Source of the DNA: Escherichia phage vB_EcoM-Ro111lw
Sequence record: MH571750.1
DNA: 64,000 bases
Strand: one strand, 5' to 3'
Part shown: one piece after another, positions 1 to 64,000 of the stretch
Layout: every line of letters starts with the position of its first letter
Position numbering within the stretch: position 1 is the stretch's first letter
The notes under the pieces: generated by a model
What the model was told of the DNA's origin: nothing
Databases searched by the model: none
Seen by the model: the letters and a program-made list of their open reading frames with translations, nothing else
Translations under genes and position numbers: made by a program

Positions 1-2
1 CT

Positions 3-833
3 CCTGATGAAATTCAGGGTGTACGTCAGCCAGGCACTGCAAACGAACTGACTACTGAAGCTGTAGTACGTGCTAAGAAGCTGATGAAGATTCGTACCAA
101 GTTCGATATTACTCGTGAGTTCCTGTTTATGCAAGCTCTGAAGGGTAAAGTTGTTGATGCTCGTGGTACTCTGTATGCTGACCTGTACAAGCAGTTCGAT
201 GTTGAGAAGAAGACTGTTTACTTCGACCTTGACAACCCTAATGCGGATATCGACGCTTCTATTGAAGAACTGCGTATGCACATGGAAGACGAAGCTAAGA
301 CTGGCACTGTAATCAACGGTGAAGAAATTCACGTAGTTGTTGACCGTGTGTTCTTCAGCAAGCTGACTAAACACCCTAAGATTCGTGATGCCTATCTTGC
401 ACAGCAGACCCCACTGGCTTGGCAACAGATTACTGGTTCTCTAAGAACTGGTGGTACTGACGGCGTTCAGGCTCACATGAACACCTTCTACTACGGTGGT
501 GTTAAGTTTGTCCAGTACAACGGTAAGTTCAAAGACAAGCGTGGTAAGGTTCATACTCTGGTGAGCATTGATGGTGCTGGTGCAGAGGTTGGTGTAGGAC
601 ACGCTTTCCCTAACGTTTCTATGCTTGGTGAAGCAAACAACATCTTCGAAGTGGCTTATGGCCCATGTCCTAAGATGGGTTACGCAAATACACTTGGTCA
701 GGAACTGTATGTATTCGAATACGAAAAAGACCGTGACGAAGGTATTGACTTTGAAGCTCACTCTTACATGCTGCCATACTGTACTCGTCCTCAGTTGCTG
801 GTAGATGTTCGTGCTGACGCTAAAGACGAATAA
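3..833 (+). CDS. Major capsid protein, lambda gpE-like family (5'-truncated; frame is open back to window start)
   Basis: Open frame from nt 3 with no upstream stop; C-terminal half recalls lambda major capsid protein E; sits at head of the structural module. Confidence 0.6.
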   Translation, partial: PDEIQGVRQPGTANELTTEAVVRAKKLMKIRTKFDITREFLFMQALKGKVVDARGTLYADLYKQFDVEKKTVYFDLDNPNADIDASIEELRMHMEDEAKTGTVINGEEIHVVVDRVFFSKLTKHPKIRDAYLAQQTPLAWQQITGSLRTGGTDGVQAHMNTFYYGGVKFVQYNGKFKDKRGKVHTLVSIDGAGAEVGVGHAFPNVSMLGEANNIFEVAYGPCPKMGYANTLGQELYVFEYEKDRDEGIDFEAHSYMLPYCTRPQLLVDVRADAKDE

Positions 834-854
834 TATTCTTAAGGAGGGTTATGA

Positions 855-1304
855 ATGTGTTATACAGGCGACCCAGCCAATAACCCTCTTGATAGAGTAA
901 GAATCCTCTGCACAGACACCAATAATGATGAAATTCTTATTGAACAGTCTGTGCTAGAGTGGTTCTATCTAGAATCTGGAAAGGATGAAAAGAAAGCAGC
1001 CATCAAAGCTCTTAAATATTTACTCTTTCAAGTAGCCAAGATGGGAGATGAGAAGGTTGGTGGTGTTTATTTACGTAACTCTTCCAGATTCAAATCTCTG
1101 AAAGCTGTTTATGATGACCTTGTTAAAAGCTCTGTTTCAGGACTACCCTATGCAGGTGGTATTAATCAGTGTGATATTGACATGCGTCGTCAGAATCCTT
1201 GCTCTGTCAAGAAATACACAGAATATGGTGATGCTGCCAGATACGAAGGCAGAGATTACTGCAACCGTGTTAATGGCGTATTTATTATCGAGCGAGATGA
1301 ATAA
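855..1304 (+). CDS. Hypothetical virion protein (head completion / head-tail joining region)
   Basis: ATG start 4 nt after AGGAGG; stop overlaps next start (ATGA-type coupling); position between capsid and tail genes. Confidence 0.5.
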   Translation: MCYTGDPANNPLDRVRILCTDTNNDEILIEQSVLEWFYLESGKDEKKAAIKALKYLLFQVAKMGDEKVGGVYLRNSSRFKSLKAVYDDLVKSSVSGLPYAGGINQCDIDMRRQNPCSVKKYTEYGDAARYEGRDYCNRVNGVFIIERDE

Positions 1305-1786
1305 TGGTTAAAAGGGTTATTCACCCCGCTAGAGCAAAATTAGTCGGGGCTATGAAGAACTTGCAAACGGCTAATGCTCAAGTTGGGTATTTTCAAGAAC
1401 AAGGTCAACATAGCTCTGGTTTTTCTTATCCTGCTTTAATGTATTTGCAAGAAGTTATTGGGGTTCCCTCAGCTTCTGGTAAAGTATATCGTAGGTTGTT
1501 TGAAATCACTATGATGCTAAACAGACAGACCTTGTTAGAGCAGACTAAGAAGAATCTATATAAGCAACTTAGCAGTCTCAACACAGACCCTTCAAGTACC
1601 CTAGAAGCATTTGCAAAGAATGCTCAAAAGGCAATTAAAAGAGGTTTTGGTAATTCTGCTATCCTCCCTCCTAACGCACCTTCCACAGTCAAGAAAAAAG
1701 GCTTTAATGCACCTCTTGTTGAGACAGGTGACTTAAGGGATAACCTTGCTTATAAAATTTCTACTAAGAAGGGTATTAAAAAATGA
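1304..1786 (+). CDS. Hypothetical structural protein
   Basis: Translationally coupled ORF in structural operon. Confidence 0.5.
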   Translation: MVKRVIHPARAKLVGAMKNLQTANAQVGYFQEQGQHSSGFSYPALMYLQEVIGVPSASGKVYRRLFEITMMLNRQTLLEQTKKNLYKQLSSLNTDPSSTLEAFAKNAQKAIKRGFGNSAILPPNAPSTVKKKGFNAPLVETGDLRDNLAYKISTKKGIKK

Positions 1787-2184
1787 GACTCTTAAACAGA
1801 CACAGCTTTGTAGTAAAGCGCAAAGCCTCTGAAGATGGTTATTACAATGATGATGGTGATTGGGTAGCTTCACAAGATATTGTAGAGGTTAACTGTAAAG
1901 GTAATATCCAGCCATATATCAAAGGTTCTGTAAAGAATGGTACACAGATTGCTTTACCGGAAGGTATCAGACTTACCGATACAAGAATCCTGTATACTAC
2001 ATATAAACTTAGAACTTCAGATGATGTAGAGTGGAATGAGTCTGACATTGTTATGATTGATGGTCATGAGTATGAAGTATTTATGACTATGGATTGGTCA
2101 CAGCAATTAGCCCATACGTCCCATTATGAATATATCATTATTAGAAGGGATAAAATGAATGCAGTTAGAAACAGCAGAACTTGA
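1783..2184 (+). CDS. Hypothetical structural protein
   Basis: 4-nt overlap with upstream ORF; structural operon. Confidence 0.5.
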   Translation: MRLLNRHSFVVKRKASEDGYYNDDGDWVASQDIVEVNCKGNIQPYIKGSVKNGTQIALPEGIRLTDTRILYTTYKLRTSDDVEWNESDIVMIDGHEYEVFMTMDWSQQLAHTSHYEYIIIRRDKMNAVRNSRT

Positions 2185-2758
2185 AAAAGGTCTAGTTAGA
2201 ACCTTAGTGGGTGTTATTGGTCACAGACTAGCTCGTGATAAAAATAATAGACCAAATGTAATTAGAGCTTACCCTTCTGATAACTCAAATGACAAAGGTT
2301 TAAAACCTGACCAGCCATTTATTACCGTATATTGTCAAGACGCTGCAACACCTTATGGTTGGGTTCTTGATAAGTTTGTTGAGGATGATGTAGTTTGCTA
2401 CAGAATTGCTTTTCAGATTCCAGTATTAATTACGGTAAATGGTAAAGGTGCTCACAGTATTATGCTTGAGCTTAAACAACGATTAGAGATGAGTTCAGTC
2501 AGAGATTTAATTCTTGAAGAGACAGGAGCTACAGTTTTAGACACTGGAGCTATCCCAAATGACTACACTTATCTTAATACAGATTTCGAAAATTCTGCAC
2601 CTCTTGTTGTAACTCTTGTAAAAAATTCAGTCCTGAAAGATGAACGTGGAAGTATTATTGAGCGTGTCATTGTTGATGGTGAATTAGTTTACGAAGAAGG
2701 ACAAGAGCCACCAGAATATACTATCCATCTAGATGTAGACTCCAAAGGGGTAAAATAA
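2159..2758 (+). CDS. Hypothetical structural protein (tail completion/terminator candidate)
   Basis: ATG with AGAAGGGA upstream; immediately precedes putative sheath gene. Confidence 0.45.
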   Translation: MQLETAELEKGLVRTLVGVIGHRLARDKNNRPNVIRAYPSDNSNDKGLKPDQPFITVYCQDAATPYGWVLDKFVEDDVVCYRIAFQIPVLITVNGKGAHSIMLELKQRLEMSSVRDLILEETGATVLDTGAIPNDYTYLNTDFENSAPLVVTLVKNSVLKDERGSIIERVIVDGELVYEEGQEPPEYTIHLDVDSKGVK

Positions 2759-4111
2759 ATGTGGAATCCAATTGTTAATGTAGATATTACATTGAACACC
2801 GCAGGAACTACAAGAGAAGGTTTTGGGCTGCCACTATTTTTAGCTTCAACAGATAACTTTGAAGAAAGAGTCCGTGGTTACACTTCCTTAACTGAAGTTG
2901 CTGAAGATTTCGATGAAAATTCTGCTGCATATAAGGCTGCTAAACAACTTTGGAGTCAGACTCCTAAAGTAACTCAGCTTTATATTGGTAGACGTGCTAT
3001 GCAGTACACTGTATCAATTCCTGATGAGGTTACTGAGAGCACCGACTATTCTTTAACTGTAGCTGTGAGCGGTGGAGTTTCTCAGCCATTCCAGTACACT
3101 TCACAGTCAGAAGATACTGCTGAGAAGGTGCTACAGCAGCTTAAAACTCAGATTGAAGCAGAACCTTCTGTAAAAGACCTTGTTACTGTCAATGTAACTG
3201 GTGCTGGCGGTTCAGCAACAATGGTAATCACCAAAGCTGGTGTCAACGACTTCGTGAAGGTTACTACTACAGCACAAACAGTGTCAATTGCAAGCACAAC
3301 TGCTGACACAGCATCGACTGCTCTGGCAGCTATTGAAGCGTATTCAACTGACTGGTATTTCATTGCAGCAGAAGACAGAACTCAACAGTTTGTCTTAGCA
3401 ATGGCTTCTGAGATTCAAGCTCGTAAGAAGATTTTCTTTACAGCTAACTCCGATGTAGCAGCACTGCAAGGTACAGAATTAGCGAGTGCAAATGATGTTC
3501 CAGCACAGCTTGCTAAGAATCAGTACACTCGTACAGTTTGCTTGTGGCATCACACAGCAGCAGAAGACTATCCAGAAATGGCTTATATTGCTTATGGTGC
3601 TCCGTATGATGCAGGTTCAATTGCTTGGGGTAACGCACAGCTAACTGGCGTAGCTGCTTCTCTACAGCCATCTAATCAGAGACCTCTGACAAGTATTCAG
3701 AAGTCAGCTTTAGATGCACGTCACTGTAACTTTATTGACCTTGATGGTGGTGTTCCAGTGGTTCGTAGAGGGATTACTTCTGGTGGGGAATGGATTGATA
3801 TCATCCGTGGTGTTGACTGGTTAGAATCAGACCTGAAAACTTCTCTGAGAGACTTGCTAATTAACCAGAAGGGTGGTAAGATTACTTATGATGATACTGG
3901 TATTACCCGTATTCGTCAAGTCATTGAAACCTCTCTGCAAAGAGCAGTCAACAGAAACTTCCTGTCATCTTACACAGTTAATGTTCCTAAAGCCTCTCAA
4001 GTTGCTTTGGCAGACAAGAAAGCTCGTATCCTGAAAGATGTTACCTTCGCAGGTATCTTGGCAGGGGCTATCTTGGATGTTGACTTGAAAGGTACAGTGG
4101 CTTACGAATAA
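2759..4111 (+). CDS. Tail sheath protein (putative)
   Basis: 450-aa ORF directly upstream of a ~148-aa tube-sized ORF, chaperone pair and tape measure; canonical contractile-tail gene order; assignment by synteny and size. Confidence 0.5.
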   Translation: MWNPIVNVDITLNTAGTTREGFGLPLFLASTDNFEERVRGYTSLTEVAEDFDENSAAYKAAKQLWSQTPKVTQLYIGRRAMQYTVSIPDEVTESTDYSLTVAVSGGVSQPFQYTSQSEDTAEKVLQQLKTQIEAEPSVKDLVTVNVTGAGGSATMVITKAGVNDFVKVTTTAQTVSIASTTADTASTALAAIEAYSTDWYFIAAEDRTQQFVLAMASEIQARKKIFFTANSDVAALQGTELASANDVPAQLAKNQYTRTVCLWHHTAAEDYPEMAYIAYGAPYDAGSIAWGNAQLTGVAASLQPSNQRPLTSIQKSALDARHCNFIDLDGGVPVVRRGITSGGEWIDIIRGVDWLESDLKTSLRDLLINQKGGKITYDDTGITRIRQVIETSLQRAVNRNFLSSYTVNVPKASQVALADKKARILKDVTFAGILAGAILDVDLKGTVAYE

Positions 4112-4126
4112 TAGAGGTAAATTGGA

Positions 4127-4573
4127 ATGGCTATGTATCAGCAATATTCCCCTAAAGACGTTGTGTGTAGCTGGAATGGTATTGCCATTGAAGGCTTTGC
4201 CCCAGACTCATTCTTACGTCTACAGAGAACATCACCACTTGTGACACCAGTTGTAGGTGCGGGTGGTCAGGTTGCTCTGACAAGAAATGCAGACAAGACA
4301 GGTACTATTGAGATTGAGTTAATGCAGACTTCTCTCTCTAATCAGATGCTTTCTGCAATTCAAGCTAAACAAGACAATATGGAACTTGAAGAAGATATCT
4401 CTTCTAACTTCGTAATCTACGACCCATCAGGCTCTGTTCTGGCAACTGGTATTAATGCTTGGTTGCAGGAATTACCACAGATTGAACTTGGTCGTGACCA
4501 GAACTCTAAAACTTGGATTTTTGGTTGTGAGAAGCTAGACTACACTTCTACAATTCCAGCGTCAAGTGTTTAA
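4127..4573 (+). CDS. Tail tube protein (putative)
   Basis: 148-aa ORF between sheath candidate and chaperones; followed by strong terminator. Confidence 0.5.
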   Translation: MAMYQQYSPKDVVCSWNGIAIEGFAPDSFLRLQRTSPLVTPVVGAGGQVALTRNADKTGTIEIELMQTSLSNQMLSAIQAKQDNMELEEDISSNFVIYDPSGSVLATGINAWLQELPQIELGRDQNSKTWIFGCEKLDYTSTIPASSV

Positions 4574-4585
4574 TAAATCCTATAA

Positions 4586-4617
4586 GGGGGAGACTTTAAA
4601 AGGTCTTCCCCTTTTTT
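4586..4617 (+). terminator. Rho-independent terminator after tail tube gene
   Basis: GGGGGAGAC / GTCTTCCCC stem (one G-U wobble) followed by TTTTTT. Confidence 0.6.
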
Positions 4618-4646
4618 GTTTCTTTTAAAAGTATTAAGGAATCACA

Positions 4647-5045
4647 ATGAAAACAGAATCTAGAGTAATTAATGGTAAGAAAGTAAATATTGTTCTGCTT
4701 GGGGCAAGAGATGGTATTAAGATGTCTATGAAGTTGGGTAAAATTGTTGTTCCAACCTTTGCACAGATGCTGTCAAGTCTGACTGATAAAGACAAGAAAG
4801 AAGCTCCAATGGTTCCATTTAAAGAACTTGTTGAAGCTTGTTTTGACAGAATTGAAGAAATTAACCTTGAAGAAATGGCTACCCTGCTGTTTCAAGGGGC
4901 AACTGTCGATGACTTCCCACTCAATATTGATACGTACTTCCAAGCAAACTACGGTGAGTTTATTGATTACTTAGCATTTGCGCTGGAGGCAAACTTCGGA
5001 AGTTTTTTCGAAGCAAGCATTTTCAAAAGCCTAACTTCTCAGTAA
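4647..5045 (+). CDS. Tail assembly chaperone (G-like)
   Basis: Small acidic ORF between tube and tape measure; slippery T_TTT_TTC heptamer at 5003-5009 near its 3' end. Confidence 0.55.
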   Translation: MKTESRVINGKKVNIVLLGARDGIKMSMKLGKIVVPTFAQMLSSLTDKDKKEAPMVPFKELVEACFDRIEEINLEEMATLLFQGATVDDFPLNIDTYFQANYGEFIDYLAFALEANFGSFFEASIFKSLTSQ

Positions 5046-5047
5046 AC

Positions 5048-5286
5048 ATGGGTAACACTCTACAGACACCACTGACTGATGCTGCTGTAGAGGCAACCTA
5101 TGAAGAAGCAGACGAGATGAAATTTGTGCTTGCTATTTATGGTATGGAAGGGTGTAAAGAAACACTTGACCAACTCTTTGCTATGACATTCTCTGATTTA
5201 TTATCATTGAGACAATTTCTTGAGATTCAGAGGTCGTATAAAGAGGAAATTGCTTACAACGAACTTAGAAGAGCAGGAAAAATGTA

Positions 5287-5287
<1 letters not shown>
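5048..5287 (+). CDS. Tail assembly chaperone frameshift extension (GT-like); probably made as -1 fusion with 4647..5045
   Basis: Lies in the -1 frame relative to upstream ORF; that frame is open upstream through the slippery site at 5003-5009. Confidence 0.5.
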
Positions 5288-10671
<5,384 letters not shown>

Positions 10672-10672
<1 letters not shown>

Positions 10673-12141
10673 TGGCAGGATTAACTACAACAGGATTACA
10701 AACTCTAAGATATCAGGAAATTTTTGATAATATCAAATCAAGACTTCTTAGAGATATTTCACCAAACCTTGACGTTTCTGAAGATAGCCAATTAGGTCTC
10801 TTCCTAGCTTCAATTGCAAGGTCTTTAGCAGATACACATGAGATTCTATCAGAAATCTATGACGGCGGGACAATTGACAAGGCTGAAGGATTTAACCTTG
10901 ATGATATTACAGCTTTGAATGCTGTATACAGATATGTTGCTCAGGCAACAAGGGGTCAGGTTGAGTTCACTGGAACAACTGGTGCTACCATCTCTTCAAC
11001 AACAAGATTGAGAAGTACTGCTGGAAATATCTTTTATCCAGTTAACAATATTACCCTTACCCCATCATATTGTGTTGAAGCTGTTCTTGAAGTTAACTCT
11101 TTACGAACTGATGCAGATTATGTTATTATTATTGATAACGTTATTTTCTCATATAAACCAACCTCATCAGACACAATTACCACACTACTAACTAAATTAG
11201 CAGAGACTATTAATGGTGGTATTGTAGCAAAAGCAGAAGTTATCAATGATGGAGCCTCATTAAGAATCTATAAAGATGAGGGTGATATCATTGCAAGAAC
11301 AAACCCTATGGTTGTTACTGCGACAACGTTTCTGACATTTACAAAGATTACAACTATCTCAGATGTAGTAGCTGAAGAGGTTGGTGCTATTCCTGCTTTA
11401 GCTGGGACTCTTATTGAGATTGAAACCACTGTTGATGGCCTTGACAGCATCTATAACAGGTATGACTTAACAACTGGTAGAAACGAAGAAACTGACACAG
11501 AACTTAGACAGAGGTATTTAGAATCCTTAGCAGTTACTGGTGTAGGGACTTTGGATGCAATTGTAGCTGCTGTTAAAAGGGTTCAAGGTGTCTCAGATGC
11601 TTCAGGTGTTGAAAATGATACTGAAGAGACGAACTCAGAAGGTCTTCCACCAAAATCTTTTAAGATTGTCGTAGTCGGTGGTCAAAATGATAATGTTGCT
11701 CAAGCAATCTGGGATACAAAACCTGCTGGTATTAGAGCTTACGGCTCGATTTTTGGCACAGCCTATGATTTAGGTGGTTTAGCACATAATATTTACTTTA
11801 GCAGACCAACACCAAAATACGCATTTGTTAAAGTCTCTTACTCTTTATATGACGAAGAGAGCTTGACAATCCCTGAAGAGGATATCAGAGACAGTATTGT
11901 ACAAGGTATTAATGCCTACGGAAGAACTCTTAAGGTTGGTAATGACGTTATCCCTAACAGAATCTACGGATATATCTATGATGTAATTAAAGGTATTGAG
12001 ATTAACGAGGTTAAAGTAGCCTTATCAAACAGCCAATCAGTTCCACCTAGTGACGGACAATATACTACAGCAAGAATTACTGTCGACGGTGACCAATATA
12101 CTGTTTGGGAAAGCAGCCAGTATACCATCACTAAGGAGTAA
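10672..12141 (+). CDS. Baseplate J-like wedge protein (putative)
   Basis: 489 aa; position and size typical of baseplate J family. Confidence 0.4.
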
Positions 12142-12143
12142 CA

Positions 12144-12998
12144 ATGTTTGAAAAGATTGATAGTGTTTATTATAAAACACTTGATGAAAGAACTGTAACA
12201 CAGTTTAAAGATAAGTTTATCTATACAAGCATCTTGAAAGCAATCACTGATGAGTTACAAACCTTAGAAGATGTTTGCTGGCAAATGCACACAGAGAGGA
12301 ATATTAGGACGTCAGTAGGCCAACAACTTGATAATATTGGCTCACTGATTAAAGTTCCTAGACCTTTAGGTGCTGATGATGAAACATATAGAGCTATGCT
12401 TTATATCCAAATCTTCCTAAGACGTTCTGACACTACTCCAACATTCTTGCAAAAAGCAATTATGACATTGTATGGTGCAACTTTCTCTCAGATTTTTGAG
12501 CATATTACCCCTAAGACTGGTGGTATCGTTATCCGTGTTAACACCAGAAAAAGCGTTCTTGATGCTGCATATACACTGTCAAAGATTTCTGCAACAACCA
12601 CTGGTTCCGCTGTTATCTTAAGAGATGTTACTTTAAATGGGACTGCTTGGACACCTGTAGAGGTTGCTGATTCATCACTTGCTATTGTTGATGATAAAGA
12701 GAACTGGTTTGTAACTGATGCTAACAGAGGTCTGGTCACAAATAACACTGGCGGCTCTCTGGAGTCCAACCTAGTAGGGAGTCTTGCAGATGCTGGTGTT
12801 ATTGATGGTTACTTTAAGGTTGACAGAACAGCAAACCCACAGAGCAATGATTATATGACTGTAGATAGGTCTAATAATAGCGGCTATTTCATTGCTGGTA
12901 GAGAAGCTATTGCAGGTGGTGCATATGGAATCATGGCTGAGGTTGCACAAATTGTCAAAGGCAGAAAAGATAAATCACAACAAGAAGGAAATTCTTAA
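12144..12998 (+). CDS. Baseplate / tail-fiber attachment protein (putative)
   Basis: 284 aa between J-like gene and fibers. Confidence 0.35.
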
Positions 12999-13300
12999 TG
13001 GCAGTTTTAAATTGGTCTACAAATGAAGTAGATACTGATGGTAATCAGTTAAAAGTTTTACCACCACCGGAAGTTCAAGAGACAGGTCTTTTAAAGGGTG
13101 AGCCTATGGGTAGACAGTGGTTCAACTATATTATCAACTACCTGCTGAATAAAGTAAATGGCACTGTTGGTGAAGTTCGTTCATATGCAACTGAGCAACC
13201 AGATTTAGTGGCTAATGGCTGGAACCTCATTAAGTCTGAGACAGGGACTGCATCAACAAGTACAAGAAACCTTTACACATATGAATATGTAGGAGCTTAA
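12998..13300 (+). CDS. Hypothetical tail protein
   Basis: Coupled ORF (ATG overlaps upstream stop). Confidence 0.45.
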
Positions 13301-13302
13301 TA

Positions 13303-14478
13303 ATGGCAGTAGGTGAAATTCAAATTAGTGCCTTGCCACAAGCGGCCTTACCAATTGATTTGAGTGATATCTTCCATCTTAAGCAAGGTGTTGAGGATAA
13401 AAGATGTACGCTTGAACAGTTGTTAGCACCTCACGCATCTTTGAGGAATAACCCTCATGGTGTAACGAAATCGCAAGTAGGTCTTGATAATGTTATTAAC
13501 TCTCTTCAATTAGTTGCAGCTAATAACTTGTCAGACATTGTAAATGTTGCTGAGGCAAGAGCAAATCTACAAATTATGTCGTCAGAGGAAGTGAATAGCT
13601 TAATTCAGCAACATATTGACGATAAAAGCAACCCACACAACACAACGAAAGCACAGGTTGGTTTAAGTAATGTTCAGAACTGGACAACATCCAATCTGTA
13701 CAATGAAGATGCTGATAAGTATGCTACAGCTAGAGCAGTGAATAATCTATATAAAGCTATCCAAGCATCATATCCAGTGGGTACTATTCATCTATCTGTT
13801 AACTCTGCTAACCCATCCACTTACTTGCTTTGTGGAGGTACTTGGGAGTTAGTTTCTAAAGGTAGAGCACTAGTTGGTTATGATACAGATTCTAGACCTG
13901 TTGGTTCAACGTTTGGTTCTCAGACTGTAGCATTAACAAATAATAATTTACCAGCGCATACTCACTCTATCTATCTAACAGGTGGTGGTCATACACACTC
14001 TGCAAGTGTATCTATCTCTAGTTTTGATTATGGTTCAAAAAGTACATCAACTTTTGATTACGGTACAAAAACGACTAATAGTGCTGGTGCTCACACTCAC
14101 ACGTTTAGTGGCACAACAAGCAATGCTGGTAACCACAACCATAGAGTCCCTATGAGGGGTAATGATAGGGGTGGCACAAACGCTATTACTGCATCTGCTG
14201 ATGCTGGTGTTGGTAATGCTATGTATACTGATTTAGCTGGTGCTCACACCCATAGCTTCTCAGGTACAACTGCATCATCTGGTGCTCATAGCCATACTGT
14301 CGCAATTGGTGCTCACAGCCACACTGTTAATATTGGTTCGCACAGTCATACAGGCACTGTTACTGTTTCTAGCTCTGAGCATACACACTCAGGGACATCT
14401 GGTTCTGTTGGTGGTGGTCAAGCTTTCAGTGTTGAGCAGCCATCTTTTGTAGTGTATGTGTGGCAGAGAACAGCTTAA
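13303..14478 (+). CDS. Tail fiber protein with T4-type fibre repeats and His-rich (HxH) C-terminal tip
   Basis: N-terminal repeats NPHGVTKSQVGLDNV / NPHNTTKAQVGLSNV (phage tail-fibre repeat pattern); C-terminal run of HTHS/HSHT motifs like metal-binding fibre tips; C-terminus AFSV...W.RTA shared with next ORF. Confidence 0.7.
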   Translation: MAVGEIQISALPQAALPIDLSDIFHLKQGVEDKRCTLEQLLAPHASLRNNPHGVTKSQVGLDNVINSLQLVAANNLSDIVNVAEARANLQIMSSEEVNSLIQQHIDDKSNPHNTTKAQVGLSNVQNWTTSNLYNEDADKYATARAVNNLYKAIQASYPVGTIHLSVNSANPSTYLLCGGTWELVSKGRALVGYDTDSRPVGSTFGSQTVALTNNNLPAHTHSIYLTGGGHTHSASVSISSFDYGSKSTSTFDYGTKTTNSAGAHTHTFSGTTSNAGNHNHRVPMRGNDRGGTNAITASADAGVGNAMYTDLAGAHTHSFSGTTASSGAHSHTVAIGAHSHTVNIGSHSHTGTVTVSSSEHTHSGTSGSVGGGQAFSVEQPSFVVYVWQRTA

Positions 14479-14488
14479 TTTCTTTACA

Positions 14489-14508
14489 GGGGCTTTGTAG
14501 CCCCTTTT
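14489..14508 (+). terminator. Terminator hairpin between the two fiber genes
   Basis: GGGGCT-ttgt-AGCCCC followed by TTTT; preceded by TTTACA as in the type-B cassettes. Confidence 0.5.
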
Positions 14509-14524
14509 AAGAGGAAAACTTATA

Positions 14525-16885
14525 ATGGCAGATTACAAATTGAGTCAATTAAACTCAATCGACACAATTAGTTCAGAAGACCTATTGCACATCAGAGTTA
14601 AGAAAAGACCTGAAATGTTGGGTGACGAAGACCGTAGAATGACCTATCAAGACTTCTTAGCTTCCTTCAAACTAGAAAGGTTTGTTCAGATTGCTGGGAG
14701 CAATATGACGGGGGATTTAGGTATTGTCAAGTTACTTTACGGTGGCAAGGCTGTATTTGACCCTACAGGTTCTTCTGAAATTACTATTGGGGATGTTTTA
14801 AAGACTTTTAAACTTAACGCAAATGGTCTTAAACTAACTATTGCAGATGCTTCAAGGTCAGCAACTGTTTATCATACTCTGAATAAGCCAAGTCCTAATG
14901 AACTTGGGATGAGAACTAATGAAGAAAATGATGCAAGATATGCAAGACTTGCTGTTACAAATAACTTCAGTATTAGGCAAGCAATTGTAACTGATGGTGA
15001 GCAGTTAACTCTTAAGAAGGCAACCAATGCAGGTGCTTCATATATTCAAGGTAGAGATGCTAATAACCAGCAAACTTGGTATGTTGGACAGGGGACTTCA
15101 AACAGTACCAATGTTTATTTGTACAATCATGCTACTGGCTCAATGTTAACCCTTGATGCAACAGCAGCATTTAATAAGTCACTTAGAATCTCCGGACAGA
15201 TTCAACCTTCAGATTTCTCTAACTTAGATGCTAGATACTTCACTCAGACAGTTGCTAATCAGAGATTTGCACAGTTAGCTGGCAATAATACTTTTACAGG
15301 TGCTAACACTTTCACTAACCTTGTTGCTAAGAAGAATGCTAATGCTATTACTTTACAGAATACTGATGCAAGTACAGCACTTTACATTCTCGGTAAGAAG
15401 TCTGATGGAACAAATAAATGGTATGTTGGTACAGATTCTGACGAGACACGTCTAAACATTTATAACTACCTTACAGGTTCACAGATTTCACTAGGTACTA
15501 CTATTGGTATCAATAAGACTGTGCAAATCACTGGACAAGTCCAACCTTCAGATTGGGCTAATATTGACTCTAGATATATTCCGGCAGCAACATTAAGTAC
15601 GATTGCAAGAACTAATGCTGCTAATACATTCTCTGCACAACAGGTTATCAACTCTGATGGCGAAGCTCTTGCGTTACAAGCAAAAACTGTAACGTCATTG
15701 TTTATCAGAGGTAAATCTGCTGATGGAACTAGCAAGTGGTATGTTGGGAATGGTGATGCCAGCGACATCTTAAACCTGTATAACTACAAGACAGGTAAAG
15801 GGCTTAACATTGGTTCATCATTCGAAATGAATGCAACTTTAACAATCACTGGGCAAGTTCAACCTTCAGATTTCTCTAACTTAGATGCTAGATATTACAC
15901 GCAATCTACCGCAAACTCTAGGTATATGCTTGCTTATTCTTCTGGCACTGGTACAGAGGTAGGTGATAGTGATGGAATTGCTTGGAATGCTAAAACTGGT
16001 CTGTATAATGTTATAACGAAATCTGGTGGTTCAACACAACTGGTCTACCATATGTATCAGGGTAGCAGTTCTACACCAGCAGCTCAGTTAAAATTTAACT
16101 ACAACAATGGCGGTTTTTGGTATAGGTCAGCAAGAGACGGTTATGGTTTTGAGAGTGCTTGGTCTAAAATCTATACAGACAAAGATAAACCAACCCCTTC
16201 AGACATCGGTGCATACACTAAAGCTGAAACTGACCAGAAGATTGCAGATGCAATTAGTGACTCTACAGACCTGAATAAAATCTATCCAGTAGGGATTGTG
16301 ACGTGGTTTAACAGTAATGTCAACCCTAACACAGCACTTCCTGGGTTAACTTGGACGTACCTGAACAATGGTGTTGGCAGAACTATTAGAATTGCAGCAG
16401 CAAATGGTTCAGATGTTGCTACAACTGGTGGTTCAGACTCTGTAACATTAGCTGTTGGTAACTTGCCTTCACACACGCATAGTTTCTCTGCTACCACTTC
16501 ATCATTTGATTATGGTACTAAGACTTCTAGCACAACTGGTAACCATAACCACAACAGAGGGACTATGGAGATTACTGGTACAGTGGGTTACTTTAGAAGT
16601 GACTCTAGCAGCTTCTACACAGCAAGTGGTGCATTCACACTTGGTAGCTCAACTGCTTCTAAGGGTTTTACTGGCTCTAACTTCACTAATGGTATCCCTG
16701 CTAACTTTAATGCGTCAAGAACTTGGTCTGGTGTAACGAATACGACAGGTAACCACAGCCACACTGTTGGTATTGGTGCTCACAGCCACACAGTTAGTGG
16801 TAACACAGGTGGTACTGGTTCTGGTTCAGCATTTAGTGTTACTAACCAGTTCTATAAGTTAATGGCTTGGGTGAGAACTGCTTAG
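14525..16885 (+). CDS. Tail fiber protein (long), three internal ~110-aa repeats, same His-rich C-terminal module
   Basis: Three tandem repeats ending (I/V)QPSD(F/W)(S/A)N(L/I)D(A/S)RY; C-terminal HTHS/HNHN/HSHT motifs and ending AFSV...W.RTA paralogous to 13303..14478. Confidence 0.7.
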   Translation: MADYKLSQLNSIDTISSEDLLHIRVKKRPEMLGDEDRRMTYQDFLASFKLERFVQIAGSNMTGDLGIVKLLYGGKAVFDPTGSSEITIGDVLKTFKLNANGLKLTIADASRSATVYHTLNKPSPNELGMRTNEENDARYARLAVTNNFSIRQAIVTDGEQLTLKKATNAGASYIQGRDANNQQTWYVGQGTSNSTNVYLYNHATGSMLTLDATAAFNKSLRISGQIQPSDFSNLDARYFTQTVANQRFAQLAGNNTFTGANTFTNLVAKKNANAITLQNTDASTALYILGKKSDGTNKWYVGTDSDETRLNIYNYLTGSQISLGTTIGINKTVQITGQVQPSDWANIDSRYIPAATLSTIARTNAANTFSAQQVINSDGEALALQAKTVTSLFIRGKSADGTSKWYVGNGDASDILNLYNYKTGKGLNIGSSFEMNATLTITGQVQPSDFSNLDARYYTQSTANSRYMLAYSSGTGTEVGDSDGIAWNAKTGLYNVITKSGGSTQLVYHMYQGSSSTPAAQLKFNYNNGGFWYRSARDGYGFESAWSKIYTDKDKPTPSDIGAYTKAETDQKIADAISDSTDLNKIYPVGIVTWFNSNVNPNTALPGLTWTYLNNGVGRTIRIAAANGSDVATTGGSDSVTLAVGNLPSHTHSFSATTSSFDYGTKTSSTTGNHNHNRGTMEITGTVGYFRSDSSSFYTASGAFTLGSSTASKGFTGSNFTNGIPANFNASRTWSGVTNTTGNHSHTVGIGAHSHTVSGNTGGTGSGSAFSVTNQFYKLMAWVRTA
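15201..15237 (+). repeat. 37-bp direct DNA repeat inside fiber gene (copy 1; partner near 15858-15894)
   Basis: ttcaaccttcagatttctctaacttagatgctagata occurs twice about 660 bp apart within 14525..16885. Confidence 0.6.
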
Positions 16886-16892
16886 TCCCTTA

Positions 16893-16921
16893 TTGACTGA
16901 TTGTTAAGATGGTGCTAATAT
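16893..16921 (+). promoter_or_regulatory. Sigma70-like promoter TTGACT-N17-TAATAT, overlapping a 9-bp-stem hairpin (16906-16946)
   Basis: Hexamers identical to the cassette promoter at 57172; hairpin AAGATGGTG...CACCATCTT. Confidence 0.4.
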
Positions 16922-16964
16922 TCTTTATGGGTATTCTCACCATCTTGGCTGATGAGGTGATTAA

Positions 16965-17162
16965 ATGCCTACAATCCTAGCAATTCTTCTAAAAAATCTA
17001 GGTAGCTTCTTCTGGAAACTCATTTTATCCCTTCTAAGTGAATACATGATTGAGAAAGTGTTCTTTAAGCTTGCAAGATACCTTGCGAGTAAGACAGACA
17101 CACCTATTGATGATGAGTTCGTAGATAACTTAGAAAAAGCTTTTAAGGGGGAGAATAAATGA
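16965..17162 (+). CDS. Small amphipathic protein (lysis-associated or virion protein; unknown)
   Basis: 65 aa; ATG with GAGGTGA RBS; hydrophobic/amphipathic N-terminus. Confidence 0.45.
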   Translation: MPTILAILLKNLGSFFWKLILSLLSEYMIEKVFFKLARYLASKTDTPIDDEFVDNLEKAFKGENK

Positions 17163-17530
17163 AGTGGCTAGAGGATGCTTTTAAAAATAATATTGGTGCA
17201 ATTGTAGTTGGTATTTTTAGTGTTATTGGGATGTATACCACGATGCAGGTTTCAAGTGGTAAACAAGAAGTGTCTGTCACAACAAAGTTACAACAGCTAG
17301 ATAATTATTCCAAAAGTAACTATTCAGCTATTCGTGATTTACAGTCTGACATGAGACTGATTCAGCTAGGGATGGAGAACCAGAAAGTCCAGTTAGAGAA
17401 TGTTAAGGGTGAAAACGCAAAACTTACCAAAACCCTTGATAAATTCTCTGACAGTGTGAACAATCTGGCTCAATCAGTATCAGCCTTGCAAGCTATTACT
17501 GAAAAGAACACAAAGAATACTGAAAAATAA
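17159..17530 (+). CDS. Membrane-anchored coiled-coil protein (unknown)
   Basis: N-terminal TM helix (IGAIVVGIFSVIGMY) then heptad-rich region; RBS AAGGGGGAG. Confidence 0.5.
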   Translation: MKWLEDAFKNNIGAIVVGIFSVIGMYTTMQVSSGKQEVSVTTKLQQLDNYSKSNYSAIRDLQSDMRLIQLGMENQKVQLENVKGENAKLTKTLDKFSDSVNNLAQSVSALQAITEKNTKNTEK

Positions 17531-17537
17531 AATTTAA

Positions 17538-17562
17538 GGCTCCTTTTTACGGGAGCCTTTTT
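17538..17562. terminator. Bidirectional terminator between convergent operons
   Basis: GGCTCC-ttttta-cGGGAGCC hairpin with T-run on plus strand and A/T-rich flank on minus; sits between the + gene ending 17530 and the - gene ending 17567. Confidence 0.6.
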
Positions 17563-17566
17563 GTTT

Positions 17567-18466
17567 TTACTTGCCTACTGACAGAGGTGCTTCAATCTTT
17601 CCTGCATGTTGGTAGTTGTTAATGCCACCAATAAAATCACTTGCAGTAAGATGTTTCAGGTCACTTAAAGTATTAAGTGGTAGACCAATCTCAAAAGTTG
17701 GTGCATGGAACTCTTCATTGTTCATCAGTTCATAAACCTGTTTCATATGGTTCTGATAAATCTGAGTATCTCCAAAGACACCTATCAAGTACCGTGGAGT
17801 GTATCCAGTCATCTTACAAAGAACTTCTAAGATGAAACCATAAGACGCAATGTTAAATGGAAGTCCTAAAAAGGTGTCTACAGAACGCTGATACCATTGC
17901 AAATCCACTTCACCTTCATTAGTGATATAAATCTGAAACAGAACATGACAAGGTGCTAAAGCCATTGAGTTTGCTGCAATATCTGCTGCATTCCAAGCAT
18001 TAACAAGCATGTAACGGTCTGTGATATCACCCTTCATCTTCGTTACTAAGGTCTCTAGTTGGTCTACAACACAACCATTATGACCTTCAAAGTTTCTCCA
18101 CTGAACCCCATAGATTCTCCCACCTGCATCATCTAACCAATCTTGTTCAGAAGAATAATTAGAGCTTAACCAGCGTTTAAAATCATCTGACCAGATAGTC
18201 CAGCGTTCCCCGTCATTTTCATCCCAAGTACGGTAACGAAGTTCACCCAGCTTATTCTCACCATTCAGGAACCATAAAGCCTCCCCAATAACTTGCCGTG
18301 TAAACACCTGTTTAGATGTTAAGAGCGGGAAACCAGTCCTCATATCAAAACGAAACTGAGGTGGAGCAAAAGCAGAGATAACATCTCCAGTTCTTGTAGT
18401 ACGCAGTTCACCAACGGATAAAACATGGTTCAGGATATTTTTGTAACTTGTATCTGCTTGTGACAT
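17567..18466 (-). CDS. thyA: Thymidylate synthase
   Basis: Active-site region ...LAPCHVLFQ... and conserved thymidylate synthase blocks (FLGLPFNIASY); 299 aa. Confidence 0.9.
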   Translation of the reverse strand: MSQADTSYKNILNHVLSVGELRTTRTGDVISAFAPPQFRFDMRTGFPLLTSKQVFTRQVIGEALWFLNGENKLGELRYRTWDENDGERWTIWSDDFKRWLSSNYSSEQDWLDDAGGRIYGVQWRNFEGHNGCVVDQLETLVTKMKGDITDRYMLVNAWNAADIAANSMALAPCHVLFQIYITNEGEVDLQWYQRSVDTFLGLPFNIASYGFILEVLCKMTGYTPRYLIGVFGDTQIYQNHMKQVYELMNNEEFHAPTFEIGLPLNTLSDLKHLTASDFIGGINNYQHAGKIEAPLSVGK

Positions 18467-18467
18467 A

Positions 18468-19013
18468 TCAAAAGTGTCCTTTTACTTGTGGAACATAAAT
18501 TTCAAAAGTTGCTTTACCATCCTCTGATGGTTTTGACTGTACCTTTGTAAACACACGGTTATCATACAGCTTCTCAAAGAAGTTTTCAAAAGGTAAATGC
18601 ACAGTGGCCTCTTCAGTAACTTTATGGAAAACAGTATGGAACACCACACTAGCATACGGTAAAGCATTGACAAGGATACCTGCACCACCAATTACAAAGA
18701 CATCTTCATCAATAGAGCTATCAAGATACTTCAAAAATGCTCCAAATGACTCTTTACTGGCTTTAGCATACATTATCTCATCTTTGCCAAAATCTATGCC
18801 TAAGTATGGTACAGAATTTGTTAAGATTAGGTTTGCACGTTCTGGTAAAGGTTTACTCCCCAGAGTCTTGAAAGTCTCGTTACCCATCACTACTAAGTTG
18901 TTTTTAGTGAGTCTCTTAAACTCTTGCATGTCCTGTTTATGTCGAGGCCACGGCATACCAGTTGGAGTACCAAACTCACCATTTTCACCACTTGCAAAGA
19001 TTAATTTAATCAT
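18468..19013 (-). CDS. folA: Dihydrofolate reductase
   Basis: N-terminal DHFR signature (IFA...NG..G....PW, LVVMGNETF, RANLILT); adjacent to thyA. Confidence 0.8.
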   Translation of the reverse strand: MIKLIFASGENGEFGTPTGMPWPRHKQDMQEFKRLTKNNLVVMGNETFKTLGSKPLPERANLILTNSVPYLGIDFGKDEIMYAKASKESFGAFLKYLDSSIDEDVFVIGGAGILVNALPYASVVFHTVFHKVTEEATVHLPFENFFEKLYDNRVFTKVQSKPSEDGKATFEIYVPQVKGHF

Positions 19014-19270
19014 TTTGTAAATCCTTTCTTAATGAACCAGTTGATAACATTCTTCACCGCTTTATTGCTATGATAGATTAAGTGTGGTGCAGGTTGGTAT
19101 GAACCATAAGCCCAGAAAGCAATAATTTCACTACACCCTGTACACCTTGTACTCTCTTCAGCAATATGACCGTTGACTATTTCACTTACCTCACCTTGTA
19201 AGTCTGTGCATCCACAATGTGGACAACGGATAGGTGCTCCGTCAGACTCATAGCAGTGTTCAATTTTCAT
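19010..19270 (-). CDS. Small Cys-rich (zinc-ribbon-like) protein
   Basis: CPHCGC...C.GC pattern; 86 aa. Confidence 0.45.
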   Translation of the reverse strand: MKIEHCYESDGAPIRCPHCGCTDLQGEVSEIVNGHIAEESTRCTGCSEIIAFWAYGSYQPAPHLIYHSNKAVKNVINWFIKKGFTK

Positions 19271-19786
19271 TTATTTAACCTCAAAAACTGGTTCAAGAAC
19301 CAATATAAAATCTACACAGTCATCTTCTTCATCCAGAATACCATCAAAGTTCTTAGGAACGAAGTCGAAGAGGCTCATCACAAAGCAGTCAGAAGTAACC
19401 CTGATAGTTCCTCCAATGTTCTCTACAGTTAACACTGTACGACTTTCTTTTACCTCTCGCAAAAGATTACTCACAAAGTCATCTAAGAAGTACTTCATCA
19501 GTGATTTAAAGCCTTTAGGGTAATCTGTACCAGAGTATGTTTCAATCTGAGGTACAAGCTTAACATTTATACTAGTCTTTGTTAAGAATGTGTTAGAGAA
19601 CATACTATCAGGTAACTTACAAACAATCTTTCCAGTACCTTCATGTTCAATCTCAACAAAACCAGCTTCATCGCCACATGTAACTATTTTAAAAGATGCT
19701 TCATTCTCACACTGTGAAGCCATAAACTTTTTAAGCATCACTTTAAGGAAATCTGCATGAGCATCTTGTAAGTAGACATCAATCAT
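19271..19786 (-). CDS. Hypothetical protein
   Basis: 171-aa ORF, ATG start, in minus-strand operon. Confidence 0.5.
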   Translation of the reverse strand: MIDVYLQDAHADFLKVMLKKFMASQCENEASFKIVTCGDEAGFVEIEHEGTGKIVCKLPDSMFSNTFLTKTSINVKLVPQIETYSGTDYPKGFKSLMKYFLDDFVSNLLREVKESRTVLTVENIGGTIRVTSDCFVMSLFDFVPKNFDGILDEEDDCVDFILVLEPVFEVK

Positions 19787-19799
19787 AGTTAATCACCTA

Positions 19800-20159
19800 T
19801 TATGGGAACAGACACTTAATGTCATCATTTTTGAAAACGAAGCTTGTGTAATTGTGACCATCAACATCCAGCCAAACAGCCTGAACATCTACACCATCAA
19901 GATTGTGGTAAAGCTCTTTGATGAAGTGGTCTTTTACAATCTGGCTACTAGTTGTTTCCAGCTTAATGTTTGAGATTGCTGAACCTACAGCCATATAACC
20001 CATGACACGTTTCTTCTCAGTATGCTTAATCTTACCATCTTTATAAGCCATAATGAGATTGGAAAGAATCTTCACACCATAATACTTTTCAAGGTGAGTA
20101 GGTACACCATAAAAGCCTAATGCGAAGTTTTCAGAGTGGATAATGTTTTCACGTTTCAT
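19800..20159 (-). CDS. Hypothetical protein
   Basis: 119-aa ORF, ATG start. Confidence 0.5.
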   Translation of the reverse strand: MKRENIIHSENFALGFYGVPTHLEKYYGVKILSNLIMAYKDGKIKHTEKKRVMGYMAVGSAISNIKLETTSSQIVKDHFIKELYHNLDGVDVQAVWLDVDGHNYTSFVFKNDDIKCLFP

Positions 20160-20160
20160 A

Positions 20161-20460
20161 TTAATCTGCCAGCCTTAAATTAAAATTAACACCAAATTTT
20201 TCGCATACTTCCAACATATACTCAAGGGAGACATTACCAGTGAGGTGGATTATGTTGGATACGCGAGCCTGAGAGATACCACAAATTTTAGCAACTTGCT
20301 CTTGAGAAAGACCTCTGGATTTAATCTCTCTCTTAAAACGATGTGCAACGAAGTCTCTCATTTCGTCTACATCCATTGGACAAATATAACTCTCCATTTC
20401 AGCCTCTCTGTCAGCCTCCCAATCATCTTGTGGAGCATAAGGGTCAAAAGTCTCATTCAT
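20161..20460 (-). CDS. HTH (XRE-family-like) DNA-binding protein; start moved to ATG (MNETF...)
   Basis: C-terminal helix-turn-helix LSQEQVAKICGISQARVSNIIHL; ORF-track start is a TTG, in-frame ATG at 20460. Confidence 0.6.
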   Translation of the reverse strand: MNETFDPYAPQDDWEADREAEMESYICPMDVDEMRDFVAHRFKREIKSRGLSQEQVAKICGISQARVSNIIHLTGNVSLEYMLEVCEKFGVNFNLRLAD

Positions 20461-20665
20461 CTTTCTTCTTCCGTTTGCGTGAAGTGTCAATCAATGAATC
20501 TATGTTTGTAGCCCTAACCTTTTCACGTTCATCGTTAAGATAATCATCAAGAGCCTTTTCAATCTGTGAATCATCTTGACAGATAACTGTAAAGACTGTA
20601 AAGCCGTCTGTATCATCAATTATCTTACCATAACCACTTCTAGGATGTAACTTTTTAAGAGCCAT
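20453..20665 (-). CDS. Hypothetical protein
   Basis: 70-aa ORF with ATG start; basic C-terminus. Confidence 0.4.
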   Translation of the reverse strand: MALKKLHPRSGYGKIIDDTDGFTVFTVICQDDSQIEKALDDYLNDEREKVRATNIDSLIDTSRKRKKKDE

Positions 20666-20666
20666 A

Positions 20667-21050
20667 TCAAATACCTGTGCAGCTTCTGTTTTCTAAGAAA
20701 TACTCAACACCATACATAGCTTTTTGCATCAAATCTTCTTTAAACTGAATACGATGATTGAGCATAGTCTGTACATCAATATCATCAGGGTGCTTCTCTT
20801 TAATATTTGCAGATTGCAGGAAATACTCTGCAAGAACACGATACTGATAGTCAGTTACCTTATCAGTCATCTCTGTTAAAGACTCTTCAGAGATTGGTTT
20901 AAGTAACTCACCATTAGTCAAAGCAACACCTTTAACAATCTGACAAGTGTCTTCTGGAACACCTGATAAGTCCACATTTGGGAGTTCTGTTGCATTGACT
21001 GGTAAATTCATTGACATAACCATTGCAGCAGCTAATAAAATCTTTTTCAT
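20667..21050 (-). CDS. Secreted (signal-peptide) protein of unknown function
   Basis: N-terminal MKKILLAAAMVMSMNLPVNA signal-peptide-like sequence. Confidence 0.55.
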   Translation of the reverse strand: MKKILLAAAMVMSMNLPVNATELPNVDLSGVPEDTCQIVKGVALTNGELLKPISEESLTEMTDKVTDYQYRVLAEYFLQSANIKEKHPDDIDVQTMLNHRIQFKEDLMQKAMYGVEYFLENRSCTGI

Positions 21051-21481
21051 AATGACCTCAAAGTTATATTAAATTTTGTATTACATTGAGCATAAAAATA
21101 AGCTATAACACCTGACTTGTCAACAGATTTTATAGCTTATTTGGCAGATTTTTTATAAGGCTACTGCCATCCTTCCATACCAGACCACACCATGCAAAAC
21201 CAGACTTCACATCGCCTTGCCGTGCAATACATTACTTAAAAACCCTCTTAGAAGACTCTTAAGTGATGCTGGTGAGTACCTGTTGGTTTATGCTGCTCAG
21301 TATACTCACCAAATTTTCTATGTCAACAACTTTATATAAAAGTCCTGATAGCTATATGTGTTACAAAACAGAAGATTGTGAACAAGACACCCATTGCAAA
21401 GGATGTGTTCAAAAGTTTACTTGTTATGTAAGACAATACAAAGACAACTAATGCAAACAGAATGATTGTGCTTAACATAGT

Positions 21482-22585
21482 TTACTCATAATCCCTAATA
21501 ACTAGCCCAACAGGAAACTGTAAAGAACCCTTACGAGTCATCTTCTGGAACTGAACCGTTAAAGGCTTCCCAATAAACTCTTCAGGATGCTCAGCAAGAT
21601 ACTGTTTCTTCTCATGAGTAGTCTTCCATGAGACATCTACAAAGACGTTAGGAAGAGTCTCTACAACGAACTTGCCATGACCACGCTTATCAGTCTTTAC
21701 ACCAGTCACTTTAAACTCTTCAGTGTGCATCTTCTTGTGCTTAATCAAGAAGTATGAACGGTGACAGCACTCATAGAAGGAGTCTTCAGAGATTGAACGG
21801 TACATTGCACCTTCAAACTTAGCTTCAACCCACTTATCATGAGCTTCATCAAACTCTTCCCAAGAATTTACACGACGAGACTTAACAGGAACAACTTTAC
21901 AGCCGTCTCTAAAGTCATTCAATGGTGAAGTCTCAATAATATCTCTACGCTCAGGCCACGTCTTAGTACTGTCACAGATATCATACCAGTAAAACTTAAG
22001 TAGATGACGGTCAGGATTGTCTTCATTTTTAATCATAGAGACAATATCTTCTAAGTCCCACCCATGAGCATAAATCTCACCATCAAATTCATCAACATCT
22101 TTGTGGAGCCTTAACATTGCCATAATGTCAGGTATTAGCTCAGTGGGGATTTTATAAACAGTATTCTCACGAGAGTATGCTGTAAATACACTACCAATGC
22201 TTAAGTGTCTTGAAATTCTACAACGGACACCATCAAGTTTTGGTTGAGCGTCAGCAGGGAACTTCAGATACTTTGCATGACTAACCTTTGCAGCATCATG
22301 AGCAAGCTGTACACCTACCTTCTCAGTATTCTGTGCAGACTCTTTTGTGTAAGCATAACCTTTGCGGTCAACTTGTTTTTTATACTTAGCAGCAACTTCA
22401 AAGAGAGCTTGTTGTTCAGCGTTACGCTCATTCTTTTTACCGATGTTTTTAGGTTCTGCTGTATACTCTTCAAACATCATCTTGCCATTTTCTTTGCCAT
22501 ACGTGGTAACAACTTTGTCACCTACAGCGACACATGACCAGACGTTAAAAGAGCCATCTTTATTTTGTTTGTATAGAATTGTCAT
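21482..22585 (-). CDS. ATP-dependent DNA ligase
   Basis: Adenylation motif I PKLDGVRC (KxDG); 367 aa, T7-ligase-like size. Confidence 0.75.
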   Translation of the reverse strand: MTILYKQNKDGSFNVWSCVAVGDKVVTTYGKENGKMMFEEYTAEPKNIGKKNERNAEQQALFEVAAKYKKQVDRKGYAYTKESAQNTEKVGVQLAHDAAKVSHAKYLKFPADAQPKLDGVRCRISRHLSIGSVFTAYSRENTVYKIPTELIPDIMAMLRLHKDVDEFDGEIYAHGWDLEDIVSMIKNEDNPDRHLLKFYWYDICDSTKTWPERRDIIETSPLNDFRDGCKVVPVKSRRVNSWEEFDEAHDKWVEAKFEGAMYRSISEDSFYECCHRSYFLIKHKKMHTEEFKVTGVKTDKRGHGKFVVETLPNVFVDVSWKTTHEKKQYLAEHPEEFIGKPLTVQFQKMTRKGSLQFPVGLVIRDYE

Positions 22586-22590
22586 TCAAA

Positions 22591-23115
22591 TTACCTTAGC
22601 ATGTGTGATTTTACTGGAATAAAGATACCAAATTGTGAGACTGCTAAATCAGATAGTGACATACACTGTTCAGGTAAGTACACAAAAACCCCTGTGTAGA
22701 AGTCTATAAAAGAACCATCATCTTGTTTGCAGGCTAGTTTTCCATAACCATAGTTGTACAACTTTAATGAACCATCATCATACTTTAAGTAGTTCTTGAA
22801 CTGAACATTAAAAGCATATTCAGAGAACCTTGTGTACAGGTCATAAAGCAACCCAATACTGTCGTCGACTATTGCTACACCAAACTTTTTACAAATATCT
22901 ACATAGTTTTTGTATAATTTATTATGATTTTCAGGTGTTGCAAAGTTTGTATACCAATGTTCTAAGATAGATAACTTAATTGGCTGATTTTTAGAATATT
23001 CTAATACCTTCATGTCATACCAAGATTTCCTAAGTCTGACATCATCTAGCCTTAAATTTTGAGACACTTCACGGAAGTTTTTGATGATTATATTTCTGCG
23101 CCTATTGTCAATCAT
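22591..23115 (-). CDS. Hypothetical protein (start moved to in-frame ATG)
   Basis: ORF-track start is TTG; ATG at MIDNRRRN. Confidence 0.45.
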   Translation of the reverse strand: MIDNRRRNIIIKNFREVSQNLRLDDVRLRKSWYDMKVLEYSKNQPIKLSILEHWYTNFATPENHNKLYKNYVDICKKFGVAIVDDSIGLLYDLYTRFSEYAFNVQFKNYLKYDDGSLKLYNYGYGKLACKQDDGSFIDFYTGVFVYLPEQCMSLSDLAVSQFGIFIPVKSHMLR

Positions 23116-23117
23116 AA

Positions 23118-23309
23118 TCAGCCCTCTGAGTGATACCAAGTATTACAAGCATTACATGCGTAAAGCTCTAAGTCATTTTTATCTGGTTTATGAAAACAGT
23201 TTGCTCCGCAGTGGCAACGAAACGGCTTTCCACCAACTGTCAGGATGAAGGATTGAACCTTTCCATCTGGAGTTCGTACAGCATTTTTATGCTTATCTTC
23301 TTTGTTCAT
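23118..23309 (-). CDS. Small zinc-binding protein (CxxC...CxxC)
   Basis: C.C....C..C pattern in 63 aa. Confidence 0.4.
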   Translation of the reverse strand: MNKEDKHKNAVRTPDGKVQSFILTVGGKPFRCHCGANCFHKPDKNDLELYACNACNTWYHSEG

Positions 23310-23512
23310 TTTCTCTTACCACCAATCTCTACGTCAATAACTTGAACATCACCAGCAACATCAAACTTATGAATGATGCTTTCCACAGTGTAAGTCCAAC
23401 CCTCGATTCGAACCAACTCACCTTCTCGTGGGACGATTGGGTTACGTTGAGCTACGGTTGTAGTGGAGTGAACAACATCATAACAGTAGATATAGTTTAC
23501 TAGGACTTCCAT
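23306..23512 (-). CDS. Hypothetical protein
   Basis: 68 aa, ATG start, 4-nt overlap. Confidence 0.45.
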   Translation of the reverse strand: MEVLVNYIYCYDVVHSTTTVAQRNPIVPREGELVRIEGWTYTVESIIHKFDVAGDVQVIDVEIGGKRK

Positions 23513-23522
23513 CGTAAAAACC

Positions 23523-23780
23523 TCACTCTATAACAGTAGTGTGTGATTGACCATTTTTGCCATAGCTATAAGATGTTGTTGTTTGAGAGTTTGGACATCT
23601 GACAACAACAATATCTCTGCTTATTGCATCCCCATTTAACTTATAGACTTTGCAATCTTGCATCTCTGGTGGGAGACTATAAGAAGCATTTTTGTCCTCA
23701 TAAGAGGGGTTGCAGCCAGATAGAAAAAGTACTCCAAGTGCAACCATTGCTTTCACACAACTCTTAACCTTATTGTTCAC
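23523..23780 (-). CDS. Small lipoprotein (possible receptor-blocking / superinfection-exclusion type)
   Basis: Basic n-region, hydrophobic core and lipobox LSGC; mature part about 60 aa; GTG start with GAGAGG RBS (alternative ATG 33 nt downstream). Confidence 0.5.
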   Translation of the reverse strand: MNNKVKSCVKAMVALGVLFLSGCNPSYEDKNASYSLPPEMQDCKVYKLNGDAISRDIVVVRCPNSQTTTSYSYGKNGQSHTTVIE

Positions 23781-23916
23781 GATAGTCTACCTCTCTGTAT
23801 GTTTTTAAATAGTGAGTGATGAGTTCTGGTAATTCACTACGTTTAACGTTTGAACGAAGAAGTGTCCAGTCAAAACCTTTACCAACCCTTCCCCAGAGAC
23901 TGTACATTTTCTTCAT
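23770..23916 (-). CDS. Possible small ORF (48 aa) not in the ORF track
   Basis: ATG overlapping upstream stop (ATGA); fills an otherwise empty 130-bp gap; below the 60-aa track cutoff. Confidence 0.25.
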   Translation of the reverse strand: MKKMYSLWGRVGKGFDWTLLRSNVKRSELPELITHYLKTYREVDYREQ

Positions 23917-24131
23917 AGCAACTCCAGAATATCAATACGTTCACCTTTAAGTACTCCAGTACGGTCTTTTGCAATCTTACCGTCAACGATAAGGATGTGT
24001 GTAGACCTTAAAGCGTCGTTGTTAAAGGTTTTTACGAACTTGCTAGGCATGACTACAATGGACATCTCCTGAATTAACTCTGGAGTGTAGCAGTTATCAT
24101 GAAGTTGCTGAATAACGTCTGCAAGTGTCAT
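23913..24131 (-). CDS. Hypothetical protein (start moved to ATG)
   Basis: Track start is TTG; ATG at MTLADV overlaps upstream stop. Confidence 0.45.
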   Translation of the reverse strand: MTLADVIQQLHDNCYTPELIQEMSIVVMPSKFVKTFNNDALRSTHILIVDGKIAKDRTGVLKGERIDILELL

Positions 24132-24337
24132 TTTTGATGTCTCCAATATTCAATATCTACAAGTTCTTGTGCAATACTTTTCAGATTACCTTTCAAGAAA
24201 ACCTTCTCAGAACCTGAAAGAGATGAATTGTCAATTAACCTGTTCATTCTCTCAAACAACTTCTGCTTACGATTTTTGATAGTCTCCTTTGAAGCACCTT
24301 TCATCATCGCTGCATGGGTTCTTCCACGATGGCTCAT
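24128..24337 (-). CDS. Hypothetical basic protein
   Basis: 69 aa, ATG start. Confidence 0.45.
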   Translation of the reverse strand: MSHRGRTHAAMMKGASKETIKNRKQKLFERMNRLIDNSSLSGSEKVFLKGNLKSIAQELVDIEYWRHQK

Positions 24338-24398
24338 AAGCCCTCCTATATAAGATATAGTATAAGGTACTCTTCCATGAGCACCTTGTCAATACTAA

Positions 24399-27098
24399 TT
24401 AGTGTACTTCAAGCCAGCTTTTACCAACCTTACCAGTACCTGTTACAAGTGTTTCTTTCTTAAGACCTAAGTTCTTAGAAGCTTGTCCATAATACCAGTC
24501 AGTAACTGCTTTCACTTCTGCCGTCATACTTTCTGGACATTCCCAGCTTGTTTCATCGTGATATGCGCAGAGCAAACGAGCACCAATAGCTGGTTTACGA
24601 CCATTTAACTTCATCAAACCTTCGTCAATCATACGACGACAAGCAAGGTTAATTGCCTCATTTTGAATCTGACTTTCCGAACCCATAAGCAAATAATTCA
24701 ATAACTTATGTGGAGATTTACACCACAACCAAGCTCCAGCAACCTTTACGAAGCCCCCTTTAGAGATTGCAGCAGTCTTACCAAACACCTCTTCAAGTGC
24801 CTTTTTAGTCGCTTTGTAGTCAGCTTCCAAGTCATCCAGCAGCTTCTTAATTTTAGGCAAACGAATAAAGTAAGTCTGTTTGGTCAGTGCACCTTCCTGA
24901 GTAGTTGCAGCTTTAATCGTCTTAGCAAACTTCTCATCACCTGCACCGAACAGCAGTGCATAGATACCATTCTTAGCTTTCTTACGACCCTTGCTAATCT
25001 CATGGAGAAGGTTCTCATCCTGAGTAGCTCGACAAGTCAAGATATCCTGCTCATCATTCAAGCTAAAGTAAATACTGTTCAGTGTGTGTGCATCAGTCCC
25101 TGAATAGACAACGTACAGGTCATTCTCAGAGTCATAGCGAAGGTACTTATCAATCTCTGGGTTGAGGTACTCATCAAAGTGTTTGCAGTAATAGCGTCCA
25201 TCCTCTTGACGAATAAACTCAATCTCTTCTTTACCTTGCGTTACCGCTTTGGTGAAGTCTTTGTCACCCATAAAGTTACAAAGGAGAACTAGCTGGGCTG
25301 AGTTCATGTCTACAGAGACAACGTTAGTACCTTCCTCACAAATCCACACTGCCCTCATTGGTTCCCCATAGACAGCAGCACCAGACGGTACGTTTACAAT
25401 ACCATATTGTGTCATACGTCCAGTTGAAGTACCAAATACCATTGCACCAGCACTAAGGCGACCATCAGGACGAATCTGGTTTAGCCAACCTTTTTCATCA
25501 TCCTTTGAGTTCTCAATGGTTCTGCGTCGGTGCATCAAAGTATAGTACTTAGCAATCTTCTGTCCAAGCTCACCTTCAATCGTATCATAAGAAGATTCAG
25601 TAAGTTTTGGTGAAGTACGGATTAAACAAGGCTCAAGCAAATCTGTGTACTTCTTAACAGACCAGTTATGCTCAATGTACTGGACACCTTCATGTTCAAC
25701 ATAACTCAAGCCACACCGTTCAACCATCTCCTGCCACTTAGGATGCTTGGTAATCATCTTTTTGTTGTCTTTGAAACGACAAACCTTAACAGGACGACCA
25801 TCTGAGTCTTTCTTGTAGTTCCAGTCATCTGGAATCCAACCAACTGATTTCAAGTAATCTTTAACAACTGCTACCTGAGTCATACGAGAAACTTCGAACT
25901 CAATTGGTGTATATGGTGCATCAATCAAACCTGTGTAGCGACTTGACTCAAGTCCAAAGTGGTTAACAACATGGCTGTTATAGTACTTCACAGTCTTAAC
26001 TGTTTTTACTGGCTTCCAGTCTTTGCATTTCTTACCAATCTTTGCATTCAACTCATTGCAAATTGCACGAGCATCCTTCATTGCTACAAAACCTTCCTTG
26101 TACTCTTCACCAGTTACAGAGTTGGTTGGCGTATAGCAATTTCTCTTTTCAATGTTAAAAATCTTTGTAGTTGGCTTACCAAATGGTTTGATTTCATAAG
26201 TCTGCATCTCACCATTACGTACCTGCTGACGATACTTTGTCTTAGGGTACTTGGTAATCCTCTTCAGTCCATCTGCATGACCAAATGTTTCAACATACTC
26301 ATTCCAAGCCTTTGCAAACTCTTCACCAGTTACTTTACCTTTGGTCTTAATAGTTGGTGGTAGATGTGGTTCAACCTCTGAAGCAAGCTCATTAGTCAAC
26401 TTGTCAAGTTCCTTTACATGGAACTCCATAAGTTCTTTATCAGCTTTCCAACCATTGATAGCTTGCTGGCTCATCCAGAAAGATGTCTCTTTAGCTCGCA
26501 TGTAGGTTTCATAAGTGTCTATGCCACACTTCTTAAGCTTGAGATACTCGTTATCAAGTGCCCGTTTAGTTTTGGCGTTAATACGGATATCTTCTACAAC
26601 ACGAGTGAAGATTTCTGCATTCCACACACCCCAATGTTCAATCTCTGGCTTACGAACACCAACACGAGCACCCCATGCAGCCAAACCATGAGCACCTTTA
26701 TAACCCTTTGGAGTTGGTCTATCCATCCACTGAACACGAGACTGGATAAGAGAATCCTGAAAGAAATTACTCCACGGCTTACATTTTGGATTATCAAAGT
26801 TCCATAAATCCGGTGCAATGTGATTGAAGACCCACCAGTCATAACCGAGGCCGTTATGGATACAAAGTCGTTTTGCCTTTAACGCAAACTCAACACCTTC
26901 ACGTAAACCACCCTTAATGTACTTAGTGTACTTGTGACCGAGGATAGGCTCATCTGTAAAGACCCATACAGGTGGCTCTTCATCGTCAGATTTATAGTCT
27001 GCAAAGGCCATTACGTGAACTTTAGTGAACTCAAGGAGTAAACCATCAGTTTCTGTATCACCAACCAAATGTAAGTTTTTAAAATCTACGTTTTCCAT
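24399..27098 (-). CDS. DNA polymerase, family A with 3'-5' exonuclease domain (T7 gp5-like); start set to MENVDF ATG
   Basis: Exo I motif DTETDGL near N-terminus; YHDE motif near C-terminus; about 900 aa; AGAGGGAG RBS before the ATG at 27098. Confidence 0.85.
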   Translation of the reverse strand: MENVDFKNLHLVGDTETDGLLLEFTKVHVMAFADYKSDDEEPPVWVFTDEPILGHKYTKYIKGGLREGVEFALKAKRLCIHNGLGYDWWVFNHIAPDLWNFDNPKCKPWSNFFQDSLIQSRVQWMDRPTPKGYKGAHGLAAWGARVGVRKPEIEHWGVWNAEIFTRVVEDIRINAKTKRALDNEYLKLKKCGIDTYETYMRAKETSFWMSQQAINGWKADKELMEFHVKELDKLTNELASEVEPHLPPTIKTKGKVTGEEFAKAWNEYVETFGHADGLKRITKYPKTKYRQQVRNGEMQTYEIKPFGKPTTKIFNIEKRNCYTPTNSVTGEEYKEGFVAMKDARAICNELNAKIGKKCKDWKPVKTVKTVKYYNSHVVNHFGLESSRYTGLIDAPYTPIEFEVSRMTQVAVVKDYLKSVGWIPDDWNYKKDSDGRPVKVCRFKDNKKMITKHPKWQEMVERCGLSYVEHEGVQYIEHNWSVKKYTDLLEPCLIRTSPKLTESSYDTIEGELGQKIAKYYTLMHRRRTIENSKDDEKGWLNQIRPDGRLSAGAMVFGTSTGRMTQYGIVNVPSGAAVYGEPMRAVWICEEGTNVVSVDMNSAQLVLLCNFMGDKDFTKAVTQGKEEIEFIRQEDGRYYCKHFDEYLNPEIDKYLRYDSENDLYVVYSGTDAHTLNSIYFSLNDEQDILTCRATQDENLLHEISKGRKKAKNGIYALLFGAGDEKFAKTIKAATTQEGALTKQTYFIRLPKIKKLLDDLEADYKATKKALEEVFGKTAAISKGGFVKVAGAWLWCKSPHKLLNYLLMGSESQIQNEAINLACRRMIDEGLMKLNGRKPAIGARLLCAYHDETSWECPESMTAEVKAVTDWYYGQASKNLGLKKETLVTGTGKVGKSWLEVH

Positions 27099-27270
27099 TT
27101 TTACTCCCTCTAAAATCATTAACCTCATACATTACTGCAAAAAATTATAAAAAGCAAGTTGACAATGTACTTGACAAGGTGTTAATCTTTGCGAAGTGGG
27201 TTTTTACTTAAAAGGTTACTTAACAGTTTAACTATACAGATACTTTAAAACTCTTAAAAGATTATTTAAT

Positions 27271-27312
27271 AGCTTTTAAAAAGCTTTAAAGTATAACGTA
27301 TAGAATACGTTA
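27271..27312. promoter_or_regulatory. Two palindromes (AGCTTTT-A-AAAAGCT and AACGTAT-AGA-ATACGTT) in the divergent intergenic region; candidate operators
   Basis: Perfect 7-1-7 and 7-3-7 inverted repeats 45-85 bp upstream of the 27356 start, in AT-rich region between divergent operons. Confidence 0.4.
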
Positions 27313-27355
27313 AGATAAAAGATTAAAACTTAATAGTTACTTAAAAGAGGCTTAC

Positions 27356-27778
27356 ATGCAGAAAATGTTTGTTCACCCAGACATAGCTGACTTTGTTAGA
27401 GCTTTGCAGAAGTTGGAAGAACTTGACATTGCTGCTCAACGGGAATATGCTCACCATCACAGGAGAATGGTTGATATACAACATGAAATAGAGTTGTCTG
27501 AAAACTATGAAGATGACTTAAAATGCTCTGTATTTGAGCATATGAAAGATGTTGCTACAGCGAGACGTAAAGCTAAAGACACAGTTGCTTTACTAGATTC
27601 TCTTAAAAAGAGGTTGCAAAGTGGTACAGACCTGTGTAATCTAGCGTCACTGATTAACGATGTTGAAACTTCTTGGGATAGGCACTATTATCCACGTTCT
27701 GAAAAGACACTTGACTTTTCTTCATCTGAAAACTTAAAATGTTCTAGAAAGAAACTTAACCAACTGAGAGAGAAATAA
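27356..27778 (+). CDS. Hypothetical protein
   Basis: 140 aa, RBS AAAGAGG, first gene of plus-strand operon. Confidence 0.55.
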   Translation: MQKMFVHPDIADFVRALQKLEELDIAAQREYAHHHRRMVDIQHEIELSENYEDDLKCSVFEHMKDVATARRKAKDTVALLDSLKKRLQSGTDLCNLASLINDVETSWDRHYYPRSEKTLDFSSSENLKCSRKKLNQLREK

Positions 27779-27779
27779 T

Positions 27780-28592
27780 ATGAATACTACTGTAGACCAG
27801 ATGCTTGAAGAGAAAGGTGTTGATGAAGCATTCTTAATCAATGCCGTAGAAAGCATGGCTATGATTCTTCGTGGTAATAACTACACAGAACAGTTTATGC
27901 CTGCAAGCTATAACTTGCCTGAAGACAAGTCTGATAACAGTGCTTTTGCAGAACAGGTCAACATGATGCTTTGCGACAAAACACTTGCTCTGGCATCTAT
28001 TGCGGTTGGTGTTGATGCTCTTGCAGAGTTTATTTTTTATGAGATGCAGAGAAATGACTATATCAGGATGTCAGACGAAGATAAGGAACTGTTGCTGACT
28101 AAGGACACTGATTTCATTATTGATACGCTTATCTCATCAACGAGTGCTGTTATGGCTGTTCTTGAGAAGCGCATGGAAGAGAAACTTTCACGATATGAAA
28201 AACTTGATTGGGGCGTAGAAGAACTAAACCCACGAATCAAGGAGATTATCCAGCAAACTAAAGAGTCTTTGGAAGAAGCTGTTGAGAATGACTCTGTAGC
28301 TGATGTAGAACCACTACAGGTGAAGGTTGCTCTGATGATTCCAGCTATTTCTACAATGATGAATATCGTTGCACTAATCCAACTTTCTCAGATGTTGGGT
28401 GTAACCATTGAGTTCGTTGAGGAGATGACTGGTGGTGTCAGTATGCAAGCAATCAATGATGTTTTGGTAAACATTGGTGCTTCAATCATTGAAGAGAAGC
28501 TACGTATCAACTTCGGTGATGATTTTGTGAAGCAAATCTCAGCTATGGCTGAAAAAGAGCACTCACAAATTACCAGTGACCAACTGCACTAA
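27780..28592 (+). CDS. Hypothetical protein
   Basis: 270 aa, coupled to upstream ORF. Confidence 0.55.
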   Translation: MNTTVDQMLEEKGVDEAFLINAVESMAMILRGNNYTEQFMPASYNLPEDKSDNSAFAEQVNMMLCDKTLALASIAVGVDALAEFIFYEMQRNDYIRMSDEDKELLLTKDTDFIIDTLISSTSAVMAVLEKRMEEKLSRYEKLDWGVEELNPRIKEIIQQTKESLEEAVENDSVADVEPLQVKVALMIPAISTMMNIVALIQLSQMLGVTIEFVEEMTGGVSMQAINDVLVNIGASIIEEKLRINFGDDFVKQISAMAEKEHSQITSDQLH

Positions 28593-28610
28593 GTCTTTAT
28601 AAATCTTACA

Positions 28611-28634
28611 AGCCTCCTTAGTTGGGGGCTTTTT
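28611..28634 (+). terminator. Terminator-like hairpin
   Basis: AGCCTCC-ttagtt-GGGGGCT then TTTT. Confidence 0.45.
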
Positions 28635-28653
28635 AGTAATTAAGGGAGACAAA

Positions 28654-29397
28654 ATGAGTAATATTATTGCATTTACTGGAAAGGCACGTTCTGGAAAAGA
28701 CACCTCATGTTCTATTGTTAAGAATATCTTAGAAGATGAGTATGGTTACAATGTTGCAGTAATGGCCTATGCAGACAATCTTAAGCTATCTGCGTCAAAG
28801 ATATTTGACTTGACATGGAATGACCTGTACGGTGAAACTAAAGAGACTCCACAGGTTTTTGATTTATCATACTCTGAACTGATGTCCAAAGTTACAGAAG
28901 CTATGGAGTTCACCTTCAGAGATGAACGTTACCATATGGACTTTAAGCTTATGTCGGAGTTAACCGGACGATTAATTATGGAGCTTAAGAAGGTTGCTAA
29001 ACCAACTCTATTGACACGTCTGGGATTTAGCAAGAAGTATAAATTCTCATCAAGACAAATTCAACAGATTTGGGGTACTGAAGTTATCCGTAAAGTTATG
29101 GGTGACAAGTTCTGGTCTAAAGACCTTGAAAAAAGAATGGTAAACTTCTTTGATGTTTGCTCACTTAGGAATCAAGAAGGTGTTGTTTTAATCAGTGACT
29201 TAAGGTTTGACTCTGAAGCTGAGTGGTTGAGCAGATTTGCACACCAAACTATTGAAGTAAAAAGAGACAATGTGGACAAGGTTTCATCACATGTTTCAGA
29301 AAATGGAATTTCTACCAAATATGCGCGTGACATTATCCATAATAATGGTACTCTTGAAGACCTTGAAAGCAAGCTAAGAGCTATCCTGAAAATTTAA
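28654..29397 (+). CDS. Deoxynucleoside monophosphate kinase (T4 gp1-like)
   Basis: N-terminal P-loop IIAFTGKARSGKDT matches the T4 dNMP kinase pattern (G.KRSGKDT). Confidence 0.55.
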   Translation: MSNIIAFTGKARSGKDTSCSIVKNILEDEYGYNVAVMAYADNLKLSASKIFDLTWNDLYGETKETPQVFDLSYSELMSKVTEAMEFTFRDERYHMDFKLMSELTGRLIMELKKVAKPTLLTRLGFSKKYKFSSRQIQQIWGTEVIRKVMGDKFWSKDLEKRMVNFFDVCSLRNQEGVVLISDLRFDSEAEWLSRFAHQTIEVKRDNVDKVSSHVSENGISTKYARDIIHNNGTLEDLESKLRAILKI

Positions 29398-29405
29398 AAG
29401 AGAGA

Positions 29406-29606
29406 ATGAAGATGAGAGTAAAAGATAATTTTAAAGTTATTGACCATCGTTTAGTGGAACTCTCATCTCTTTCCAATGAGGTAATGATTGAACGTCTTAA
29501 GAGAGTTGAATCACGAAGGAAAGAGATTGCAGATGAAATTCATGAACTGGACAAGATTGAAAACGGATTGAAGGCAGAACTACAACGAAGAGGTGCTAAT
29601 GTCTAA
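29406..29606 (+). CDS. Small coiled-coil protein
   Basis: 66 aa, ATG start. Confidence 0.4.
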   Translation: MKMRVKDNFKVIDHRLVELSSLSNEVMIERLKRVESRRKEIADEIHELDKIENGLKAELQRRGANV

Positions 29607-31584
29607 AGGTCGTAAATTGAAAGAGGCTGGTCAGTTTATTGGTCATTGTGCATGTCCACGTTGTGGCTCATCAGATGCTGGTTCAATCTACCATCATGAC
29701 GATGATTCTTATTCGATGACTTGCTTTAGCTGTAACAAAGGTTTCCCAGAGTGGGATTTTGATAAAGGACAAATCGTGAGCACTTATTCTACTGGTTCAG
29801 ATAATAAAAACCGTACTTTCCGTGGAATGGATTTAGACGATGTAAAAGAAAACCTAGAAGCAATGGACTTGAAAGACAGGAAGATTCCTGCAAAAGTCCT
29901 CGAACGCTTAGGTATCAAGGTTGACATTGATAGTGACGGTGAAATTGATGCACATTTCTATCCAACTTACAAACGTAATGAAGATGGCAAGCTAGAACAT
30001 GTTGGTTATCGTGTTCGTCACCGTTACCCAGAAGACCATCCAAAAGAACACCTACGTGGCAAGCTAAAAGACTTCTCAGGTGGTGTTGGAGACATTAAAG
30101 GTGAACTGGCAATGTTCGGTTCATGGATTGCTCCAGAAGGTGGTAACCGTCTATTCATCTGGGAAGGTGAGATGGAATGTGCGACAGCTATCTACATGAC
30201 TTCTCTGGCAATTAAAGATAAGTCTCGTCGTAAGAATTACTGTCACGTATCTGTTCCATCAGGTGCAAACATTAAGTCTATCAAAGACAACTATCAGTAC
30301 ATCACATCATTTGATGAGATTTACTTGTGCTTTGATAACGATGAAGCAGGTGCTAAAGCTACCAAAGAGGCTGCTGGTATCCTACCTATTGAGAAGGTTC
30401 GTTTATTCCAGTACCCAGAAGGCGTAAAAGACCTTAACGAATGGTGGACAAAGTTCTATAAAGAGAAAGACACAGTTCTGGAAGGATTTAAACAGCGTAT
30501 CTACAATGCACCTCGTTACTGCCCTGCTGGTATCAAGAACTTTGCAGATGGTTTTGAGGCAATGAAGAATCGTGGTCAGATTCCATTGATTCCTTTCCCA
30601 GAATCTTTCGGGGATTTGAACAGACTGACTTACGGTGGTTATGGTTTGGGTGAGATTACGACTATTGCAGCACCATCTTCAGTAGGTAAGTCAGCTTACA
30701 CTCGTGAGATGATTTACACTGCTTGGAAGGAAACTGATTATAATATCGGTGTAATTCCTGTAGAAGATACCTATGAAGAGTTGATGGAAATGCTCTGTGC
30801 AATCCACCTGAGCAAGCAGATTTCTGAGATTCCTTATGACGAACGTGATTGGGATGAATTAAAGGAAGCACACGCAGAACTATCTAAAGGTCGTCGTATC
30901 CACATCGTAGACCATCAAGGGGCGATTGACCAAGACAACCTGCTGGAATTTGTTGACTATCTTGTTAACAGTTTAGACTGTAAGATTATTATTCTTGACC
31001 CTATTACGTTGGCTCTGTCACGTTCAGATACGGATGAAGAGGAAGTTTTGTCTGAGCTATTGCGTCGTTGCAAACGCTACCAGTATGCGCAGGTAAACGT
31101 ATGTCACGTTCGTAAGAGTGCAGGTGGTCAGAAAGCTAACTCTGAAGGTGGGGATATCTCTGAAGAGGATATCAAGGGTTCTGGTGCGTATTTCCAGATT
31201 TCCATGAATAATATTTTGTTAATGCGTAACAAGGTTGACCCAGACCCTGTTAAGAAAAACTTAACAAAAATCAAGTTAACTAAGTGTCGTCGTCACGGTA
31301 AGTCAACAGGTATTGCTGGTCATACTTGGTACAATCCAGATACAGGACGCCTCATCAAAGCATCTGGTTGTGGGGTTGACATTGATGGTGCAGCAGAAAA
31401 TATTCGCCAACAGTTTGGTATTGGTGAAGCTGAAGACCATTACGATGACTCTTTACCGCATTATGAGGATGAAGTGTTTGACCGTGAGACTGGTGAAGTC
31501 TATACTGAAGAACAGCGTCAAAGCTCAACGATTCCACCTGTATTAAGTGAGGATGCAGATGACTGCCCGTTTGAAACTGAGTGA
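29599..31584 (+). CDS. Bifunctional DNA primase/helicase (T7 gp4-like); start set to ATG (MSKGRK)
   Basis: N-terminal zinc ribbon CPRCGS...CFSCNKGF; TOPRIM-like LCFDNDEAG; Walker A APSSVGKS; track start is GTG. Confidence 0.85.
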   Translation: MSKGRKLKEAGQFIGHCACPRCGSSDAGSIYHHDDDSYSMTCFSCNKGFPEWDFDKGQIVSTYSTGSDNKNRTFRGMDLDDVKENLEAMDLKDRKIPAKVLERLGIKVDIDSDGEIDAHFYPTYKRNEDGKLEHVGYRVRHRYPEDHPKEHLRGKLKDFSGGVGDIKGELAMFGSWIAPEGGNRLFIWEGEMECATAIYMTSLAIKDKSRRKNYCHVSVPSGANIKSIKDNYQYITSFDEIYLCFDNDEAGAKATKEAAGILPIEKVRLFQYPEGVKDLNEWWTKFYKEKDTVLEGFKQRIYNAPRYCPAGIKNFADGFEAMKNRGQIPLIPFPESFGDLNRLTYGGYGLGEITTIAAPSSVGKSAYTREMIYTAWKETDYNIGVIPVEDTYEELMEMLCAIHLSKQISEIPYDERDWDELKEAHAELSKGRRIHIVDHQGAIDQDNLLEFVDYLVNSLDCKIIILDPITLALSRSDTDEEEVLSELLRRCKRYQYAQVNVCHVRKSAGGQKANSEGGDISEEDIKGSGAYFQISMNNILLMRNKVDPDPVKKNLTKIKLTKCRRHGKSTGIAGHTWYNPDTGRLIKASGCGVDIDGAAENIRQQFGIGEAEDHYDDSLPHYEDEVFDRETGEVYTEEQRQSSTIPPVLSEDADDCPFETE

Positions 31585-31840
31585 TAGTTATAAAAGAGAG
31601 GGGTTCATACCCTTCTTTGAAGAAAAAAGTTTAAATAAATTTCAGGAAGAGTGTTTGACAAAGATTGATAGGTTCTATAGAATGCTCCTCATGAAATGCA
31701 ACGGGGAAGTTGAGATAAAAGAAGATTTCCACCAAAGCATGATTACAGTCATCATTTCGCTGCCTCAGCATAATATTAGTTGGCTGTTTATAATTAAAGA
31801 AAATGTGTTTGAATATCAAGTATATCGGAGAATATCATGA
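31553..31840 (+). CDS. Hypothetical ORF overlapping primase 3' end (doubtful)
   Basis: Overlaps primase-helicase by about 30 nt; no motifs. Confidence 0.3.
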   Translation: MQMTARLKLSDSYKREGFIPFFEEKSLNKFQEECLTKIDRFYRMLLMKCNGEVEIKEDFHQSMITVIISLPQHNISWLFIIKENVFEYQVYRRIS

Positions 31841-31986
31841 AACACTCTAAAGCATTTGAAAAAGTTTTTGGGGATTCCTTAAAAGCCACTGCTGGAAAAC
31901 CAGCAAAATACTATGAAGAAAAACGTGTAAGAACTGGAAAAACTGCACGTAAAGCAGCTTCTAAAGATAAGCACAACTTCCAGTAA
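31837..31986 (+). CDS. Small lysine-rich protein (49 aa), not in ORF track
   Basis: ATG overlapping upstream stop (ATGA); highly basic. Confidence 0.3.
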   Translation: MKHSKAFEKVFGDSLKATAGKPAKYYEEKRVRTGKTARKAASKDKHNFQ

Positions 31987-31993
31987 TTAATGT

Positions 31994-32022
31994 TTGACAA
32001 TAGAGTATCAACAAATTAGAAT
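31994..32022 (+). promoter_or_regulatory. Sigma70-like promoter TTGACA-N17-TAGAAT upstream of SSB-like gene
   Basis: Consensus -35, 17-bp spacer, 5/6 -10; 37 bp upstream of the 32059 start. Confidence 0.5.
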
Positions 32023-32058
32023 TGGTACTCTTCATAAATTGAGATAGAGGTTTAAATA

Positions 32059-32916
32059 ATGTCTAAAGTTGTTAAAATGAAAGCTCCGGTAGAGAAGTAC
32101 AATGGTACTGAACGTCAAACTCTGCGTTACCTTCTGAAAGATGTTTGGTTTTATTACCTGAACACTTCACCACGTCCGGGGAAAGGTAAATCCATTGATA
32201 AGAAATTCCCAGGCAAAGACTGTAACTACAGTGTTTCAATTCTGGCAGAAGATGGTAACAAACTGTTTAAAGAGTTTACTAAGTCTAAGAAAAACCCAGA
32301 AGGTTGGGATAAAGTTACTACTGAAGCAGTTGATGCAGATGACTTCGAAGAGAAGTTTGGTTGCAAACCACCATTTGAAGCAGACACTTACTACATCTTG
32401 AAAGTAAGTCGTGCAGCAGCTTATAAAGATGGTGCTGTATGGACAGCTAAACAGTCATTCCCTGTTATGCTTATTGAAGAAGTAAATGGTAAGCGTGTAG
32501 CTGTTAAGCAGCCGATGAAGAAAATCAAAGCTCAAGCATCTGATAAACATGAAGATGACAAGAACTATGATGTAATCCATCCAGATATTGCAGTTGGTAA
32601 CGGTTCTTTTGGTAGTGTGATTCTTTCTACTCATTTCTACACTTTTGAGAACAATGTTCTGACAAAACCTATTCAGGAACAGTTTATCATTGATACTCTT
32701 GTGCCTTACACTGGTGGTAATGGTGCTAATGGCGAACCTGAACTGGATGAAGACGAACTGGCTATGCTTGGTCTTGATGGTGTTGAAGATAACGGTGAAA
32801 TCACTGAAGAAGACGCAACAGACCACAAACCTTCGAATGATTCTGATGATGGCGACGATGAAGACTTGCCAGACCCAGATGATGAAGAAGATGAAGACTT
32901 CGATACAGAAGACTAA
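32059..32916 (+). CDS. Single-stranded DNA-binding protein (T7 gp2.5-like, acidic C-terminal tail)
   Basis: Strongly acidic C-terminus DDEDLPDPDDEEDEDFDTED; location next to primase and exonuclease. Confidence 0.5.
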   Translation: MSKVVKMKAPVEKYNGTERQTLRYLLKDVWFYYLNTSPRPGKGKSIDKKFPGKDCNYSVSILAEDGNKLFKEFTKSKKNPEGWDKVTTEAVDADDFEEKFGCKPPFEADTYYILKVSRAAAYKDGAVWTAKQSFPVMLIEEVNGKRVAVKQPMKKIKAQASDKHEDDKNYDVIHPDIAVGNGSFGSVILSTHFYTFENNVLTKPIQEQFIIDTLVPYTGGNGANGEPELDEDELAMLGLDGVEDNGEITEEDATDHKPSNDSDDGDDEDLPDPDDEEDEDFDTED

Positions 32917-32934
32917 TCTCTAAAAGTTACTTTA

Positions 32935-32962
32935 AAGCCCTGTACTTAGTATGGGGCTTTTT
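32935..32962 (+). terminator. Terminator after SSB-like gene
   Basis: AAGCCC...GGGCTT stem followed by TTTTT. Confidence 0.5.
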
Positions 32963-32978
32963 CATATGGAGAGTCACA

Positions 32979-34019
32979 ATGGAGAAGTATACGCTAACAA
33001 AACTTCCCGATTCAGTTACACATGTCTTTATTGACTCTGATAGCATTGCCTATAAAGGTGCTTGTGTAGTTGAGAAAGCAAAATATAAATATGTCAATAA
33101 ACTCACAGCAGAAGAATCTGAACCATTTGATAATGCAAAAGATGCTGCAAGATGGTTAGCAGACCAGAGAATCCTTGTAGAAGAGCTTGGCCTGACATTT
33201 GATGAAGATGAATGGGAAAGACAGACTTGGAAAGAAGCTAAGAGCGAAAAAGAAGCTATCATGGCTACTCAGCAGGTTCTTCAGGAATGGCTTAAGGTTG
33301 TTGGTAAAGAAAGAACTTGGGTAGGTTACTTAACAGAGAAAGGTGTACATAAACATAAAGACATTAAAGGTCTTGAGCACCAATATCAAGGTAACCGTAA
33401 AGATGCTGTCACACCAACACACTTAGTCGCTTGTCGTGAATATCTTCTGTCAAGACCAGAGTTCAAGCTCTTAAAGGGAGGCTTCGAAGCCGATTCCATC
33501 GTAATTGCTAAAGCTGAAAAGATGGGTAAGAAAGCTGCTCTTATGAGTATTGACAAAGACCTTCGACAAGCTGAAGGAACTTATTGTATTGATATGACTT
33601 ATGAAAAATCACCACTCATCTTTATTGCTGACAATAATGTTGGTGATATCTGGGATTGTCCTATCAAATCAAAACCAAAAGCTGCAAAAACAGTTGGTGT
33701 AGGTTTTAAATTTTTGTGTTATCAGGCTGTTGCTGGAGATAATGCAGACAACTACTTCGGCCTTAAAGGTGCTGGAAAAGTAGCTGTGATGAATGCTTTA
33801 GAGGGTAAAGAGACCTATAAAGAGTGTCTTGATGCTATCTATGAACTCTATGCTAAAAAAGAGTCTTACACCTATGTGTCATGGGATGGACAGACTGTTA
33901 CCAAAACACCATTAGAGTTAATGGAACAACATTTCTGGATAGCATATCAAGAGAGAAATCCAAAAGATAATTTCTCTTTTAAGAAATATAATTGGGAGCC
34001 GTGTATGAATGAAGATTAA
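32979..34019 (+). CDS. 5'-3' exonuclease / flap endonuclease (FEN family)
   Basis: FEN-type motifs: N-terminal acidic cluster (FIDSDSIAYK), YQGNRKD, GFEADSIV, helix-3-turn-helix region GDNADNYFGLKGAGKV. Confidence 0.7.
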   Translation: MEKYTLTKLPDSVTHVFIDSDSIAYKGACVVEKAKYKYVNKLTAEESEPFDNAKDAARWLADQRILVEELGLTFDEDEWERQTWKEAKSEKEAIMATQQVLQEWLKVVGKERTWVGYLTEKGVHKHKDIKGLEHQYQGNRKDAVTPTHLVACREYLLSRPEFKLLKGGFEADSIVIAKAEKMGKKAALMSIDKDLRQAEGTYCIDMTYEKSPLIFIADNNVGDIWDCPIKSKPKAAKTVGVGFKFLCYQAVAGDNADNYFGLKGAGKVAVMNALEGKETYKECLDAIYELYAKKESYTYVSWDGQTVTKTPLELMEQHFWIAYQERNPKDNFSFKKYNWEPCMNED

Positions 34020-34506
34020 AGGATTTGGCAATTGTCCCACCTATGGTCATTGGGTATCTTTGTGTGGGGAAGTTGACCCCACTAAACATTTTGGTTTTGT
34101 CTATTTAGTATACTGTAAGAAAACCGGACAATACTATATCGGAAAGAAACAACTTAATAGTGTGACCAAAAGAAAAGTTGCTGGCAAGACTCGGAAGAAG
34201 GTAGTCACTAAGGAAAGTGATTGGATGACTTATGAGACTTCTTCTGAGTATATTAAAAAAGATATTGAGAGCTTTGGAAAAGAATTTTTTGACTTTTACA
34301 TTATTCAAACCTACCACACAAAAGGTGGTCTAGTTTATGGTGAAGCAAACCTTCAACATAAATTCGATGTAATGACAAAAAGGATTGACTCTAAGCTCAG
34401 ACTCTTCTACAATGCCAACATTGCAGCAATTAAGTTTATCACTAAAGAAACTTATGAAGATGCTGAAAAAAGAATCCATAAGGTAATGAAAGCAAACTGT
34501 GCTTGA
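34009..34506 (+). CDS. GIY-YIG domain nuclease (putative)
   Basis: FGFVYLVYCKKTGQYYIGKK matches the GIY-(10-11)-YIG spacing. Confidence 0.45.
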   Translation: MKIKGFGNCPTYGHWVSLCGEVDPTKHFGFVYLVYCKKTGQYYIGKKQLNSVTKRKVAGKTRKKVVTKESDWMTYETSSEYIKKDIESFGKEFFDFYIIQTYHTKGGLVYGEANLQHKFDVMTKRIDSKLRLFYNANIAAIKFITKETYEDAEKRIHKVMKANCA

Positions 34507-34527
34507 TAACTATTGAGAGAGAATAAA

Positions 34528-34776
34528 ATGTTTAACAAAAGTAAAGCTGTGAGTCATGTAGCAAAAGTTGACAGCAAGATTGAAGAACTTGAGCGCATTC
34601 TTGCAAATGCCAGAGAGTCAATAATTAAAGAGGTTGAAGCTGTTGAATCTCAAATGCAGCACCTAATGCTTAAACGTAAAGAGCTACGTGAGCATCTGGA
34701 ATATATTGAAACACGAGAGCTAAAGGTTAACAGATATTTTAAGGAGTCCAAATGTTTAACTCAAGAGAATCAGTAA
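34528..34776 (+). CDS. Small coiled-coil protein (start moved to ATG)
   Basis: Track start TTG; ATG 15 nt downstream with GAGAGAG RBS. Confidence 0.45.
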   Translation: MFNKSKAVSHVAKVDSKIEELERILANARESIIKEVEAVESQMQHLMLKRKELREHLEYIETRELKVNRYFKESKCLTQENQ

Positions 34777-35507
34777 AAAACTGGAATCTTCGTTGTGGAA
34801 ACACTCAAAAGCAACCTTACAGTGATGAGTATTGGGAGTCTTTGAAATCTCAATCTCTATGTATGCTTGAAGAAGCAAAAGAGCTTGTAAAAGCAATTGA
34901 AGAGAAAGACCCCATTGAGACACTTGATGCTCAGGCAGATTTGCAATATGTCCTTGACGGTTTGATTTACCTGTCACAACATGACCATAATGGTGCTATG
35001 GAAGCTGTTTGCCATAATAATGACCTGAAGTATACAGACGACTATGAAGAAGCTTTAAAGCGTCTTGCAGATATTGAGAAGCGTACTGGTCAAGAGTGTA
35101 TCATCAGAATGTCAGTAGTTGATGGTAAAGAGTGGTATGCGATTGTTCGTGCAGCCGATGGGAAGATTATGAAGCAATCAAATCTCCCTAAAGTACAGCT
35201 TGGTGAATACATTGTAGAGCTTGAAAGCCAAGAACTTTTTGTGGTAGTATCTGAGACATGCGTTATCTGCAAAGGTATTGTATGTAGCTTAAAGGATTTG
35301 GGTGTAGATGGTTTTGTAGAAGTTAATCCAATTACCTCTAAAGCAGATAAAGATTTCTGTAAAGAGAATGGACTATGGATTGCAGATATTGTCTACTATG
35401 ATGGTGAGCAGTTCCATGTAACCTCATACCCGAAACTGAATTATGATGCTAATAACCTGAAGTGCTGGTTAAAAGGGGTTGGTTATAATGGATTCACAGA
35501 ACATTAA
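34752..35507 (+). CDS. MazG-like nucleotide pyrophosphohydrolase domain protein (putative)
   Basis: N-terminal all-alpha region EEAKELVKAIEEKD...DAQADLQYVLDGLIYL resembles the MazG/HisE E..E...D..Y pattern; AAGGAG RBS. Confidence 0.35.
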   Translation: MFNSRESVKNWNLRCGNTQKQPYSDEYWESLKSQSLCMLEEAKELVKAIEEKDPIETLDAQADLQYVLDGLIYLSQHDHNGAMEAVCHNNDLKYTDDYEEALKRLADIEKRTGQECIIRMSVVDGKEWYAIVRAADGKIMKQSNLPKVQLGEYIVELESQELFVVVSETCVICKGIVCSLKDLGVDGFVEVNPITSKADKDFCKENGLWIADIVYYDGEQFHVTSYPKLNYDANNLKCWLKGVGYNGFTEH

Positions 35508-35811
35508 TAAAGAAGGTGTGGCTCAGAAGAGCCACTTCTCAAACTACAATATTTCTATGACGGTGTTTATGAATGACCCGTTACTTGAGAAGTATGGTGA
35601 GACTCCAGATACACTTCTGGATAATGAACAAGTTTTAAAAGCAGTCCTGTACAAATACGGGATTGATATTGAGAAAGAGTATTCTTTTGAAATCTGTCAA
35701 CACAGGAATACTTTTGGTAAAGTTGTAATGGCTCCACTCTTCATGGGTGTAGAAAGAACTGACTATGGTTGGTTATATCTAAAAAGAAACTTGGAGAAAT
35801 ACCGTGTCTAA
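35488..35811 (+). CDS. Hypothetical protein (start moved to ATG)
   Basis: Track start TTG; ATG 9 nt downstream. Confidence 0.45.
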   Translation: MDSQNINKEGVAQKSHFSNYNISMTVFMNDPLLEKYGETPDTLLDNEQVLKAVLYKYGIDIEKEYSFEICQHRNTFGKVVMAPLFMGVERTDYGWLYLKRNLEKYRV

Positions 35812-36136
35812 AGCAAAAAAGTTATCTTATGATGACATTATCTCAGGTGCTAAATTAGGTGTTGATAGTATCGGACAAGATGTTAAGCACGGAGACACAG
35901 TTATGTACTGTGACGACCGAAGAGGCAGAAGTGCAATCTTGTTTGGAAGAGTTGTTTGCAAGATGCGAGGTAATTACGTTGTTGAAGACATGAATGTGGA
36001 TGTCACAAAACAGCTTGAAATAATTATGAATAGTAATATATCATGGTTCGTCAATTGTATGCACACTTCGTCAGTCACAAAGGTAAGTGATAAGTTTTAC
36101 GATATGTGGCAGAATGAGCAAATTTTCAAGATTTAA
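35804..36136 (+). CDS. Hypothetical protein (GTG start)
   Basis: GTG start with GGAG 7 nt upstream; 110 aa. Confidence 0.4.
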   Translation: MSKAKKLSYDDIISGAKLGVDSIGQDVKHGDTVMYCDDRRGRSAILFGRVVCKMRGNYVVEDMNVDVTKQLEIIMNSNISWFVNCMHTSSVTKVSDKFYDMWQNEQIFKI

Positions 36137-36142
36137 ACTAGG

Positions 36143-36160
36143 GAGCCTCTTCGGAGGCTC
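36143..36160 (+). terminator. Stable stem-loop (UUCG tetraloop) before nrdA; attenuator/terminator-like
   Basis: GAGCCTC-ttcg-GAGGCTC; weak U-tract. Confidence 0.4.
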
Positions 36161-36182
36161 TTCTCATCTGTAGGATTCAAAA

Positions 36183-38417
36183 ATGATTAAGACAATTAAA
36201 AAATCAAACGGTGCAGTAGTAAGCTTTGACCCAGAAAGACTTAATAAGTGGGCATCATGGGCAGATAAGCGTGGAATTATCTGGTCAGAAGTCACTATGG
36301 AAGCTATGAAGCGTGTCTATGAAGGTTGCACTACAAAAGAGATGCACCAAGCTATGATTGATGTTTGTGTTGATAAACAAACTCAAGAGTACTCAGACAT
36401 GGCTGGACGGCTACTTCTGGGTATTATCTACAAAGAAGCCTTTGGAGGCTTTACTAAGGTTCCTACGCTGGTTACCTTCGTTAAAAATATGGAGAGAGCA
36501 GGACTTTGGGAGAAGATGGATTATTCACAGGAAGAGCTTGAATATCTGCAAGGTTACATCGTACACTCAAAAGATATCTCTTACGGCTATGCAGTATTGA
36601 AACAGTTCAGAGACAAGTATGGTATCCGTGATATTAAAACTGGAAGACTTTTTGAGTCACCACAATTTATGTTTATGGGTATGGCTATGAAAGCCTTTGA
36701 GAAGCAACCAAAGCACCGTAGACTGCAAGATGTTATTAAGCTGTACACTTACCTATCTGACCTGAAGATTAATGCTCCTACACCTTATCTGAATGGTTTA
36801 CGTGCTACTAAGTCAGGTTATGCGTCATGCTGTTTGATTAAGGCAAATGATACTGCTGAGTCACTTGGTATTGCTGCAAAGGTTGCTTATGATATGACTA
36901 CGAAGCAAGCTGGTATTGGTATGCTGATGGAGACCCGTACTATTGGTGATGGTATCCGTCAAAACACTATCGAACACATGGGTAAACTACCTTATTACAA
37001 GCTTGTACGTTCATCTGTAGAGGCAAATAAACAGAAGAGTCGTGGTGGTTCAGCTAACAACTTCTACACCGCTCTAGACCCGCAGATTGAAGATTTACTA
37101 CGTTTGAAGCACCCTACAACGGTTCCTTCTAAACGTATTAACGAGATGGACTACTCATTTGGTACAAATGATTATTTCTGGCAGTGTGTTCAGTATGATA
37201 CAGATTGGTTGCTATTCTCTTACAAAGATGCACCAAAACTTTATGATATGTTCTACACCGCATCTGCTGATGAGTTTGCTATGGCAGTTGGTCACGCAGT
37301 ACATGCAGGTGTTAAGCACAGACGAGTAAAGGCTCGTGAAATTGCTAAACTGTTTATCCAGCAGCGTTATGCAACAGGTCGTGTGTACCCATTCTTCACA
37401 AACAATGCAAACACACATACACCATTTAAAGAGCCTTTGAAGATGTCAAATCTTTGCATGGAAATTGTGTTGCCAGTGTACGGCTTTGAGAAAGAGACAG
37501 ACCTTTACAGAGACGATGCTGTGAAGGAGGATGGTGAGGTAGCTCTTTGCTTCCTAGCTAGTTTGGTTGCAGGGAGAATTTCAGAAGATGAATACGCTGA
37601 CGTTGCTTATTATGCTCTTGCAATGGTTGACTCCGTTATTGACCTTATGGATTATCCGTATCCGTCGATGCGTAACCATGTTCAGAAGCGTCGCTCTGTT
37701 GGCATTGGCCTTACAAATGTGGCTCATTACCTTGCGAAGAACTACGTGAACTACTCTTCAAGGGCTGGTAAGACAAAGCTTCACGAACTTGCAGAGATGC
37801 ACTCTTACTATCTGCATGAAGCTTCTCTAAGACTTGCTAAAGAGCGTGGTGTACCTGAATACATGAAGTTCACTAAGTACCCTGAAGGATGGGTTCCTCC
37901 GAAGACAGCTAACAAGAAGATTGATGAGAAGCATGATGCAAAACTAAGATATGATTGGGATGACTTAGCACAACGTATCAAAGAAAATGGTGGCATCCGA
38001 AACTCTGTACTTGAGGCTTATATGCCTAATGAGAGTTCTTCACTGGCAACTAATACGACAAATGGCTTGTACCCAATTCGTGACTTTATTTTAACTAAAA
38101 AGTCTGCAACTGGTAACGTACTGTTTATTGTTCCAGATTATGAAGAGTTGAAGTATGTCTATGAAATTGCTTGGGATATTGACACCTTTGACCTGATTGA
38201 TTGTTATGCAATTGTCCAAAAGTTCACTGGTCAAGCTATCTCTTCAGATTTCTATGTTGACTACGCAAAAGCTAAGAAGGTATCATTGGCTCAAGCTTTA
38301 AAATACATGATTTACGCTAACTCGGTAGGTATGAAAACCATGTACTACCTTAACAGTCGCATCGGTGTAGGTAAGTCTGCACTGCAAGATGCCTATTGCG
38401 AGGGTTGTGGTGTTTAG
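36183..38417 (+). CDS. nrdA: Ribonucleotide reductase class Ia large subunit
   Basis: N-terminal ATP-cone; active-site block NLCMEIVLP; C-terminal CEGCGV redox tail; 744 aa. Confidence 0.9.
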   Translation: MIKTIKKSNGAVVSFDPERLNKWASWADKRGIIWSEVTMEAMKRVYEGCTTKEMHQAMIDVCVDKQTQEYSDMAGRLLLGIIYKEAFGGFTKVPTLVTFVKNMERAGLWEKMDYSQEELEYLQGYIVHSKDISYGYAVLKQFRDKYGIRDIKTGRLFESPQFMFMGMAMKAFEKQPKHRRLQDVIKLYTYLSDLKINAPTPYLNGLRATKSGYASCCLIKANDTAESLGIAAKVAYDMTTKQAGIGMLMETRTIGDGIRQNTIEHMGKLPYYKLVRSSVEANKQKSRGGSANNFYTALDPQIEDLLRLKHPTTVPSKRINEMDYSFGTNDYFWQCVQYDTDWLLFSYKDAPKLYDMFYTASADEFAMAVGHAVHAGVKHRRVKAREIAKLFIQQRYATGRVYPFFTNNANTHTPFKEPLKMSNLCMEIVLPVYGFEKETDLYRDDAVKEDGEVALCFLASLVAGRISEDEYADVAYYALAMVDSVIDLMDYPYPSMRNHVQKRRSVGIGLTNVAHYLAKNYVNYSSRAGKTKLHELAEMHSYYLHEASLRLAKERGVPEYMKFTKYPEGWVPPKTANKKIDEKHDAKLRYDWDDLAQRIKENGGIRNSVLEAYMPNESSSLATNTTNGLYPIRDFILTKKSATGNVLFIVPDYEELKYVYEIAWDIDTFDLIDCYAIVQKFTGQAISSDFYVDYAKAKKVSLAQALKYMIYANSVGMKTMYYLNSRIGVGKSALQDAYCEGCGV

Positions 38418-38430
38418 TTTTAATAACTAT

Positions 38431-38450
38431 GAGGGTCGTAAAAGACCCTC
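38431..38450 (+). terminator. Stem-loop between nrdA and downstream ORF
   Basis: GAGGGTC-gtaaaa-GACCCTC; no strong T-run. Confidence 0.35.
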
Positions 38451-38472
38451 TAAAATTAACTTTGGAGAGACT

Positions 38473-38730
38473 ATGAAAGATTTAATAGCAAACCATGAAT
38501 GGCCTATATACTTGCTCCACAAACCTCGAAAAACGCTGTACTATGTGAGTAGCACAGACATGATGATAAAACAAAATGATGACTCATGGGTCGATGGCGT
38601 CTCTTACATCTCTACAGCAGATGGTAAAATCTATGCAAGACCTTATGACATGTTTAATAAAGAAAATTGGGAAGTTTTAGACAGAAAACAAGCCTTAGAG
38701 ATGATAAAGAAAGGAGAAATCACATTATGA
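38473..38730 (+). CDS. Hypothetical protein between nrdA and nrdB (start moved to ATG after GGAGAG)
   Basis: Track start overlaps nrdA by 29 nt; internal ATG has an RBS. Confidence 0.45.
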   Translation: MKDLIANHEWPIYLLHKPRKTLYYVSSTDMMIKQNDDSWVDGVSYISTADGKIYARPYDMFNKENWEVLDRKQALEMIKKGEITL

Positions 38731-39800
38731 TTAACCAACACCCAATCTTTTTAGGTGGTGAGAGAAAGACATTTGACTCACTTAACAAGCACTACCCAAA
38801 AATCTTTGAGCTATATAAACAACAAAAAGCGCAAGACTGGTCAGAAGATGAGTTCCCTTTTGAACAATCACGTCTTGATTTTGAGAGTGTGCCAGCATCA
38901 ATGTCAGGTGTAATGCTTGAGATTCTTAAGTGGCAGTGGGAAGCAGATACCCAAGTTGCTAAGAGTTTAGCGTTTGCTTTTGCACCATTCATCTCTGATG
39001 ACATTTATGCAACTGCAATTATGAAGCAGTCTGAGATTGAAAACTTACATGCTCTGACTTACTCAGAGATTGTAAGGCAATGTATTAAAAACCCTGAAAC
39101 AATCTTAGATGAGATTAACCAGAATGTTGCTGTACAAGACCGATTAAAAACTGTGAATCGTGTTCTTGAAGAATTACTGGATGAAGGTATAAACTATCGG
39201 CTGAGCTATGTTCGTGACTCACTTCTGGACAAAGACCCTTTACACTTCCATAAAGTGATTCTGAAAGGGTTGTTTGCAGTGACTGCACTTGAAGGTATAT
39301 CTTTTATGGCATCCTTTGCATGTACTTTTGCACTTGATGCTCAAGATAAATTTCAGGGTATTGCTCAAGCTGTCCAGAAAATTATGCTTGATGAAATCCT
39401 TCACACTAAAATTGATATTGAAGTTTTAAAAGAAACTTTAAGAGATGATGAGTGGCAGAAAGCTTTTCAACAAATTCTTCCAGAGATTAAAGTAATCTTA
39501 GATGAAGTAGTTGAAAGTGAAGAGAAATGGTCGTATTATATCTTCTCCGAAGGACGTGCTGTAGTTGGCTTAAATACAAAGCTTCTTCATGAGTGGGTTT
39601 ACTATAATGCTGCCCCATTGTATGATATGTTTGGCATTCCCAGAGATTTTGTAGCTCCTAAAGAACCACCTTTGAAGTACATGATTAAGAAGATGGAAAT
39701 TGATAAAGAGCAGAATGCTAATCAGGAGCAACAGAACGGTGCGTACCTGTTGAATACTGTTGTAGATGATTTGAATAGTGGATTTTTAGAGGTTCCTTAA
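38727..39800 (+). CDS. nrdB: Ribonucleotide reductase class Ia small subunit (start set to MINQHPIF ATG)
   Basis: Di-iron/tyrosyl-radical R2-like helices; AAGGAG RBS 7 nt before ATG; follows nrdA. Confidence 0.85.
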   Translation: MINQHPIFLGGERKTFDSLNKHYPKIFELYKQQKAQDWSEDEFPFEQSRLDFESVPASMSGVMLEILKWQWEADTQVAKSLAFAFAPFISDDIYATAIMKQSEIENLHALTYSEIVRQCIKNPETILDEINQNVAVQDRLKTVNRVLEELLDEGINYRLSYVRDSLLDKDPLHFHKVILKGLFAVTALEGISFMASFACTFALDAQDKFQGIAQAVQKIMLDEILHTKIDIEVLKETLRDDEWQKAFQQILPEIKVILDEVVESEEKWSYYIFSEGRAVVGLNTKLLHEWVYYNAAPLYDMFGIPRDFVAPKEPPLKYMIKKMEIDKEQNANQEQQNGAYLLNTVVDDLNSGFLEVP

Positions 39801-40042
39801 TGACTTATGTAATTTACTCCAAAACTGGATGCCCTCAGTGTGAGACTGCAAAGAATTTTGCAAAAGCTCGCGGTATTGACCATGTTGTGAGAATGTTAGG
39901 GCAGGACTATGAGCTATCAGACCTTATGGATATTGCACAGATGCCAGTTCGTCAGATGCCATTCATCATGAAAACTGATGGACAAAATCTAAAACCTGTT
40001 GGGACGCTACAGAATTTTATGGCAGAGGTGAATAATGCTTAA
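39800..40042 (+). CDS. Glutaredoxin (NrdC/NrdH-like redoxin)
   Basis: CPQC active site at residues 11-14 in an 80-aa protein; coupled to nrdB. Confidence 0.7.
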   Translation: MTYVIYSKTGCPQCETAKNFAKARGIDHVVRMLGQDYELSDLMDIAQMPVRQMPFIMKTDGQNLKPVGTLQNFMAEVNNA

Positions 40043-40241
40043 ACGCCTTTGGGAAGGTTTGGTTGTTGATGCACCAGCCATTGTGATTGGTATGCTTGTT
40101 GTTAACCTATTTACTGATTTTGAACAAGGTTCATTGTTTGGAGCCATGCTATTATGGGTTATCTTTGAAATATTAGAGATACAGCTAGGCATCACTGAAA
40201 AACTAAGAAAACTCGTTTCGAAGTTTTCTAAAAAGATTTAA
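40035..40241 (+). CDS. Small membrane protein
   Basis: 68 aa, two hydrophobic segments. Confidence 0.45.
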   Translation: MLKRLWEGLVVDAPAIVIGMLVVNLFTDFEQGSLFGAMLLWVIFEILEIQLGITEKLRKLVSKFSKKI

Positions 40242-40248
40242 AATGAAA

Positions 40249-40270
40249 GGGTCTCTTCGGAGACCTTTTT
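40249..40270 (+). terminator. Rho-independent terminator before nrdD
   Basis: GGTCTC-ttcg-GAGACC followed by TTTTT. Confidence 0.6.
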
Positions 40271-40289
40271 AGCATGTAAAGGGGCAATA

Positions 40290-42434
40290 ATGAACAAAGT
40301 ACAGATTATTAAAAAGAATGGCTCACTTGAAGAACCTGATATCAAAAAAGTTTTAGCGGCAGTAACAAAGTCAGCTAACAGGGTTGGATATAAAGAACTT
40401 CCACCAGATGTTACCCAAGCTCTTGAGTCAGCATTTATGAGGATTCTGGTAAAGTCCACTAAGCAGAATAATTTGCTCATTTCAGTAAATGATATTCACA
40501 GTATTGTTGAGGGTGCTTTGGCAGAAGCCAATCACGAGATTTATGAGTCTTACTCAACATATAGAAATTATCGTAAAGAGGTTGCTCAAAATTGGGATGA
40601 GCTTTACCAAAAGACTAGAGACACACTCTTCTTAGGTGACCGTGAAAATGCTAACTTTGACAGCAGTTTAATTTCTACAAAAGGTTCAATTATTCGTGGT
40701 TACCTGACTAAAGAAATCTTTAAACAGTACCATTTAACACCAGAGGAACTTGAAGCCATTGAAAAAGGGTTTATCTACATCCATGACTTAAGAGACCTGA
40801 TTTTTGGTGGTATCAACTGTTGCCTGTTTGACATTGGTAAAGTGCTGAAGGGTGGCTTTGAAATGTCTGGCATCGAATACTGTGAACCAAAGTCTGTGCT
40901 GTCAGCCTTACAGGTTATCGGTGATGTAGTTCTTTCAGCAACTGCACAGCAATTTGGTGGCTTTACTTTAGCAGAGATTGATAAGGTGCTTGTACCGTAT
41001 GCTAAGAAGTCTCTACGTTATCATGCTGAGAAAGCAGCATCTTACGGTATTCCTAAAGAACATTACCATAATTATGTCATGGAGCAGCTACAGATTGAAT
41101 TAACTCAAGGTTTCCAGTCACTTGAAATGAAGCTAAACACTGTACCTTGCAGCCGTGGTGATTTCGCATTCACAACTTTAACATTTGGTTTACTTGACTC
41201 AGATATGACTAATGAAGACAACCGATTACAATACATGATTGCAAGTACTCTCCTAGATGTTCGTATGAATGGACAAGGGAAGAGCAAGAAGCCTGTTGTA
41301 TTTCCTAAACTGGTTTATATTTATGACCAGAAGAGACACGATGAGAATATCTGTCAAGGACACCTGTACAGTAAAGCCATTGAGTGTTGCTCTAAAGCAA
41401 TGTATCCAGATTTCTTAAGTGTATCTGGTCATGGTGCTGTAGCAGAGGCTTTTGAGCGTTCTGGTAAGGTTATTTCACCGATGGGTTGTAGAGCCTTCTT
41501 ATCTCCATATTTTAACGAGAATGGAGAAGAGTTCTATGTTGGTCGTGCTAATATTGGTGCTGTATCTTTGAACTTACCAATGATTTATCAGTACGCCAAA
41601 GAGGATGGTTTAGATTTCTGGAAAGAGCTTGATAAGTACCTAGAGATGATTCGCAGCTTCCACAAGAAACGCTACGAAATGATTGCTAATATGCCAGCAA
41701 GTTCTAACCCTCTTGCATTCACACAAGGTGGTCTGTACAAAGGAACTAAGAAACCTACTGACAAGGTTGGTTGGGATATTGTGAAGTCCTTCACAGCTTC
41801 TTTTGGGGTTACTGCGCTTGATGAGCTATCTGTTCTTGCTGAAGGTAAACGACTTCATGAAGTTGGAAGCTGTAGTTTTGCATACGATGTTCTGGCATAC
41901 ATCAACATGAAAACTGAAGAGTTTAAAAATGAAGATGGCTTCTTATATGCCGTCTATGGTACTCCAGCAGAATCACTTTGCGGAACTCAGCTAAAACAGT
42001 TCAGAGATATGTTTGGCGTTATCAAAGGTGTTTCTGATAAGGAATACTTTACAAACAGTTTCCATATGAATGTTGCAGCAGACATCTCACCATTTGAGAA
42101 GCAGGACTTAGAAGAGCCATTCTTCCATATCTGTAGAGGTGGGAGAATCCAGTATGTCAGGGTAGCTAACCCAGAAAACTTAACAGCACTTAAAAGTTGT
42201 ATCACAAGAGGGATGTTGAAAGGTTTCTATCAGGGGCTTAACTTTGACTTAGCAATCTGTGAACATTGTGGTAACAGACCAAAGGCTGATGTTGAAGAAT
42301 GCGAGGTTTGCCATTCACATGATATCTCTGTGATTAACAGGGTGTGTGGGTATCTTGGATGGACTAAGATTAAAGGTGAATCCCGAATGAACGATGCAAA
42401 AATCGCTGAGATTCGTGATAGAGTATCTATGTAA
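40290..42434 (+). CDS. nrdD: Anaerobic ribonucleoside-triphosphate reductase (class III)
   Basis: N-terminal ATP-cone, C-terminal glycyl-radical motif RVCGYLG preceded by a Cys-rich zinc site (CEHCG...CEVC); 714 aa. Confidence 0.85.
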   Translation: MNKVQIIKKNGSLEEPDIKKVLAAVTKSANRVGYKELPPDVTQALESAFMRILVKSTKQNNLLISVNDIHSIVEGALAEANHEIYESYSTYRNYRKEVAQNWDELYQKTRDTLFLGDRENANFDSSLISTKGSIIRGYLTKEIFKQYHLTPEELEAIEKGFIYIHDLRDLIFGGINCCLFDIGKVLKGGFEMSGIEYCEPKSVLSALQVIGDVVLSATAQQFGGFTLAEIDKVLVPYAKKSLRYHAEKAASYGIPKEHYHNYVMEQLQIELTQGFQSLEMKLNTVPCSRGDFAFTTLTFGLLDSDMTNEDNRLQYMIASTLLDVRMNGQGKSKKPVVFPKLVYIYDQKRHDENICQGHLYSKAIECCSKAMYPDFLSVSGHGAVAEAFERSGKVISPMGCRAFLSPYFNENGEEFYVGRANIGAVSLNLPMIYQYAKEDGLDFWKELDKYLEMIRSFHKKRYEMIANMPASSNPLAFTQGGLYKGTKKPTDKVGWDIVKSFTASFGVTALDELSVLAEGKRLHEVGSCSFAYDVLAYINMKTEEFKNEDGFLYAVYGTPAESLCGTQLKQFRDMFGVIKGVSDKEYFTNSFHMNVAADISPFEKQDLEEPFFHICRGGRIQYVRVANPENLTALKSCITRGMLKGFYQGLNFDLAICEHCGNRPKADVEECEVCHSHDISVINRVCGYLGWTKIKGESRMNDAKIAEIRDRVSM

Positions 42435-42442
42435 AACTTGAC

Positions 42443-42482
42443 AAGGTGACGTGGGTCTTGATAGGCTTACATCACCTTTTTT
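42443..42482 (+). terminator. Terminator after nrdD
   Basis: AAGGTGA...TCACCTT stem with long loop, followed by TTTTTT. Confidence 0.45.
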
Positions 42483-42496
42483 ATTGGATGTTAGAT

Positions 42497-42613
42497 ATGG
42501 CAGAGAGTATTATTGGGTTGTTCATAGGTTCTGTCTTACTAGGGTTCTTTTTAGGACTCTCTTATTGTGAATTGAAAGGTAAGTTAAAATGTTTAAGATA
42601 TCAAAAGCGTTGA
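42497..42613 (+). CDS. Possible 38-aa hydrophobic peptide (not in ORF track)
   Basis: ATG ORF encoding MAESIIGLFIGSVLLGFFLGLSYCELKGKLKCLRYQKR; overlaps next ORF in another frame. Confidence 0.2.
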   Translation: MAESIIGLFIGSVLLGFFLGLSYCELKGKLKCLRYQKR

Positions 42614-42789
42614 TATACATACTCCATATTCTAGTCTTCTTCTTTGGGGTTAGTGTTATGGTATGGGGTTTTTCAGACCCACAATGGAGTTTCTCATATC
42701 ATGGTCAGATGGATTTATGGTCATGCTTCAAACCATTTTTAGGGTTAGTCATAGCATTCAGTGCATTACCAACTAAGGTGAAATTATGA
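42589..42789 (+). CDS. Small membrane protein
   Basis: 66 aa with two hydrophobic helices. Confidence 0.45.
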   Translation: MFKISKALIYILHILVFFFGVSVMVWGFSDPQWSFSYHGQMDLWSCFKPFLGLVIAFSALPTKVKL

Positions 42790-43181
42790 TTAAGTTGAGT
42801 CAAAAACAGTTAGAGTGGATTAAAGATTATGCCTCAGAGTGTGGCTCTTGTGAAAAGAATCACGTAAGATACTCAACATTCCACACGGTCTTCACATTGT
42901 ATATCGGTGACAATGTTCTAAGTGATTCTGTAGAAGATGGTGTAGCATTGCCTAATGAATTGCTTGACAAATTAGCTGTAGTCACTGGAACTTGGTCTGA
43001 AGAAGATGGTCACGAACTATCTGATGATGTTGTCTTCTACAGTCTTGAAAACATCATGAATCCAGAGTACATTATGCTAATGACTTGTGCACAAGATTGT
43101 GTACCATTACAAAACTTCATTAAAGAGCACTGTGAAGAATTTATTACTAAACAGGTTCCTTGTCAGGTGGTGTTTGAATGA
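42786..43181 (+). CDS. Cys-rich hypothetical protein
   Basis: 131 aa, coupled start. Confidence 0.5.
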   Translation: MIKLSQKQLEWIKDYASECGSCEKNHVRYSTFHTVFTLYIGDNVLSDSVEDGVALPNELLDKLAVVTGTWSEEDGHELSDDVVFYSLENIMNPEYIMLMTCAQDCVPLQNFIKEHCEEFITKQVPCQVVFE

Positions 43182-43240
43182 GTAAAACAATTCGAAGAAA
43201 AGGTTTAAAGAACGTTTATATTTATTGGTGAGGTAACTAG

Positions 43241-43726
43241 ATGAATTACATGGAGATTAGGCCATTTGACACAGCTAATGGTGAAGGGGTTCGTGTAAGC
43301 CTCTTCGTAGCTGGTTGTAAGCATCACTGCGAAGGCTGCTTTAACAGGGAGTCTTGGAAGTTTAATGCTGGTAAAGTATTTACTTATGCAAACCTCTACG
43401 GAATCATCCAGCTAATGGGTGATAATGCTGTCAGTGGTTTGTCAATACTTGGTGGAGAACCTCTGGATGATAGAAATATTCAAGAGGTTACCAACATATG
43501 CAAACGTATTAAAACTGTTTATCCAGAGAAGTCTATCTGGCTCTGGACAGGTTTTCAACTGCACGAAAAAATCCACTTAGATGTGATGAAATATGTTGAC
43601 GTGGTGATTGATGGTAAGTATGATGCTTCTAAACCAACGAATAAACCATATCGTGGTTCAGACAACCAAAACTTGTGGAGAAAAGAATATGGCTGGCAAG
43701 GTGACTGTCAATGGAGAGCAGAGTAG
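43241..43726 (+). CDS. nrdG: Anaerobic RNR activating enzyme (radical SAM)
   Basis: CKHHCEGC = CxxxCxxC radical-SAM cluster motif near N-terminus; 161 aa; downstream of nrdD. Confidence 0.8.
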   Translation: MNYMEIRPFDTANGEGVRVSLFVAGCKHHCEGCFNRESWKFNAGKVFTYANLYGIIQLMGDNAVSGLSILGGEPLDDRNIQEVTNICKRIKTVYPEKSIWLWTGFQLHEKIHLDVMKYVDVVIDGKYDASKPTNKPYRGSDNQNLWRKEYGWQGDCQWRAE

Positions 43727-44009
43727 CGGTGGATTCAAACGCGGTGAGTTTGTTATGTCGTACTGTAACATGTCACTATTTGGTAGTTACAAAGTAAATC
43801 CAGAAACCATTGAAGAGTGGAAAGTCTATACTAAAAGTCTGTTTGACTCCACTGGTATGGAAGCATTGAAATGTATTGAGGCTGCTGGAGTATTTAAAGT
43901 AAAACACAAAGCACATTTCTCAAATTTTTACGCGACAAACTTACGTGTTGATGATAAAGTTGTCGCAGTTACTGAAGAAGAACTTCATAAGTTCTGTATT
44001 AAACTTTAA
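43689..44009 (+). CDS. Hypothetical protein (start uncertain)
   Basis: Track ORF starts at a TTG inside nrdG; first in-frame ATG at 43689. Confidence 0.35.
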   Translation: MAGKVTVNGEQSSGGFKRGEFVMSYCNMSLFGSYKVNPETIEEWKVYTKSLFDSTGMEALKCIEAAGVFKVKHKAHFSNFYATNLRVDDKVVAVTEEELHKFCIKL

Positions 44010-44290
44010 TGAGAGAGACTAAAATGGGAATTTTAGGTAATATGAAAGCTGGCTTCTTGAAGGCACTGGCAAAAGCAGCAGCAATCATTTCTATGACTGG
44101 AAAGCAGGTTGGTGTAGATGCTTCAGCAGTTGCACAAGTTCTTACAAGCCAAATTGAACAGCAACCTTACATCTATGTAGGCCGTGGCAAAGGTGGTAAG
44201 AAACAAGCCCACCGTCCGTCTGGTGCAGCAGCTATTAAACGAGCAGCCAAGAAAGCTCGTAACCGTAAACGTAATAAGAAGGCTAAATAA
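44009..44290 (+). CDS. Small basic protein (Lys/Arg-rich C-terminus)
   Basis: C-terminal KRAAKKARNRKRNKKAK; alternative ATG at 44024. Confidence 0.45.
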   Translation: MRETKMGILGNMKAGFLKALAKAAAIISMTGKQVGVDASAVAQVLTSQIEQQPYIYVGRGKGGKKQAHRPSGAAAIKRAAKKARNRKRNKKAK

Positions 44291-44292
44291 TC

Positions 44293-44613
44293 ATGAGCAA
44301 AGTTTATAACACTCGCAAATTACAGATTTTCGTACTGTGCCAGTTTATGGCTAAAGAATACAACTTCTACTATTGCGGCACAGGTTTTATTAGTGATGAT
44401 GATGGCTCATACCTTCCATTCAAAGAAGCTGTGAAGCTCTTTAATGAAGAGGAAAGCTCTAAGAAAGATATTGAAAAGGTGAAACTGACCTACAGCAAGA
44501 AAGATAAGAAGATTATCTGCCTAGATAACTTTGTAAAAGTTACTGGAGAAGCAAAAGAGTTTATGAATGAGAGTGAGATTTCATTCACAAGCATCTTGAA
44601 AGTAGCTCAGTAA
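44293..44613 (+). CDS. Hypothetical protein
   Basis: 106 aa, ATG start. Confidence 0.5.
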   Translation: MSKVYNTRKLQIFVLCQFMAKEYNFYYCGTGFISDDDGSYLPFKEAVKLFNEEESSKKDIEKVKLTYSKKDKKIICLDNFVKVTGEAKEFMNESEISFTSILKVAQ

Positions 44614-44626
44614 ACAGATACTATAG

Positions 44627-44650
44627 GGGAACTGTAAAGGTTCCCTTTTT
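44627..44650 (+). terminator. Rho-independent terminator
   Basis: GGGAAC-tgtaaag-GTTCCC followed by TTTTT. Confidence 0.6.
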
Positions 44651-44664
44651 ATTTTGGAGATGAT

Positions 44665-45180
44665 ATGTATCTGTCAAACCTGAAACGTTCGGCTGCAATG
44701 TCAGTTCTAAGACTCAGCTTTGATGAGCGTCAAGAATTTATAGACTCCCACAAATATGACCCTTCAAATTCTAATCACATGGTTCTTTGGAATCGTGAGA
44801 GTACTCGTGAAAGAGCATTATTCCGATATTACCCACACTACACCATAGACAACCTGTATGAATGTTTTGTTGTGAAGAACACCATTACAGTACTCAATAA
44901 ACTTTGCAGATACACAGGTAGTCAATCTTTCACATTAGGCCACCACAAACCTGTTACAAAGGGTGGTGAGCATCACTGTGCAAACTGGTTTATCCAGACT
45001 AAACTTGATAATCAGAAGCAAGGTGATAGTCTTCTAAGCATCCCTAAGATGACCTATGAAGAGCAAGAGAAATATATCAAAAATAATATGCCAGATGTGC
45101 TTGACAACAACTATACAGATTTGGCAATATCTCTCCTGTTGAAGTTCGAGACAGTTTATAGGGCAACTTACAATGGCTAA
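44665..45180 (+). CDS. HNH endonuclease
   Basis: LGHHKPVTKGGEHHCANWFIQTKLDNQKQG resembles an HNH core (H-H...N...H/C). Confidence 0.55.
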   Translation: MYLSNLKRSAAMSVLRLSFDERQEFIDSHKYDPSNSNHMVLWNRESTRERALFRYYPHYTIDNLYECFVVKNTITVLNKLCRYTGSQSFTLGHHKPVTKGGEHHCANWFIQTKLDNQKQGDSLLSIPKMTYEEQEKYIKNNMPDVLDNNYTDLAISLLLKFETVYRATYNG

Positions 45181-45451
45181 AGAAAAGTGGGAGATTTTAC
45201 CATTAGTCAGTGAAGGTGGTAATGGTTGTGAAATGTACATGATACGTGGTCATGTTCCAGAACCAATTGCACTTGAGATGGTAAACAACTTTACAGATGG
45301 CTCTTACAAAGACTTAGGAGAGCCAACTATAAAGCATCAATGGGTAAAACCTGTACCAGACAGCACAGGTAACTGTAGTGTACTTTACCACGTTGTAGAC
45401 CCTGTAAAATGCAAATCTGCAATGGCAGTAACAAACGTAACTTTTGATTGA
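45173..45451 (+). CDS. Hypothetical protein
   Basis: 92 aa, overlapping start. Confidence 0.45.
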   Translation: MAKEKWEILPLVSEGGNGCEMYMIRGHVPEPIALEMVNNFTDGSYKDLGEPTIKHQWVKPVPDSTGNCSVLYHVVDPVKCKSAMAVTNVTFD

Positions 45452-45462
45452 GAGACAAAACT

Positions 45463-46344
45463 ATGAAAACATCTATCCGTGTTACAGTTCATTCACCAAC
45501 TAAAGGGACTCATGAAGAAGAGTTTAACATCGTCCAATTCCCTTCTGGTGAGATTGGTGGACACTTTTCGCCAGAGTTTGTTGATTTTACTGCTTATGCA
45601 GCATCATCTATCAACAATGTGATTATGATTGTAAAAGGTTATGATAAGGACACATTGTTTGCTGTGGCACTTGCTAAAGAAGCAATTGATGATTTAGTAC
45701 CTCATAAGTTTGCTATGAAGACTGCTATCTTTTACTATTTGCCAAATGCACGTTACGACCGTCACATGTTTAAAGGTGATGCAGCAGCTTTGAAAGTGTT
45801 TGCACAACAGGTTAATGCAATGGGTTTTGATGCAGTCTGTGCAGTTGACCCTCACAGCTATGTACCAGATAACCTGTTTAACTGCTTCCAGAGTATTCCT
45901 CAAAAGGAAATTGCAGTCCACTATGCAAATGACCCACTGATTGATTACTTAGTAGCCCCAGATGCAGGTGCTGCTAAGAAGATTGCAGAGACTGCTAAAG
46001 AGGTGGATAAACCATACATCACAATGTCTAAAGTGCGTAACCTTAAGACTGGTGAAATTACTGGTATGCGAATCCTTGATGATGTTGATTTGACAGATAA
46101 AACCGTCATGATTCTGGATGATATCTGTGATGGTGGTCGAACCTTCATAGAAGCAGCGAAACATCTTCGTGAAGCAGGTGCAAAACGTGTGGAACTTTAT
46201 GTAACACATGGTATCTTCTCTAAAGATGTTGAAAACCTTCTTGACAATGGTATCGACCATATTTACACTACAAACTCTTTAGGCGAAGCTAAAGACCGTG
46301 GCTTAACACATTACAGTCAAGTTACTGTAGCAAACCTTGATTGA
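45463..46344 (+). CDS. Ribose-phosphate pyrophosphokinase family protein (PRPP synthetase-like; could be an ADP-ribose pyrophosphate synthetase-type homolog)
   Basis: PRPP-binding loop VMILDDICDGGRTF; about 290 aa; start moved from TTG to ATG (MKTSIRV) with GAGAGAC RBS. Confidence 0.7.
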   Translation: MKTSIRVTVHSPTKGTHEEEFNIVQFPSGEIGGHFSPEFVDFTAYAASSINNVIMIVKGYDKDTLFAVALAKEAIDDLVPHKFAMKTAIFYYLPNARYDRHMFKGDAAALKVFAQQVNAMGFDAVCAVDPHSYVPDNLFNCFQSIPQKEIAVHYANDPLIDYLVAPDAGAAKKIAETAKEVDKPYITMSKVRNLKTGEITGMRILDDVDLTDKTVMILDDICDGGRTFIEAAKHLREAGAKRVELYVTHGIFSKDVENLLDNGIDHIYTTNSLGEAKDRGLTHYSQVTVANLD

Positions 46345-46389
46345 AAGTTTATAAGGACTTAAAAGCCCCATTTTGAGAGAGATTAAAAG

Positions 46390-48171
46390 ATGACTAAATC
46401 ACTTTATGCAGTACCAGCAGGTTTAAACGCAGATGCTTACAAATCTGGTCATGTTTACCAGTACCCTAGTGCAACAGAGTACTTGATGTTCAACCTGACA
46501 CCACGTAGTGACAAATGGTTTAACAGCCCCTTAGCAATTGATGGTGTAGTAGCTTTTGGTATTCAACGTTTCGTTAAAGATTACTTGATAGACCACTGGA
46601 ACGCCACTTTCTTTGAACGTGATAAAAAAGAAGCCATTGATGAAATCTTAGAAGTCATGAATGGTGTTCTGGGTAAAGATGCTATCGGTCGAGAGCATTG
46701 GGAAGCACTTCACGACTTAGGTTATCTACCAGTTGAAGTATACGCTGTAGAAGAAGGTACAGTTGTCCCTATGCGTGTCCCAATGATTGTCTTCCAGAAC
46801 ACTGTTTCAGGTTTCCATTGGGTAGCGGGGTATCTGGAAGATGCTTTCTCTGCTGAGATTTGGAAGGCTTGTACCATTGCAACTATTGCATTGCATTATA
46901 AACGCATCTGTAAGAAGTGGGCTGACCTTACTTGCGACAACGACTTACATTTATCTTATCAGTGCCATGACTTTGCTATGCGTGGTATGTCCGGCTTTAC
47001 TGATGACGCATTTAACGCTGTAGGCCACTTAACCAGCTTTAAAGGAACTGATAGCTTCCCTGCTGTGTATACGGCTAAACGAATCTATGGACAGTCTTAC
47101 CCAATCTCTGATATTGGTAGTTCTGTACCAGCCACTGAACACTCTGTGATGTGTGCAAACATTGCTTGGGAAGGTGGTAATGAGTTGATTGAAGAAGAAA
47201 GACGCTTTAAGGGTGAGTTACAAACCTTCCGTCGTTTCTTAACAGAAACTTACCCAACTGGTATTGCAAGTGTTGTTTCAGACACTTATAACTTCTGGAG
47301 AACTGTGTCAGAAATTTTACCAGCACTTCGTAAAGAAATTATGGAACGTGATGGCAAACTGGTAATTCGTCCTGACTCTGGAGACCCTGTACATATTGTC
47401 ACAGGTTATAAAGCAATCCACTTAGAATGTGCTAAGAAGGCTTATTACGAGCACCTAAGCAAGCTGGAAGCCAGTGACACAATGTTGAATGCTGTTCTGA
47501 ACATGAAGCTTGAAAACATCAACTATGGTATTGCTGGATGGCTACTGTCAGAAGGCTACGAAATGGTTGTTGACAGAGAAGACTTTGAAGTTGCTGATAC
47601 AGTGATGTTGAAGAACGCTTATATGGTTGGTTCTGCAAACGTTGTAACACGCCCTGTAGCAGAGATTGATGGAGCTATTAAGACCTTGTATAACATCTTT
47701 GGAGGAACTATTAACTCTAAAGGTTTTAAGGTACTGGATGAGCACATTGGCCTTATCTATGGCGACTCTATCACGTTGGAACGTGCAAACGAAATCCTGA
47801 AGCGTCTGTATGAAATGGGGTTTGCAAGCTCTAACGTGGTGTTTGGTGTAGGCTCTTACACTTACCAGTACATGACTCGTGACACCTTTGCATTTGCTGT
47901 CAAAGCAACTCTTGCAAGCATTGGTGGCAAAGAGATTATGCTTGCAAAAGACCCTAAAACAGATAGTGGTGTTAAGAAATCTGCCTTTGGTGGTGTAGCA
48001 CCTATGTGGGATGGTGAGAATTTGAAAGCTGTAGATGGCTATGGATTCCAGAGCTTTGCAGATGCACTTGAACATCCAGCTTGTGCTTTACGTTTAGTCT
48101 TTAGCGACTCTGAGCAGTACGGTTACACAACTCTTGGTGATATTCGAAATAATATTGACAAGCAGCTTTAA
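46390..48171 (+). CDS. Nicotinamide phosphoribosyltransferase family protein (NadV/NAMPT-like)
   Basis: 593 aa; adjacent to the PRS-like gene; N-terminal region and size consistent with NAMPT family; family assignment moderately confident, substrate not determinable. Confidence 0.55.
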   Translation: MTKSLYAVPAGLNADAYKSGHVYQYPSATEYLMFNLTPRSDKWFNSPLAIDGVVAFGIQRFVKDYLIDHWNATFFERDKKEAIDEILEVMNGVLGKDAIGREHWEALHDLGYLPVEVYAVEEGTVVPMRVPMIVFQNTVSGFHWVAGYLEDAFSAEIWKACTIATIALHYKRICKKWADLTCDNDLHLSYQCHDFAMRGMSGFTDDAFNAVGHLTSFKGTDSFPAVYTAKRIYGQSYPISDIGSSVPATEHSVMCANIAWEGGNELIEEERRFKGELQTFRRFLTETYPTGIASVVSDTYNFWRTVSEILPALRKEIMERDGKLVIRPDSGDPVHIVTGYKAIHLECAKKAYYEHLSKLEASDTMLNAVLNMKLENINYGIAGWLLSEGYEMVVDREDFEVADTVMLKNAYMVGSANVVTRPVAEIDGAIKTLYNIFGGTINSKGFKVLDEHIGLIYGDSITLERANEILKRLYEMGFASSNVVFGVGSYTYQYMTRDTFAFAVKATLASIGGKEIMLAKDPKTDSGVKKSAFGGVAPMWDGENLKAVDGYGFQSFADALEHPACALRLVFSDSEQYGYTTLGDIRNNIDKQL

Positions 48172-48185
48172 AAGTATATGATAAG

Positions 48186-48207
48186 AGGCTCCTACGGGAG
48201 CCTTTTT
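48186..48207 (+). terminator. Rho-independent terminator
   Basis: AGGCTCC-tacg-GGAGCCT followed by TTTTT. Confidence 0.6.
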
Positions 48208-48224
48208 AATTTCTGGAGAAGATT

Positions 48225-48560
48225 ATGAAAATCAAAGAGATGAACATCAACATTGTCTTAGAAGAACGTTGGGAGAATATTAAGAAACCTGAAGATGGTA
48301 AAAAGTTCCTTAACAAAATTTTAGTAGCAGCTAAAGAAGAACTGACTGGCAAGATTGCAGCAGCAATCACAATAAAAGTTTGTGTAAAAGGTCTTCCAGA
48401 CAACCACCAATTTGCGCTTGACGAGTTTAAAAAAAGCTTCTACAATCCAAACAAACAGATGCTTGAAAGTAACTTTGCAGTATCTACAAGTATCGTCCAT
48501 GACAGAAGCTTTATCCTTTACAAAAATATGAGAGGTGAGTCATGCAAGCATATTGGATAG
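48225..48560 (+). CDS. Hypothetical protein
   Basis: 111 aa, RBS GGAGAAG. Confidence 0.5.
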   Translation: MKIKEMNINIVLEERWENIKKPEDGKKFLNKILVAAKEELTGKIAAAITIKVCVKGLPDNHQFALDEFKKSFYNPNKQMLESNFAVSTSIVHDRSFILYKNMRGESCKHIG

Positions 48561-48718
48561 AAATTTTACTGTCACTTGGTAGCGTAGCAGTATTTGTTTA
48601 CCTTCTTTGCAAGTACTATGCAGAGCACAAAAAATGTGACTACTGTAATGGAGAAGGCTATACAAGAGCAGGTTGTTGCCCTATGTGTGGCGGTTCTGGT
48701 AAAATGTTTAATAAGTAA
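48542..48718 (+). CDS. Possible small membrane-anchored zinc-ribbon protein (58 aa, not in ORF track)
   Basis: N-terminal TM segment then C.YC...(9)...CCPMCGGSG. Confidence 0.3.
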   Translation: MQAYWIEILLSLGSVAVFVYLLCKYYAEHKKCDYCNGEGYTRAGCCPMCGGSGKMFNK

Positions 48719-48746
48719 TTTAACAGTAAACTAAGAGGAAAGTATT

Positions 48747-51113
48747 ATGCGCATGGTAAACGACCACGCAGAAGTGATTAAGAGTTCAACTTCTTTAGAG
48801 ACGTCTCAAGCACAGATTACAATGACACCTGAAATGTTCAGCCTTTTGAGTTCTGGTGTATATACCTTTAAAGAAAGGGCAGTGATTCGTGAACTGTCAT
48901 GTAACGCAGTAGATGCTCAGAAAGAAGCTGGAAAAGAGAACATCCCGTTCCATGTGCATTTACCTACTCGTTTTGAGCCTTACTTTGAAGTCCGTGATTT
49001 TGGAACTGGATTGACTCATGATAAAGTTATGAGTTTGTACCTAAACTACGGGGCTTCTACGAAGAATGACTCTAATGACTACATTGGTGCAATGGGTATC
49101 GGCTCAAAATCCCCATTTGCAATTGCTCAGTCATTCACAGTGTCTAGCTATGTTGACGGTGTTGTTAATAAGTACTCTGTTTATCTTGAGAATGGTATCC
49201 CTCAAGTAACTAAGCTTACCACTAACCCAACAAAAGAGCCTAATGGTTTAGCTGTACGTGTAGCAGTTGCTGACCACCGTATCTCAAAGTTCTTTGAAGA
49301 AGCGGGTCACGTATACTCATACTTTGCTGTAAAACCAGAAAGTAATATCGAGTATGATGATGTATTAGCAGATATGAACGTCATTGCCCGTGAAGAAGGT
49401 GTTTACGATGCCATGATTCATAAGCAAAGCTGGCGTTCTAGTGGTAACAGGACAGAGTTTAATGTGGTGATGGGTAATATTGCCTATCCAGTGAACATGG
49501 AAGCATTACTTGGTGATGATTTCTTCAAAGTCTTGCCAGAGTTTTTCCGTAGGAGCGTAGACCTTGTAAACATCTACATGCCTATTGGTTCAGTTGCTAT
49601 TGCAGCTTCTCGTGAAGCATTGCAGATGAATGACACGACAAAAAATGTTATCATTGAGGCTACTAAAAAGATAACTGAAGCCATTACAAAGGATGTTATC
49701 AAGAAAGTTAATAGCCAACCTACACTCATGGATGCTGCACAGGCTTATGCTGAGTTACGTTTGAACTCACGAGAGATGTTTAATGCTGTGTGTCCAAAGC
49801 TAGAGTGGGGAGGCGTTAAGCTTGATTCTCTGGAAGAAGAATTACTAAACATTCGTCGTGGGATTATCTACGCAGAAGACGGCTCAGTCATTTATGAACG
49901 TGACGGTAAAGGTAATATTAAGGTTGATAGGAACGGAAACAACATCCCTAAAGTAGATTTTCTTTATGACCCAGTTGCTTATGTCAAGTTCAACTCTTTA
50001 GAGAGTAAGATTCGTGCAACAGCACTTTCCTACACTCAAGAGGCAAGTATGTTCAATATCTTTGGTGCAATGCGTAAAAGCCAAATTGAACAGTTTTTGT
50101 TCGTGATTAATGACCGTCGCAATAAAAATGGTACTGAGAAGACTGTAGGACGAAATCAAATCTTGCGTGGTGCATGTCGAGACTACGCTAACGAGTCAGG
50201 CCTGTTCCACAGATACAATGGCATTGTGTTTGTATTCTCGACTGAAAAAGAGTTAGATGATTTAATCAATCTACACAAACTTGATAAAAGCTTGTTAAAG
50301 ATTGTGAAGATGTCTGATAAGGAACACCACTATCAGCGCAAAGAAGCTGTAAGGGGTGTTGTAAAACTATGGAAAGCTGTTCCAGCAGAATCTGTAGCTT
50401 CATACGAAGAGGTGTCAGAAGACTTAGACACAATTGAAGAACCTCAGCTTTACATTAAGGCAGTTGGTGACACAGTTGATGGTAGATGTTTTTGCTCATC
50501 TCCAGAAGATGTAGCTAAGTCAGTTGCTAATGTTACAGGTAAGACAGTCTATGTTTTCCGAAAAGCAAATTGGAAAAAGATACCAGAAGACTGGATTGAA
50601 GTAGATGAGCAACTCTTGAACGATAGCTTAACTGATGTTCACTGGATTAACCATAACAGATATATGACACGTATCTATATGAATGGTGTCCTTGACCTTA
50701 CAAGCAGTTGGATTATTGCCAGAAACTTTACGTTTAATAACAGGAAGATTTCTCGCGGGTATTGTTATTCAAGGGATACTATTAAGACAATCTTCTTAGA
50801 AGGGAATGAAGATGCTGTTGAGGCAATGTTCGGTAAGATTCAGTATGTGGCTGCACCGTTTGCATACACTTACACTATCAGTGTTCTTCAGGATTTGAAG
50901 ACATGCCTTGATAATGACACAAAACTGTACAAAAAGATTAAGAAAGCAGGTGACCGCATGGTTATCAAGCTGACAAACTATCTTTCAAAAAGAAAACAAG
51001 AAAACTTCTTGCTTTCACACTTAGATTGGAATAAAGTATCACCTATCGAAGTGAGTAAGTTTTTAGGCTTTGATGTGAAATGTGTTCCAGAAGGTACAAC
51101 AATTTACGATTAA
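48747..51113 (+). CDS. rIIA-like protein with N-terminal GHKL-type ATPase fold
   Basis: GHKL boxes: ELSCNAVDAQ (N box), VRDFGTGLT (G1), GAMGIGSKS (G2); 788 aa, size and neighbour consistent with rIIA/rIIB pairs. Confidence 0.45.
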   Translation: MRMVNDHAEVIKSSTSLETSQAQITMTPEMFSLLSSGVYTFKERAVIRELSCNAVDAQKEAGKENIPFHVHLPTRFEPYFEVRDFGTGLTHDKVMSLYLNYGASTKNDSNDYIGAMGIGSKSPFAIAQSFTVSSYVDGVVNKYSVYLENGIPQVTKLTTNPTKEPNGLAVRVAVADHRISKFFEEAGHVYSYFAVKPESNIEYDDVLADMNVIAREEGVYDAMIHKQSWRSSGNRTEFNVVMGNIAYPVNMEALLGDDFFKVLPEFFRRSVDLVNIYMPIGSVAIAASREALQMNDTTKNVIIEATKKITEAITKDVIKKVNSQPTLMDAAQAYAELRLNSREMFNAVCPKLEWGGVKLDSLEEELLNIRRGIIYAEDGSVIYERDGKGNIKVDRNGNNIPKVDFLYDPVAYVKFNSLESKIRATALSYTQEASMFNIFGAMRKSQIEQFLFVINDRRNKNGTEKTVGRNQILRGACRDYANESGLFHRYNGIVFVFSTEKELDDLINLHKLDKSLLKIVKMSDKEHHYQRKEAVRGVVKLWKAVPAESVASYEEVSEDLDTIEEPQLYIKAVGDTVDGRCFCSSPEDVAKSVANVTGKTVYVFRKANWKKIPEDWIEVDEQLLNDSLTDVHWINHNRYMTRIYMNGVLDLTSSWIIARNFTFNNRKISRGYCYSRDTIKTIFLEGNEDAVEAMFGKIQYVAAPFAYTYTISVLQDLKTCLDNDTKLYKKIKKAGDRMVIKLTNYLSKRKQENFLLSHLDWNKVSPIEVSKFLGFDVKCVPEGTTIYD

Positions 51114-51127
51114 AGTGTTTGACAAGG

Positions 51128-51157
51128 GGCTTTGAAGCCCCTTAGAATAGCCTCACA
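51128..51157 (+). promoter_or_regulatory. Promoter-like TTGACA-N18-TAGAAT with GGGGCTTTGAAGCCCC hairpin in the spacer
   Basis: Consensus -35, hairpin inside spacer, 5/6 -10; upstream of 51193 gene. Confidence 0.4.
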
Positions 51158-51192
51158 AATTGATTGATTAACTAACAAGAGAGAGTAATAAG

Positions 51193-52302
51193 ATGACTAC
51201 TAAAACTAAAGCACAGATTGACGCAGAAATTTACAAACTGGTTAAAGAAGGTAAGCTGACCAAAACAGCTATTGCACAGAAATTTAACACTTCAACCCGT
51301 TCAGTTGGTCGTGCTGTAGAGCGTCATGAAGCAACCCTAAAAGGGAATAAAAAGGCAACTTCTACACCAGCTACGAAGACTTTGAAACAAGTTGCTAAGA
51401 CTTTTAAAAAGAAAGCTGGCAAACCAGTTGAAAAGGTCGTTAAAGAGACTGTACAGAAAGCTCCAGTAAATAAACTGCACGAAGCTATGCAGAAAGATGA
51501 CAAAATTGAGTACATGATTACTGGTGACTCTGTAATTATGACTTATGGTTCAGAATCTGAAATTGTTGAGTCTACTCATCCAAACTATCAAGAGATTGTA
51601 GTTCATGTTGTGAAAGGTGAGTTCAAGAAAGCATTTGAACTGATGAACATCCGTAAGTCTATCGAAAACTTCACTCAGGGTACTATTACAATCAAAGGTG
51701 ACAAGCTATTCTACGGTGCTGTTGAGATGCGTTCTACTCTGGTTGACCGTATTCTCCACATGATGAAGACTGGTGATAAAGGTTTTGAACGACTTGTAAT
51801 GTTCTTCGAAAAACTGATGGAAAACCCATCTAAAGATTCTGTAGAACAACTTTGGGGATTTGTATCTCACCTTGATGTTGAAATTGATGAAGAAGGCTAC
51901 ATCATTGGTTGGAAGAAAGTCTCTACTCGTGAAGGCAAGCTGGTTGACTCTCACACCTACAAAGTGCCTAATGATTTGGGTAACATTGTAGAAATGCCAC
52001 GTTGGATGGTTGATAATAACCGTAACGTAACTTGCTCTCAAGGTCTTCATGTTGGTGCTTGGGATTATGTTCGTTGCTTCTCAGGTGATACAATCCTGAA
52101 GGTTCGCGTACATCCACGAGATGTTGTATCTGTTCCAACTGATTACAACGATATGAAGATGCGTTCCTCTCGTTATGAAGTTGCAGCAATCGTTGATAAT
52201 CAACGTAAAGTGCTGGAAGCATGGGACGGTAAGACTGAAGCTTTGCATGTCATCGTTGGCACTGCTGGTGAACTCATCTCTCAACGTAAACGTGAAATCT
52301 AA
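51193..52302 (+). CDS. rIIB-like protein (by synteny only)
   Basis: 369-aa ORF immediately after rIIA-like gene. Confidence 0.3.
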   Translation: MTTKTKAQIDAEIYKLVKEGKLTKTAIAQKFNTSTRSVGRAVERHEATLKGNKKATSTPATKTLKQVAKTFKKKAGKPVEKVVKETVQKAPVNKLHEAMQKDDKIEYMITGDSVIMTYGSESEIVESTHPNYQEIVVHVVKGEFKKAFELMNIRKSIENFTQGTITIKGDKLFYGAVEMRSTLVDRILHMMKTGDKGFERLVMFFEKLMENPSKDSVEQLWGFVSHLDVEIDEEGYIIGWKKVSTREGKLVDSHTYKVPNDLGNIVEMPRWMVDNNRNVTCSQGLHVGAWDYVRCFSGDTILKVRVHPRDVVSVPTDYNDMKMRSSRYEVAAIVDNQRKVLEAWDGKTEALHVIVGTAGELISQRKREI

Positions 52303-52318
52303 TAAGTAATTTCTTAAA

Positions 52319-52341
52319 AGGCTGCTTCGGCGGCCTTTTTT
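52319..52341 (+). terminator. Rho-independent terminator
   Basis: AGGCTGC-ttcg-GCGGCCT followed by TTTTTT. Confidence 0.6.
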
Positions 52342-52342
52342 A

Positions 52343-52371
52343 TTTGTATTTTGTGCAGAGTGCTGTATAAT
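52343..52371 (+). promoter_or_regulatory. Candidate promoter with consensus -10 TATAAT
   Basis: TATAAT at 52366-52371 with weak -35 (TTTGTA/TTGTAT); 30 bp upstream of the SLT gene. Confidence 0.35.
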
Positions 52372-52402
52372 TGTTGTCACGATAAACTAAACAGGAGAAC
52401 CA

Positions 52403-52951
52403 ATGAAGAAATTGATTCTAGGTTTGTGCTTAATGTTTACAGCACACTTATCTTATGCAGTTGACTGCCCAGAGCTATCAATTAGCCAAAAAGTGAACAT
52501 GTTAAAAGCTTACCAGTATGGTGAGAATAACATGGGTAAAGGTTGGGGTATCACTCTAGCAGCTATAGCCTTACAAGAGTCAGAGTTAGGTCTGAAGGTA
52601 GAAAATAAAAAGACCCATGACTATGGTATCTTCCAGAATCACTTGAAGACTGTTGTAAAGCGTAACAAAATTAGTCCTAATGTTGCTAAAAAGAAACTCT
52701 TAAAAGATTTTGACTATGCTGCGAAGGAAACGCACAAAGAACTTGAGTTTTGGACAAAGGTGCATGGTCAGCCAAAGTCAAAGAAGACTTTACAAAAAGT
52801 TTTAGCATCATATAATGCTGGGTATTCGTACAGAATCCCTAAAGCTAAGAAGTATTCTCAAGATGTCTATAACAACATGAAAGTTATTGCTCAATGTGAA
52901 TTTGCAACAAACATTTCTAAGGTAAACCATGAAAAAATTAAAAAAGTCTGA
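52403..52951 (+). CDS. Secreted lytic transglycosylase (SLT-domain) protein
   Basis: Signal peptide MKKLILGLCLMFTAHLSYA; SLT-like motifs AIALQESEL (catalytic Glu), GIFQ, SYNAG. Confidence 0.55.
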   Translation: MKKLILGLCLMFTAHLSYAVDCPELSISQKVNMLKAYQYGENNMGKGWGITLAAIALQESELGLKVENKKTHDYGIFQNHLKTVVKRNKISPNVAKKKLLKDFDYAAKETHKELEFWTKVHGQPKSKKTLQKVLASYNAGYSYRIPKAKKYSQDVYNNMKVIAQCEFATNISKVNHEKIKKV

Positions 52952-53624
52952 TGAAGTCCTGTGCCACGCTTATGACTTACATCCTCATGAGTTAGGTCTT
53001 GATTCCTGTGTATGGACTCCAGAACAGTGCAGAGATTTTGAAGACACTGCAAGAGAGGTTGTATGTTCACTTGAAGAGTTCCACACATCAGAACCCATTG
53101 TGAACGTTGTGGACAAAGAGACTGGACAAACTATAGGTGTAAGGCGTGATAGTTTAGTGATAGTCAATAAAGACCTTGTAGAAAAAGGTAACCTCATCTT
53201 AGCAGATATTGATGGTGTTCTTACAAATTTTAATCACGAAGATTGCTCAACGGAATTGACTGATGGGTCATTCTCACAGTACACTAATCTTCTTGATTCT
53301 GTAAGAGCAAAACCAACATATGTTTTCAACATTATTGATGCAATTGCAAATCATGCAGCAGTTGGACTCTTGACAGCAAGAGGTGAATCTCAGAGAATAC
53401 CTACTGAGATGTTTTTAAGGCACAATATAGAGCATGATTACTTGCTTTTTATGCGTGGTTTTGGAACTAACTCTATAAGTGCAGAAAGTTTGAAAGTGAG
53501 GATGATTCAGTCTTGCATTCTTCCTTACTTTAATATAGTATGCTTTATAGAAGATACAGAGAAGAATGTTCAGAAGGTAAACAGAATCCTTCCACACATT
53601 AAAACCATGTTAGTTAAACATTGA
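52929..53624 (+). CDS. HAD-superfamily protein, 5'(3')-deoxyribonucleotidase-like (putative)
   Basis: ILADIDGVLTNF resembles HAD motif I of NT5C-type nucleotidases; LLTARGE as motif II candidate. Confidence 0.3.
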   Translation: MKKLKKSDEVLCHAYDLHPHELGLDSCVWTPEQCRDFEDTAREVVCSLEEFHTSEPIVNVVDKETGQTIGVRRDSLVIVNKDLVEKGNLILADIDGVLTNFNHEDCSTELTDGSFSQYTNLLDSVRAKPTYVFNIIDAIANHAAVGLLTARGESQRIPTEMFLRHNIEHDYLLFMRGFGTNSISAESLKVRMIQSCILPYFNIVCFIEDTEKNVQKVNRILPHIKTMLVKH

Positions 53625-53635
53625 GAGAAGAACTT

Positions 53636-54100
53636 ATGAACAATATCATTACGGTAGCACTGGACGATACGGCAAACAAATCTGAAGTAGTTCGTAAAAT
53701 GATTCAAGGTAACTTTGAAGGTAAAATTTTCCGTGCTGTTAATGTAAAAGCTGATGGCAGCATTCGTGAATATCGTGCATTGTTGAACGTTAAGAAGCAC
53801 GTAAAAGGTGTTGGTTCAACGACTGCACACAAAGAAAACCTGATGACTATCTATGATATGGGTAAGGCTTCAGAGTTAGGTGCTGAAGGTATCGTTAAAG
53901 AAGGTGCTCCGTATCGCTCTTTCAATCTGGAAACTACCCTTATGCTTTCCTTTACAAGTGGTTCCAAAACAATCACTTATCTCTTTACTGATGCTGCAAC
54001 GGTATCTGCTATTAAGGATAGCACTGTCAAAGCTGGCGTAGTTGCTGCTGCAAAAGCTTCTTCGATGGCTGCAAATATCCTTGCTAAAGTCCTCGGTTAA
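53636..54100 (+). CDS. Hypothetical protein (start moved to ATG)
   Basis: Track start TTG; ATG with GAGAGAAG RBS. Confidence 0.5.
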   Translation: MNNIITVALDDTANKSEVVRKMIQGNFEGKIFRAVNVKADGSIREYRALLNVKKHVKGVGSTTAHKENLMTIYDMGKASELGAEGIVKEGAPYRSFNLETTLMLSFTSGSKTITYLFTDAATVSAIKDSTVKAGVVAAAKASSMAANILAKVLG

Positions 54101-54112
54101 GGTTAAGATACA

Positions 54113-54133
54113 GGCTCCTTCGGGAGCCTTTTT
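54113..54133 (+). terminator. Rho-independent terminator
   Basis: GGCTCC-ttcg-GGAGCC followed by TTTTT. Confidence 0.6.
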
Positions 54134-54152
54134 CATTTCAGGAGATTGTTAA

Positions 54153-54500
54153 ATGACATTTAAAGAGTTCTGTCAAGCTACTTTCATAGTTGTTTTCTTA
54201 GTTGGGGCAGGTGTCTGGGGAGGATACTCTTACAGAGACTACCAAGTTGCTGAAACTGAGCTAAACAATGAGAAGCTGATAAGTGTTGCTAAAGATGCTT
54301 ATCAGGAAGGATTAGCTACACTGAGCACCAATTACAAAAATGATTTGAAAGATGTGCTTGCTAAGAATAAGCACACAAAAGAGGTACTAACGTATGAAAA
54401 AACTAAGCCAGAGTTTTATAATGTTTGTGTTACTGATAATTATGTCAGGGTGTTCAACGAACAAAGTGAACAGTACATTCAAAAACTCCCAAGTAAGTGA
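54153..54500 (+). CDS. i-spanin-like protein (N-terminal TM anchor + periplasmic domain)
   Basis: N-terminal TM (FIVVFLVGAGVWGGY) then charged helical region; an out-of-frame lipoprotein ORF overlaps its 3' end. Confidence 0.4.
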   Translation: MTFKEFCQATFIVVFLVGAGVWGGYSYRDYQVAETELNNEKLISVAKDAYQEGLATLSTNYKNDLKDVLAKNKHTKEVLTYEKTKPEFYNVCVTDNYVRVFNEQSEQYIQKLPSK

Positions 54501-54663
54501 GGGTGACAAGTACACTCAAGAAGAATCACGGTATATCATCAAAGGTAACACAGGCAGTGATGTAGCAGCAGCACTTGAGTTCTACCGTGACGGCTTTTAC
54601 CAGTGTACAATTAAAGCTAATAACCTTATTGACATGATTTTATTAGGAAATAAACAGCAATGA
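54394..54663 (+). CDS. o-spanin-like outer-membrane lipoprotein (overlapped with upstream gene)
   Basis: Signal peptide with lipobox-like IMSGC; own RBS AAGAGG 8 nt upstream; starts inside 54153..54500 in a different frame. Confidence 0.4.
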   Translation: MKKLSQSFIMFVLLIIMSGCSTNKVNSTFKNSQVSEGDKYTQEESRYIIKGNTGSDVAAALEFYRDGFYQCTIKANNLIDMILLGNKQQ

Positions 54664-54929
54664 CAGAGAATGAAGATACTTTTTACGTAGAAGGGTACTT
54701 ACTGTTACCACGACCAAAAGAAACTTATATGCGAATTGACTTCATACCAACCATTATGGATAATGTGATGTGTCATATCTTTATGCAGGGTGTCACAGCA
54801 CAGCTTAAGTATGTTGGTAAAGAGTGCAAAATAAAGGTTGACACTCATCCAGAAATCAAAGAGAATCACTACACATGGTTCTTACCAGACTCTAAAGAAA
54901 TCTTAGCAGTTCTTAAAACGAGGAAATGA
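54660..54929 (+). CDS. Hypothetical protein
   Basis: 89 aa, overlapping start. Confidence 0.45.
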   Translation: MTENEDTFYVEGYLLLPRPKETYMRIDFIPTIMDNVMCHIFMQGVTAQLKYVGKECKIKVDTHPEIKENHYTWFLPDSKEILAVLKTRK

Positions 54930-55240
54930 TTATGCAATTCCAGCCAACAAATCGTGGATTTTCTTATGCAGAATTTAAAGATGCTAAAGGGGAAATTTGT
55001 ACTTTACAAGAGAGTTCATCATACGAACCATGTATCTGGTTAGGTGCTAAAGAGGTCTCTGTTCAGTACCTAGATAATGGCTGGAAAACACTTGATATCC
55101 CAGCATTAGTTGGTAAAGATTTTGTAGGTAATCAAAGAATGAAGCTCAATCAAGAACAGGTAAAAGAATTGTTGCCGTACCTCCAATACTTTGCTGAAAA
55201 TGGTGAATTACCAACAGAGGAACTTACAAATGCAGATTAA
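54926..55240 (+). CDS. Hypothetical protein
   Basis: 104 aa. Confidence 0.45.
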   Translation: MIMQFQPTNRGFSYAEFKDAKGEICTLQESSSYEPCIWLGAKEVSVQYLDNGWKTLDIPALVGKDFVGNQRMKLNQEQVKELLPYLQYFAENGELPTEELTNAD

Positions 55241-55556
55241 TGGAAGAGACTTTGTAGCCGTTTACTACGAGAAAGGTAAAGAAGTTGGTGTAGCACAAGT
55301 ATCTTATGGCAATGGTAAGTGGCTATATGGAACAATCGCAGTAGTAGGGACAAGAAGTGATACAAAAACTTTTAAAGATTGTGTTGACCTTCTTGAAGAA
55401 TCCATCCAGAATCATTGGTGTCTGATATGGATGACTGATAACGAAGTGATGGAGCGTTTCAAAAAGATTGATATCAACATTGACAGTATCGAGCATGTTG
55501 ATTTATATGAGCTAACTGAGAAGGTAAACTATGAAAGTAATACTAGCCAGAGATAA
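55230..55556 (+). CDS. Hypothetical protein (start moved to ATG)
   Basis: Track start TTG; ATG MQINGRD with AGAGG RBS. Confidence 0.45.
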   Translation: MQINGRDFVAVYYEKGKEVGVAQVSYGNGKWLYGTIAVVGTRSDTKTFKDCVDLLEESIQNHWCLIWMTDNEVMERFKKIDINIDSIEHVDLYELTEKVNYESNTSQR

Positions 55557-55764
55557 AAAGACCCGTAAAATTGTAAGTTCAGCAGTATTCATAGGGAGAG
55601 ATGAAGTCATCCCGTTTGCAGGAGAAGATGTGTTAACTTACAAGAAGGTGATGAAACGTGAGTTCAGTAACCGTTTCCGTGACTTCTTCTCTGAACCATT
55701 AGAAGACTTTAAAAGCCGTCGTGGTAAAGGTATCATCATTCAAGAGGCAATTATTCATGGCTGA
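55531..55764 (+). CDS. Hypothetical protein
   Basis: 77 aa. Confidence 0.4.
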   Translation: MKVILARDKKTRKIVSSAVFIGRDEVIPFAGEDVLTYKKVMKREFSNRFRDFFSEPLEDFKSRRGKGIIIQEAIIHG

Positions 55765-55957
55765 CTTCTGCAAAGACTGTTCTATCGAAATGTTTGGACG
55801 TGATACAGGTGACTTAAAAGGTCTCATCACTGAAGATGATTTTAAAGCTGGCTACGCAATGCCAGTAATCTGTGAAGGCTGTGGGTGCATCTGGGTAGAC
55901 CACGAAGGACAGCGTGTAAAACCTTCAGAAGATAAAGAATCTTGGGAGAGATGTTAA
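55757..55957 (+). CDS. Small zinc-ribbon protein (start moved to ATG)
   Basis: CKDC...CEGCGC; track start is GTG. Confidence 0.4.
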   Translation: MADFCKDCSIEMFGRDTGDLKGLITEDDFKAGYAMPVICEGCGCIWVDHEGQRVKPSEDKESWERC

Positions 55958-56743
55958 ATGGGTATTGTAAAAATCATCAATGGTGATATCTTTGCTGCAT
56001 TTGATAAAGGTAAGTTTGACGTCATCGGTCACGGTTGCAACTGTATGAACTTAATGGGTGCAGGTATCGCTGACAAGATTTCTAAACTTTACCCAAAAGC
56101 ATATGAGACTGATACAGAAGTTTATCTGTATGCAGGTGGAATAGGCCACAAGCCCTGTGAGAATTTACTAGGCAATTTCTCTGTAGCACGTTTAAAACAA
56201 GGCCGTATAGCTAACCTTTACACTCAGCTTAAGACTGGTAAAGATGCCCGATACAGTGCTTTAGAGTCATCTTTGAAACAGCTTAACAGATACTGTGAAG
56301 TCAATCAGTTGAAGAAAGTCGGGTTACCTATGATTGGTGCAGGTATCGGTGGGCTAGACCCTCAAGCCGTCACAGTTATCATTAATCAGGTGATGAAGAG
56401 TGTAGATGTTTATCTGTATGTCTACGAAGGAGAGATGTACCACAAGTTACGCTCAGGTTGGAAGAACTACTGTGAGCCAGAATACTTTGCAGGTGTAGTA
56501 ACGTTCACAGATGATGCAGTTACCCTCTTCAGACGAAGAAAAGGTAAGATACATCAAAGTAACCCTCCGGTTGAGAAGATGTCTCTAAGTAACGCTCTAG
56601 TTACCCACCTGTCGAAGGGCAATCACAGGATAGCCGTAACATTTGGCAGTGATGCAGATACATATATCTATGCAAGAACTGATGAGGATATCGAGACGGT
56701 CTTCTCTTCATCGGAAGTTACCTTCTTAGACGCAAAGAACTAA
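55958..56743 (+). CDS. Macro-domain (ADP-ribose-binding/processing) protein with about 100-aa C-terminal extension
   Basis: N-terminus VKIINGDIF...DVIGHGCNCMNLMGAGIADKI parallels the macro-domain pattern (GDIT...D.IVNAAN...GGGV..AI); RBS GGGAGAG. Confidence 0.5.
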   Translation: MGIVKIINGDIFAAFDKGKFDVIGHGCNCMNLMGAGIADKISKLYPKAYETDTEVYLYAGGIGHKPCENLLGNFSVARLKQGRIANLYTQLKTGKDARYSALESSLKQLNRYCEVNQLKKVGLPMIGAGIGGLDPQAVTVIINQVMKSVDVYLYVYEGEMYHKLRSGWKNYCEPEYFAGVVTFTDDAVTLFRRRKGKIHQSNPPVEKMSLSNALVTHLSKGNHRIAVTFGSDADTYIYARTDEDIETVFSSSEVTFLDAKN

Positions 56744-56827
56744 GAAACTCTGTATAATATTCACAATATACTAAGCCTTTCTTATCTGGTAAATTTTTCA
56801 GGTAAGGAGGGCTTTTTTATTTCAGGA

Positions 56828-57010
56828 TTGTGCAGGTAGAGTTCTGGACAGAAATCTGTAGAGAAAATTTTGAACTCCAAAGAGAAAATTCATTTTCAAA
56901 CTGTGCAGGTAATCTCCAAAGAGCTTTTTCATTTTCAAAACGTGCAGACCCCGCTCAGGTCGGGCAAGAAAAATCATTTTAGAATTGTGCAGGTAGGTGG
57001 ATGCAGGTGG
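56828..57010 (+). repeat. Tandem degenerate repeats (about 40-45 bp unit) with core CATTTTCAAA-N-TGTGCAGGTA in a 520-bp non-coding gap
   Basis: TGTGCAGGTA-like cores at about 56830, 56902, 56941, 56987 and 57001; AAAGAG...TTCATTTTCAAA precedes three of them. Confidence 0.6.
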
Positions 57011-57171
57011 GGATGTCGCCATTTCTCACAAGGCTAACACATCTGGAAATAAAAGTCAACAGAAAAATTTGTAGCGGATTGAAAAATAATTCTTGATTGT
57101 AGTTCTGTTTTGTGGTAGTCGCGTGCGCCCGTTTCATTACAATTTTTGCAAAAATATTTTTAAAATTCCTA

Positions 57172-57263
57172 TTGACTCTTTGAGTATGGTTATCTAATAT
57201 TTGCATCAACGGGGAGGGAATGACCTTCCCCACTAAGTAAAGTCCTAAACTGGAGATTCTAAA
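57172..57263 (+). promoter_or_regulatory. Type-A cassette 1: TTGACT-N17-TAATAT promoter plus conserved hairpin leader and RBS
   Basis: Leader TCAACGGGGAGGGAATGACCTTCCCCACTAAGTAAAGTCCTAAACTGGAGATTCTAAA immediately before ATG 57264; GGGAA-tgacc-TTCCC hairpin. Confidence 0.6.
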
Positions 57264-57644
57264 ATGGCATACCGTGCACCTAAATTCATCAACAAAGACA
57301 ACTTCCGCAACGCACTGGAGAAGTCACTTGATGAAAAATTTAACGGCAAATTGATTGTTGTTCACGCATTCAATTTTAAGTATGATATTAACGGGAATAA
57401 AATCAACCATTACACGGCAACCATGTTAGATGGTACGCTATCAAGTGAAAAAGCCGTACTGAATGCACTTGCAGGACGTGGTAAAAACCTGATAAGCTGC
57501 AATAAGAGACGTTATCAAGGTGGCGCATATGGTTATGATGATGCTGTTTACCATCTTGAAAATATGGGCTATTCAGTGGAGAAAGCTGGAGCGTCTCAAA
57601 TAATTGGTAGTGATGGTTATGTGACAATCTTCAAAATTAAATAA
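57264..57644 (+). CDS. Hypothetical small protein (cassette-associated)
   Basis: 126 aa, ATG after conserved leader. Confidence 0.55.
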   Translation: MAYRAPKFINKDNFRNALEKSLDEKFNGKLIVVHAFNFKYDINGNKINHYTATMLDGTLSSEKAVLNALAGRGKNLISCNKRRYQGGAYGYDDAVYHLENMGYSVEKAGASQIIGSDGYVTIFKIK

Positions 57645-57650
57645 AAGTAC

Positions 57651-57730
57651 TTTACAAGGGGCTTATAGTTCGATAAAGTAAGCCCCAGATAAAGAGCTTT
57701 ATCACTCAATCCTAAATTGGAGATTCAAAA
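57651..57730 (+). promoter_or_regulatory. Type-B cassette 1: TTTACA + GGGGCTTA...TAAGCCCC hairpin (with embedded -10-like TAAAGT) + conserved leader
   Basis: 8-bp GC-rich stem; followed by AGATAAAGAGCTTTATCACTCAATCCTAAATTGGAGATTCAAAA then ATG 57731. Confidence 0.55.
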
Positions 57731-57988
57731 ATGGCTATTATCAAAAACGTTGTAGTTCCTGCAAAAACTCGTGATGACGCTCGCATCATGGCGAAAAAGT
57801 TAGGCGGGAAAGTGGTTGACAACGGAAAACAATCTGCTGTAAGATGGAGCGTGAAGGCTGATAAGCAACTAACCTTAAAACGCAGTTCAAACAATCTTTT
57901 TAAAGGTGTAAAATCACTCGGTAAAGTGAACGTGTTTACCAAAAAAGGCTATAAAATGCACTTATCATTAACTGGCAATTTAATCTGA
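57731..57988 (+). CDS. Hypothetical small basic protein (cassette-associated)
   Basis: 85 aa. Confidence 0.5.
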   Translation: MAIIKNVVVPAKTRDDARIMAKKLGGKVVDNGKQSAVRWSVKADKQLTLKRSSNNLFKGVKSLGKVNVFTKKGYKMHLSLTGNLI

Positions 57989-57996
57989 TAAAGTAC

Positions 57997-58078
57997 TTTA
58001 CAGGGGGCTTAAAAGCTGATATCTTAAGCCCCAGATAAAGAGCTTTACCACTCAATCCTTAAACTAGGAGATTCAAAA
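57997..58078 (+). promoter_or_regulatory. Type-B cassette 2 (TTTACA + GGGGCTTAA...TTAAGCCCC hairpin + leader)
   Basis: 9-bp stem, -10-like TATCTT in 3' arm, conserved leader to ATG 58079. Confidence 0.55.
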
Positions 58079-58591
58079 ATGAAAACTGTAGAAGCTACCT
58101 TTGAAGTTGTAAAAGAAAAATTTTCCATCATTTACGAAGCTGTTAATTGCTTTGAAGCAAGCCATAACCTTGATAATTGGGAGTTTACAGATGACCATCA
58201 AGGCGGCGTGACTATTAAAAACCCCAACTGTCAGCGTAATGATTTTAAATATGCAATCCCTTTACATTACAGCCTTAAACAGCTTTCAAGTGACTATGCA
58301 AAACAAGGCCGGGAAAATCCATCAAAAGAGGCTTACATAAGCTTACAGAAAGAACTAGAAAGAGATTTAGAGGCTTCAGAATACAACCTTGCCGCGAAAG
58401 TTGTCGATGCAAATGGTCAAACAATTTTAGATAGTTTTTATATTGGTTACGCTTTCGATTGGTGCTATAGTGACGGCGATGATTTAGAGGATAGACTAAA
58501 AGAAGAGGTGAGCAATTCAGACGCAGAATCTGAAGTATTAGAACGCTTGGAAGCATTAAAAGATTCAGTGATGAATATCTTTAAGAACTAA
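58079..58591 (+). CDS. Hypothetical protein (cassette-associated)
   Basis: 170 aa. Confidence 0.55.
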   Translation: MKTVEATFEVVKEKFSIIYEAVNCFEASHNLDNWEFTDDHQGGVTIKNPNCQRNDFKYAIPLHYSLKQLSSDYAKQGRENPSKEAYISLQKELERDLEASEYNLAAKVVDANGQTILDSFYIGYAFDWCYSDGDDLEDRLKEEVSNSDAESEVLERLEALKDSVMNIFKN

Positions 58592-58600
58592 ATAGATTTC

Positions 58601-58678
58601 TTTACACGGGGCTATCAAGCTGATAAGATAGCCCCAGATAAAGAGATTTATCAACTATCCTAAACTGGAGATTCAAAA
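58601..58678 (+). promoter_or_regulatory. Type-B cassette 3 (TTTACA + GGGGCTATC...GATAGCCCC hairpin + leader)
   Basis: Different stem sequence from cassettes 1 and 2 but base pairing kept (compensatory changes). Confidence 0.55.
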
Positions 58679-58975
58679 ATGAAATTATCAAATAAAGTCC
58701 GTGAAAATCTAAGCAAGTTACTCAACAAAATTGATTTTATCGAGACATCAAGGAATAGTCATGATGTTATGGAATGGTTACACGGAAAAATCAAAGGCCG
58801 TCGTGTAGTGATTTGCTTATGGAATAGTTGCAGGGAATATAAAAAACCTGTATTACAAGTCAATATCTATGATGATACTTTTAAAAGCCCTGTAAAGTCT
58901 AAAAGTGATTTATTAGAATCCTATGAGATAACTGTAAATGGCAAAGTATCAAGTAAAGAGGAAACACCATGTTAA
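58679..58975 (+). CDS. Hypothetical small protein (cassette-associated)
   Basis: 98 aa. Confidence 0.5.
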   Translation: MKLSNKVRENLSKLLNKIDFIETSRNSHDVMEWLHGKIKGRRVVICLWNSCREYKKPVLQVNIYDDTFKSPVKSKSDLLESYEITVNGKVSSKEETPC

Positions 58976-59301
58976 TGACTGGTATCACTGCAATCATTGC
59001 CATTTTCGCGCTATATAAGGCATATAAAGCCTATAATCTAGCAAATAAGGCAATCACACAGCAGGTTAGCAATAGCCTTGTAGAAAGCTTTCTAGGGCGT
59101 CTCAGTGATGAGCAAATAAAGCGGTTAGAAATGAGCTTCAGATTCAAAGCGAAAACCTATCAGATAAGTGACATCTTCAAGGATGATTTCCAGTTAGTCG
59201 ATGATTATAATTCTCTGATAAATGCTTTAAATATCAGTGACTTAAAAGACTACTACGCTGTAATTGTTCAAGAGTTGAGCAAACGAAAACAAAACTGTTG
59301 A
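58969..59301 (+). CDS. Hypothetical membrane-anchored protein
   Basis: N-terminal hydrophobic helix (MLMTGITAIIAIFALY); RBS AAGAGGAAA. Confidence 0.5.
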   Translation: MLMTGITAIIAIFALYKAYKAYNLANKAITQQVSNSLVESFLGRLSDEQIKRLEMSFRFKAKTYQISDIFKDDFQLVDDYNSLINALNISDLKDYYAVIVQELSKRKQNC

Positions 59302-59390
59302 CACTGATTTTTAGATAGATTAAATTACACATCAACGGGGAGGGAACAACCTTCCCACTAAATAAAGTCCTTAAACTAGGAGATTCTAAA
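59298..59390 (+). promoter_or_regulatory. Type-A cassette 2: TTGACA-N17-TAAATT promoter plus conserved hairpin leader
   Basis: Consensus -35; leader ACACATCAACGGGGAGGGAACAACCTTCCCACTAAATAAAGTCCTTAAACTAGGAGATTCTAAA before ATG 59391. Confidence 0.65.
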
Positions 59391-59663
59391 ATGTATACTA
59401 CTAACAATGGCCTCACTTTGAACGTCACACTACGTCACTATGTAGATGGTGTCATGCACTTTGAAGATTTACAAGCTGAACAACATATCTTAGATTGGCA
59501 AGTCGCAGGACTCCAAAAAACTGCTACGGGATACGGTAAAAAGATTCCAACTAGTTGGAAAGTTCACTATGAAGGACGTTTGCGCAGAATTTATCAAGAT
59601 GTGCAAAGCAATAGCGCATCGAGTTACATTATAGTAAAAGGTGAAAAACTGCATTTAGTATAA
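59391..59663 (+). CDS. Hypothetical small protein (cassette-associated)
   Basis: 90 aa. Confidence 0.5.
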   Translation: MYTTNNGLTLNVTLRHYVDGVMHFEDLQAEQHILDWQVAGLQKTATGYGKKIPTSWKVHYEGRLRRIYQDVQSNSASSYIIVKGEKLHLV

Positions 59664-59668
59664 AGTAC

Positions 59669-59748
59669 TTTACATGGGGTTTAAAAGTTGGTATCTTAAG
59701 CCCCAGATAAAGAGCTTTACCCCTAAATCCTAAATTGGAGATTCAAAA
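59669..59748 (+). promoter_or_regulatory. Type-B cassette 4 (TTTACA + GGGGTTTAA...TTAAGCCCC hairpin + leader)
   Basis: Stem retains pairing through a G-U wobble; conserved leader to ATG 59749. Confidence 0.55.
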
Positions 59749-60153
59749 ATGGCTATTAATAATCGTGAGTTATCAATCTTAAAAGCACGTTTAACCGTTA
59801 ATCGAATCAATGTTATCACGTCATCAGCACCAGACGAGACATTACACAACATTATCGGGAAGATTCAAGGTGTTATCTTAGACGTTGAGAATGTAAAAAA
59901 CTCATTAGCAGACGTTGCAGCAGGTGTTACACTAGACGGCGCACAATATGAAATGATTGACATGTTAGGCAAATCAAAGGTTATGAATAAAGAGTTAGAC
60001 TTAAAAATGTTTCGATTTGCCGTGAAAGTATGGCTATCTGTCGAGTATGATGCTAATTTTGCAATTGCTGATTTCTTTGCCACTTGGTTGCAACGTAACT
60101 TAACAAATCATGATTTTCGTGATATCTGTGATGCAATTTACGCAGAACTTTAA
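59749..60153 (+). CDS. Hypothetical protein (cassette-associated)
   Basis: 134 aa. Confidence 0.55.
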   Translation: MAINNRELSILKARLTVNRINVITSSAPDETLHNIIGKIQGVILDVENVKNSLADVAAGVTLDGAQYEMIDMLGKSKVMNKELDLKMFRFAVKVWLSVEYDANFAIADFFATWLQRNLTNHDFRDICDAIYAEL

Positions 60154-60161
60154 AAATTTTA

Positions 60162-60253
60162 TTGACACTGATTTTTAGATAGACTAAATTACACATCAAC
60201 GGGGAGGGAACAACCTTCCCACTAAATAAAGTCCTTAAACTAGGAGATTCAAA
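60162..60253 (+). promoter_or_regulatory. Type-A cassette 3: TTGACA-N17-TAAATT promoter plus conserved leader
   Basis: Almost identical over about 90 bp to cassette at 59298. Confidence 0.65.
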
Positions 60254-60796
60254 ATGAAATGCTTTCACGGTACTACTCAAGAAAACTTTATCAACCTGAT
60301 TAATAACGGTGATAAACCATCAGGTGTATGGAATTGTTCGGATATGGACGGCAATTTTTACGTGTACCCAGAAAATAAACTCTATGGTGATGATGAGGAA
60401 GAGATAGCATCGGAAGGTATCCAGCAAGCTCTAGGAAATGCCACTATCACGGCAGCTTTTCAGATGAAAACTCAAAATATTGTTATCTTAGAACTTGACA
60501 TTCCAGAGGATGAGCTAAATGATGATTATTCTTGTGATAACATGTCAAATATAGCAAGCTTTACAGAGTACTTTGATGTAAATTGGATTAAAAAGGTCTA
60601 TACAACAGAGTTCAACGCTATGTATTCACCTTTTTGTCTCCCTTCACTGGATAACCCAAATTTGAATTATCTTGATGAAACATTGGAGCTACTTGCTAAA
60701 AGTATCCAACAATCCGACAGTATTCAGGTTTTTTGTGACATCATGGATACACTGACAGAAAACATTGTAGAGAGTGATTTAAAGGTCTTTTTCTAA
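60254..60796 (+). CDS. Hypothetical acidic protein (cassette-associated)
   Basis: 180 aa. Confidence 0.55.
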   Translation: MKCFHGTTQENFINLINNGDKPSGVWNCSDMDGNFYVYPENKLYGDDEEEIASEGIQQALGNATITAAFQMKTQNIVILELDIPEDELNDDYSCDNMSNIASFTEYFDVNWIKKVYTTEFNAMYSPFCLPSLDNPNLNYLDETLELLAKSIQQSDSIQVFCDIMDTLTENIVESDLKVFF

Positions 60797-60862
60797 AAAC
60801 CTATACATTCACCTTATAAACACTGATTAACCCCTTACAGGGGCTTTTAGAGGGCTTAAATC

Positions 60863-61096
60863 ATGCTTACAACCATTTATCTCATCCTTTCTATCTGTAA
60901 CGGTCATTCATGTGACTTTAAAGGGCTTGAAGAGTTTACAGGAAGTAAAGAAAATGCTATTCAGGTTTGCCAGATAGCAAGACAAGACTATCCCGCCAGT
61001 GACGACATTCAATGCTACTTTAAGACAGAAGATGAAGACGGCATCTATTTTGACAGCGTTGACGGTCAATATGAAATTATCATTGAAAAAGACTAG
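60863..61096 (+). CDS. Hypothetical small protein
   Basis: 77 aa; RBS AGAGGG; preceded by CCCCT-tac-AGGGG hairpin. Confidence 0.45.
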   Translation: MLTTIYLILSICNGHSCDFKGLEEFTGSKENAIQVCQIARQDYPASDDIQCYFKTEDEDGIYFDSVDGQYEIIIEKD

Positions 61097-61187
61097 ACAA
61101 GCCTGATAAAAGTCTGTAAATTACACATCAACGGGGAGGGAATGACCTTCCCCACTAAATAAAGTCCTTAAACTAGGAGATTCAAAA
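61094..61187 (+). promoter_or_regulatory. Type-A cassette 4: TAGACA-N17-TAAATT promoter plus conserved leader
   Basis: Leader identical to cassette 1 hairpin version (GGGAATGACCTTCCCC). Confidence 0.6.
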
Positions 61188-61529
61188 ATGGCTTATGTAA
61201 CCGTAATTACCGATAAAGCTGGCTCATCTTGGTCAACTCAGGTTAGTGATAAGATGTCGCCTATGCAGTGCCTAAAATACTTTGAGCAGTGGAACAAAGG
61301 CGAGGATGTAAGCCCCTTTCAAGTGATGCAAATCATCCATACAGATAACGAAGGGAATAAAACGACCTTGAACAGTGAATACTACGCAAGCCGTTTTGAA
61401 ACGAGAAGTAAAACAATGAAGCTTTTACGTGAATCCGGCTATTCTCATATTGCCGCGCTAATCTGGGATGACCTGCTAAAAAGCCAGCGTATCAGCTATG
61501 TAAAACCTGAAAAAATATTCATCAGTTAA
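61188..61529 (+). CDS. Hypothetical protein (cassette-associated)
   Basis: 113 aa. Confidence 0.55.
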   Translation: MAYVTVITDKAGSSWSTQVSDKMSPMQCLKYFEQWNKGEDVSPFQVMQIIHTDNEGNKTTLNSEYYASRFETRSKTMKLLRESGYSHIAALIWDDLLKSQRISYVKPEKIFIS

Positions 61530-61561
61530 TCAATAACTTACAAAAAACTTTTAAAAAAGTG

Positions 61562-61590
61562 TTGACAATACCCCTTGACATTGGTAACTT
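61562..61590 (+). promoter_or_regulatory. Possible additional promoter TTGACA-N17-TAACTT in a 220-bp non-coding spacer (tandem TTGACA hexamers)
   Basis: Two TTGACA hexamers 13 bp apart; no ORF directly downstream. Confidence 0.3.
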
Positions 61591-61658
61591 TGTTCGAGGG
61601 GGTTTATCTAAAAGGGATTCACTTAATAGATTCTTTATAGATAAACTTAAAAAATTGC

Positions 61659-61750
61659 TTGCAAAGGCAAATCAAAACAAGTAAATTACTAATCAACGGG
61701 AAGGGATTAACCTTCCCACTAAGTAAAGTCCTTAAACTAGGAGATTCAAA
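61659..61750 (+). promoter_or_regulatory. Type-A cassette 5: TTGCAA-N17-TAAATT promoter plus leader (hairpin variant GGGA-ttaacct-TCCC)
   Basis: Conserved TAAATTACTAATCAACGGG...ACTAAGTAAAGTCCTTAAACTAGGAGATTCAAA before ATG 61751. Confidence 0.6.
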
Positions 61751-62281
61751 ATGAACAAGTTTCAAGCTATCAACTATATTCGCTCATCCAACGTTATGAC
61801 TAAGCCCGTTAAAGATACCTTCGAATTTCGTTGCAACGGTGTACACTTTGCAACTATCACTAAATCAGAAAACGGGGCTTATTATATACATCGTCGTAAT
61901 GCCTCTACTGTTGTAGTCTCTCACTTTATGCAAGCTGTAGCAGAACTGTTACCGCTATTCTTAGGTATTTACTTAGATGAGTGCAAAAACGTTCGCAACC
62001 ACGTTAAAGACCTTTTAAATGGTTATAAAATGGCTTATGAACGTTCTATCAAGAATCTTAACAAGTTCTATAAAGCCCCTGAAAATACTGTTTCAATGGC
62101 TTACAGTGTAAGCGGTGAGTTGGTTAGCCTCTTTGAAGTGGAAGAAATCGCGTTGCATGACTTACGCCCTAGCGGTTACTCTAAGACACTAGAGGAAGGT
62201 TTAACGTTCAATATCAAGAACTTAGAAAAAACTTTAAAAGATATTGAAAAAGATATTGACGAGACAATCAAAAATCTGTAA
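61751..62281 (+). CDS. Hypothetical protein (cassette-associated)
   Basis: 176 aa. Confidence 0.55.
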   Translation: MNKFQAINYIRSSNVMTKPVKDTFEFRCNGVHFATITKSENGAYYIHRRNASTVVVSHFMQAVAELLPLFLGIYLDECKNVRNHVKDLLNGYKMAYERSIKNLNKFYKAPENTVSMAYSVSGELVSLFEVEEIALHDLRPSGYSKTLEEGLTFNIKNLEKTLKDIEKDIDETIKNL

Positions 62282-62343
62282 ATTGTCAATCAACGGGGGA
62301 TAACCTCCCCCACTAAACAAAATCCTAAACTGGAGTTATCAAG
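62256..62343 (+). promoter_or_regulatory. Type-A cassette 6: TTGACG-N17-TAAATT promoter (overlapping upstream stop) plus leader with compensated hairpin GGGGGA-taacc-TCCCCC
   Basis: Stem sequence differs from other copies but pairing is kept. Confidence 0.6.
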
Positions 62344-62607
62344 ATGGAAAACGTAGAATTAACCACACTTTTACAAATTGCAACCGACAAAGAAGATGTA
62401 GCATTATTCCACCGTATCGAAAGCGATTTGTTCAATGGTGAAATCATTAAAGAATCTTACGAAGTTGTCGGATTCAAAGATGGTAAAGCATTTGGCTTTT
62501 TTGACCTCGACAAAAGCAAAGCGGTTACAATGTACGATGTTCTATCTTGTGAAATTCTGACAAAATACAACGAAAAAAGGCTTGCAACCTACGCCAATAT
62601 GCAGTAA
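62344..62607 (+). CDS. Hypothetical small protein (cassette-associated)
   Basis: 87 aa. Confidence 0.5.
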   Translation: MENVELTTLLQIATDKEDVALFHRIESDLFNGEIIKESYEVVGFKDGKAFGFFDLDKSKAVTMYDVLSCEILTKYNEKRLATYANMQ

Positions 62608-62674
62608 ATTACTAATCAACGGGGAGGGAATGACCTTCCCACTAAACAAAGTCCTAAACTGGAGAATCTAAATT
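62582..62674 (+). promoter_or_regulatory. Type-A cassette 7: TTGCAA-N17-TAAATT promoter plus conserved leader
   Basis: -10 overlaps upstream stop codon; leader with GGGAATGACCTTCCC hairpin before ATG 62675. Confidence 0.6.
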
Positions 62675-62923
62675 ATGTCAACTATCCGCGTAACTGTTAA
62701 TGCTTATGGCTGCCACAAACTTGATGCAAAATTCGATATCGGTGGAACAGATAACACCTTTGACCTTATCAAAATGCTGATTCAGCAGGTGATACCAGAT
62801 TATAACCCTACTGATGACTTCTGGAAAGATGCCGTAAAAGAAGCCATAAACGAGGAATCTCACTACCATTATTGGGGTGACTTGATTGTCTCTCTATACT
62901 ACAGCAAACAAGGCTACAACTAA
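62675..62923 (+). CDS. Hypothetical small protein (last ORF before the repeat region)
   Basis: 82 aa. Confidence 0.5.
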   Translation: MSTIRVTVNAYGCHKLDAKFDIGGTDNTFDLIKMLIQQVIPDYNPTDDFWKDAVKEAINEESHYHYWGDLIVSLYYSKQGYN

Positions 62924-62933
62924 TCGACGCAAC

Positions 62934-62985
62934 GGGGCTAAATAGCCCCAGATACCTTTACAGCCCCTTAAATGGGGCTTTTTTA
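62934..62985 (+). terminator. Tandem hairpins ending in a rho-independent terminator
   Basis: GGGGCT-aaat-AGCCCC then AGCCCC-ttaaat-GGGGCT followed by TTTTTT. Confidence 0.6.
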
Positions 62986-63129
62986 CGTCTATCGAATCCT
63001 TATACAATCCCTTTCCCTTTCCTTTCTAGAATCTTATCAGACCTTAAAAAGCAATAACTCTATAGTCTACTCTATAACCTCTTATCAAATCAACTTAAAT
63101 ATAAGCCAATAACCCCAGAAAGGGGATGG

Positions 63130-63560
63130 CCCATTAAAACGCTCTATAAAGCTCTATAACAGCCTTATCAACCTAACTTAAGCAATCATATTAACCCACT
63201 CTAAAAAGCCCTTTATAGAGCTTCCCAGAGCCTTAAAAGAATCTTATAAGGGTGAAAGCTTATAGGCTGGCTAGTATCTTGTGAATAACTAAACAATCCC
63301 CTTGATAGTCACTAAAAAGCATGTTATAGGGGCTATAAAGTTACTTCAAAGTAACGTAAAAAAGGCTATAAAGTTACGTAAATGCTAGCCCCCTTAACAT
63401 TTTCTTAACAATTTCTTAACAAACCCTACATAGTTATGCTTTTAAGGCACTTGTTAGAGACTTGTTAGCCCCTTGTTAAATCTCTGTTAAGACCACGTAA
63501 AAGCCTTGTAAGAGTCTTTGGCATAGCCTTTAAAGCTCCTATAAAGCCCTATAAAGAGGT
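63130..63560. repeat. (G)CTATAAAG repeat family and palindromes in ORF-free region
   Basis: GCTCTATAAAGCTCTATAAC, inverted CTTTATAGAGC, GGCTATAAAGTTAC twice, CCTATAAAG twice; palindrome GTTACTTCAAAGTAAC and TTACGTAA. Confidence 0.6.
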
Positions 63561-64000
63561 GTCTGTATAGTTGGGGTGTAGATACTAGGAAGAGGTTTAA
63601 AAGAGCTTACAAGGAGCTATAGAGAGCTTTTAAGAGGTATGTTTAAGAGTTCACTAAGAAAGGAAAGGGAACGATAAGGAAGAGATAGTGACCATGTTAA
63701 TAGCTTGTTAAAAAGATTAAACACTTGTTAGAAACTTGTTAATTATCTAATTGGTATTGTTACCAATCCCTAACAAAATAACTCTTTAAAATTAACTTGT
63801 TAGCTCTTGTTAGTCATCTGTTAAGCCTCTGTAAAGACTATTCAGCACTTGTTAGAAAACTGTTAAGCCCTTGTTAGTTCTGTTAAGAAACTGTTAAGAC
63901 CTTTGAAGAGTTGTTAAGAAGATGTGAGAACTGTTAAGAGATTGTTAAGGATATTTTAAAATTTTGCAAAGTACTTGTAAGGGAGCTGTTAAGGGCTACC
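63404..64000. repeat. Array of about 20-25 CTTGTTAG / CTGTTAAG octamer repeats, many phased at 10-12 bp; continues to window end
   Basis: Direct copies at about 63450, 63461, 63472, 63484, 63705, 63724, 63735, 63796, 63806, 63818, 63848, 63860, 63870, 63880, 63891, 63910, 63931, 63942, 63986, plus inverted TTAACAA copies at 63404-63423; no ORF of 60 aa or more on either strand. Confidence 0.7.

What the first reader, a model, noticed from the sequence alone, without database searches (positions are those of the whole stretch)
5003..5009. Probable -1 programmed ribosomal frameshift (T_TTT_TTC) fusing the two tail-chaperone ORFs
In the frame of 4647..5045 the heptamer T TTT TTC lies 12 codons before its stop. 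The -1 frame is open from that point into 5048..5287. This is the conserved G/GT-type chaperone frameshift found between tube and tape-measure genes, and it supports the tail-module interpretation.
Basis: partly seen in the sequence, partly recalled or inferred. Interest (0 to 1): 0.4.

Follow-up and report, generated by a model that had tools for sequence, protein, structure and literature searches.

The report
Tail-chaperone −1 frameshift site, already known
The T_TTT_TTC site is real and almost certainly lets a few ribosomes slip back one base to fuse the two small tail-chaperone reading frames of this Felix O1-like phage, but the same site is already annotated and published for this phage family, so it is an ordinary finding.

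Summary
The window is a Felixounavirus (Felix O1-like myophage) tail module: sheath, tube, chaperone ORF 4647-5045, ORF 5048-5287, tape measure.

**Observation confirmed.**
- T_TTT_TTC (5003-5009) lies in the zero frame (AGT TTT TTC).
- The −1 frame is open from 4967 to 5287.
- A slip would give a 213-aa fusion.

**Significance.** In this one sequence the heptamer is only weakly significant, with about 0.1 expected by chance. Comparison settles it:
- Every relative examined keeps NNT_TTT_TTY at the same codon positions. That covers 13 GenBank phages, 80 IMG/VR loci forming 28 lineages at ≤60% identity and 35-65% GC, and 17 loci found through the tube gene.
- All of them have a 69-132-aa −1 extension.

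**Other evidence.**
- The ATG at 5048 has no Shine-Dalgarno sequence and is not conserved.
- No 3' RNA structure is present or conserved.
- A Shine-Dalgarno-like GGAGG (4985-4989) sits 13 nt upstream, and its GAG codon is selected across lineages.

**Novelty.** The joined CDS is already annotated in phages Michonne, Maleficent and Meda. A 2025 paper reports the conserved GTTTTT motif across 231 Andersonviridae.

**Verdict.** It has not been shown experimentally. Transcriptional slippage would give the identical peptide and is not excluded.

The parts
2759..4111 (+). tail sheath gene (context)
   Evidence: phrog_205 tail sheath E=1.6e-125; PF11863
4127..4573 (+). tail tube gene (context)
   Evidence: phrog_280 E=1.2e-47; PF11681 KPP10_Orf10
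4584..4613 (+). terminator-like hairpin (13-bp stem, then a T tract) between the tube and chaperone genes
   Evidence: annotated as 'terminator' at the homologous place in Michonne and Meda
4647..5045 (+). short chaperone ORF (G-like / TAC-N), 132 aa, the zero-frame product
   Evidence: PF21822 Phage_TAC_15 71.5 bits; phrog_1613 E=7.9e-49; Shine-Dalgarno AAGGA upstream, duplex dG −6.1
4985..4989 (+). Shine-Dalgarno-like GGAGG, 13 nt 5' of the heptamer; a candidate 5' frameshift stimulator (inferred)
   Evidence: Anti-SD duplex peak at −17..−13: 79% of 28 lineages reach ≤ −4 kcal/mol against 8% background. GAG rather than GAA in 21 of 25 lineages, against 31% GAG-before-G elsewhere, P about 6e-8. 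Published spacing range for −1 shifts is 9-14 nt (PMC5009743).
5003..5009 (+). slippery heptamer T_TTT_TTC in the zero frame
   Evidence: conserved in 13/13 GenBank relatives, 80/80 IMG/VR loci and 17/17 loci anchored on the tube gene
4967..5045 (+). overlap zone in which both the zero frame and the −1 frame are open (26 codons)
5009..5287 (+). −1 frame extension (T-like / TAC-C part), 92 aa, containing ORF 5048-5287
   Evidence: phrog_4963 E=2.8e-55; the ATG at 5048 has no SD, dG +0.7
4647..5287 (+). predicted fusion product (join 4647..5009, 5009..5287), 213 aa, with junction ...ANFGSFF|RSKHFQKPNF...
   Evidence: homologous joined CDS annotated in Michonne, Meda and Maleficent
5287..7515 (+). 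tape measure protein gene (context)
   Evidence: phrog_4036 E=0; PF20155 TMP_3

Best explanation
**What it is.** This is the tail-assembly-chaperone recoding site of a Felix O1-like myophage.

**How it most likely works.**
- Most ribosomes translate 4647-5045 and stop, making the 132-aa short chaperone.
- A minority slip back one base when tRNA-Phe occupies the P site (UUU) and the A site (UUC) on U_UUU_UUC at 5003-5009. Both tRNAs re-pair with UUU UUU.
- These ribosomes read on in the −1 frame from CGA (5009) to the stop at 5285-5287. The product is a 213-aa protein carrying the short chaperone's first 121 residues plus a 92-residue C-terminal domain.
- By analogy with lambda gpG/gpGT, the shared N-terminal part coats the tape measure protein and the rare C-terminal domain recruits the tube protein. 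A fixed ratio of the two forms is then needed for tail assembly.
- The slip is probably boosted by pairing of the ribosome's anti-Shine-Dalgarno sequence with GGAGG 13 nt upstream, not by a downstream RNA structure.

**Shown here:** the anatomy, the homology and the conservation. **Inferred:** the slip itself, its efficiency, the role of the GGAGG and the protein functions.
For: - **Anatomy.** Heptamer in the zero frame, −1 frame open 4967-5287, +1 frame closed.
- **Gene order and families.** Sheath, tube, TAC (PF21822), phrog_4963, tape measure.
- **Conservation of the heptamer.** NNT_TTT_TTY is invariant, with −1 extensions of 69-132 aa, in Felixounavirus, Mooglevirus, Suspvirus, Kolesnikvirus, Pectobacterium and Yersinia phages, Vequintavirinae and uncultured lineages. 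This holds even at 62-65% GC, where all other Phe codons are TTC. It also holds in loci found through the tube gene alone, one of which has Pro (CCT) instead of Ser.
- **Nucleotide identity.** Identity to distant relatives peaks at 4980-5025. For phiEa21-4 it is 0.93 there and 0.3-0.6 elsewhere.
- **Start codon.** ATG 5048 lacks an SD (dG +0.7, against ≤ −5 for its neighbours). It is ATA in L023. In Kolesnikvirus, phiEa21-4 has no ORF annotated there and SE5 only a short 37-codon one (1389-1502) covering the end of the extension.
- **Shift-proneness.** U_UU.C is the second most shift-prone tetramer in E. coli, and homogeneous heptamers are the most shift-prone (PMC4066793).
- **SD-like element.** It lies within the 9-14 nt spacing window and its codon is under selection.
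- **Independent annotation.** The same slip is annotated in Michonne, Meda and Maleficent, and described in PMC4319497, PMC4591319, PMC5543628 and PMC12846349.
Against: - I found no experimental detection of the fusion protein for any member of this phage group.
- No 3' stimulatory structure: z = +0.85 and +0.56, and RNAalifold predicts 0 pairs. Efficiency could therefore be low.
- The heptamer in this single sequence is only about a 1-in-10 chance event.
- The IMG/VR scan used the peptide motif at the site as its search pattern. This biases the amino acids found, but not the codon choice.
- Lineages are not strictly independent, so the 1e-24 figure is naive.
- An extra U added by RNA polymerase on the T6 run would give exactly the same protein.
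Confidence: 0.8

Rival explanations
1. Transcriptional slippage. RNA polymerase occasionally adds one extra U while copying the T6 run at 5003-5008. Normal translation of that mRNA then gives the same 213-aa fusion.
For: - The site is a homopolymer run.
- Some distant lineages have T7 or T8 runs.
- AGU UUU UUU CGA also reads S-F-F-R, so the two mechanisms give identical proteins (derived).
- A weak hairpin (4983-4999) precedes the run.
Against: - Productive bacterial slippage is documented on runs of about 9 A/T (PMC5009743). Here the run is T6.
- The run sits in the same codon register in all 28 lineages.
- The upstream hairpin is not conserved (mean z −0.24).
- The conserved element upstream matches the ribosome's anti-SD at the spacing known for −1 ribosomal shifts.
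Confidence: 0.08
2. Two separate proteins. ORF 5048-5287 is translated on its own from ATG 5048, perhaps by termination-reinitiation 2 nt after the TAA. No fusion is made.
For: - An ATG lies 2 nt after the stop codon.
- Most GenBank and RefSeq records, including the nearest relative, annotate two separate CDS.
Against: - ATG 5048 has no Shine-Dalgarno sequence (dG +0.7, against ≤ −5 kcal/mol for neighbouring genes).
- The start is ATA in L023, lies at other positions in Mooglevirus and Suspvirus, and is missing for most of the extension in Kolesnikvirus and Wc4.
- This reading does not explain the invariant codon choice of the heptamer, or why the −1 frame is open back to it over as many as 44 codons.
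Confidence: 0.07
3. Coincidence. The T run merely encodes a conserved Ser-Phe-Phe, and the open −1 frame is accidental.
For: - Single-sequence expectation is about 0.1 heptamers in the overlap.
- Phe120 and Phe121 are invariant residues.
Against: - Synonymous positions are invariant in 28 lineages across 35-65% GC.
- The site persists when Ser becomes Cys or Pro.
- The −1 extension is a conserved protein family (phrog_4963, E=2.8e-55).
Confidence: 0.02

Closest known systems
Lambda gpG/gpGT-type tail assembly chaperone −1 frameshift (Levin 1993; Xu, Hendrix & Duda 2004; summarised in PMC5009743)
   Same: - Two overlapping ORFs lie between the tube/major tail gene and the tape measure gene.
- A canonical X_XXY_YYZ heptamer sits near the end of the first ORF.
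- The second ORF is in the −1 frame and has no start signals of its own.
- Neither product is expected in virions.
   Different: - Different slippery sequence: T_TTT_TTC (tRNA-Phe) instead of lambda's G_GGA_AAG.
- Contractile-tail phage.
- The protein belongs to Pfam PF21822 (Phage_TAC_15), not the lambda gpG family.
- The ratio of the two products is unknown.
Annotated chaperone frameshift of Felix O1-like phages: Moogle, Michonne, Mijalis, Maleficent and Meda; also the 'GTTTTT' motif of Andersonviridae and Vandenendeviridae (PMC12846349)
   Same: - It is the same homologous gene pair and the same heptamer.
- Michonne's annotated slip position 47149 falls inside its T_TTT_TTC.
- Meda is a Felixounavirus, 97% identical over this stretch.
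   Different: None of substance. The window is simply another genome of the genus, in which most records still show two separate CDS. The 5' Shine-Dalgarno-like element described here is not mentioned in the passages I read.
E. coli dnaX −1 frameshift cassette
   Same: A homopolymeric-type heptamer with a Shine-Dalgarno-like sequence 9-14 nt upstream. Here the element is GGAGG at 13 nt.
   Different: - dnaX also needs a strong 3' stem-loop and shifts at about 50%.
- No 3' structure is found here.
- dnaX slips on tRNA-Lys at A_AAA_AAG.
Phage P2 E/E+E' tail chaperone frameshift (a myophage precedent). The T-rich slip site is recalled from memory, not checked here.
   Same: A contractile-tail phage using a −1 shift in its chaperone gene. 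The review says P2-like phages shift 2-3 times more efficiently than lambda.
   Different: No detectable sequence relationship was tested.

Membership tests
G/GT-type tail assembly chaperone with programmed −1 frameshift | Gene pair located between the tube (major tail) gene and the tape measure gene | tested here: met
   Tube 4127-4573, chaperone 4647-5045 and 5048-5287, tape measure 5287-7515
G/GT-type tail assembly chaperone with programmed −1 frameshift | Second ORF in the −1 frame, overlapping the end of the first | tested here: met
   −1 frame open 4967-5287; 26-codon overlap
G/GT-type tail assembly chaperone with programmed −1 frameshift | Canonical slippery heptamer X_XXY_YYZ in the zero frame inside the overlap | tested here: met
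   T_TTT_TTC 5003-5009; the only such heptamer in the ORF
G/GT-type tail assembly chaperone with programmed −1 frameshift | Heptamer and frame relationship conserved among diverged relatives | tested here: met
   13/13, 80/80 and 17/17 loci; 28 lineages at ≤60% identity
G/GT-type tail assembly chaperone with programmed −1 frameshift | Downstream ORF lacks independent translation signals | tested here: met
   dG +0.7 for ATG 5048 against ≤ −5 kcal/mol for neighbours; the start is not conserved
G/GT-type tail assembly chaperone with programmed −1 frameshift | Sequence membership in a curated tail-assembly-chaperone family | tested here: met
   PF21822 Phage_TAC_15, 71.5 bits (cutoff 22); phrog_1613 and phrog_4963
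G/GT-type tail assembly chaperone with programmed −1 frameshift | Both the short and the fused protein are made, in a fixed ratio, and both are required for tail assembly | not testable with these tools
   Needs Western blot or mass spectrometry plus genetics. I found no such data for Felix O1-like phages.
G/GT-type tail assembly chaperone with programmed −1 frameshift | Chaperone fold of the N-terminal part | tested here: inconclusive
   The single-sequence AlphaFold2 model is unusable (pLDDT 33). The PDB profile search gave only a weak full-length hit, 5ir0_A, E=0.25.
dnaX-like −1 frameshift cassette | Shine-Dalgarno-like sequence 9-14 nt 5' of the heptamer | tested here: met
   GGAGG 4985-4989, 13 nt spacing; conserved and codon-selected. 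Its function is inferred.
dnaX-like −1 frameshift cassette | Stable stem-loop or pseudoknot 5-9 nt 3' of the heptamer | tested here: not met
   z = +0.85 (51 nt) and +0.56 (81 nt); RNAalifold predicts 0 pairs in 6 Ounavirinae; no Rfam match
Programmed transcriptional slippage | Long A/T homopolymer (about 9), or a shorter run directly preceded by a strong conserved hairpin | tested here: not met
   The run is T6. The upstream hairpin is weak and not conserved. Run length benchmark from PMC5009743.

The most novel reading that the evidence does not exclude
The whole Phage_TAC_15 chaperone family may carry one frozen recoding cassette: GAGG, 13 nt, then U_UUU_UUY, embedded in the peptide motif E-[AV]-N-[FY]-G-[SC]-F-F. 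The family spans Felix O1-like, rV5-like and many uncultured myophages from 35% to 65% GC.

In Ounavirinae this cassette would work through a 5' Shine-Dalgarno-like stimulator alone, with no 3' structure. Distant lineages appear to add a 3' structure.

The conserved T-run has been published. The selected 5' element and the presence or absence of the 3' structure have not, as far as I could find.
Probability: 0.45. Interest if true: 0.3.

Novelty: already known. Interest (0 to 1): 0.15.

Why it matters
**Practical value.** The two 'tail assembly chaperone' CDS of this genome should be annotated as a short product plus a joined frameshift product. Most Felixounavirus records, including the RefSeq entry of the nearest relative, still lack this.

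**Scientific value.** It adds little. The chaperone frameshift is a textbook feature of long-tailed phages and has been pointed out for this phage family.

**The one modest addition.** There is statistical evidence that a Shine-Dalgarno-like GAGG 13 nt upstream is under selection across the family, and that Ounavirinae lack any 3' structure. This would make the site a clean natural model for 5'-stimulated −1 frameshifting on tRNA-Phe.

Tried and rejected
- **Downstream stimulatory structure.** Folding 51, 81 and 121 nt after the heptamer gave energies no better than shuffles. RNAalifold on six Ounavirinae gave zero pairs. Rfam gave nothing relevant. A strong local hairpin at 5058-5091 lies 49 nt away and is not conserved, so I rejected it as a stimulator.
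- **Upstream hairpin, which could promote transcriptional slippage.** It is not conserved (mean z −0.24).
- **Locus scan using only the N-terminal part of the chaperone.** I replaced it with a scan anchored on the tube gene.
- **Structure prediction of the 213-aa fusion from a single sequence.** The model had pLDDT 33 and was unusable.
- **PDB sequence search.** Only sub-threshold hits.
- **Xu et al. 2004.** The paper is not held in the library.
- **Literature search for experimental proof in Felix O1-like or rV5-like phages.** None found.

Full report
**What the window is.** The stretch 4100-5400 is 98.9% identical to Escherichia typing phage 1 and matches 294 phage records, nearly all of them Felix O1-like myophages of Escherichia, Salmonella, Shigella, Citrobacter and Erwinia. 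Felixounavirus now sits in Andersonviridae, subfamily Ounavirinae. The local gene order is as follows:
- sheath, 2759-4111 (phrog_205);
- tube, 4127-4573 (phrog_280, PF11681);
- a 132-aa ORF, 4647-5045 (PF21822 Phage_TAC_15, 71.5 bits against a cutoff of 22; phrog_1613);
- a 79-aa ORF, 5048-5287 (phrog_4963 'tail assembly chaperone', E=2.8e-55);
- the tape measure protein, 5287-7515 (phrog_4036, PF20155).

**The observation.** Positions 5003-5009 read TTTTTTC. In the frame of 4647-5045 the codons are AGT TTT TTC, which is T_TTT_TTC in the X_XXY_YYZ register. Eleven sense codons and then TAA follow. The −1 frame is open from 4967 through 5287, and the +1 frame is closed. A −1 slip gives a 213-aa product, 121 + 92 residues, with the junction ...ANFGSFF|RSKHFQKPNFSVNMGNT.... 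It is the only in-frame heptamer of this type in the ORF.

**Is it more than chance?** Within this one sequence, only weakly. In-frame X_XXY_YYZ heptamers occur at 0.0037 per codon in 67 long ORFs of the window, so about 0.095 are expected in the 26-codon overlap. TTTTTTC is, however, unique on the coding strand of the 64 kb. The comparative evidence is decisive.
- **GenBank relatives.** All 13 fetched carry T_TTT_TTC at the homologous codons, with a 75-92-residue extension beyond the zero-frame stop (92-124 residues counted from the heptamer). They include Felix O1, radambza, Meda, Michonne, Sf17, SUSP1, phiEa21-4, SE5, Arno162, Wc4, Yersinia P778 and the Vequintavirinae A5-4 and Av-05, the last two at 27-30% identity.
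- **IMG/VR loci.** Eighty loci all have NNT TTT TTY with 69-116-aa −1 extensions (of them). They form 28 clusters at ≤60% amino-acid identity, with GC from 35% to 65%. In the GC-rich lineages every other Phe codon of the gene is TTC, yet the site keeps TTT.
- **Naive probability.** With pooled codon usage (TTT 40%; third-position T in Ser/Cys codons 35%) the per-lineage probability is 0.14, which gives about 1e-24 for 28 lineages.
- **Caveats.** That scan used the peptide motif at the site as its search pattern, so the amino acids are ascertained, though codon choice is not. The lineages are also not fully independent.
- **Control for the ascertainment.** I anchored a second scan on the tube protein. 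All 17 non-Felixounavirus loci with a chaperone-sized ORF after the tube gene again have T_TTT_TTC and a 93-132-aa −1 extension. One of them has Pro (CCT) in place of Ser.
- **Nucleotide identity.** Identity to distant relatives peaks exactly here. Against phiEa21-4 it is 0.93 at 4995-5024 and 0.3-0.6 elsewhere. In blastn this island (4992-5032) is the only part of the gene that aligns to the Erwinia phages.

**Is the second ORF an independent gene?**
- ATG 5048 has no Shine-Dalgarno complementarity (duplex dG +0.7 kcal/mol). Seventeen of the 18 other starts checked in the module score −5 to −12.6; the exception, at 84, scores −1.3.
- The ATG is ATA in one close relative, L023.
- The first start codon lies at different places in Mooglevirus and Suspvirus.
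- In Kolesnikvirus and Wc4 most of the conserved extension has no start at all.

Independent translation is therefore unlikely, although reinitiation 2 nt after the TAA cannot be formally excluded.

**Stimulatory elements.** I found none.
- The 51 and 81 nt after the heptamer fold no better than shuffles (z = +0.85 and +0.56).
- RNAalifold over six Ounavirinae predicts no pairs.
- Rfam has no match.

Several distant lineages do have strongly structured 3' sequence (z down to −4.3), so the family is not uniform in this respect.

Upstream, GGAGG at 4985-4989 lies 13 nt before the heptamer. The published window for Shine-Dalgarno-like stimulators of −1 shifts is 9-14 nt (PMC5009743).
- Across the 28 lineages, anti-SD complementarity shows a sharp peak at −17 to −13. 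There, 79% reach ≤ −4 kcal/mol, against 8% background.
- Part of this peak follows from the conserved Glu-Ala/Val. However, the Glu codon is GAG in 21 of 25 lineages. Glu codons followed by G are GAG only 31% of the time elsewhere in the same loci (P about 6e-8).

I therefore infer a 5' Shine-Dalgarno-like stimulator. This is an inference from codon statistics, not a demonstration.

**Mechanism.** In E. coli, U_UU.C is the second most shift-prone A-site tetramer after A_AA.G, and heptamers with homogeneous X and Z bases are the most shift-prone (PMC4066793). The most likely sequence of events is as follows.
1. tRNA-Phe in the P site (UUU) and the A site (UUC) both re-pair one base back on UUU UUU.
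2. Translation continues with CGA at 5009.
3. The cell therefore makes many copies of the 132-aa protein and a few of the 213-aa fusion.

By analogy with lambda gpG/gpGT (review text), the common N-terminal part binds the tape measure protein and the extra domain recruits tube subunits. Neither product ends up in the virion. These functions are inferred from family membership.

**Rivals.** I rate it low for three reasons:
- documented productive slippage uses runs of about 9;
- the run keeps one codon register in all lineages;
- the conserved upstream element matches the ribosome rather than forming a conserved hairpin.

A minor alternative shift site, the in-frame T_TTC at 5021-5024, would give ...EASIF|QKPNF....

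**Comparison with what is known.** The same slip is already annotated as a joined CDS in three phages:
- Citrobacter phage Michonne, noted as 'ribosomal slippage (47149)', a position that maps inside its T_TTT_TTC;
- Citrobacter phage Maleficent;
- Salmonella phage Meda, a Felixounavirus.

It is mentioned in the genome announcements of Moogle, Michonne and Mijalis. [quoted passage not shown] The original Felix O1 genome paper does not mention it. Most records, including the RefSeq entry of the closest relative, still show two separate CDS. I found no experimental demonstration for this phage group.

**Verdict.** The feature is already known at the level of prediction and annotation. Interest is low. 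The modest additions are the selected 5' Shine-Dalgarno-like element and the absence of a 3' structure in Ounavirinae.

Noticed in passing
window 4584-4613: A strong terminator-like hairpin (13-bp stem, 6 GC pairs, followed by TTTTGTTTCT) lies between the tube gene and the chaperone gene. It is annotated as a terminator in Michonne, Meda and wV8. It may lower expression of the chaperone and tape measure genes relative to sheath and tube.
   Followed up: partly
window, whole 64 kb: TTTTTTC occurs once on the + (coding) strand, at 5003, but 11 times on the − strand. This suggests that T6C runs are avoided in the sense strand of this genome.
   Followed up: no
window 5021-5024: An in-frame T_TTC tetramer (ATT TTC) lies inside the overlap zone and within the conserved 41-nt island. 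It is a possible minor second −1 shift site and would give the junction ...EASIF|QKPNF....
   Followed up: no
window 5058-5091: A stable local hairpin (CUCUACAG...CUGUAGAG) lies 49 nt downstream of the heptamer. Its 5' arm is not conserved in Michonne or SUSP1, and it is too far away to be a classical stimulator.
   Followed up: partly
L054, L062, L066, L068, L078, L080, L082 (IMG/VR), 10-70 nt after their heptamers: Distant members of the chaperone family have strongly structured RNA 3' of the heptamer (z −2.6 to −4.3). They also share a recurrent GGTATTGG (Gly-Ile-Gly) about 15 nt downstream. Ounavirinae lack both features.
   Followed up: no
L023 (IMGVR_UViG_3300045988_004167), position homologous to window 5048-5050: The ATG that opens ORF 5048-5287 is ATA in this otherwise near-identical phage. 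This is consistent with the ORF being read only by frameshifting.
   Followed up: partly
L126 (IMGVR_UViG_3300019764_000067) 3076-4578: A tube homologue (56% identity) is followed by a 500-aa ORF instead of a small chaperone gene, so this tail-module layout differs.
   Followed up: no
28 lineage representatives, Glu codons in long + strand ORFs: Glu codons followed by G are GAG only 31% of the time (187 of 607). This suggests general avoidance of internal GAGG, which makes the 21/25 GAG count at the frameshift cassette stand out.
   Followed up: partly

What the first reader, a model, noticed from the sequence alone, without database searches (positions are those of the whole stretch)
13303..16885. 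Two tail-fiber genes share a His-rich C-terminal tip; long fiber has near-identical internal DNA repeats
Both fibers end in dense HxH-type motifs (HTHS, HSHT, HNHN) and the same AFSV...W.RTA terminus, suggesting a duplicated metal-coordinating receptor-binding or chaperone-independent folding module. The long fiber has three tandem repeats of about 110 aa, with a 37-bp identical DNA stretch twice (about 15201 and 15858). That is a substrate for repeat expansion, contraction or recombination that could vary fiber length or host range.
Basis: seen in the sequence. Interest (0 to 1): 0.45.

Follow-up and report, generated by a model that had tools for sequence, protein, structure and literature searches.

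The report
Felix-O1-type phage short and long tail fibres
These are the short and long tail fibres of a known Felix-O1-like E. coli phage; both end in a T4-type histidine/metal-stabilised receptor-binding tip, and this architecture was already published for the same genus in 2025, so the finding is correct but ordinary.

Summary
The window is Escherichia phage vB_EcoM-Ro111lw (Felixounavirus). ORF A (13303-14478, 391 aa) and ORF B (14525-16885, 786 aa) are orthologues of Bas63 gp26 (short fibre) and gp27 (long fibre). The Bas63 cryo-EM paper (PMC12609058, 2025) already describes both tips as T4 gp37-like (collar, HxH needle, head). It also describes the repeated beta domains and reports no repeat-number variation in the genus.

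I confirmed tip homology to T4 gp37 (PDB 2XGF: E 1.8e-26 for A, 3e-4 for B; A vs B E 3e-17). A has 9 HxH motifs and B has 4. B has three 106-113-aa repeats (Pfam PF20744 x3). The 37-nt exact repeat is at 15201 and 15858.

"Near-identical DNA repeats" is overstated. The repeats share only 49-57% nt (35-45% aa); only the linker codons are identical. Repeat number is 3 in all 146 relatives, so expansion/contraction is not seen.

Recombination is seen in other forms:
- Repeat cores are discrete allelic cassettes, with 62 combinations among 146 proteins.
- They are exchanged at conserved linkers, including between slots 1 and 3.
- Some Salmonella-clade relatives carry the same head on both fibres.

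Metal binding is inferred from homology, not shown. Overall: already known, with modest added detail.

The parts
13303..14478 (+). ORF A: short tail fibre (STF), 391 aa, orthologue of Bas63 gp26
   Evidence: ORF. phrog_2097 'tail fiber protein' E 2e-139. 79% identical to bas63_0026 with the same synteny.
13450..13674 (+). Two copies of the motif NPHxxTK(S/A)QVGLxNV (aa 50-64 and 110-124), 60 aa apart, in the conserved N-terminal shaft of the STF
   Evidence: Read directly from the translation. This part is 0.89-0.97 conserved among 27 relatives. [quoted passage not shown] Assigning this motif to that element is inference.
13738..13947 (+). STF collar domain (aa 146-215)
   Evidence: Pfam Gp10_C PF21939 at 68 bits (cut-off 27), aa 154-276. 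Aligns with the T4 gp37 tip and T4 gp10.
13948..14142 (+). STF needle, outgoing strand (aa 216-280), HxH at 219, 230, 264, 278, plus the SFDYGSK/TFDYGTK motifs
14143..14244 (+). STF head, the distal tip (aa 281-314) and the most variable part
   Evidence: Identity to relatives is 0.35-0.50 with gaps. It is the largest gap between HxH motifs. It aligns with the T4 gp37 region between the His clusters.
14245..14478 (+). STF needle, return strand (aa 315-362; HxH at 315, 329, 338, 347, 360) and conserved C-terminus ...AFSVEQPSFVVYVWQRTA
   Evidence: The C-terminal R and A are invariant with the T4 gp37 end ...IAFNYIVRLA.
14525..16885 (+). ORF B: long tail fibre (LTF), 786 aa, orthologue of Bas63 gp27; 100% identical to the vB_EcoM-Ro111lw tail fibre protein
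   Evidence: phrog_4277 at 1370 bits over its full length. P0001 is 100% identical. 65% identical to bas63_0027.
14525..14944 (+). LTF conserved N-terminal part (aa 1-140), the baseplate-binding region
   Evidence: Identity is 0.90-0.99 across 143 relatives. The function is taken from the Bas63 structure.
14933..15259 (+). Repeat 1 (aa 137-245): variable beta core plus conserved linker
   Evidence: Own HMM. Pfam PF20744. AF2 core pLDDT 73-89. Core identity 0.57-0.70 and linker identity 0.85-0.92.
15260..15598 (+). Repeat 2 (aa 246-358)
15599..15916 (+). Repeat 3 (aa 359-464)
15201..15237 (+). 37-nt exact repeat, copy 1 (codons for QPSDFSNLDARY at the end of repeat 1)
15858..15894 (+). 37-nt exact repeat, copy 2 (end of repeat 3); 657 nt (219 codons, in frame) from copy 1
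15938..16267 (+). gp37_C-type domain (aa 472-581), variable and homologous to part of phage Mu fibre protein S
   Evidence: Pfam PF12604 at 95.5 bits. PDB 8JU3 E 6e-26. Identity 0.60-0.71. Replaced by a longer module in the 844-849-aa class.
16274..16465 (+). LTF collar domain (aa 584-647), nearly invariant
   Evidence: Pfam Gp10_C at 24 bits, below the cut-off of 27. Aligns to the STF collar. Identity 0.95-0.99.
16466..16552 (+). LTF needle, outgoing strand (aa 648-676), HxH at 650 and 674, SFDYGTK motif
16553..16753 (+). LTF head (aa 677-743, 67 aa), variable
   Evidence: Identity 0.57-0.61 with gaps. 11 head types among 143 LTFs.
16754..16885 (+). LTF needle, return strand (HxH at 744, 753; HSHTVGIGAHSHTV) and conserved C-terminus ...AFSVTNQFYKLMAWVRTA
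   Evidence: A 43-nt stretch is 86% identical to STF 14287-14329 (family D4).

Best explanation
The region holds the two receptor-binding fibres of a Felixounavirus myophage, vB_EcoM-Ro111lw. ORF A is the short fibre and ORF B the long fibre.

Each fibre is expected to be a homotrimer with this layout: an N-terminal baseplate-binding part, then a shaft, then a T4 gp37-type tip. In the tip the chain runs out from a collar domain along a needle, forms a small distal head that contacts the receptor (LPS for this genus), and runs back to the collar. The needle therefore has six strands. Each HxH motif from the three chains is expected to supply six histidines around one metal ion (Fe in T4), stapling the needle together. 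That predicts up to 9 metal sites in the short fibre and 4 in the long one.

The long fibre shaft carries three beta-domain repeats and a Mu-S-like domain, joined by conserved linkers.

Diversity arises by homologous recombination at the conserved segments (linkers, collar, His strands), not by changes in repeat number. Repeat cores, the gp37_C-slot domain and the heads behave as exchangeable allelic cassettes. The 37-nt identity marks one such linker, shared by slots 1 and 3.

Shown here: homology, architecture, and conservation/mosaic patterns. Inferred: trimer, metal binding, receptor contact at the head, and recombination as the mechanism.
For: Identity and orthology. P0001 is 100% identical to the Ro111lw tail fibre protein. 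The region is 94-96% nt identical to Felixounavirus isolates. Synteny matches Bas63 gp26/gp27, at 79% and 65% identity, and the Pfam architecture is the same.

Tip. ORF A aa 146-362 matches T4 gp37 tip 2XGF at E 1.8e-26, and ORF B aa 648-765 at E 3e-4. The three-way alignment shares the YP.G collar, SFDYGTK, HSHtVgIGAHsHTV and the terminal R.A. Pfam Gp10_C supports the collar. The variable head sits between conserved His strands. PMC12609058 reports the same collar/needle/head layout for both Bas63 fibres from cryo-EM density plus models, and states that T4's HxH motifs coordinate Fe.

Repeats. PF20744 matches in 3 stretches. AF2 gives confident beta cores at pLDDT 73-90. The top Foldseek match is T7 gp17 4A0U (67 columns, 1.7 A), with weak T4 gp34 and Mu fibre matches.

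Exchange. DNA identity jumps between about 98% and about 50% at the linkers. Same-slot cassette identities are bimodal, either 30-50% or 80-100%. There are 62 R1-R2-R3 combinations in 146 proteins, and association between slots is low (AMI 0.09-0.36). Three cassette types occur in both slot 1 and slot 3. This includes cultured isolates: KhF2 slot 1 versus EC6 slot 3, 84.5% over 278 nt. One metagenomic genome has a 281-nt perfect R1=R3 repeat.
Against: No direct evidence exists for metal content, trimer state or receptor contact in this phage. The AF2 monomer model of the tip is unusable (pLDDT below 50). ORF B's matches are weak: E 3e-4 to 2XGF, and its collar is below Pfam's cut-off (24 vs 27 bits). 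The Bas63 fibre densities were too poor to model side chains, so even there the HxH-metal sites are inferred from T4. The relatives sampled are biased towards the query (top 120 clusters plus 26 IMG/VR loci). The 281-nt perfect repeat in L027 comes from a metagenome assembly and could be an assembly artefact.
Confidence: 0.88

Rival explanations
1. The internal repeats are a length-variation device. Recombination between the 37-nt identical stretches, or between whole repeats, expands or contracts the long fibre and so changes its reach or host range.
For: The two 37-nt copies are exact and 657 nt apart, which is in frame, so a deletion would give a viable 567-aa reading frame. Relatives carry 14-49-nt exact matches at the same two linkers.
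Against: All 146 relatives have exactly three repeats. Protein lengths cluster at 776-796 and 844-849 aa with none near 567 or 1005. The Bas63 paper also finds no variable repeat numbers in the genus. The repeats are only 49-57% nt identical.
Confidence: 0.05
2. The similarity of the two C-termini is only low-complexity His/Gly/Ser/Thr composition, not a shared domain.
For: The region is compositionally biased. HMMER reports high bias scores for the matches to 2XGF (31.5 and 35.2).
Against: BLASTP with composition-based adjustment still gives E 3e-17. The alignment starts in the non-His collar (YPVG...TW...G). It includes SFDYGTK and the hydrophobic C-terminal strand. 41 columns are invariant across A, B and T4 gp37. 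Pfam Gp10_C matches at 68 bits.
Confidence: 0.03
3. The conserved C-terminal segment is an intramolecular chaperone that makes folding independent of helper proteins, as in endosialidase/T5 pb1-type fibres where a C-terminal domain is cleaved off.
For: No T4 gp38 homologue is present in the window (best tblastn E 0.2). The two small downstream proteins have no chaperone-family match. The last 45 residues of the LTF are 0.91-1.0 conserved.
Against: Pfam finds no Peptidase_S74 or other intramolecular chaperone domain. The C-terminal strand aligns with the T4 gp37 C-terminus, which stays in the mature fibre and returns to the collar. T4 gp37 needs gp38 and gp57A (my own knowledge). A general chaperone could be encoded outside the window or supplied by the host.
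Confidence: 0.1
4. The high variability of the repeat cores is simple drift in mutation-tolerant shaft domains. This is one of three options offered in the Bas63 paper. On this view there is no cassette exchange or selection.
For: The cores are surface-exposed beta domains away from the tip. The Bas63 authors list mutational tolerance as a possibility.
Against: Pairwise identities are bimodal with almost nothing between 50 and 80% in slot 1: 108 of 10,053 pairs. Phages 98-100% identical in flanking DNA differ by about 50% in one core while sharing 98-99% in the next. The same type appears in different slots.
Confidence: 0.1

Closest known systems
Escherichia phage JohannRWettstein (Bas63) short fibre gp26 and long fibre gp27 (cryo-EM, Sci Adv 2025, PMC12609058)
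   Same: They are orthologues: same gene order, 79% and 65% identity, and the same Pfam architecture. The paper describes both tips as T4 gp37-like (collar, HxH needle, head). It describes the LTF beta repeat domains as separated by helix-turn motifs. It reports high variability in the tips and repeat domains, and no repeat-number variation.
   Different: HxH counts differ: 9 and 4 here versus 7 and 6 in Bas63. The LTF head is 67 aa here, which is the commoner type (88 of 143). The paper's main text never uses the word 'recombination'. The cassette exchange, slot 1/3 exchange and STF/LTF head sharing found here are not among the explanations it offers for the variability.
T4 long tail fibre distal subunit gp37, receptor-binding tip (PDB 2XGF)
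   Same: It shares the collar, the HxH-lined needle, the distal head and a C-terminus that returns to the collar. ORF A matches at E 1.8e-26 and ORF B at E 3e-4, with shared motifs.
   Different: T4 gp37 is 1026 aa and is one of four proteins that make up a kinked fibre. Here each fibre is a single gene product attached directly to the baseplate. T4 has 7 HxH motifs. T4 has the gp38 assembly gene immediately downstream, and no homologue is found here. The shaft is unrelated in sequence.
T7 fibre gp17 C-terminal region (PDB 4A0T/4A0U) and T4 proximal fibre gp34 rod (PDB 4UXE/5NXH)
   Same: The LTF repeat cores match T7 gp17 by sequence (E 1e-3) and by fold (67 columns, 1.7 A, 31% identity). There are weak Foldseek matches to gp34 (E 0.03-0.07). 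The Bas63 paper likens the repeats to the gp34 rod.
   Different: The domain occurs three times in tandem here, with conserved linkers. BLASTP against gp34 is not significant (E 0.064).
Phage Mu tail fibre protein S (PDB 8JU3, 5YVQ); Pfam gp37_C PF12604
   Same: LTF aa 468-574 matches Mu S residues 324-427 at E 6e-26.
   Different: In Mu this region lies near the receptor-binding end, and Mu uses a separate chaperone (5YVQ is the fibre-chaperone complex). Here it is an internal shaft module followed by the gp37-type tip.
Mosaic T-even gp37/gp38 adhesin loci, where conserved motifs including 'His boxes' were proposed as recombination sites (Tetart et al. 1998, recalled from memory; not found in the paper library)
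   Same: Conserved short segments flank variable segments, and specificity modules are swapped by homologous recombination. Here the linkers, collar and His strands are the conserved junctions.
   Different: The exchange seen here also involves shaft repeat cores, transfer between repeat slots within one gene, and sharing of a head between two different fibre genes of one phage.

Membership tests
T4 gp37-type receptor-binding tip (collar-needle-head) | Significant sequence similarity to the solved tip (2XGF) across collar and needle | tested here: met
   ORF A E 1.8e-26 over aa 146-362. ORF B E 3e-4 over aa 648-765. Three-way alignment with 41 invariant columns.
T4 gp37-type receptor-binding tip (collar-needle-head) | HxH motifs on both the outgoing and the returning strand, flanking a variable head | tested here: met
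   A has 4 outgoing and 5 returning motifs around a 34-aa head. B has 2 and 2 around a 67-aa head. The heads are the least conserved parts.
T4 gp37-type receptor-binding tip (collar-needle-head) | Collar domain of the gp10/gp12 type before the needle | tested here: met
   Pfam Gp10_C scores 68 bits (cut-off 27) in A. It scores only 24 bits in B, below the cut-off, but B's collar aligns with A's.
T4 gp37-type receptor-binding tip (collar-needle-head) | Homotrimeric six-stranded needle with metal ions bound by six histidines each | not testable with these tools
   Only monomer AF2 was available and the tip scored pLDDT below 50. Metal content needs experiment.
T4-type fibre assembly pathway | Dedicated assembly gene (gp38) next to the fibre gene | tested here: not met
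   T4 has gp38 directly downstream. tblastn of gp38 against the window gives a best E of 0.2. The downstream 65-aa and 123-aa proteins have no chaperone match.
Felixounavirus STF/LTF pair (Bas63 gp26/gp27) | Gene order: baseplate J, baseplate protein, 100-aa protein, STF, LTF, two small genes, then thymidylate synthase/DHFR on the other strand | tested here: met
   Window ORFs compared with Bas63, DE17, KhF2 and 26 IMG/VR loci.
Felixounavirus STF/LTF pair (Bas63 gp26/gp27) | Full-length sequence similarity and the same domain architecture | tested here: met
   79% and 65% global identity. Both LTFs have PF20744 x3, PF12604 and PF21939; both STFs have PF21939.
Pfam PF20744 gp37_trimer repeat | Score above the curated cut-off | tested here: met
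   197.3 bits against a cut-off of 21.7, in three stretches.
Self-cleaving C-terminal intramolecular chaperone fibres (Peptidase_S74 type) | S74 chaperone domain at the C-terminus | tested here: not met
   Pfam gives no such match at E up to 0.1 in either protein.
Contingency-type tandem repeats (copy-number variable) | Copy number varies among close relatives | tested here: not met
   Three copies in 146 of 146 relatives.

The most novel reading that the evidence does not exclude
The three shaft beta domains, the gp37_C-slot domain and the two heads would form a combinatorial cassette system. Each slot holds 13-17 deeply diverged alleles that reassort almost freely by recombination at conserved linkers. 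Cassettes move between slots 1 and 3 of the same gene, and heads are shared between the two fibre genes. On this reading the shaft domains, and not only the tip, are under diversifying selection. They would act either as secondary glycan-binding (host-range) sites along the fibre or as targets of a host defence. This would answer the variability that the Bas63 authors called unexpected.
Probability: 0.35. Interest if true: 0.5.

Novelty: already known. Interest (0 to 1): 0.27.

Why it matters
The fibres decide which E. coli and Salmonella strains Felix-O1-like phages infect, and these phages are used for typing, biocontrol and therapy. The tip architecture itself is textbook T4 biology and is already published for this genus. 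The practical value of this check lies elsewhere. It shows where the natural exchange junctions are (linkers near 14880, 15200, 15500, 15820 and 16170, plus the collar and the His strands). It also shows that repeat cores and heads come as discrete interchangeable alleles. That gives a ready map for engineering host range by cassette swapping. It also argues that the puzzling shaft variability comes from recombination among old alleles rather than from drift.

Tried and rejected
- AF2 monomer model of the whole LTF with a 44-sequence alignment: mean pLDDT 48. Only the three repeat cores were confident and the tip was unusable, so I drew no structural conclusion about the His-rich tip. A trimer prediction was not possible with the tool.
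- Foldseek against the PDB recovered only T7 gp17 convincingly. T4 gp34 and Mu fibre matches were weak.
- BLASTP of the LTF against T4 gp34 was not significant.
- tblastn of T4 gp38 against the window found nothing. Pfam on the two small downstream proteins gave only coiled-coil noise.
- Literature. 'His box' + gp37 + recombination found nothing relevant. Bartual 2010 and Hyman & van Raaij 2018 are not held, so T4 facts are cited through PMC12609058 or marked as my own knowledge. The PhageMaP Bas63 preprint has nothing specific on the fibres. The Ro111lw genome paper only places the fibre in a tree.
- Test for unusually high synonymous conservation in the linkers. Codon identity at identical residues is 0.65-0.72, similar to the conserved backbone (0.75-0.80) and above the cores (0.53-0.59). 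This fits exchange at the linkers but shows no special DNA-level constraint.
- A first full MAFFT run timed out and was repeated with faster settings.


Full report
**What is there**

The stated coordinates are exactly the start of one ORF and the stop of the next. ORF A runs 13303-14478 (+, 391 aa) and ORF B runs 14525-16885 (+, 786 aa). Upstream lie a Baseplate_J protein (10672-12141), a DUF2612-like baseplate protein (12144-12998) and a 100-aa protein. Downstream are two small genes, then thymidylate synthase and DHFR on the other strand.

ORF B is 100% identical to the tail fibre protein of Escherichia phage vB_EcoM-Ro111lw. This is a published 86,950-bp Felix-O1-like phage isolated on STEC O111 (PMC6454146). 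The region is 94-96% identical in DNA to other Felixounavirus isolates, and 234 phage records match it.

**Checking the observation**

The two proteins share a C-terminal module. BLASTP with compositional adjustment gives 34% identity over 194 aa, E 3e-17, and the alignment begins in a non-His segment (YPVG...TW).

- HxH motifs lie at aa 219, 230, 264, 278, 315, 329, 338, 347 and 360 in A, and at 650, 674, 744 and 753 in B.
- ORF B has three tandem repeats. Anchors lie at aa 224, 337 and 443, and units span aa 137-245, 246-358 and 359-464. Pfam PF20744 'gp37_trimer' matches three times at 197 bits.
- The 37-nt exact repeat is real, at 15201-15237 and 15858-15894. It belongs to one of only five direct-repeat families with an exact seed of at least 20 nt in the 64-kb window.

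The repeats as a whole are not near-identical. They are 35-45% identical in protein and 49-57% in DNA. The exact stretch is just the 12 linker codons QPSDFSNLDARY at the ends of repeats 1 and 3.

**What it is**

ORF A aa 146-362 matches the solved receptor-binding tip of T4 gp37 (PDB 2XGF) at E 1.8e-26. ORF B aa 648-765 matches it at E 3e-4. An alignment of both tips with the T4 gp37 C-terminus shares these features:

- the collar motif YP.G
- SFDYGTK
- HSHtVgIGAHsHTV
- the terminal R.A, so the 'AFSV...W.RTA' end corresponds to T4's '...IAFNYIVRLA'

Pfam finds the gp10-type collar domain in A (68 bits) and weakly in B (24 bits, below the cut-off of 27).

ORF B is a mosaic of known fibre modules:

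- a conserved N-terminus
- three PF20744 repeats related to T7 gp17 (PDB 4A0T, E 1e-3)
- a PF12604 domain matching phage Mu fibre protein S (8JU3, E 6e-26)
- the collar and the gp37-type tip

An AF2 monomer model was confident only for the three repeat cores (pLDDT 73-90). Each core is a five-strand beta unit followed by short helices. The tip scored below 50. Foldseek returned T7 gp17 first (67 columns, 1.7 A), then weak T4 gp34 and Mu fibre matches.

**Already published**

Bas63 (JohannRWettstein, MZ501086) has the same gene order. Its gp26 and gp27 are 79% and 65% identical to ORFs A and B and share their Pfam architecture. The Bas63 cryo-EM paper (PMC12609058) makes the following points:

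- It describes a 430-A short fibre (gp26) and a 630-A long fibre (gp27).
- It says both carry a T4 gp37-like tip made of a collar, an HxH needle in which the chain doubles back at the head, and a small head.
- It notes that T4's di-histidine motifs coordinate Fe.
- It counts 7 and 6 HxH motifs. My regex gives the same counts on Bas63.
- It likens the LTF beta repeat domains to the T4 gp34 rod.

**Repeat number**

I counted repeats with an HMM built from the three window repeats. All 146 relatives have exactly three: 120 cluster representatives from the protein search and 26 IMG/VR loci. Lengths fall at 776-796 aa, or at 844-849 aa where the gp37_C-slot module is replaced by a longer one. Nothing lies near the 567 aa that recombination between the two 37-nt copies would produce.

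**How diversity actually arises**

Conservation across 143 long fibres alternates sharply along the protein:

| Segment (aa) | Identity to the window protein |
|---|---|
| N-terminus (1-140) | 0.90-0.99 |
| Repeat cores | 0.47-0.70 |
| Linkers | 0.85-0.92 |
| gp37_C domain | 0.60-0.71 |
| Collar | 0.92-0.99 |
| Head (681-740) | 0.57-0.61 |
| C-terminus | 0.91-1.0 |

The short fibre shows the same pattern. Its minimum, 0.35-0.50, falls at the head, aa 281-320.

Sliding DNA identity against individual relatives changes abruptly at the linkers:

- L023 is 98-99% identical in repeat 2 but about 47% in repeat 1 and about 52% in repeat 3.
- EC6 and HY02 are 91-98% identical in repeat 1 but about 50% in repeats 2 and 3.

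Same-slot core identities are bimodal, either 30-50% or 80-100%. In slot 1 only 108 of 10,053 pairs fall between 50 and 80%. Clustering at 80% gives 43 types, with 13, 17 and 16 per slot. They occur in 62 different combinations among 146 proteins, and association between slots is low (AMI 0.09-0.36). This is exchange of old alleles, not gradual drift.

**The linker shared by repeats 1 and 3**

Three cassette types occur in both slot 1 and slot 3, and never in slot 2. This holds for cultured isolates. KhF2, ECP2307, LF82P1/2/5, LTH02 and EF202P1 carry in slot 1 the type that EC6 carries in slot 3. KhF2 nt 435-712 matches EC6 nt 1104-1381 at 84.5%.

One metagenomic genome (L027) has a 281-nt perfectly identical copy in both slots, although misassembly is not excluded there. 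Relatives show 14-49-nt exact matches between the same two linkers.

**Tip swapping**

Heads fall into 5 types among 27 short fibres and 11 types among 143 long fibres. In several Salmonella-clade relatives the short and long fibres carry the same 31-aa head. It is 100% identical within L024, where 200 nt are 91% identical between the two genes. It is 90% identical within L004. In the window phage the two heads differ (34 vs 67 aa). The only DNA trace is a 43-nt, 86%-identical stretch over HSHTV.IGAHSHTV.

**Chaperone question**

T4 has gp38 directly after gene 37. No gp38 homologue is detectable in the window, and no Peptidase_S74 domain is present. The two downstream small proteins look like a membrane protein and a transmembrane/coiled-coil protein. 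This does not establish chaperone independence.

**Verdict**

The metal-binding tip interpretation is supported by homology and already known. Length variation is refuted. Recombination and tip swapping are supported in a different form. Metal binding, trimer state and receptor contact remain inferred.

Noticed in passing
window 57204-62674: There are five to seven copies of an intergenic unit of about 46-93 nt. It has a TTGACA-type hexamer, then CATCAACGGGGAGGGAAnnACCTTCCCCACTAAATAAAGTCCTTAAACTAGGAGATTC (a G+C stem-loop plus a Shine-Dalgarno sequence), spaced 330-2126 nt apart. A second family lies at 57644, 57990 and 59662. They look like repeated promoter/terminator-RBS cassettes in front of small genes.
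   Followed up: no
L014 (Escherichia phage EC6) 4755-7125 and L015 4750-7093: The long-fibre reading frame is split in two (541+259 aa and 453+311 aa) in these two genomes. This is either a frameshift or a sequencing error. EC6's GenBank record accordingly lists extra ORFs here.
   Followed up: no
L027:3436-3716 and 4096-4376 (ENA ERZ28650236 scaffold_10): A 281-nt, 100% identical direct repeat places the same cassette in slots 1 and 3 of one long-fibre gene. It is either a very recent intragenic gene conversion or a short-read misassembly.
   Followed up: partly
L024:4280-4479 vs 6739-6938 (length matches UAB_Phi87); L004:4283-4548 vs 6732-6997: In these Salmonella-clade relatives the short- and long-fibre tips share 200 nt at 91% and 266 nt at 74%. 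The 31-aa head is identical or nearly so on both fibres, so both would be expected to bind the same receptor.
   Followed up: partly
window 16860-17160 (end of LTF, intergenic region, 65-aa gene): This stretch is 97-100% identical in DNA even to relatives whose neighbouring baseplate genes are only 78-92% identical. It could be a strongly constrained element, or a shared homology arm at the downstream edge of the variable fibre locus.
   Followed up: no
GenBank records GU169904.1 ('Staphylococcus phage SA1') and MG065664.1 ('Campylobacter phage A132'): Both records contain Felixounavirus fibre sequence at 84% nt or 71% aa identity. They look like contaminated or misassigned records. SA1 is already flagged UNVERIFIED_ORG in the protein database.
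   Followed up: no
window 14240-14452 (+), 16455-16736 (+) and other overlapping ORFs: Long alternative-frame ORFs of 70-100 aa inside the fibre genes are by-products of the repetitive His/Gly/Ser/Thr codons, not genes.
   Followed up: no

What the first reader, a model, noticed from the sequence alone, without database searches (positions are those of the whole stretch)
20667..23780. Secreted protein and small lipoprotein among early/replication genes: possible superinfection-exclusion or receptor-masking functions
An 85-aa lipoprotein (lipobox LSGC) and a 127-aa signal-peptide protein are embedded in the minus-strand early operon. Small phage lipoproteins in this position can block the phage's own receptor (lytic conversion); a periplasmic protein could inhibit host envelope enzymes.
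Basis: inference. Interest (0 to 1): 0.4.

Follow-up and report, generated by a model that had tools for sequence, protein, structure and literature searches.

The report
Two exported accessory proteins, Felix O1-like phage
The interval holds two real but unrelated exported proteins of a Felix O1-like phage, a small lipoprotein from a family shared by many unrelated virulent phages and a lineage-specific periplasmic helical protein; both have unknown function, and the lipoprotein is unlikely to be a T5-style receptor blocker.

Summary
The window is a Felixounavirus genome. ORF A (20667-21050, minus strand, 127 aa) has a Sec signal peptide with a conserved A-x-A cleavage site. ORF B (23523-23780, minus strand, 85 aa, GTG start) has the lipobox LSGC. 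Both are under purifying selection (dN/dS 0.05-0.09).

The two genes are independent:
- **A** is a confident three-helix bundle with a conserved Cys pair. It occurs only in Ounavirinae and has no informative sequence or fold relative. Its SUSP1 ortholog was dispensable in a published knock-down screen.
- **B** belongs to an uncharacterised phage lipoprotein family (phrog_902). The lipid-attachment Cys and two further Cys are invariant in 46 sequences. Matches occur in 583 phage records: Ounavirinae, T5-like vibriophages, Vequintavirinae, jumbo phages and Acinetobacter phages. B is always a stand-alone gene among small early genes and never lies beside a tail-fibre gene.

B shows no detectable homology to T5 Llp or Rtp45. 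It is not the o-spanin, because an overlapping spanin pair lies at 54153-54663. Felixounaviruses use the LPS core as receptor, so receptor masking is poorly supported. An envelope-directed accessory role remains plausible but untested; post-adsorption exclusion, envelope or lysis control, and counter-defence are all open. Interest is moderate to low.

The parts
20667..21050 (-). Gene A: a 127-aa exported protein (Felix01p159 family, phrog_4332). The signal peptide is aa 1-20 (20991-21050) and the mature periplasmic domain is a three-helix bundle of about 107 aa. The conserved Cys codons are C36 (20943-20945) and C124 (20679-20681).
   Evidence: ORF. phrog_4332 E=1.1e-65. AF2 pLDDT 86.1 with helices 31-45, 55-86 and 93-121. 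Conserved A20, C36 and C124. Present in 258 phage records, all of Ounavirinae type. Only 5 clusters among 1.84 billion representative proteins. dN/dS 0.05-0.07.
21095..21142 (-). Promoter-like site for gene A (TTGACA-17-TATTTT, 21123-21095). It lies inside a 19-nt inverted repeat (21096-21114 / 21124-21142), a possible operator or weak terminator.
   Evidence: A promoter is annotated at the same place in phage ASO1A. The total promoter count in the region does not exceed chance (30 found versus 29 expected).
21299..21326 (-). The best sigma-70-like match in the region (TTGACA-16-TATACT, 11 of 12). It lies just downstream of the 48-aa membrane-protein ORF that follows the ligase gene.
   Evidence: The downstream intergenic RNA folds with z = -3.2 against shuffles.
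21332..21478 (-). A 48-aa ORF with two hydrophobic segments, a candidate small inner-membrane protein, lying inside the finding's interval.
   Evidence: Translation. phrog_22006 E=6.7e-31. The membrane topology is read from the sequence and was not tested.
23523..23780 (-). Gene B: an 85-aa prolipoprotein (Felix01p170 family, phrog_902). The signal peptide is aa 1-22 (23715-23780), the lipobox LSGC is at 23712-23723, and the mature protein is 63 aa (23526-23714), beginning CNPSY. The invariant Cys codons are C43 (23652-23654) and C62 (23595-23597). The core motif is VVRCPNSQTTT.
   Evidence: AF2 gives a small beta protein at low confidence, pLDDT 61.8. dN/dS 0.08-0.09. tblastn matches in 583 phage records.

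Best explanation
The interval contains two genuine, independently evolving accessory genes of a Felix O1-like myovirus. Their products leave the cytoplasm.

B is made as a prolipoprotein. The following steps are inferred from established lipoprotein biogenesis: it is acylated on Cys23 and cut by signal peptidase II. [quoted passage not shown] There a tether of about 13-20 residues holds a small beta domain of about 40 residues, closed by one disulfide (C43-C62), in the periplasm.

B belongs to a family of stand-alone lipoprotein genes that has spread horizontally among unrelated virulent phages of gamma-proteobacteria. My inference is that it binds a conserved periplasm-exposed host component rather than the phage's own receptor. 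The likely effect is to alter or protect the envelope of the infected cell. I consider exclusion of secondary infection after adsorption, or envelope and lysis control, the most likely benefits.

A is exported by Sec, cleaved after Ala20, and folds into a disulfide-stabilised three-helix bundle. It is restricted to Ounavirinae. It is the first gene of a unit that also encodes a Cro/CI-type regulator. It most likely acts as a periplasmic binding or inhibitor protein.

Shown: export signals, conservation, distribution, gene context, and the lack of homology to known exclusion lipoproteins. Inferred: localisation, the disulfides, early timing, and any function.
For: - **Identity of the window:** 259 Ounavirinae-type phage records match at 80-99% identity.
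- **Signals and constraint:**
- **B family:** phrog_902 E=1.6e-17; 50 clusters found with a profile; 583 phage records, including 291 Vibrio and 17 Acinetobacter phages as well as Erwinia and Klebsiella phages.
- **B context:** it lies in arrays of small genes or in replication regions in a T5-like vibriophage, Certrevirus CB7 and two jumbo phages. It is the only gene shared among these contexts.
- **B is essentially phage-only:** a motif-based scan of 185,579 species' genomes gave one confirmed bacterial locus.
- **B is accessory:** SUSP1 lacks it and has a weakly Tad2-like gene in the same slot.
- **A:** confident three-helix model. It is lineage-restricted with conserved synteny to the 70-aa gene and the HTH gene. 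Its SUSP1 ortholog AVU07_agp037 scored 'Not Fit' in the CRISPRi-ART screen (PMC11879866 supplement).
- **The spanin role is already filled** at 54153-54663.
Against: No experiment addresses either protein, and no partner or target was identified. The B model has low confidence (pLDDT 61.8), and its fold search gave only noise. Three-helix bundles are generic, so the lack of fold hits for A says little. Early expression is inferred only, and promoter-like sites are no more frequent than chance. The mixed +2 residues in the B family (D 16, N 13, others 16) mean that localisation may differ between members. The +2 rule is firmly established mainly for Enterobacterales. A general exclusion function is a prior, not a result.
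Confidence: 0.5

Rival explanations
1. B is a lytic-conversion lipoprotein of the Llp, Cor or Rtp45 type. On this reading it binds the periplasmic face of the phage's own outer-membrane receptor and prevents adsorption of sister phages to infected cells and debris.
For: B is a small lipoprotein of 63 mature residues with a disulfide. Asn at +2 predicts outer-membrane sorting. It lies in a presumably early block. It is similar in size and general type to Llp and Rtp45 (PMC12685063).
Against: There is no homology to Llp or Rtp45 beyond the signal peptide, and no PHROG match other than the unannotated phrog_902. B is not adjacent to a tail-fibre or receptor-binding gene. The genus receptor is the LPS core, which cannot be plugged from the periplasm in the known allosteric way (PMC13196588). 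The family crosses phages with different hosts and receptors while keeping a highly conserved motif. A third of members have Asp at +2.
Confidence: 0.07
2. A, and possibly B, is a periplasmic inhibitor of a peptidoglycan hydrolase, analogous to T4 Spackle. The target could be the cell-wall-digesting enzyme of a superinfecting phage. It could also be the phage's own Sec-exported SLT-domain protein (52403-52951), held in check until lysis.
For: A is a small exported helical protein with a conserved loop (GEL.KP.S) and a Cys pair. The same genome encodes an SLT-domain protein with a signal peptide, annotated as 'putative lysin' in relatives. A is dispensable in the laboratory, as an exclusion factor would be.
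Against: Spackle and other lysozyme inhibitors did not appear in the sequence or fold searches. There is no co-variation or adjacency with the SLT gene, which lies 31 kb away on the other strand. The idea is purely analogical.
Confidence: 0.15
3. A and/or B are counter-defence proteins that neutralise envelope-associated host or prophage immunity.
For: B occupies a swappable accessory slot that in SUSP1 holds a weakly Tad2-like gene (PF11195, E=4e-5, just under the cut-off). B spreads horizontally as a single gene. The one bacterial homolog sits next to an ABC-3C conflict-system gene. A is dispensable on a laboratory strain.
Against: To my knowledge (not checked here), no periplasmic anti-defence protein of this kind has been described. 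There were no PADLOC or other informative family hits. Sharing a slot is weak evidence.
Confidence: 0.13
4. B takes part in lysis, either as an o-spanin-like outer-membrane lipoprotein or as a lysis regulator.
For: It is a small outer-membrane lipoprotein, the same class as Rz1.
Against: An overlapping i-spanin/o-spanin pair is present elsewhere (54153-54500 and 54394-54663) and is annotated as such in relatives. B has no adjacent membrane-anchored partner. It lies in the replication block, not the lysis region. It has no C-terminal membrane segment, so it is not a unimolecular spanin.
Confidence: 0.05
5. The export signals are chance features of non-functional or mis-called ORFs.
For: B uses a GTG start, is left unannotated in some relatives such as adrianh, and rare frameshifted alleles exist (P0013, P0014).
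Against: dN/dS is 0.05-0.09. The lipid-attachment Cys and two other Cys are invariant across 46 sequences down to 22% identity, while the signal-peptide sequence itself drifts. The cleavage site of A is conserved at 32-34% identity. Both match PHROG families over their full length.
Confidence: 0.02

Closest known systems
T5 Llp, the lytic-conversion lipoprotein that blocks FhuA (PDB 8a60, 7qjf)
   Same: Both are small phage lipoproteins with a mature domain of about 60 residues, presumably disulfide-bonded, and both come from virulent phages. Llp is reported as an early protein (Decker 1994 title, cited in PMC11990801); early timing for B is inferred.
   Different: The mature domains show no detectable homology. 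The positions of the Cys residues differ: near the start and near the end of mature Llp, against the 43/62 pair in B (sequences). The llp gene sits beside the receptor-binding gene and its target is an outer-membrane protein (PMC9586334, PMC12685063). B is far from the tail fibres, and its phage uses the LPS core. Llp matched 34 phage records, all Escherichia or Salmonella phages, whereas B matched 583 records across several phage lineages.
Rtp45, the superinfection-exclusion lipoprotein of phage Rtp that binds LptDE (PDB 9rps)
   Same: Both are small periplasmic lipoproteins of about 6-7 kDa with a disulfide.
   Different: Similarity is limited to the signal peptide. rtp45 lies directly next to rtp44 and the J-like fibre gene rtp43; bona fide receptor-binding proteins are encoded at this locus in small siphoviruses (PMC11990801). 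B does not lie near such genes.
Rz1-type o-spanins
   Same: Both are small lipoproteins predicted to sit in the outer membrane.
   Different: B has no overlapping or adjacent i-spanin and lies outside the lysis region. The genome has its own i-/o-spanin pair at 54153-54663.
T4 Spackle, a periplasmic inhibitor of the gp5 tail lysozyme (comparison for gene A; properties from my own knowledge)
   Same: Both are small Sec-exported, mainly helical periplasmic proteins of virulent myoviruses. A's ortholog is non-essential in the laboratory.
   Different: There is no sequence or fold match. A is confined to Ounavirinae, and its function is untested.
phrog_902, with the pre-computed Pfam label PF16225 (DUF4884 from my memory)
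   Same: B matches phrog_902 (E=1.6e-17). Nearly all database homologs carry the pre-computed label PF16225.
   Different: My own hmmscan of B and of all 46 aligned homologs against the local Pfam copy gave no PF16225 hit. The family has no known function in either resource.

Membership tests
T5 Llp family | Homology of the mature lipoprotein domain | tested here: not met
   The profile of 46 B homologs finds no Llp chain in the PDB at E<=10, although 8a60_B and 7qjf_A are present. hhalign aligns only 34 columns, mostly signal peptide.
T5 Llp family | Lipoprotein signal peptide with a lipobox Cys | tested here: met
   LSGC at aa 20-23. The Cys is invariant in 46 homologs.
T5 Llp family | Gene adjacent to the receptor-binding protein gene | tested here: not met
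   The tail-fibre genes are at 13303-16885 on the plus strand. B is at 23523-23780 on the minus strand, between the ligase and polymerase genes. The same holds in four other phage lineages.
T5 Llp family | Binds the periplasmic face of the phage's outer-membrane protein receptor and blocks adsorption | not testable with these tools
   Literature only: Felixounavirus phages require the LPS core, not an outer-membrane protein (PMC13196588).
Rtp45 / small-siphovirus exclusion lipoproteins | Homology of the mature domain | tested here: not met
   hhalign aligns 20 columns of signal peptide only. 9rps_D is in the PDB but is not hit by the B profile.
Cor superinfection-exclusion family | Match to the family profile | tested here: not met
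   The PHROG scan at E<=0.01 returned only phrog_902 and a weak phrog_15147 hit, both listed as 'unknown function'. No Cor sequence was compared directly.
Two-component spanin, o-spanin subunit | Lipoprotein gene embedded in, overlapping or adjacent to an i-spanin gene in the lysis region | tested here: not met
   The neighbours of B (48-aa and 68-aa ORFs) have no membrane anchor. A separate overlapping pair lies at 54153-54500 and 54394-54663 and is annotated i-/o-spanin in relatives.
phrog_902 (uncharacterised phage lipoproteins) | Significant match to the family profile | tested here: met
   E=1.6e-17; residues 2-83 match profile positions 2-87 of 118.
Pfam PF16225 | Match to the Pfam model | tested here: inconclusive
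   The pre-computed label is on 48 of 50 homologs. It was not reproduced by hmmscan for B or for any of the 46 aligned members.
T4 Spackle (for gene A) | Sequence or fold similarity to Spackle | tested here: not met
   No PDB sequence hit. Foldseek against the PDB gave a best E of 0.47, to generic helical bundles. BFVD returned only A's own Sf13 ortholog.
phrog_4332 / Felix01p159 family (for gene A) | Full-length match and conserved position | tested here: met
   E=1.1e-65 over positions 1-126 of 126. The synteny ligase - A - 70-aa gene - HTH regulator - DHFR is kept in SUSP1 and Sf13.

The most novel reading that the evidence does not exclude
The B family (phrog_902) is a receptor-independent periplasmic effector. 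It has been passed horizontally among unrelated virulent phages because it acts on a conserved envelope component of gamma-proteobacteria, such as a peptidoglycan enzyme or a trans-envelope machine. It would then give generic protection against secondary infection or premature envelope failure. That would make it a class of phage lipoprotein distinct from both receptor-plugging exclusion lipoproteins and spanins.
Probability: 0.3. Interest if true: 0.6.

Novelty: new member of a known kind. Interest (0 to 1): 0.3.

Why it matters
Small exported phage proteins are among the few known ways in which a virulent phage remodels the cell envelope from within; Llp, Rtp45, Spackle and the spanins are examples. 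B is a compact, strongly conserved lipoprotein with matches in several hundred phage genomes from at least five unrelated lineages. It does not fit the logic of the known exclusion lipoproteins, which are linked to the receptor-binding gene. Finding its target could reveal a conserved envelope vulnerability. It could also show how therapeutic Felix O1-like phages interact with co-infecting phages. In themselves, though, the two genes are already-catalogued hypothetical proteins of a well-sequenced genus.

Tried and rejected
- **Curated family searches.** Pfam, NCBIfam and PADLOC scans of A, B and their neighbours gave only sub-threshold or signal-peptide-level hits.
- **The PF16225 label.** It is attached to the database homologs, but my own hmmscan did not reproduce it. 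I therefore did not file B under that family.
- **Fold search with the B model.** At pLDDT 61.8 it returned only noise.
- **Fold searches with the confident A model.** The PDB and the viral structure library gave only generic helical bundles and A's own ortholog. I found no support for a Spackle-like or antiholin-like assignment.
- **Rfam scan of 20400-24400.** Nothing reached the gathering score.
- **Search for a conserved partner gene of B.** An all-against-all comparison of five contexts found none.
- **Bacterial-genome scan.** The first attempt failed because the alignment was too diverse. A narrower alignment gave one locus.
- **Literature.** One search was too broad and unproductive. I found no paper describing a function for Felix01p159 or Felix01p170.
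- **Is B the o-spanin?** I considered this and rejected it after finding the overlapping spanin pair.
Full report
**What the window is.** The 4.4 kb around the finding match 259 phage records at 80-99% identity. Nearly all are Felix O1-like myoviruses (Ounavirinae, mostly Felixounavirus) of Escherichia, Salmonella, Shigella and Citrobacter. The finding lies in a minus-strand block (17567-27128). This block carries the ATP-dependent DNA ligase (Pfam hit) and the genes that relatives annotate as thymidylate synthase, DHFR and DNA polymerase, plus many small ORFs. It is flanked by plus-strand tail and tail-fibre genes on one side and further plus-strand ORFs on the other.

**Checking the observation.** Both ORFs are present as described.

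- ORF A (20667-21050, minus strand, 127 aa) follows a GAGG ribosome-binding site. It starts MKKILLAAAMVMSMNLPVNA|TE.
- Orthologs from Suspvirus and Mooglevirus share only 32-34% identity. They keep the MKK start, a hydrophobic core, Ala at -1 (VNA, ASA, AYA) and both Cys residues, C36 and C124.
- ORF B (23523-23780, minus strand, 85 aa) starts at the first possible start codon after an in-frame stop, a GTG, 9 nt downstream of GAGAGG. It reads MNNKVKSCVKAMVALGVLFLSGC|NPSY.
- In an alignment of 46 homologs down to 22% identity, the only invariant columns are the lipid-attachment Cys and two further Cys, C43 and C62. My lipobox pattern matched 45 of the 46; the remaining one reads ISSGC.
- The signal-peptide sequences themselves differ (MWKAVIALGVIFLAGC, MLKLLTLVMTILLVGC, MKRTRLILMAALMGFALAGC). 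That is the pattern expected when the signal, not its sequence, is selected.
- Pairwise dN/dS within the genus is 0.05-0.07 for A and 0.08-0.09 for B.
- A lipobox scan of every ORF of at least 35 aa in the window returned only B, one other credible candidate, and one minus-strand ORF at 37808-37996 that lies inside a long plus-strand ORF and that I take to be spurious.

**The two genes are unrelated to each other.** They lie 2.5 kb apart. Between them are the ligase gene, a 48-aa membrane ORF, a 182-aa ORF found only in some relatives, and an intergenic region (21051-21331). That region holds the two best sigma-70-like matches in the block and a stably folding RNA, z = -3.2.

- A is found in 258 phage records, all of Ounavirinae type. 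A full HMMER pass over 1.84 billion representative proteins found only five clusters.
- B matches 583 phage records: about 196 at 60% identity or more, which I take to be Ounavirinae orthologs, plus 291 Vibrio phages and also Acinetobacter, Erwinia, Klebsiella, Pectobacterium, Pantoea and jumbo coliphages.
- SUSP1 has A but not B.

**Gene A.**

- AlphaFold2, run on a seven-sequence alignment, gives a confident model: pLDDT 86.1 overall and above 95 for most of the mature domain. It has three helices, at 31-45, 55-86 and 93-121, after a disordered signal peptide.
- Conserved positions include the loop G47-E48-L49, K51-P52 and S54, as well as D63, D67, Y70-R71-V72 and Y76. C36 in helix 1 and C124 just after helix 3 are also conserved. 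This is consistent with a disulfide-stapled periplasmic bundle that has a binding surface.
- The PDB sequence search, Foldseek against the PDB and Foldseek against the viral structure library returned nothing informative. The only real hit was A's own Sf13 ortholog.
- A is the first gene after the promoter-like site at 21123-21095, where ASO1A also annotates a promoter. It is followed in all three genera by a 70-aa gene and a Cro/CI-type HTH regulator.
- In the published CRISPRi-ART screen of SUSP1, the ortholog AVU07_agp037 (phrog_4332, equated there with Felix01p159) scored 'Not Fit'. It is therefore dispensable for growth on a laboratory strain (PMC11879866 supplement).

**Gene B.**

- It matches phrog_902, a family of unknown function, at E=1.6e-17.
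- Database homologs carry a pre-computed PF16225 label. My own hmmscan did not reproduce it for B or for any of the 46 aligned homologs, so I treat the Pfam assignment as unconfirmed.
- The mature protein is 63 residues. It has a tether of about 13 residues, then a conserved Y-x-L-P-x-E-x-x-D-C segment, and then the core motif VVRCPNSQTTT-Y-x-GK.
- The AlphaFold2 model is a small beta meander of low confidence, pLDDT 61.8. Its fold search gave noise.

**Tests against the known kinds of small phage lipoprotein.**

1. *Llp and Rtp45.* Both are in the PDB copy. Neither is found by the B-family profile even at E<=10. Profile-sequence alignments cover only the signal peptide for Rtp45, and the signal peptide plus a short P-x-x-x-x-C-x-x-Y stretch for Llp.
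2. *Gene position.* rtp45 sits directly beside rtp44 and the J-like fibre gene. The BASEL paper states that exclusion factors of small siphoviruses share the receptor-binding locus (PMC11990801). B is 6.6 kb from the tail-fibre genes, on the opposite strand.
   - In a T5-like vibriophage it lies in a run of small genes between an origin-binding protein gene and a helicase gene, about 3 kb upstream of the split NAD-dependent ligase genes.
   - In Certrevirus CB7 and in two jumbo phages it lies in runs of small hypothetical genes.
   - In an all-against-all comparison of these contexts, the lipoprotein is the only shared gene.
3. *Receptor.* Felixounavirus phages depend on the LPS core oligosaccharide, not an outer-membrane protein (PMC13196588). 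The allosteric plug mechanism of Llp and Rtp45 (PMC12685063) has no obvious substrate here.
4. *Sorting signal.* The +2 residue is Asp in 16 of 45 members, Asn in 13 and other residues in the rest. By the E. coli +2 rule (established knowledge), the Certrevirus-type proteins (CDNT, CDAK) would stay in the inner membrane and the Felix-type proteins (CNPS) would go to the outer membrane. That fits a target reachable from either membrane better than it fits the periplasmic rim of a beta-barrel.
5. *Spanins.* The window has a 115-aa ORF with an N-terminal membrane segment (54153-54500). It is overlapped by an 89-aa lipoprotein ORF (54394-54663). Relatives annotate these as i-spanin and o-spanin, so that role is already filled.

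**Distribution and what it implies.** A motif-based scan of one genome for each of 185,579 bacterial and archaeal species confirmed a single homolog. It lies in a Hylemonella island next to an ABC-3C system gene. The family is therefore essentially phage-borne. Within Ounavirinae it is accessory: SUSP1 has a weakly Tad2-like gene in the same slot (PF11195, E=4e-5, 24.5 bits against a cut-off of 25). Rare frameshifted alleles exist (P0013, P0014). A single, strongly conserved, horizontally mobile gene with no phage partner suggests a conserved host target. I could not identify that target.

**Most likely mechanism, with its limits.** B is probably a lipid-anchored periplasmic binder of a conserved envelope component. 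A is probably a soluble periplasmic binder or inhibitor. Both are non-essential accessory factors that matter in competition or under stress. For B, I rank the possibilities as follows:

- post-adsorption exclusion, or envelope and lysis control: most likely, about 0.3-0.4 together;
- counter-defence: about 0.13;
- receptor masking: about 0.07;
- a spanin-like role: about 0.05.

For A, the idea that it inhibits a cell-wall hydrolase is attractive. The target might be the genome's own signal-peptide-bearing SLT protein at 52403-52951. This remains unsupported analogy, at about 0.15.

**Novelty and verdict.** These are catalogued hypothetical proteins (Felix01p159 and Felix01p170) of a heavily sequenced genus. 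Its receptor-masking interpretation is not supported. Its broader suggestion of envelope-directed accessory functions remains open. The most useful outcome is the recognition that B belongs to a pan-lineage, stand-alone phage lipoprotein family. That family follows neither the exclusion-lipoprotein pattern nor the spanin pattern. Interest is moderate to low until a target is found.

Noticed in passing
window 21332-21478 (-): A 48-aa ORF with two hydrophobic segments lies directly after the ligase gene (phrog_22006, E=6.7e-31). It is a candidate small inner-membrane protein and so a third envelope-directed product inside the finding's interval. In phage adrianh, an ORF on the opposite strand is annotated at this position instead.
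   Followed up: partly
window 21051-21331: This intergenic region holds the two best sigma-70-like sites of the block: 21326-21299 (11 of 12) and 21123-21095 (10 of 12). A 19-nt inverted repeat (21096-21114 / 21124-21142) brackets the -35 of the second site and might be an operator for the HTH regulator encoded downstream. The RNA fold has z = -3.2. In adrianh and SUSP1 the same gap holds two extra genes (146 aa and 195 aa, no Pfam hits), so it is an insertion hot spot.
   Followed up: partly
window 22591-23139 (-): A 182-aa ORF lies between the ligase gene and the zinc-ribbon ORF. It has no PHROG, Pfam or PADLOC match. It is present in adrianh but absent from ASO1A. Its absence probably explains why most relatives cover only 87-88% of the query (not checked directly), which would make it a variable insertion.
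   Followed up: partly
window 52403-52951 (+): A 182-aa protein has a Sec-type signal peptide (MKKLILGLCLMFTAHLSYA) and a sub-threshold SLT lytic-transglycosylase match (E=9e-4, 19.2 bits against a cut-off of 21.3). Relatives annotate it 'putative lysin' or 'transglycosylase SLT domain-containing protein'. If it is an exported muralytic enzyme, it would need to be controlled before lysis.
   Followed up: partly
window 54153-54500 and 54394-54663 (+): An overlapping i-spanin-like ORF (N-terminal membrane segment) and an 89-aa lipoprotein ORF (lipobox MSGC). Several relatives annotate them as i-spanin and o-spanin, next to rIIB.
   Followed up: yes
L010:509-721 (-) (SUSP1 AVU07_agp043): At the position where Felixounavirus and Mooglevirus carry lipoprotein B, SUSP1 has a 70-aa protein with a borderline match to the Thoeris anti-defence Tad2-like domain (PF11195, E=4e-5). 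The slot looks like an exchangeable accessory-gene site.
   Followed up: partly
L011:4004-4282 (+) (Hylemonella gracilis ATCC 19624): This was the only bacterial-genome homolog of B confirmed by the motif scan. It is a 92-aa lipoprotein with the same VVRCPNS motif. Nearby are an exported endonuclease/exonuclease/phosphatase-family protein and a protein with an ABC-3C CTD10 domain.
   Followed up: partly
L001:6295-6552 (-) and L001:5890-6081 (-) (phage adrianh): The intact B ortholog is not annotated in adrianh; a 100-aa ORF that overlaps its 3' end is annotated in its place. The 63-aa zinc-ribbon ORF is labelled 'DNA ligase' there, apparently a transferred mis-annotation.
   Followed up: yes
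P0013, P0014 (database homologs of B): Two 64-aa variants share the first 44-47 residues of B and then diverge to a common unrelated tail (...RYCCCQMSKLSNNNIL). They look like frameshifted alleles, so the gene is occasionally lost.
   Followed up: no
GU169904.1, MG065664.1; L009 (MG969406.1): Records named 'Staphylococcus phage SA1' and 'Campylobacter phage A132' carry Felix O1-like sequence at 93-96% identity, which suggests contamination or mis-assignment. The 'UNVERIFIED' record GE_vB_B3 shows many frameshift-broken ORFs in this region.
   Followed up: no
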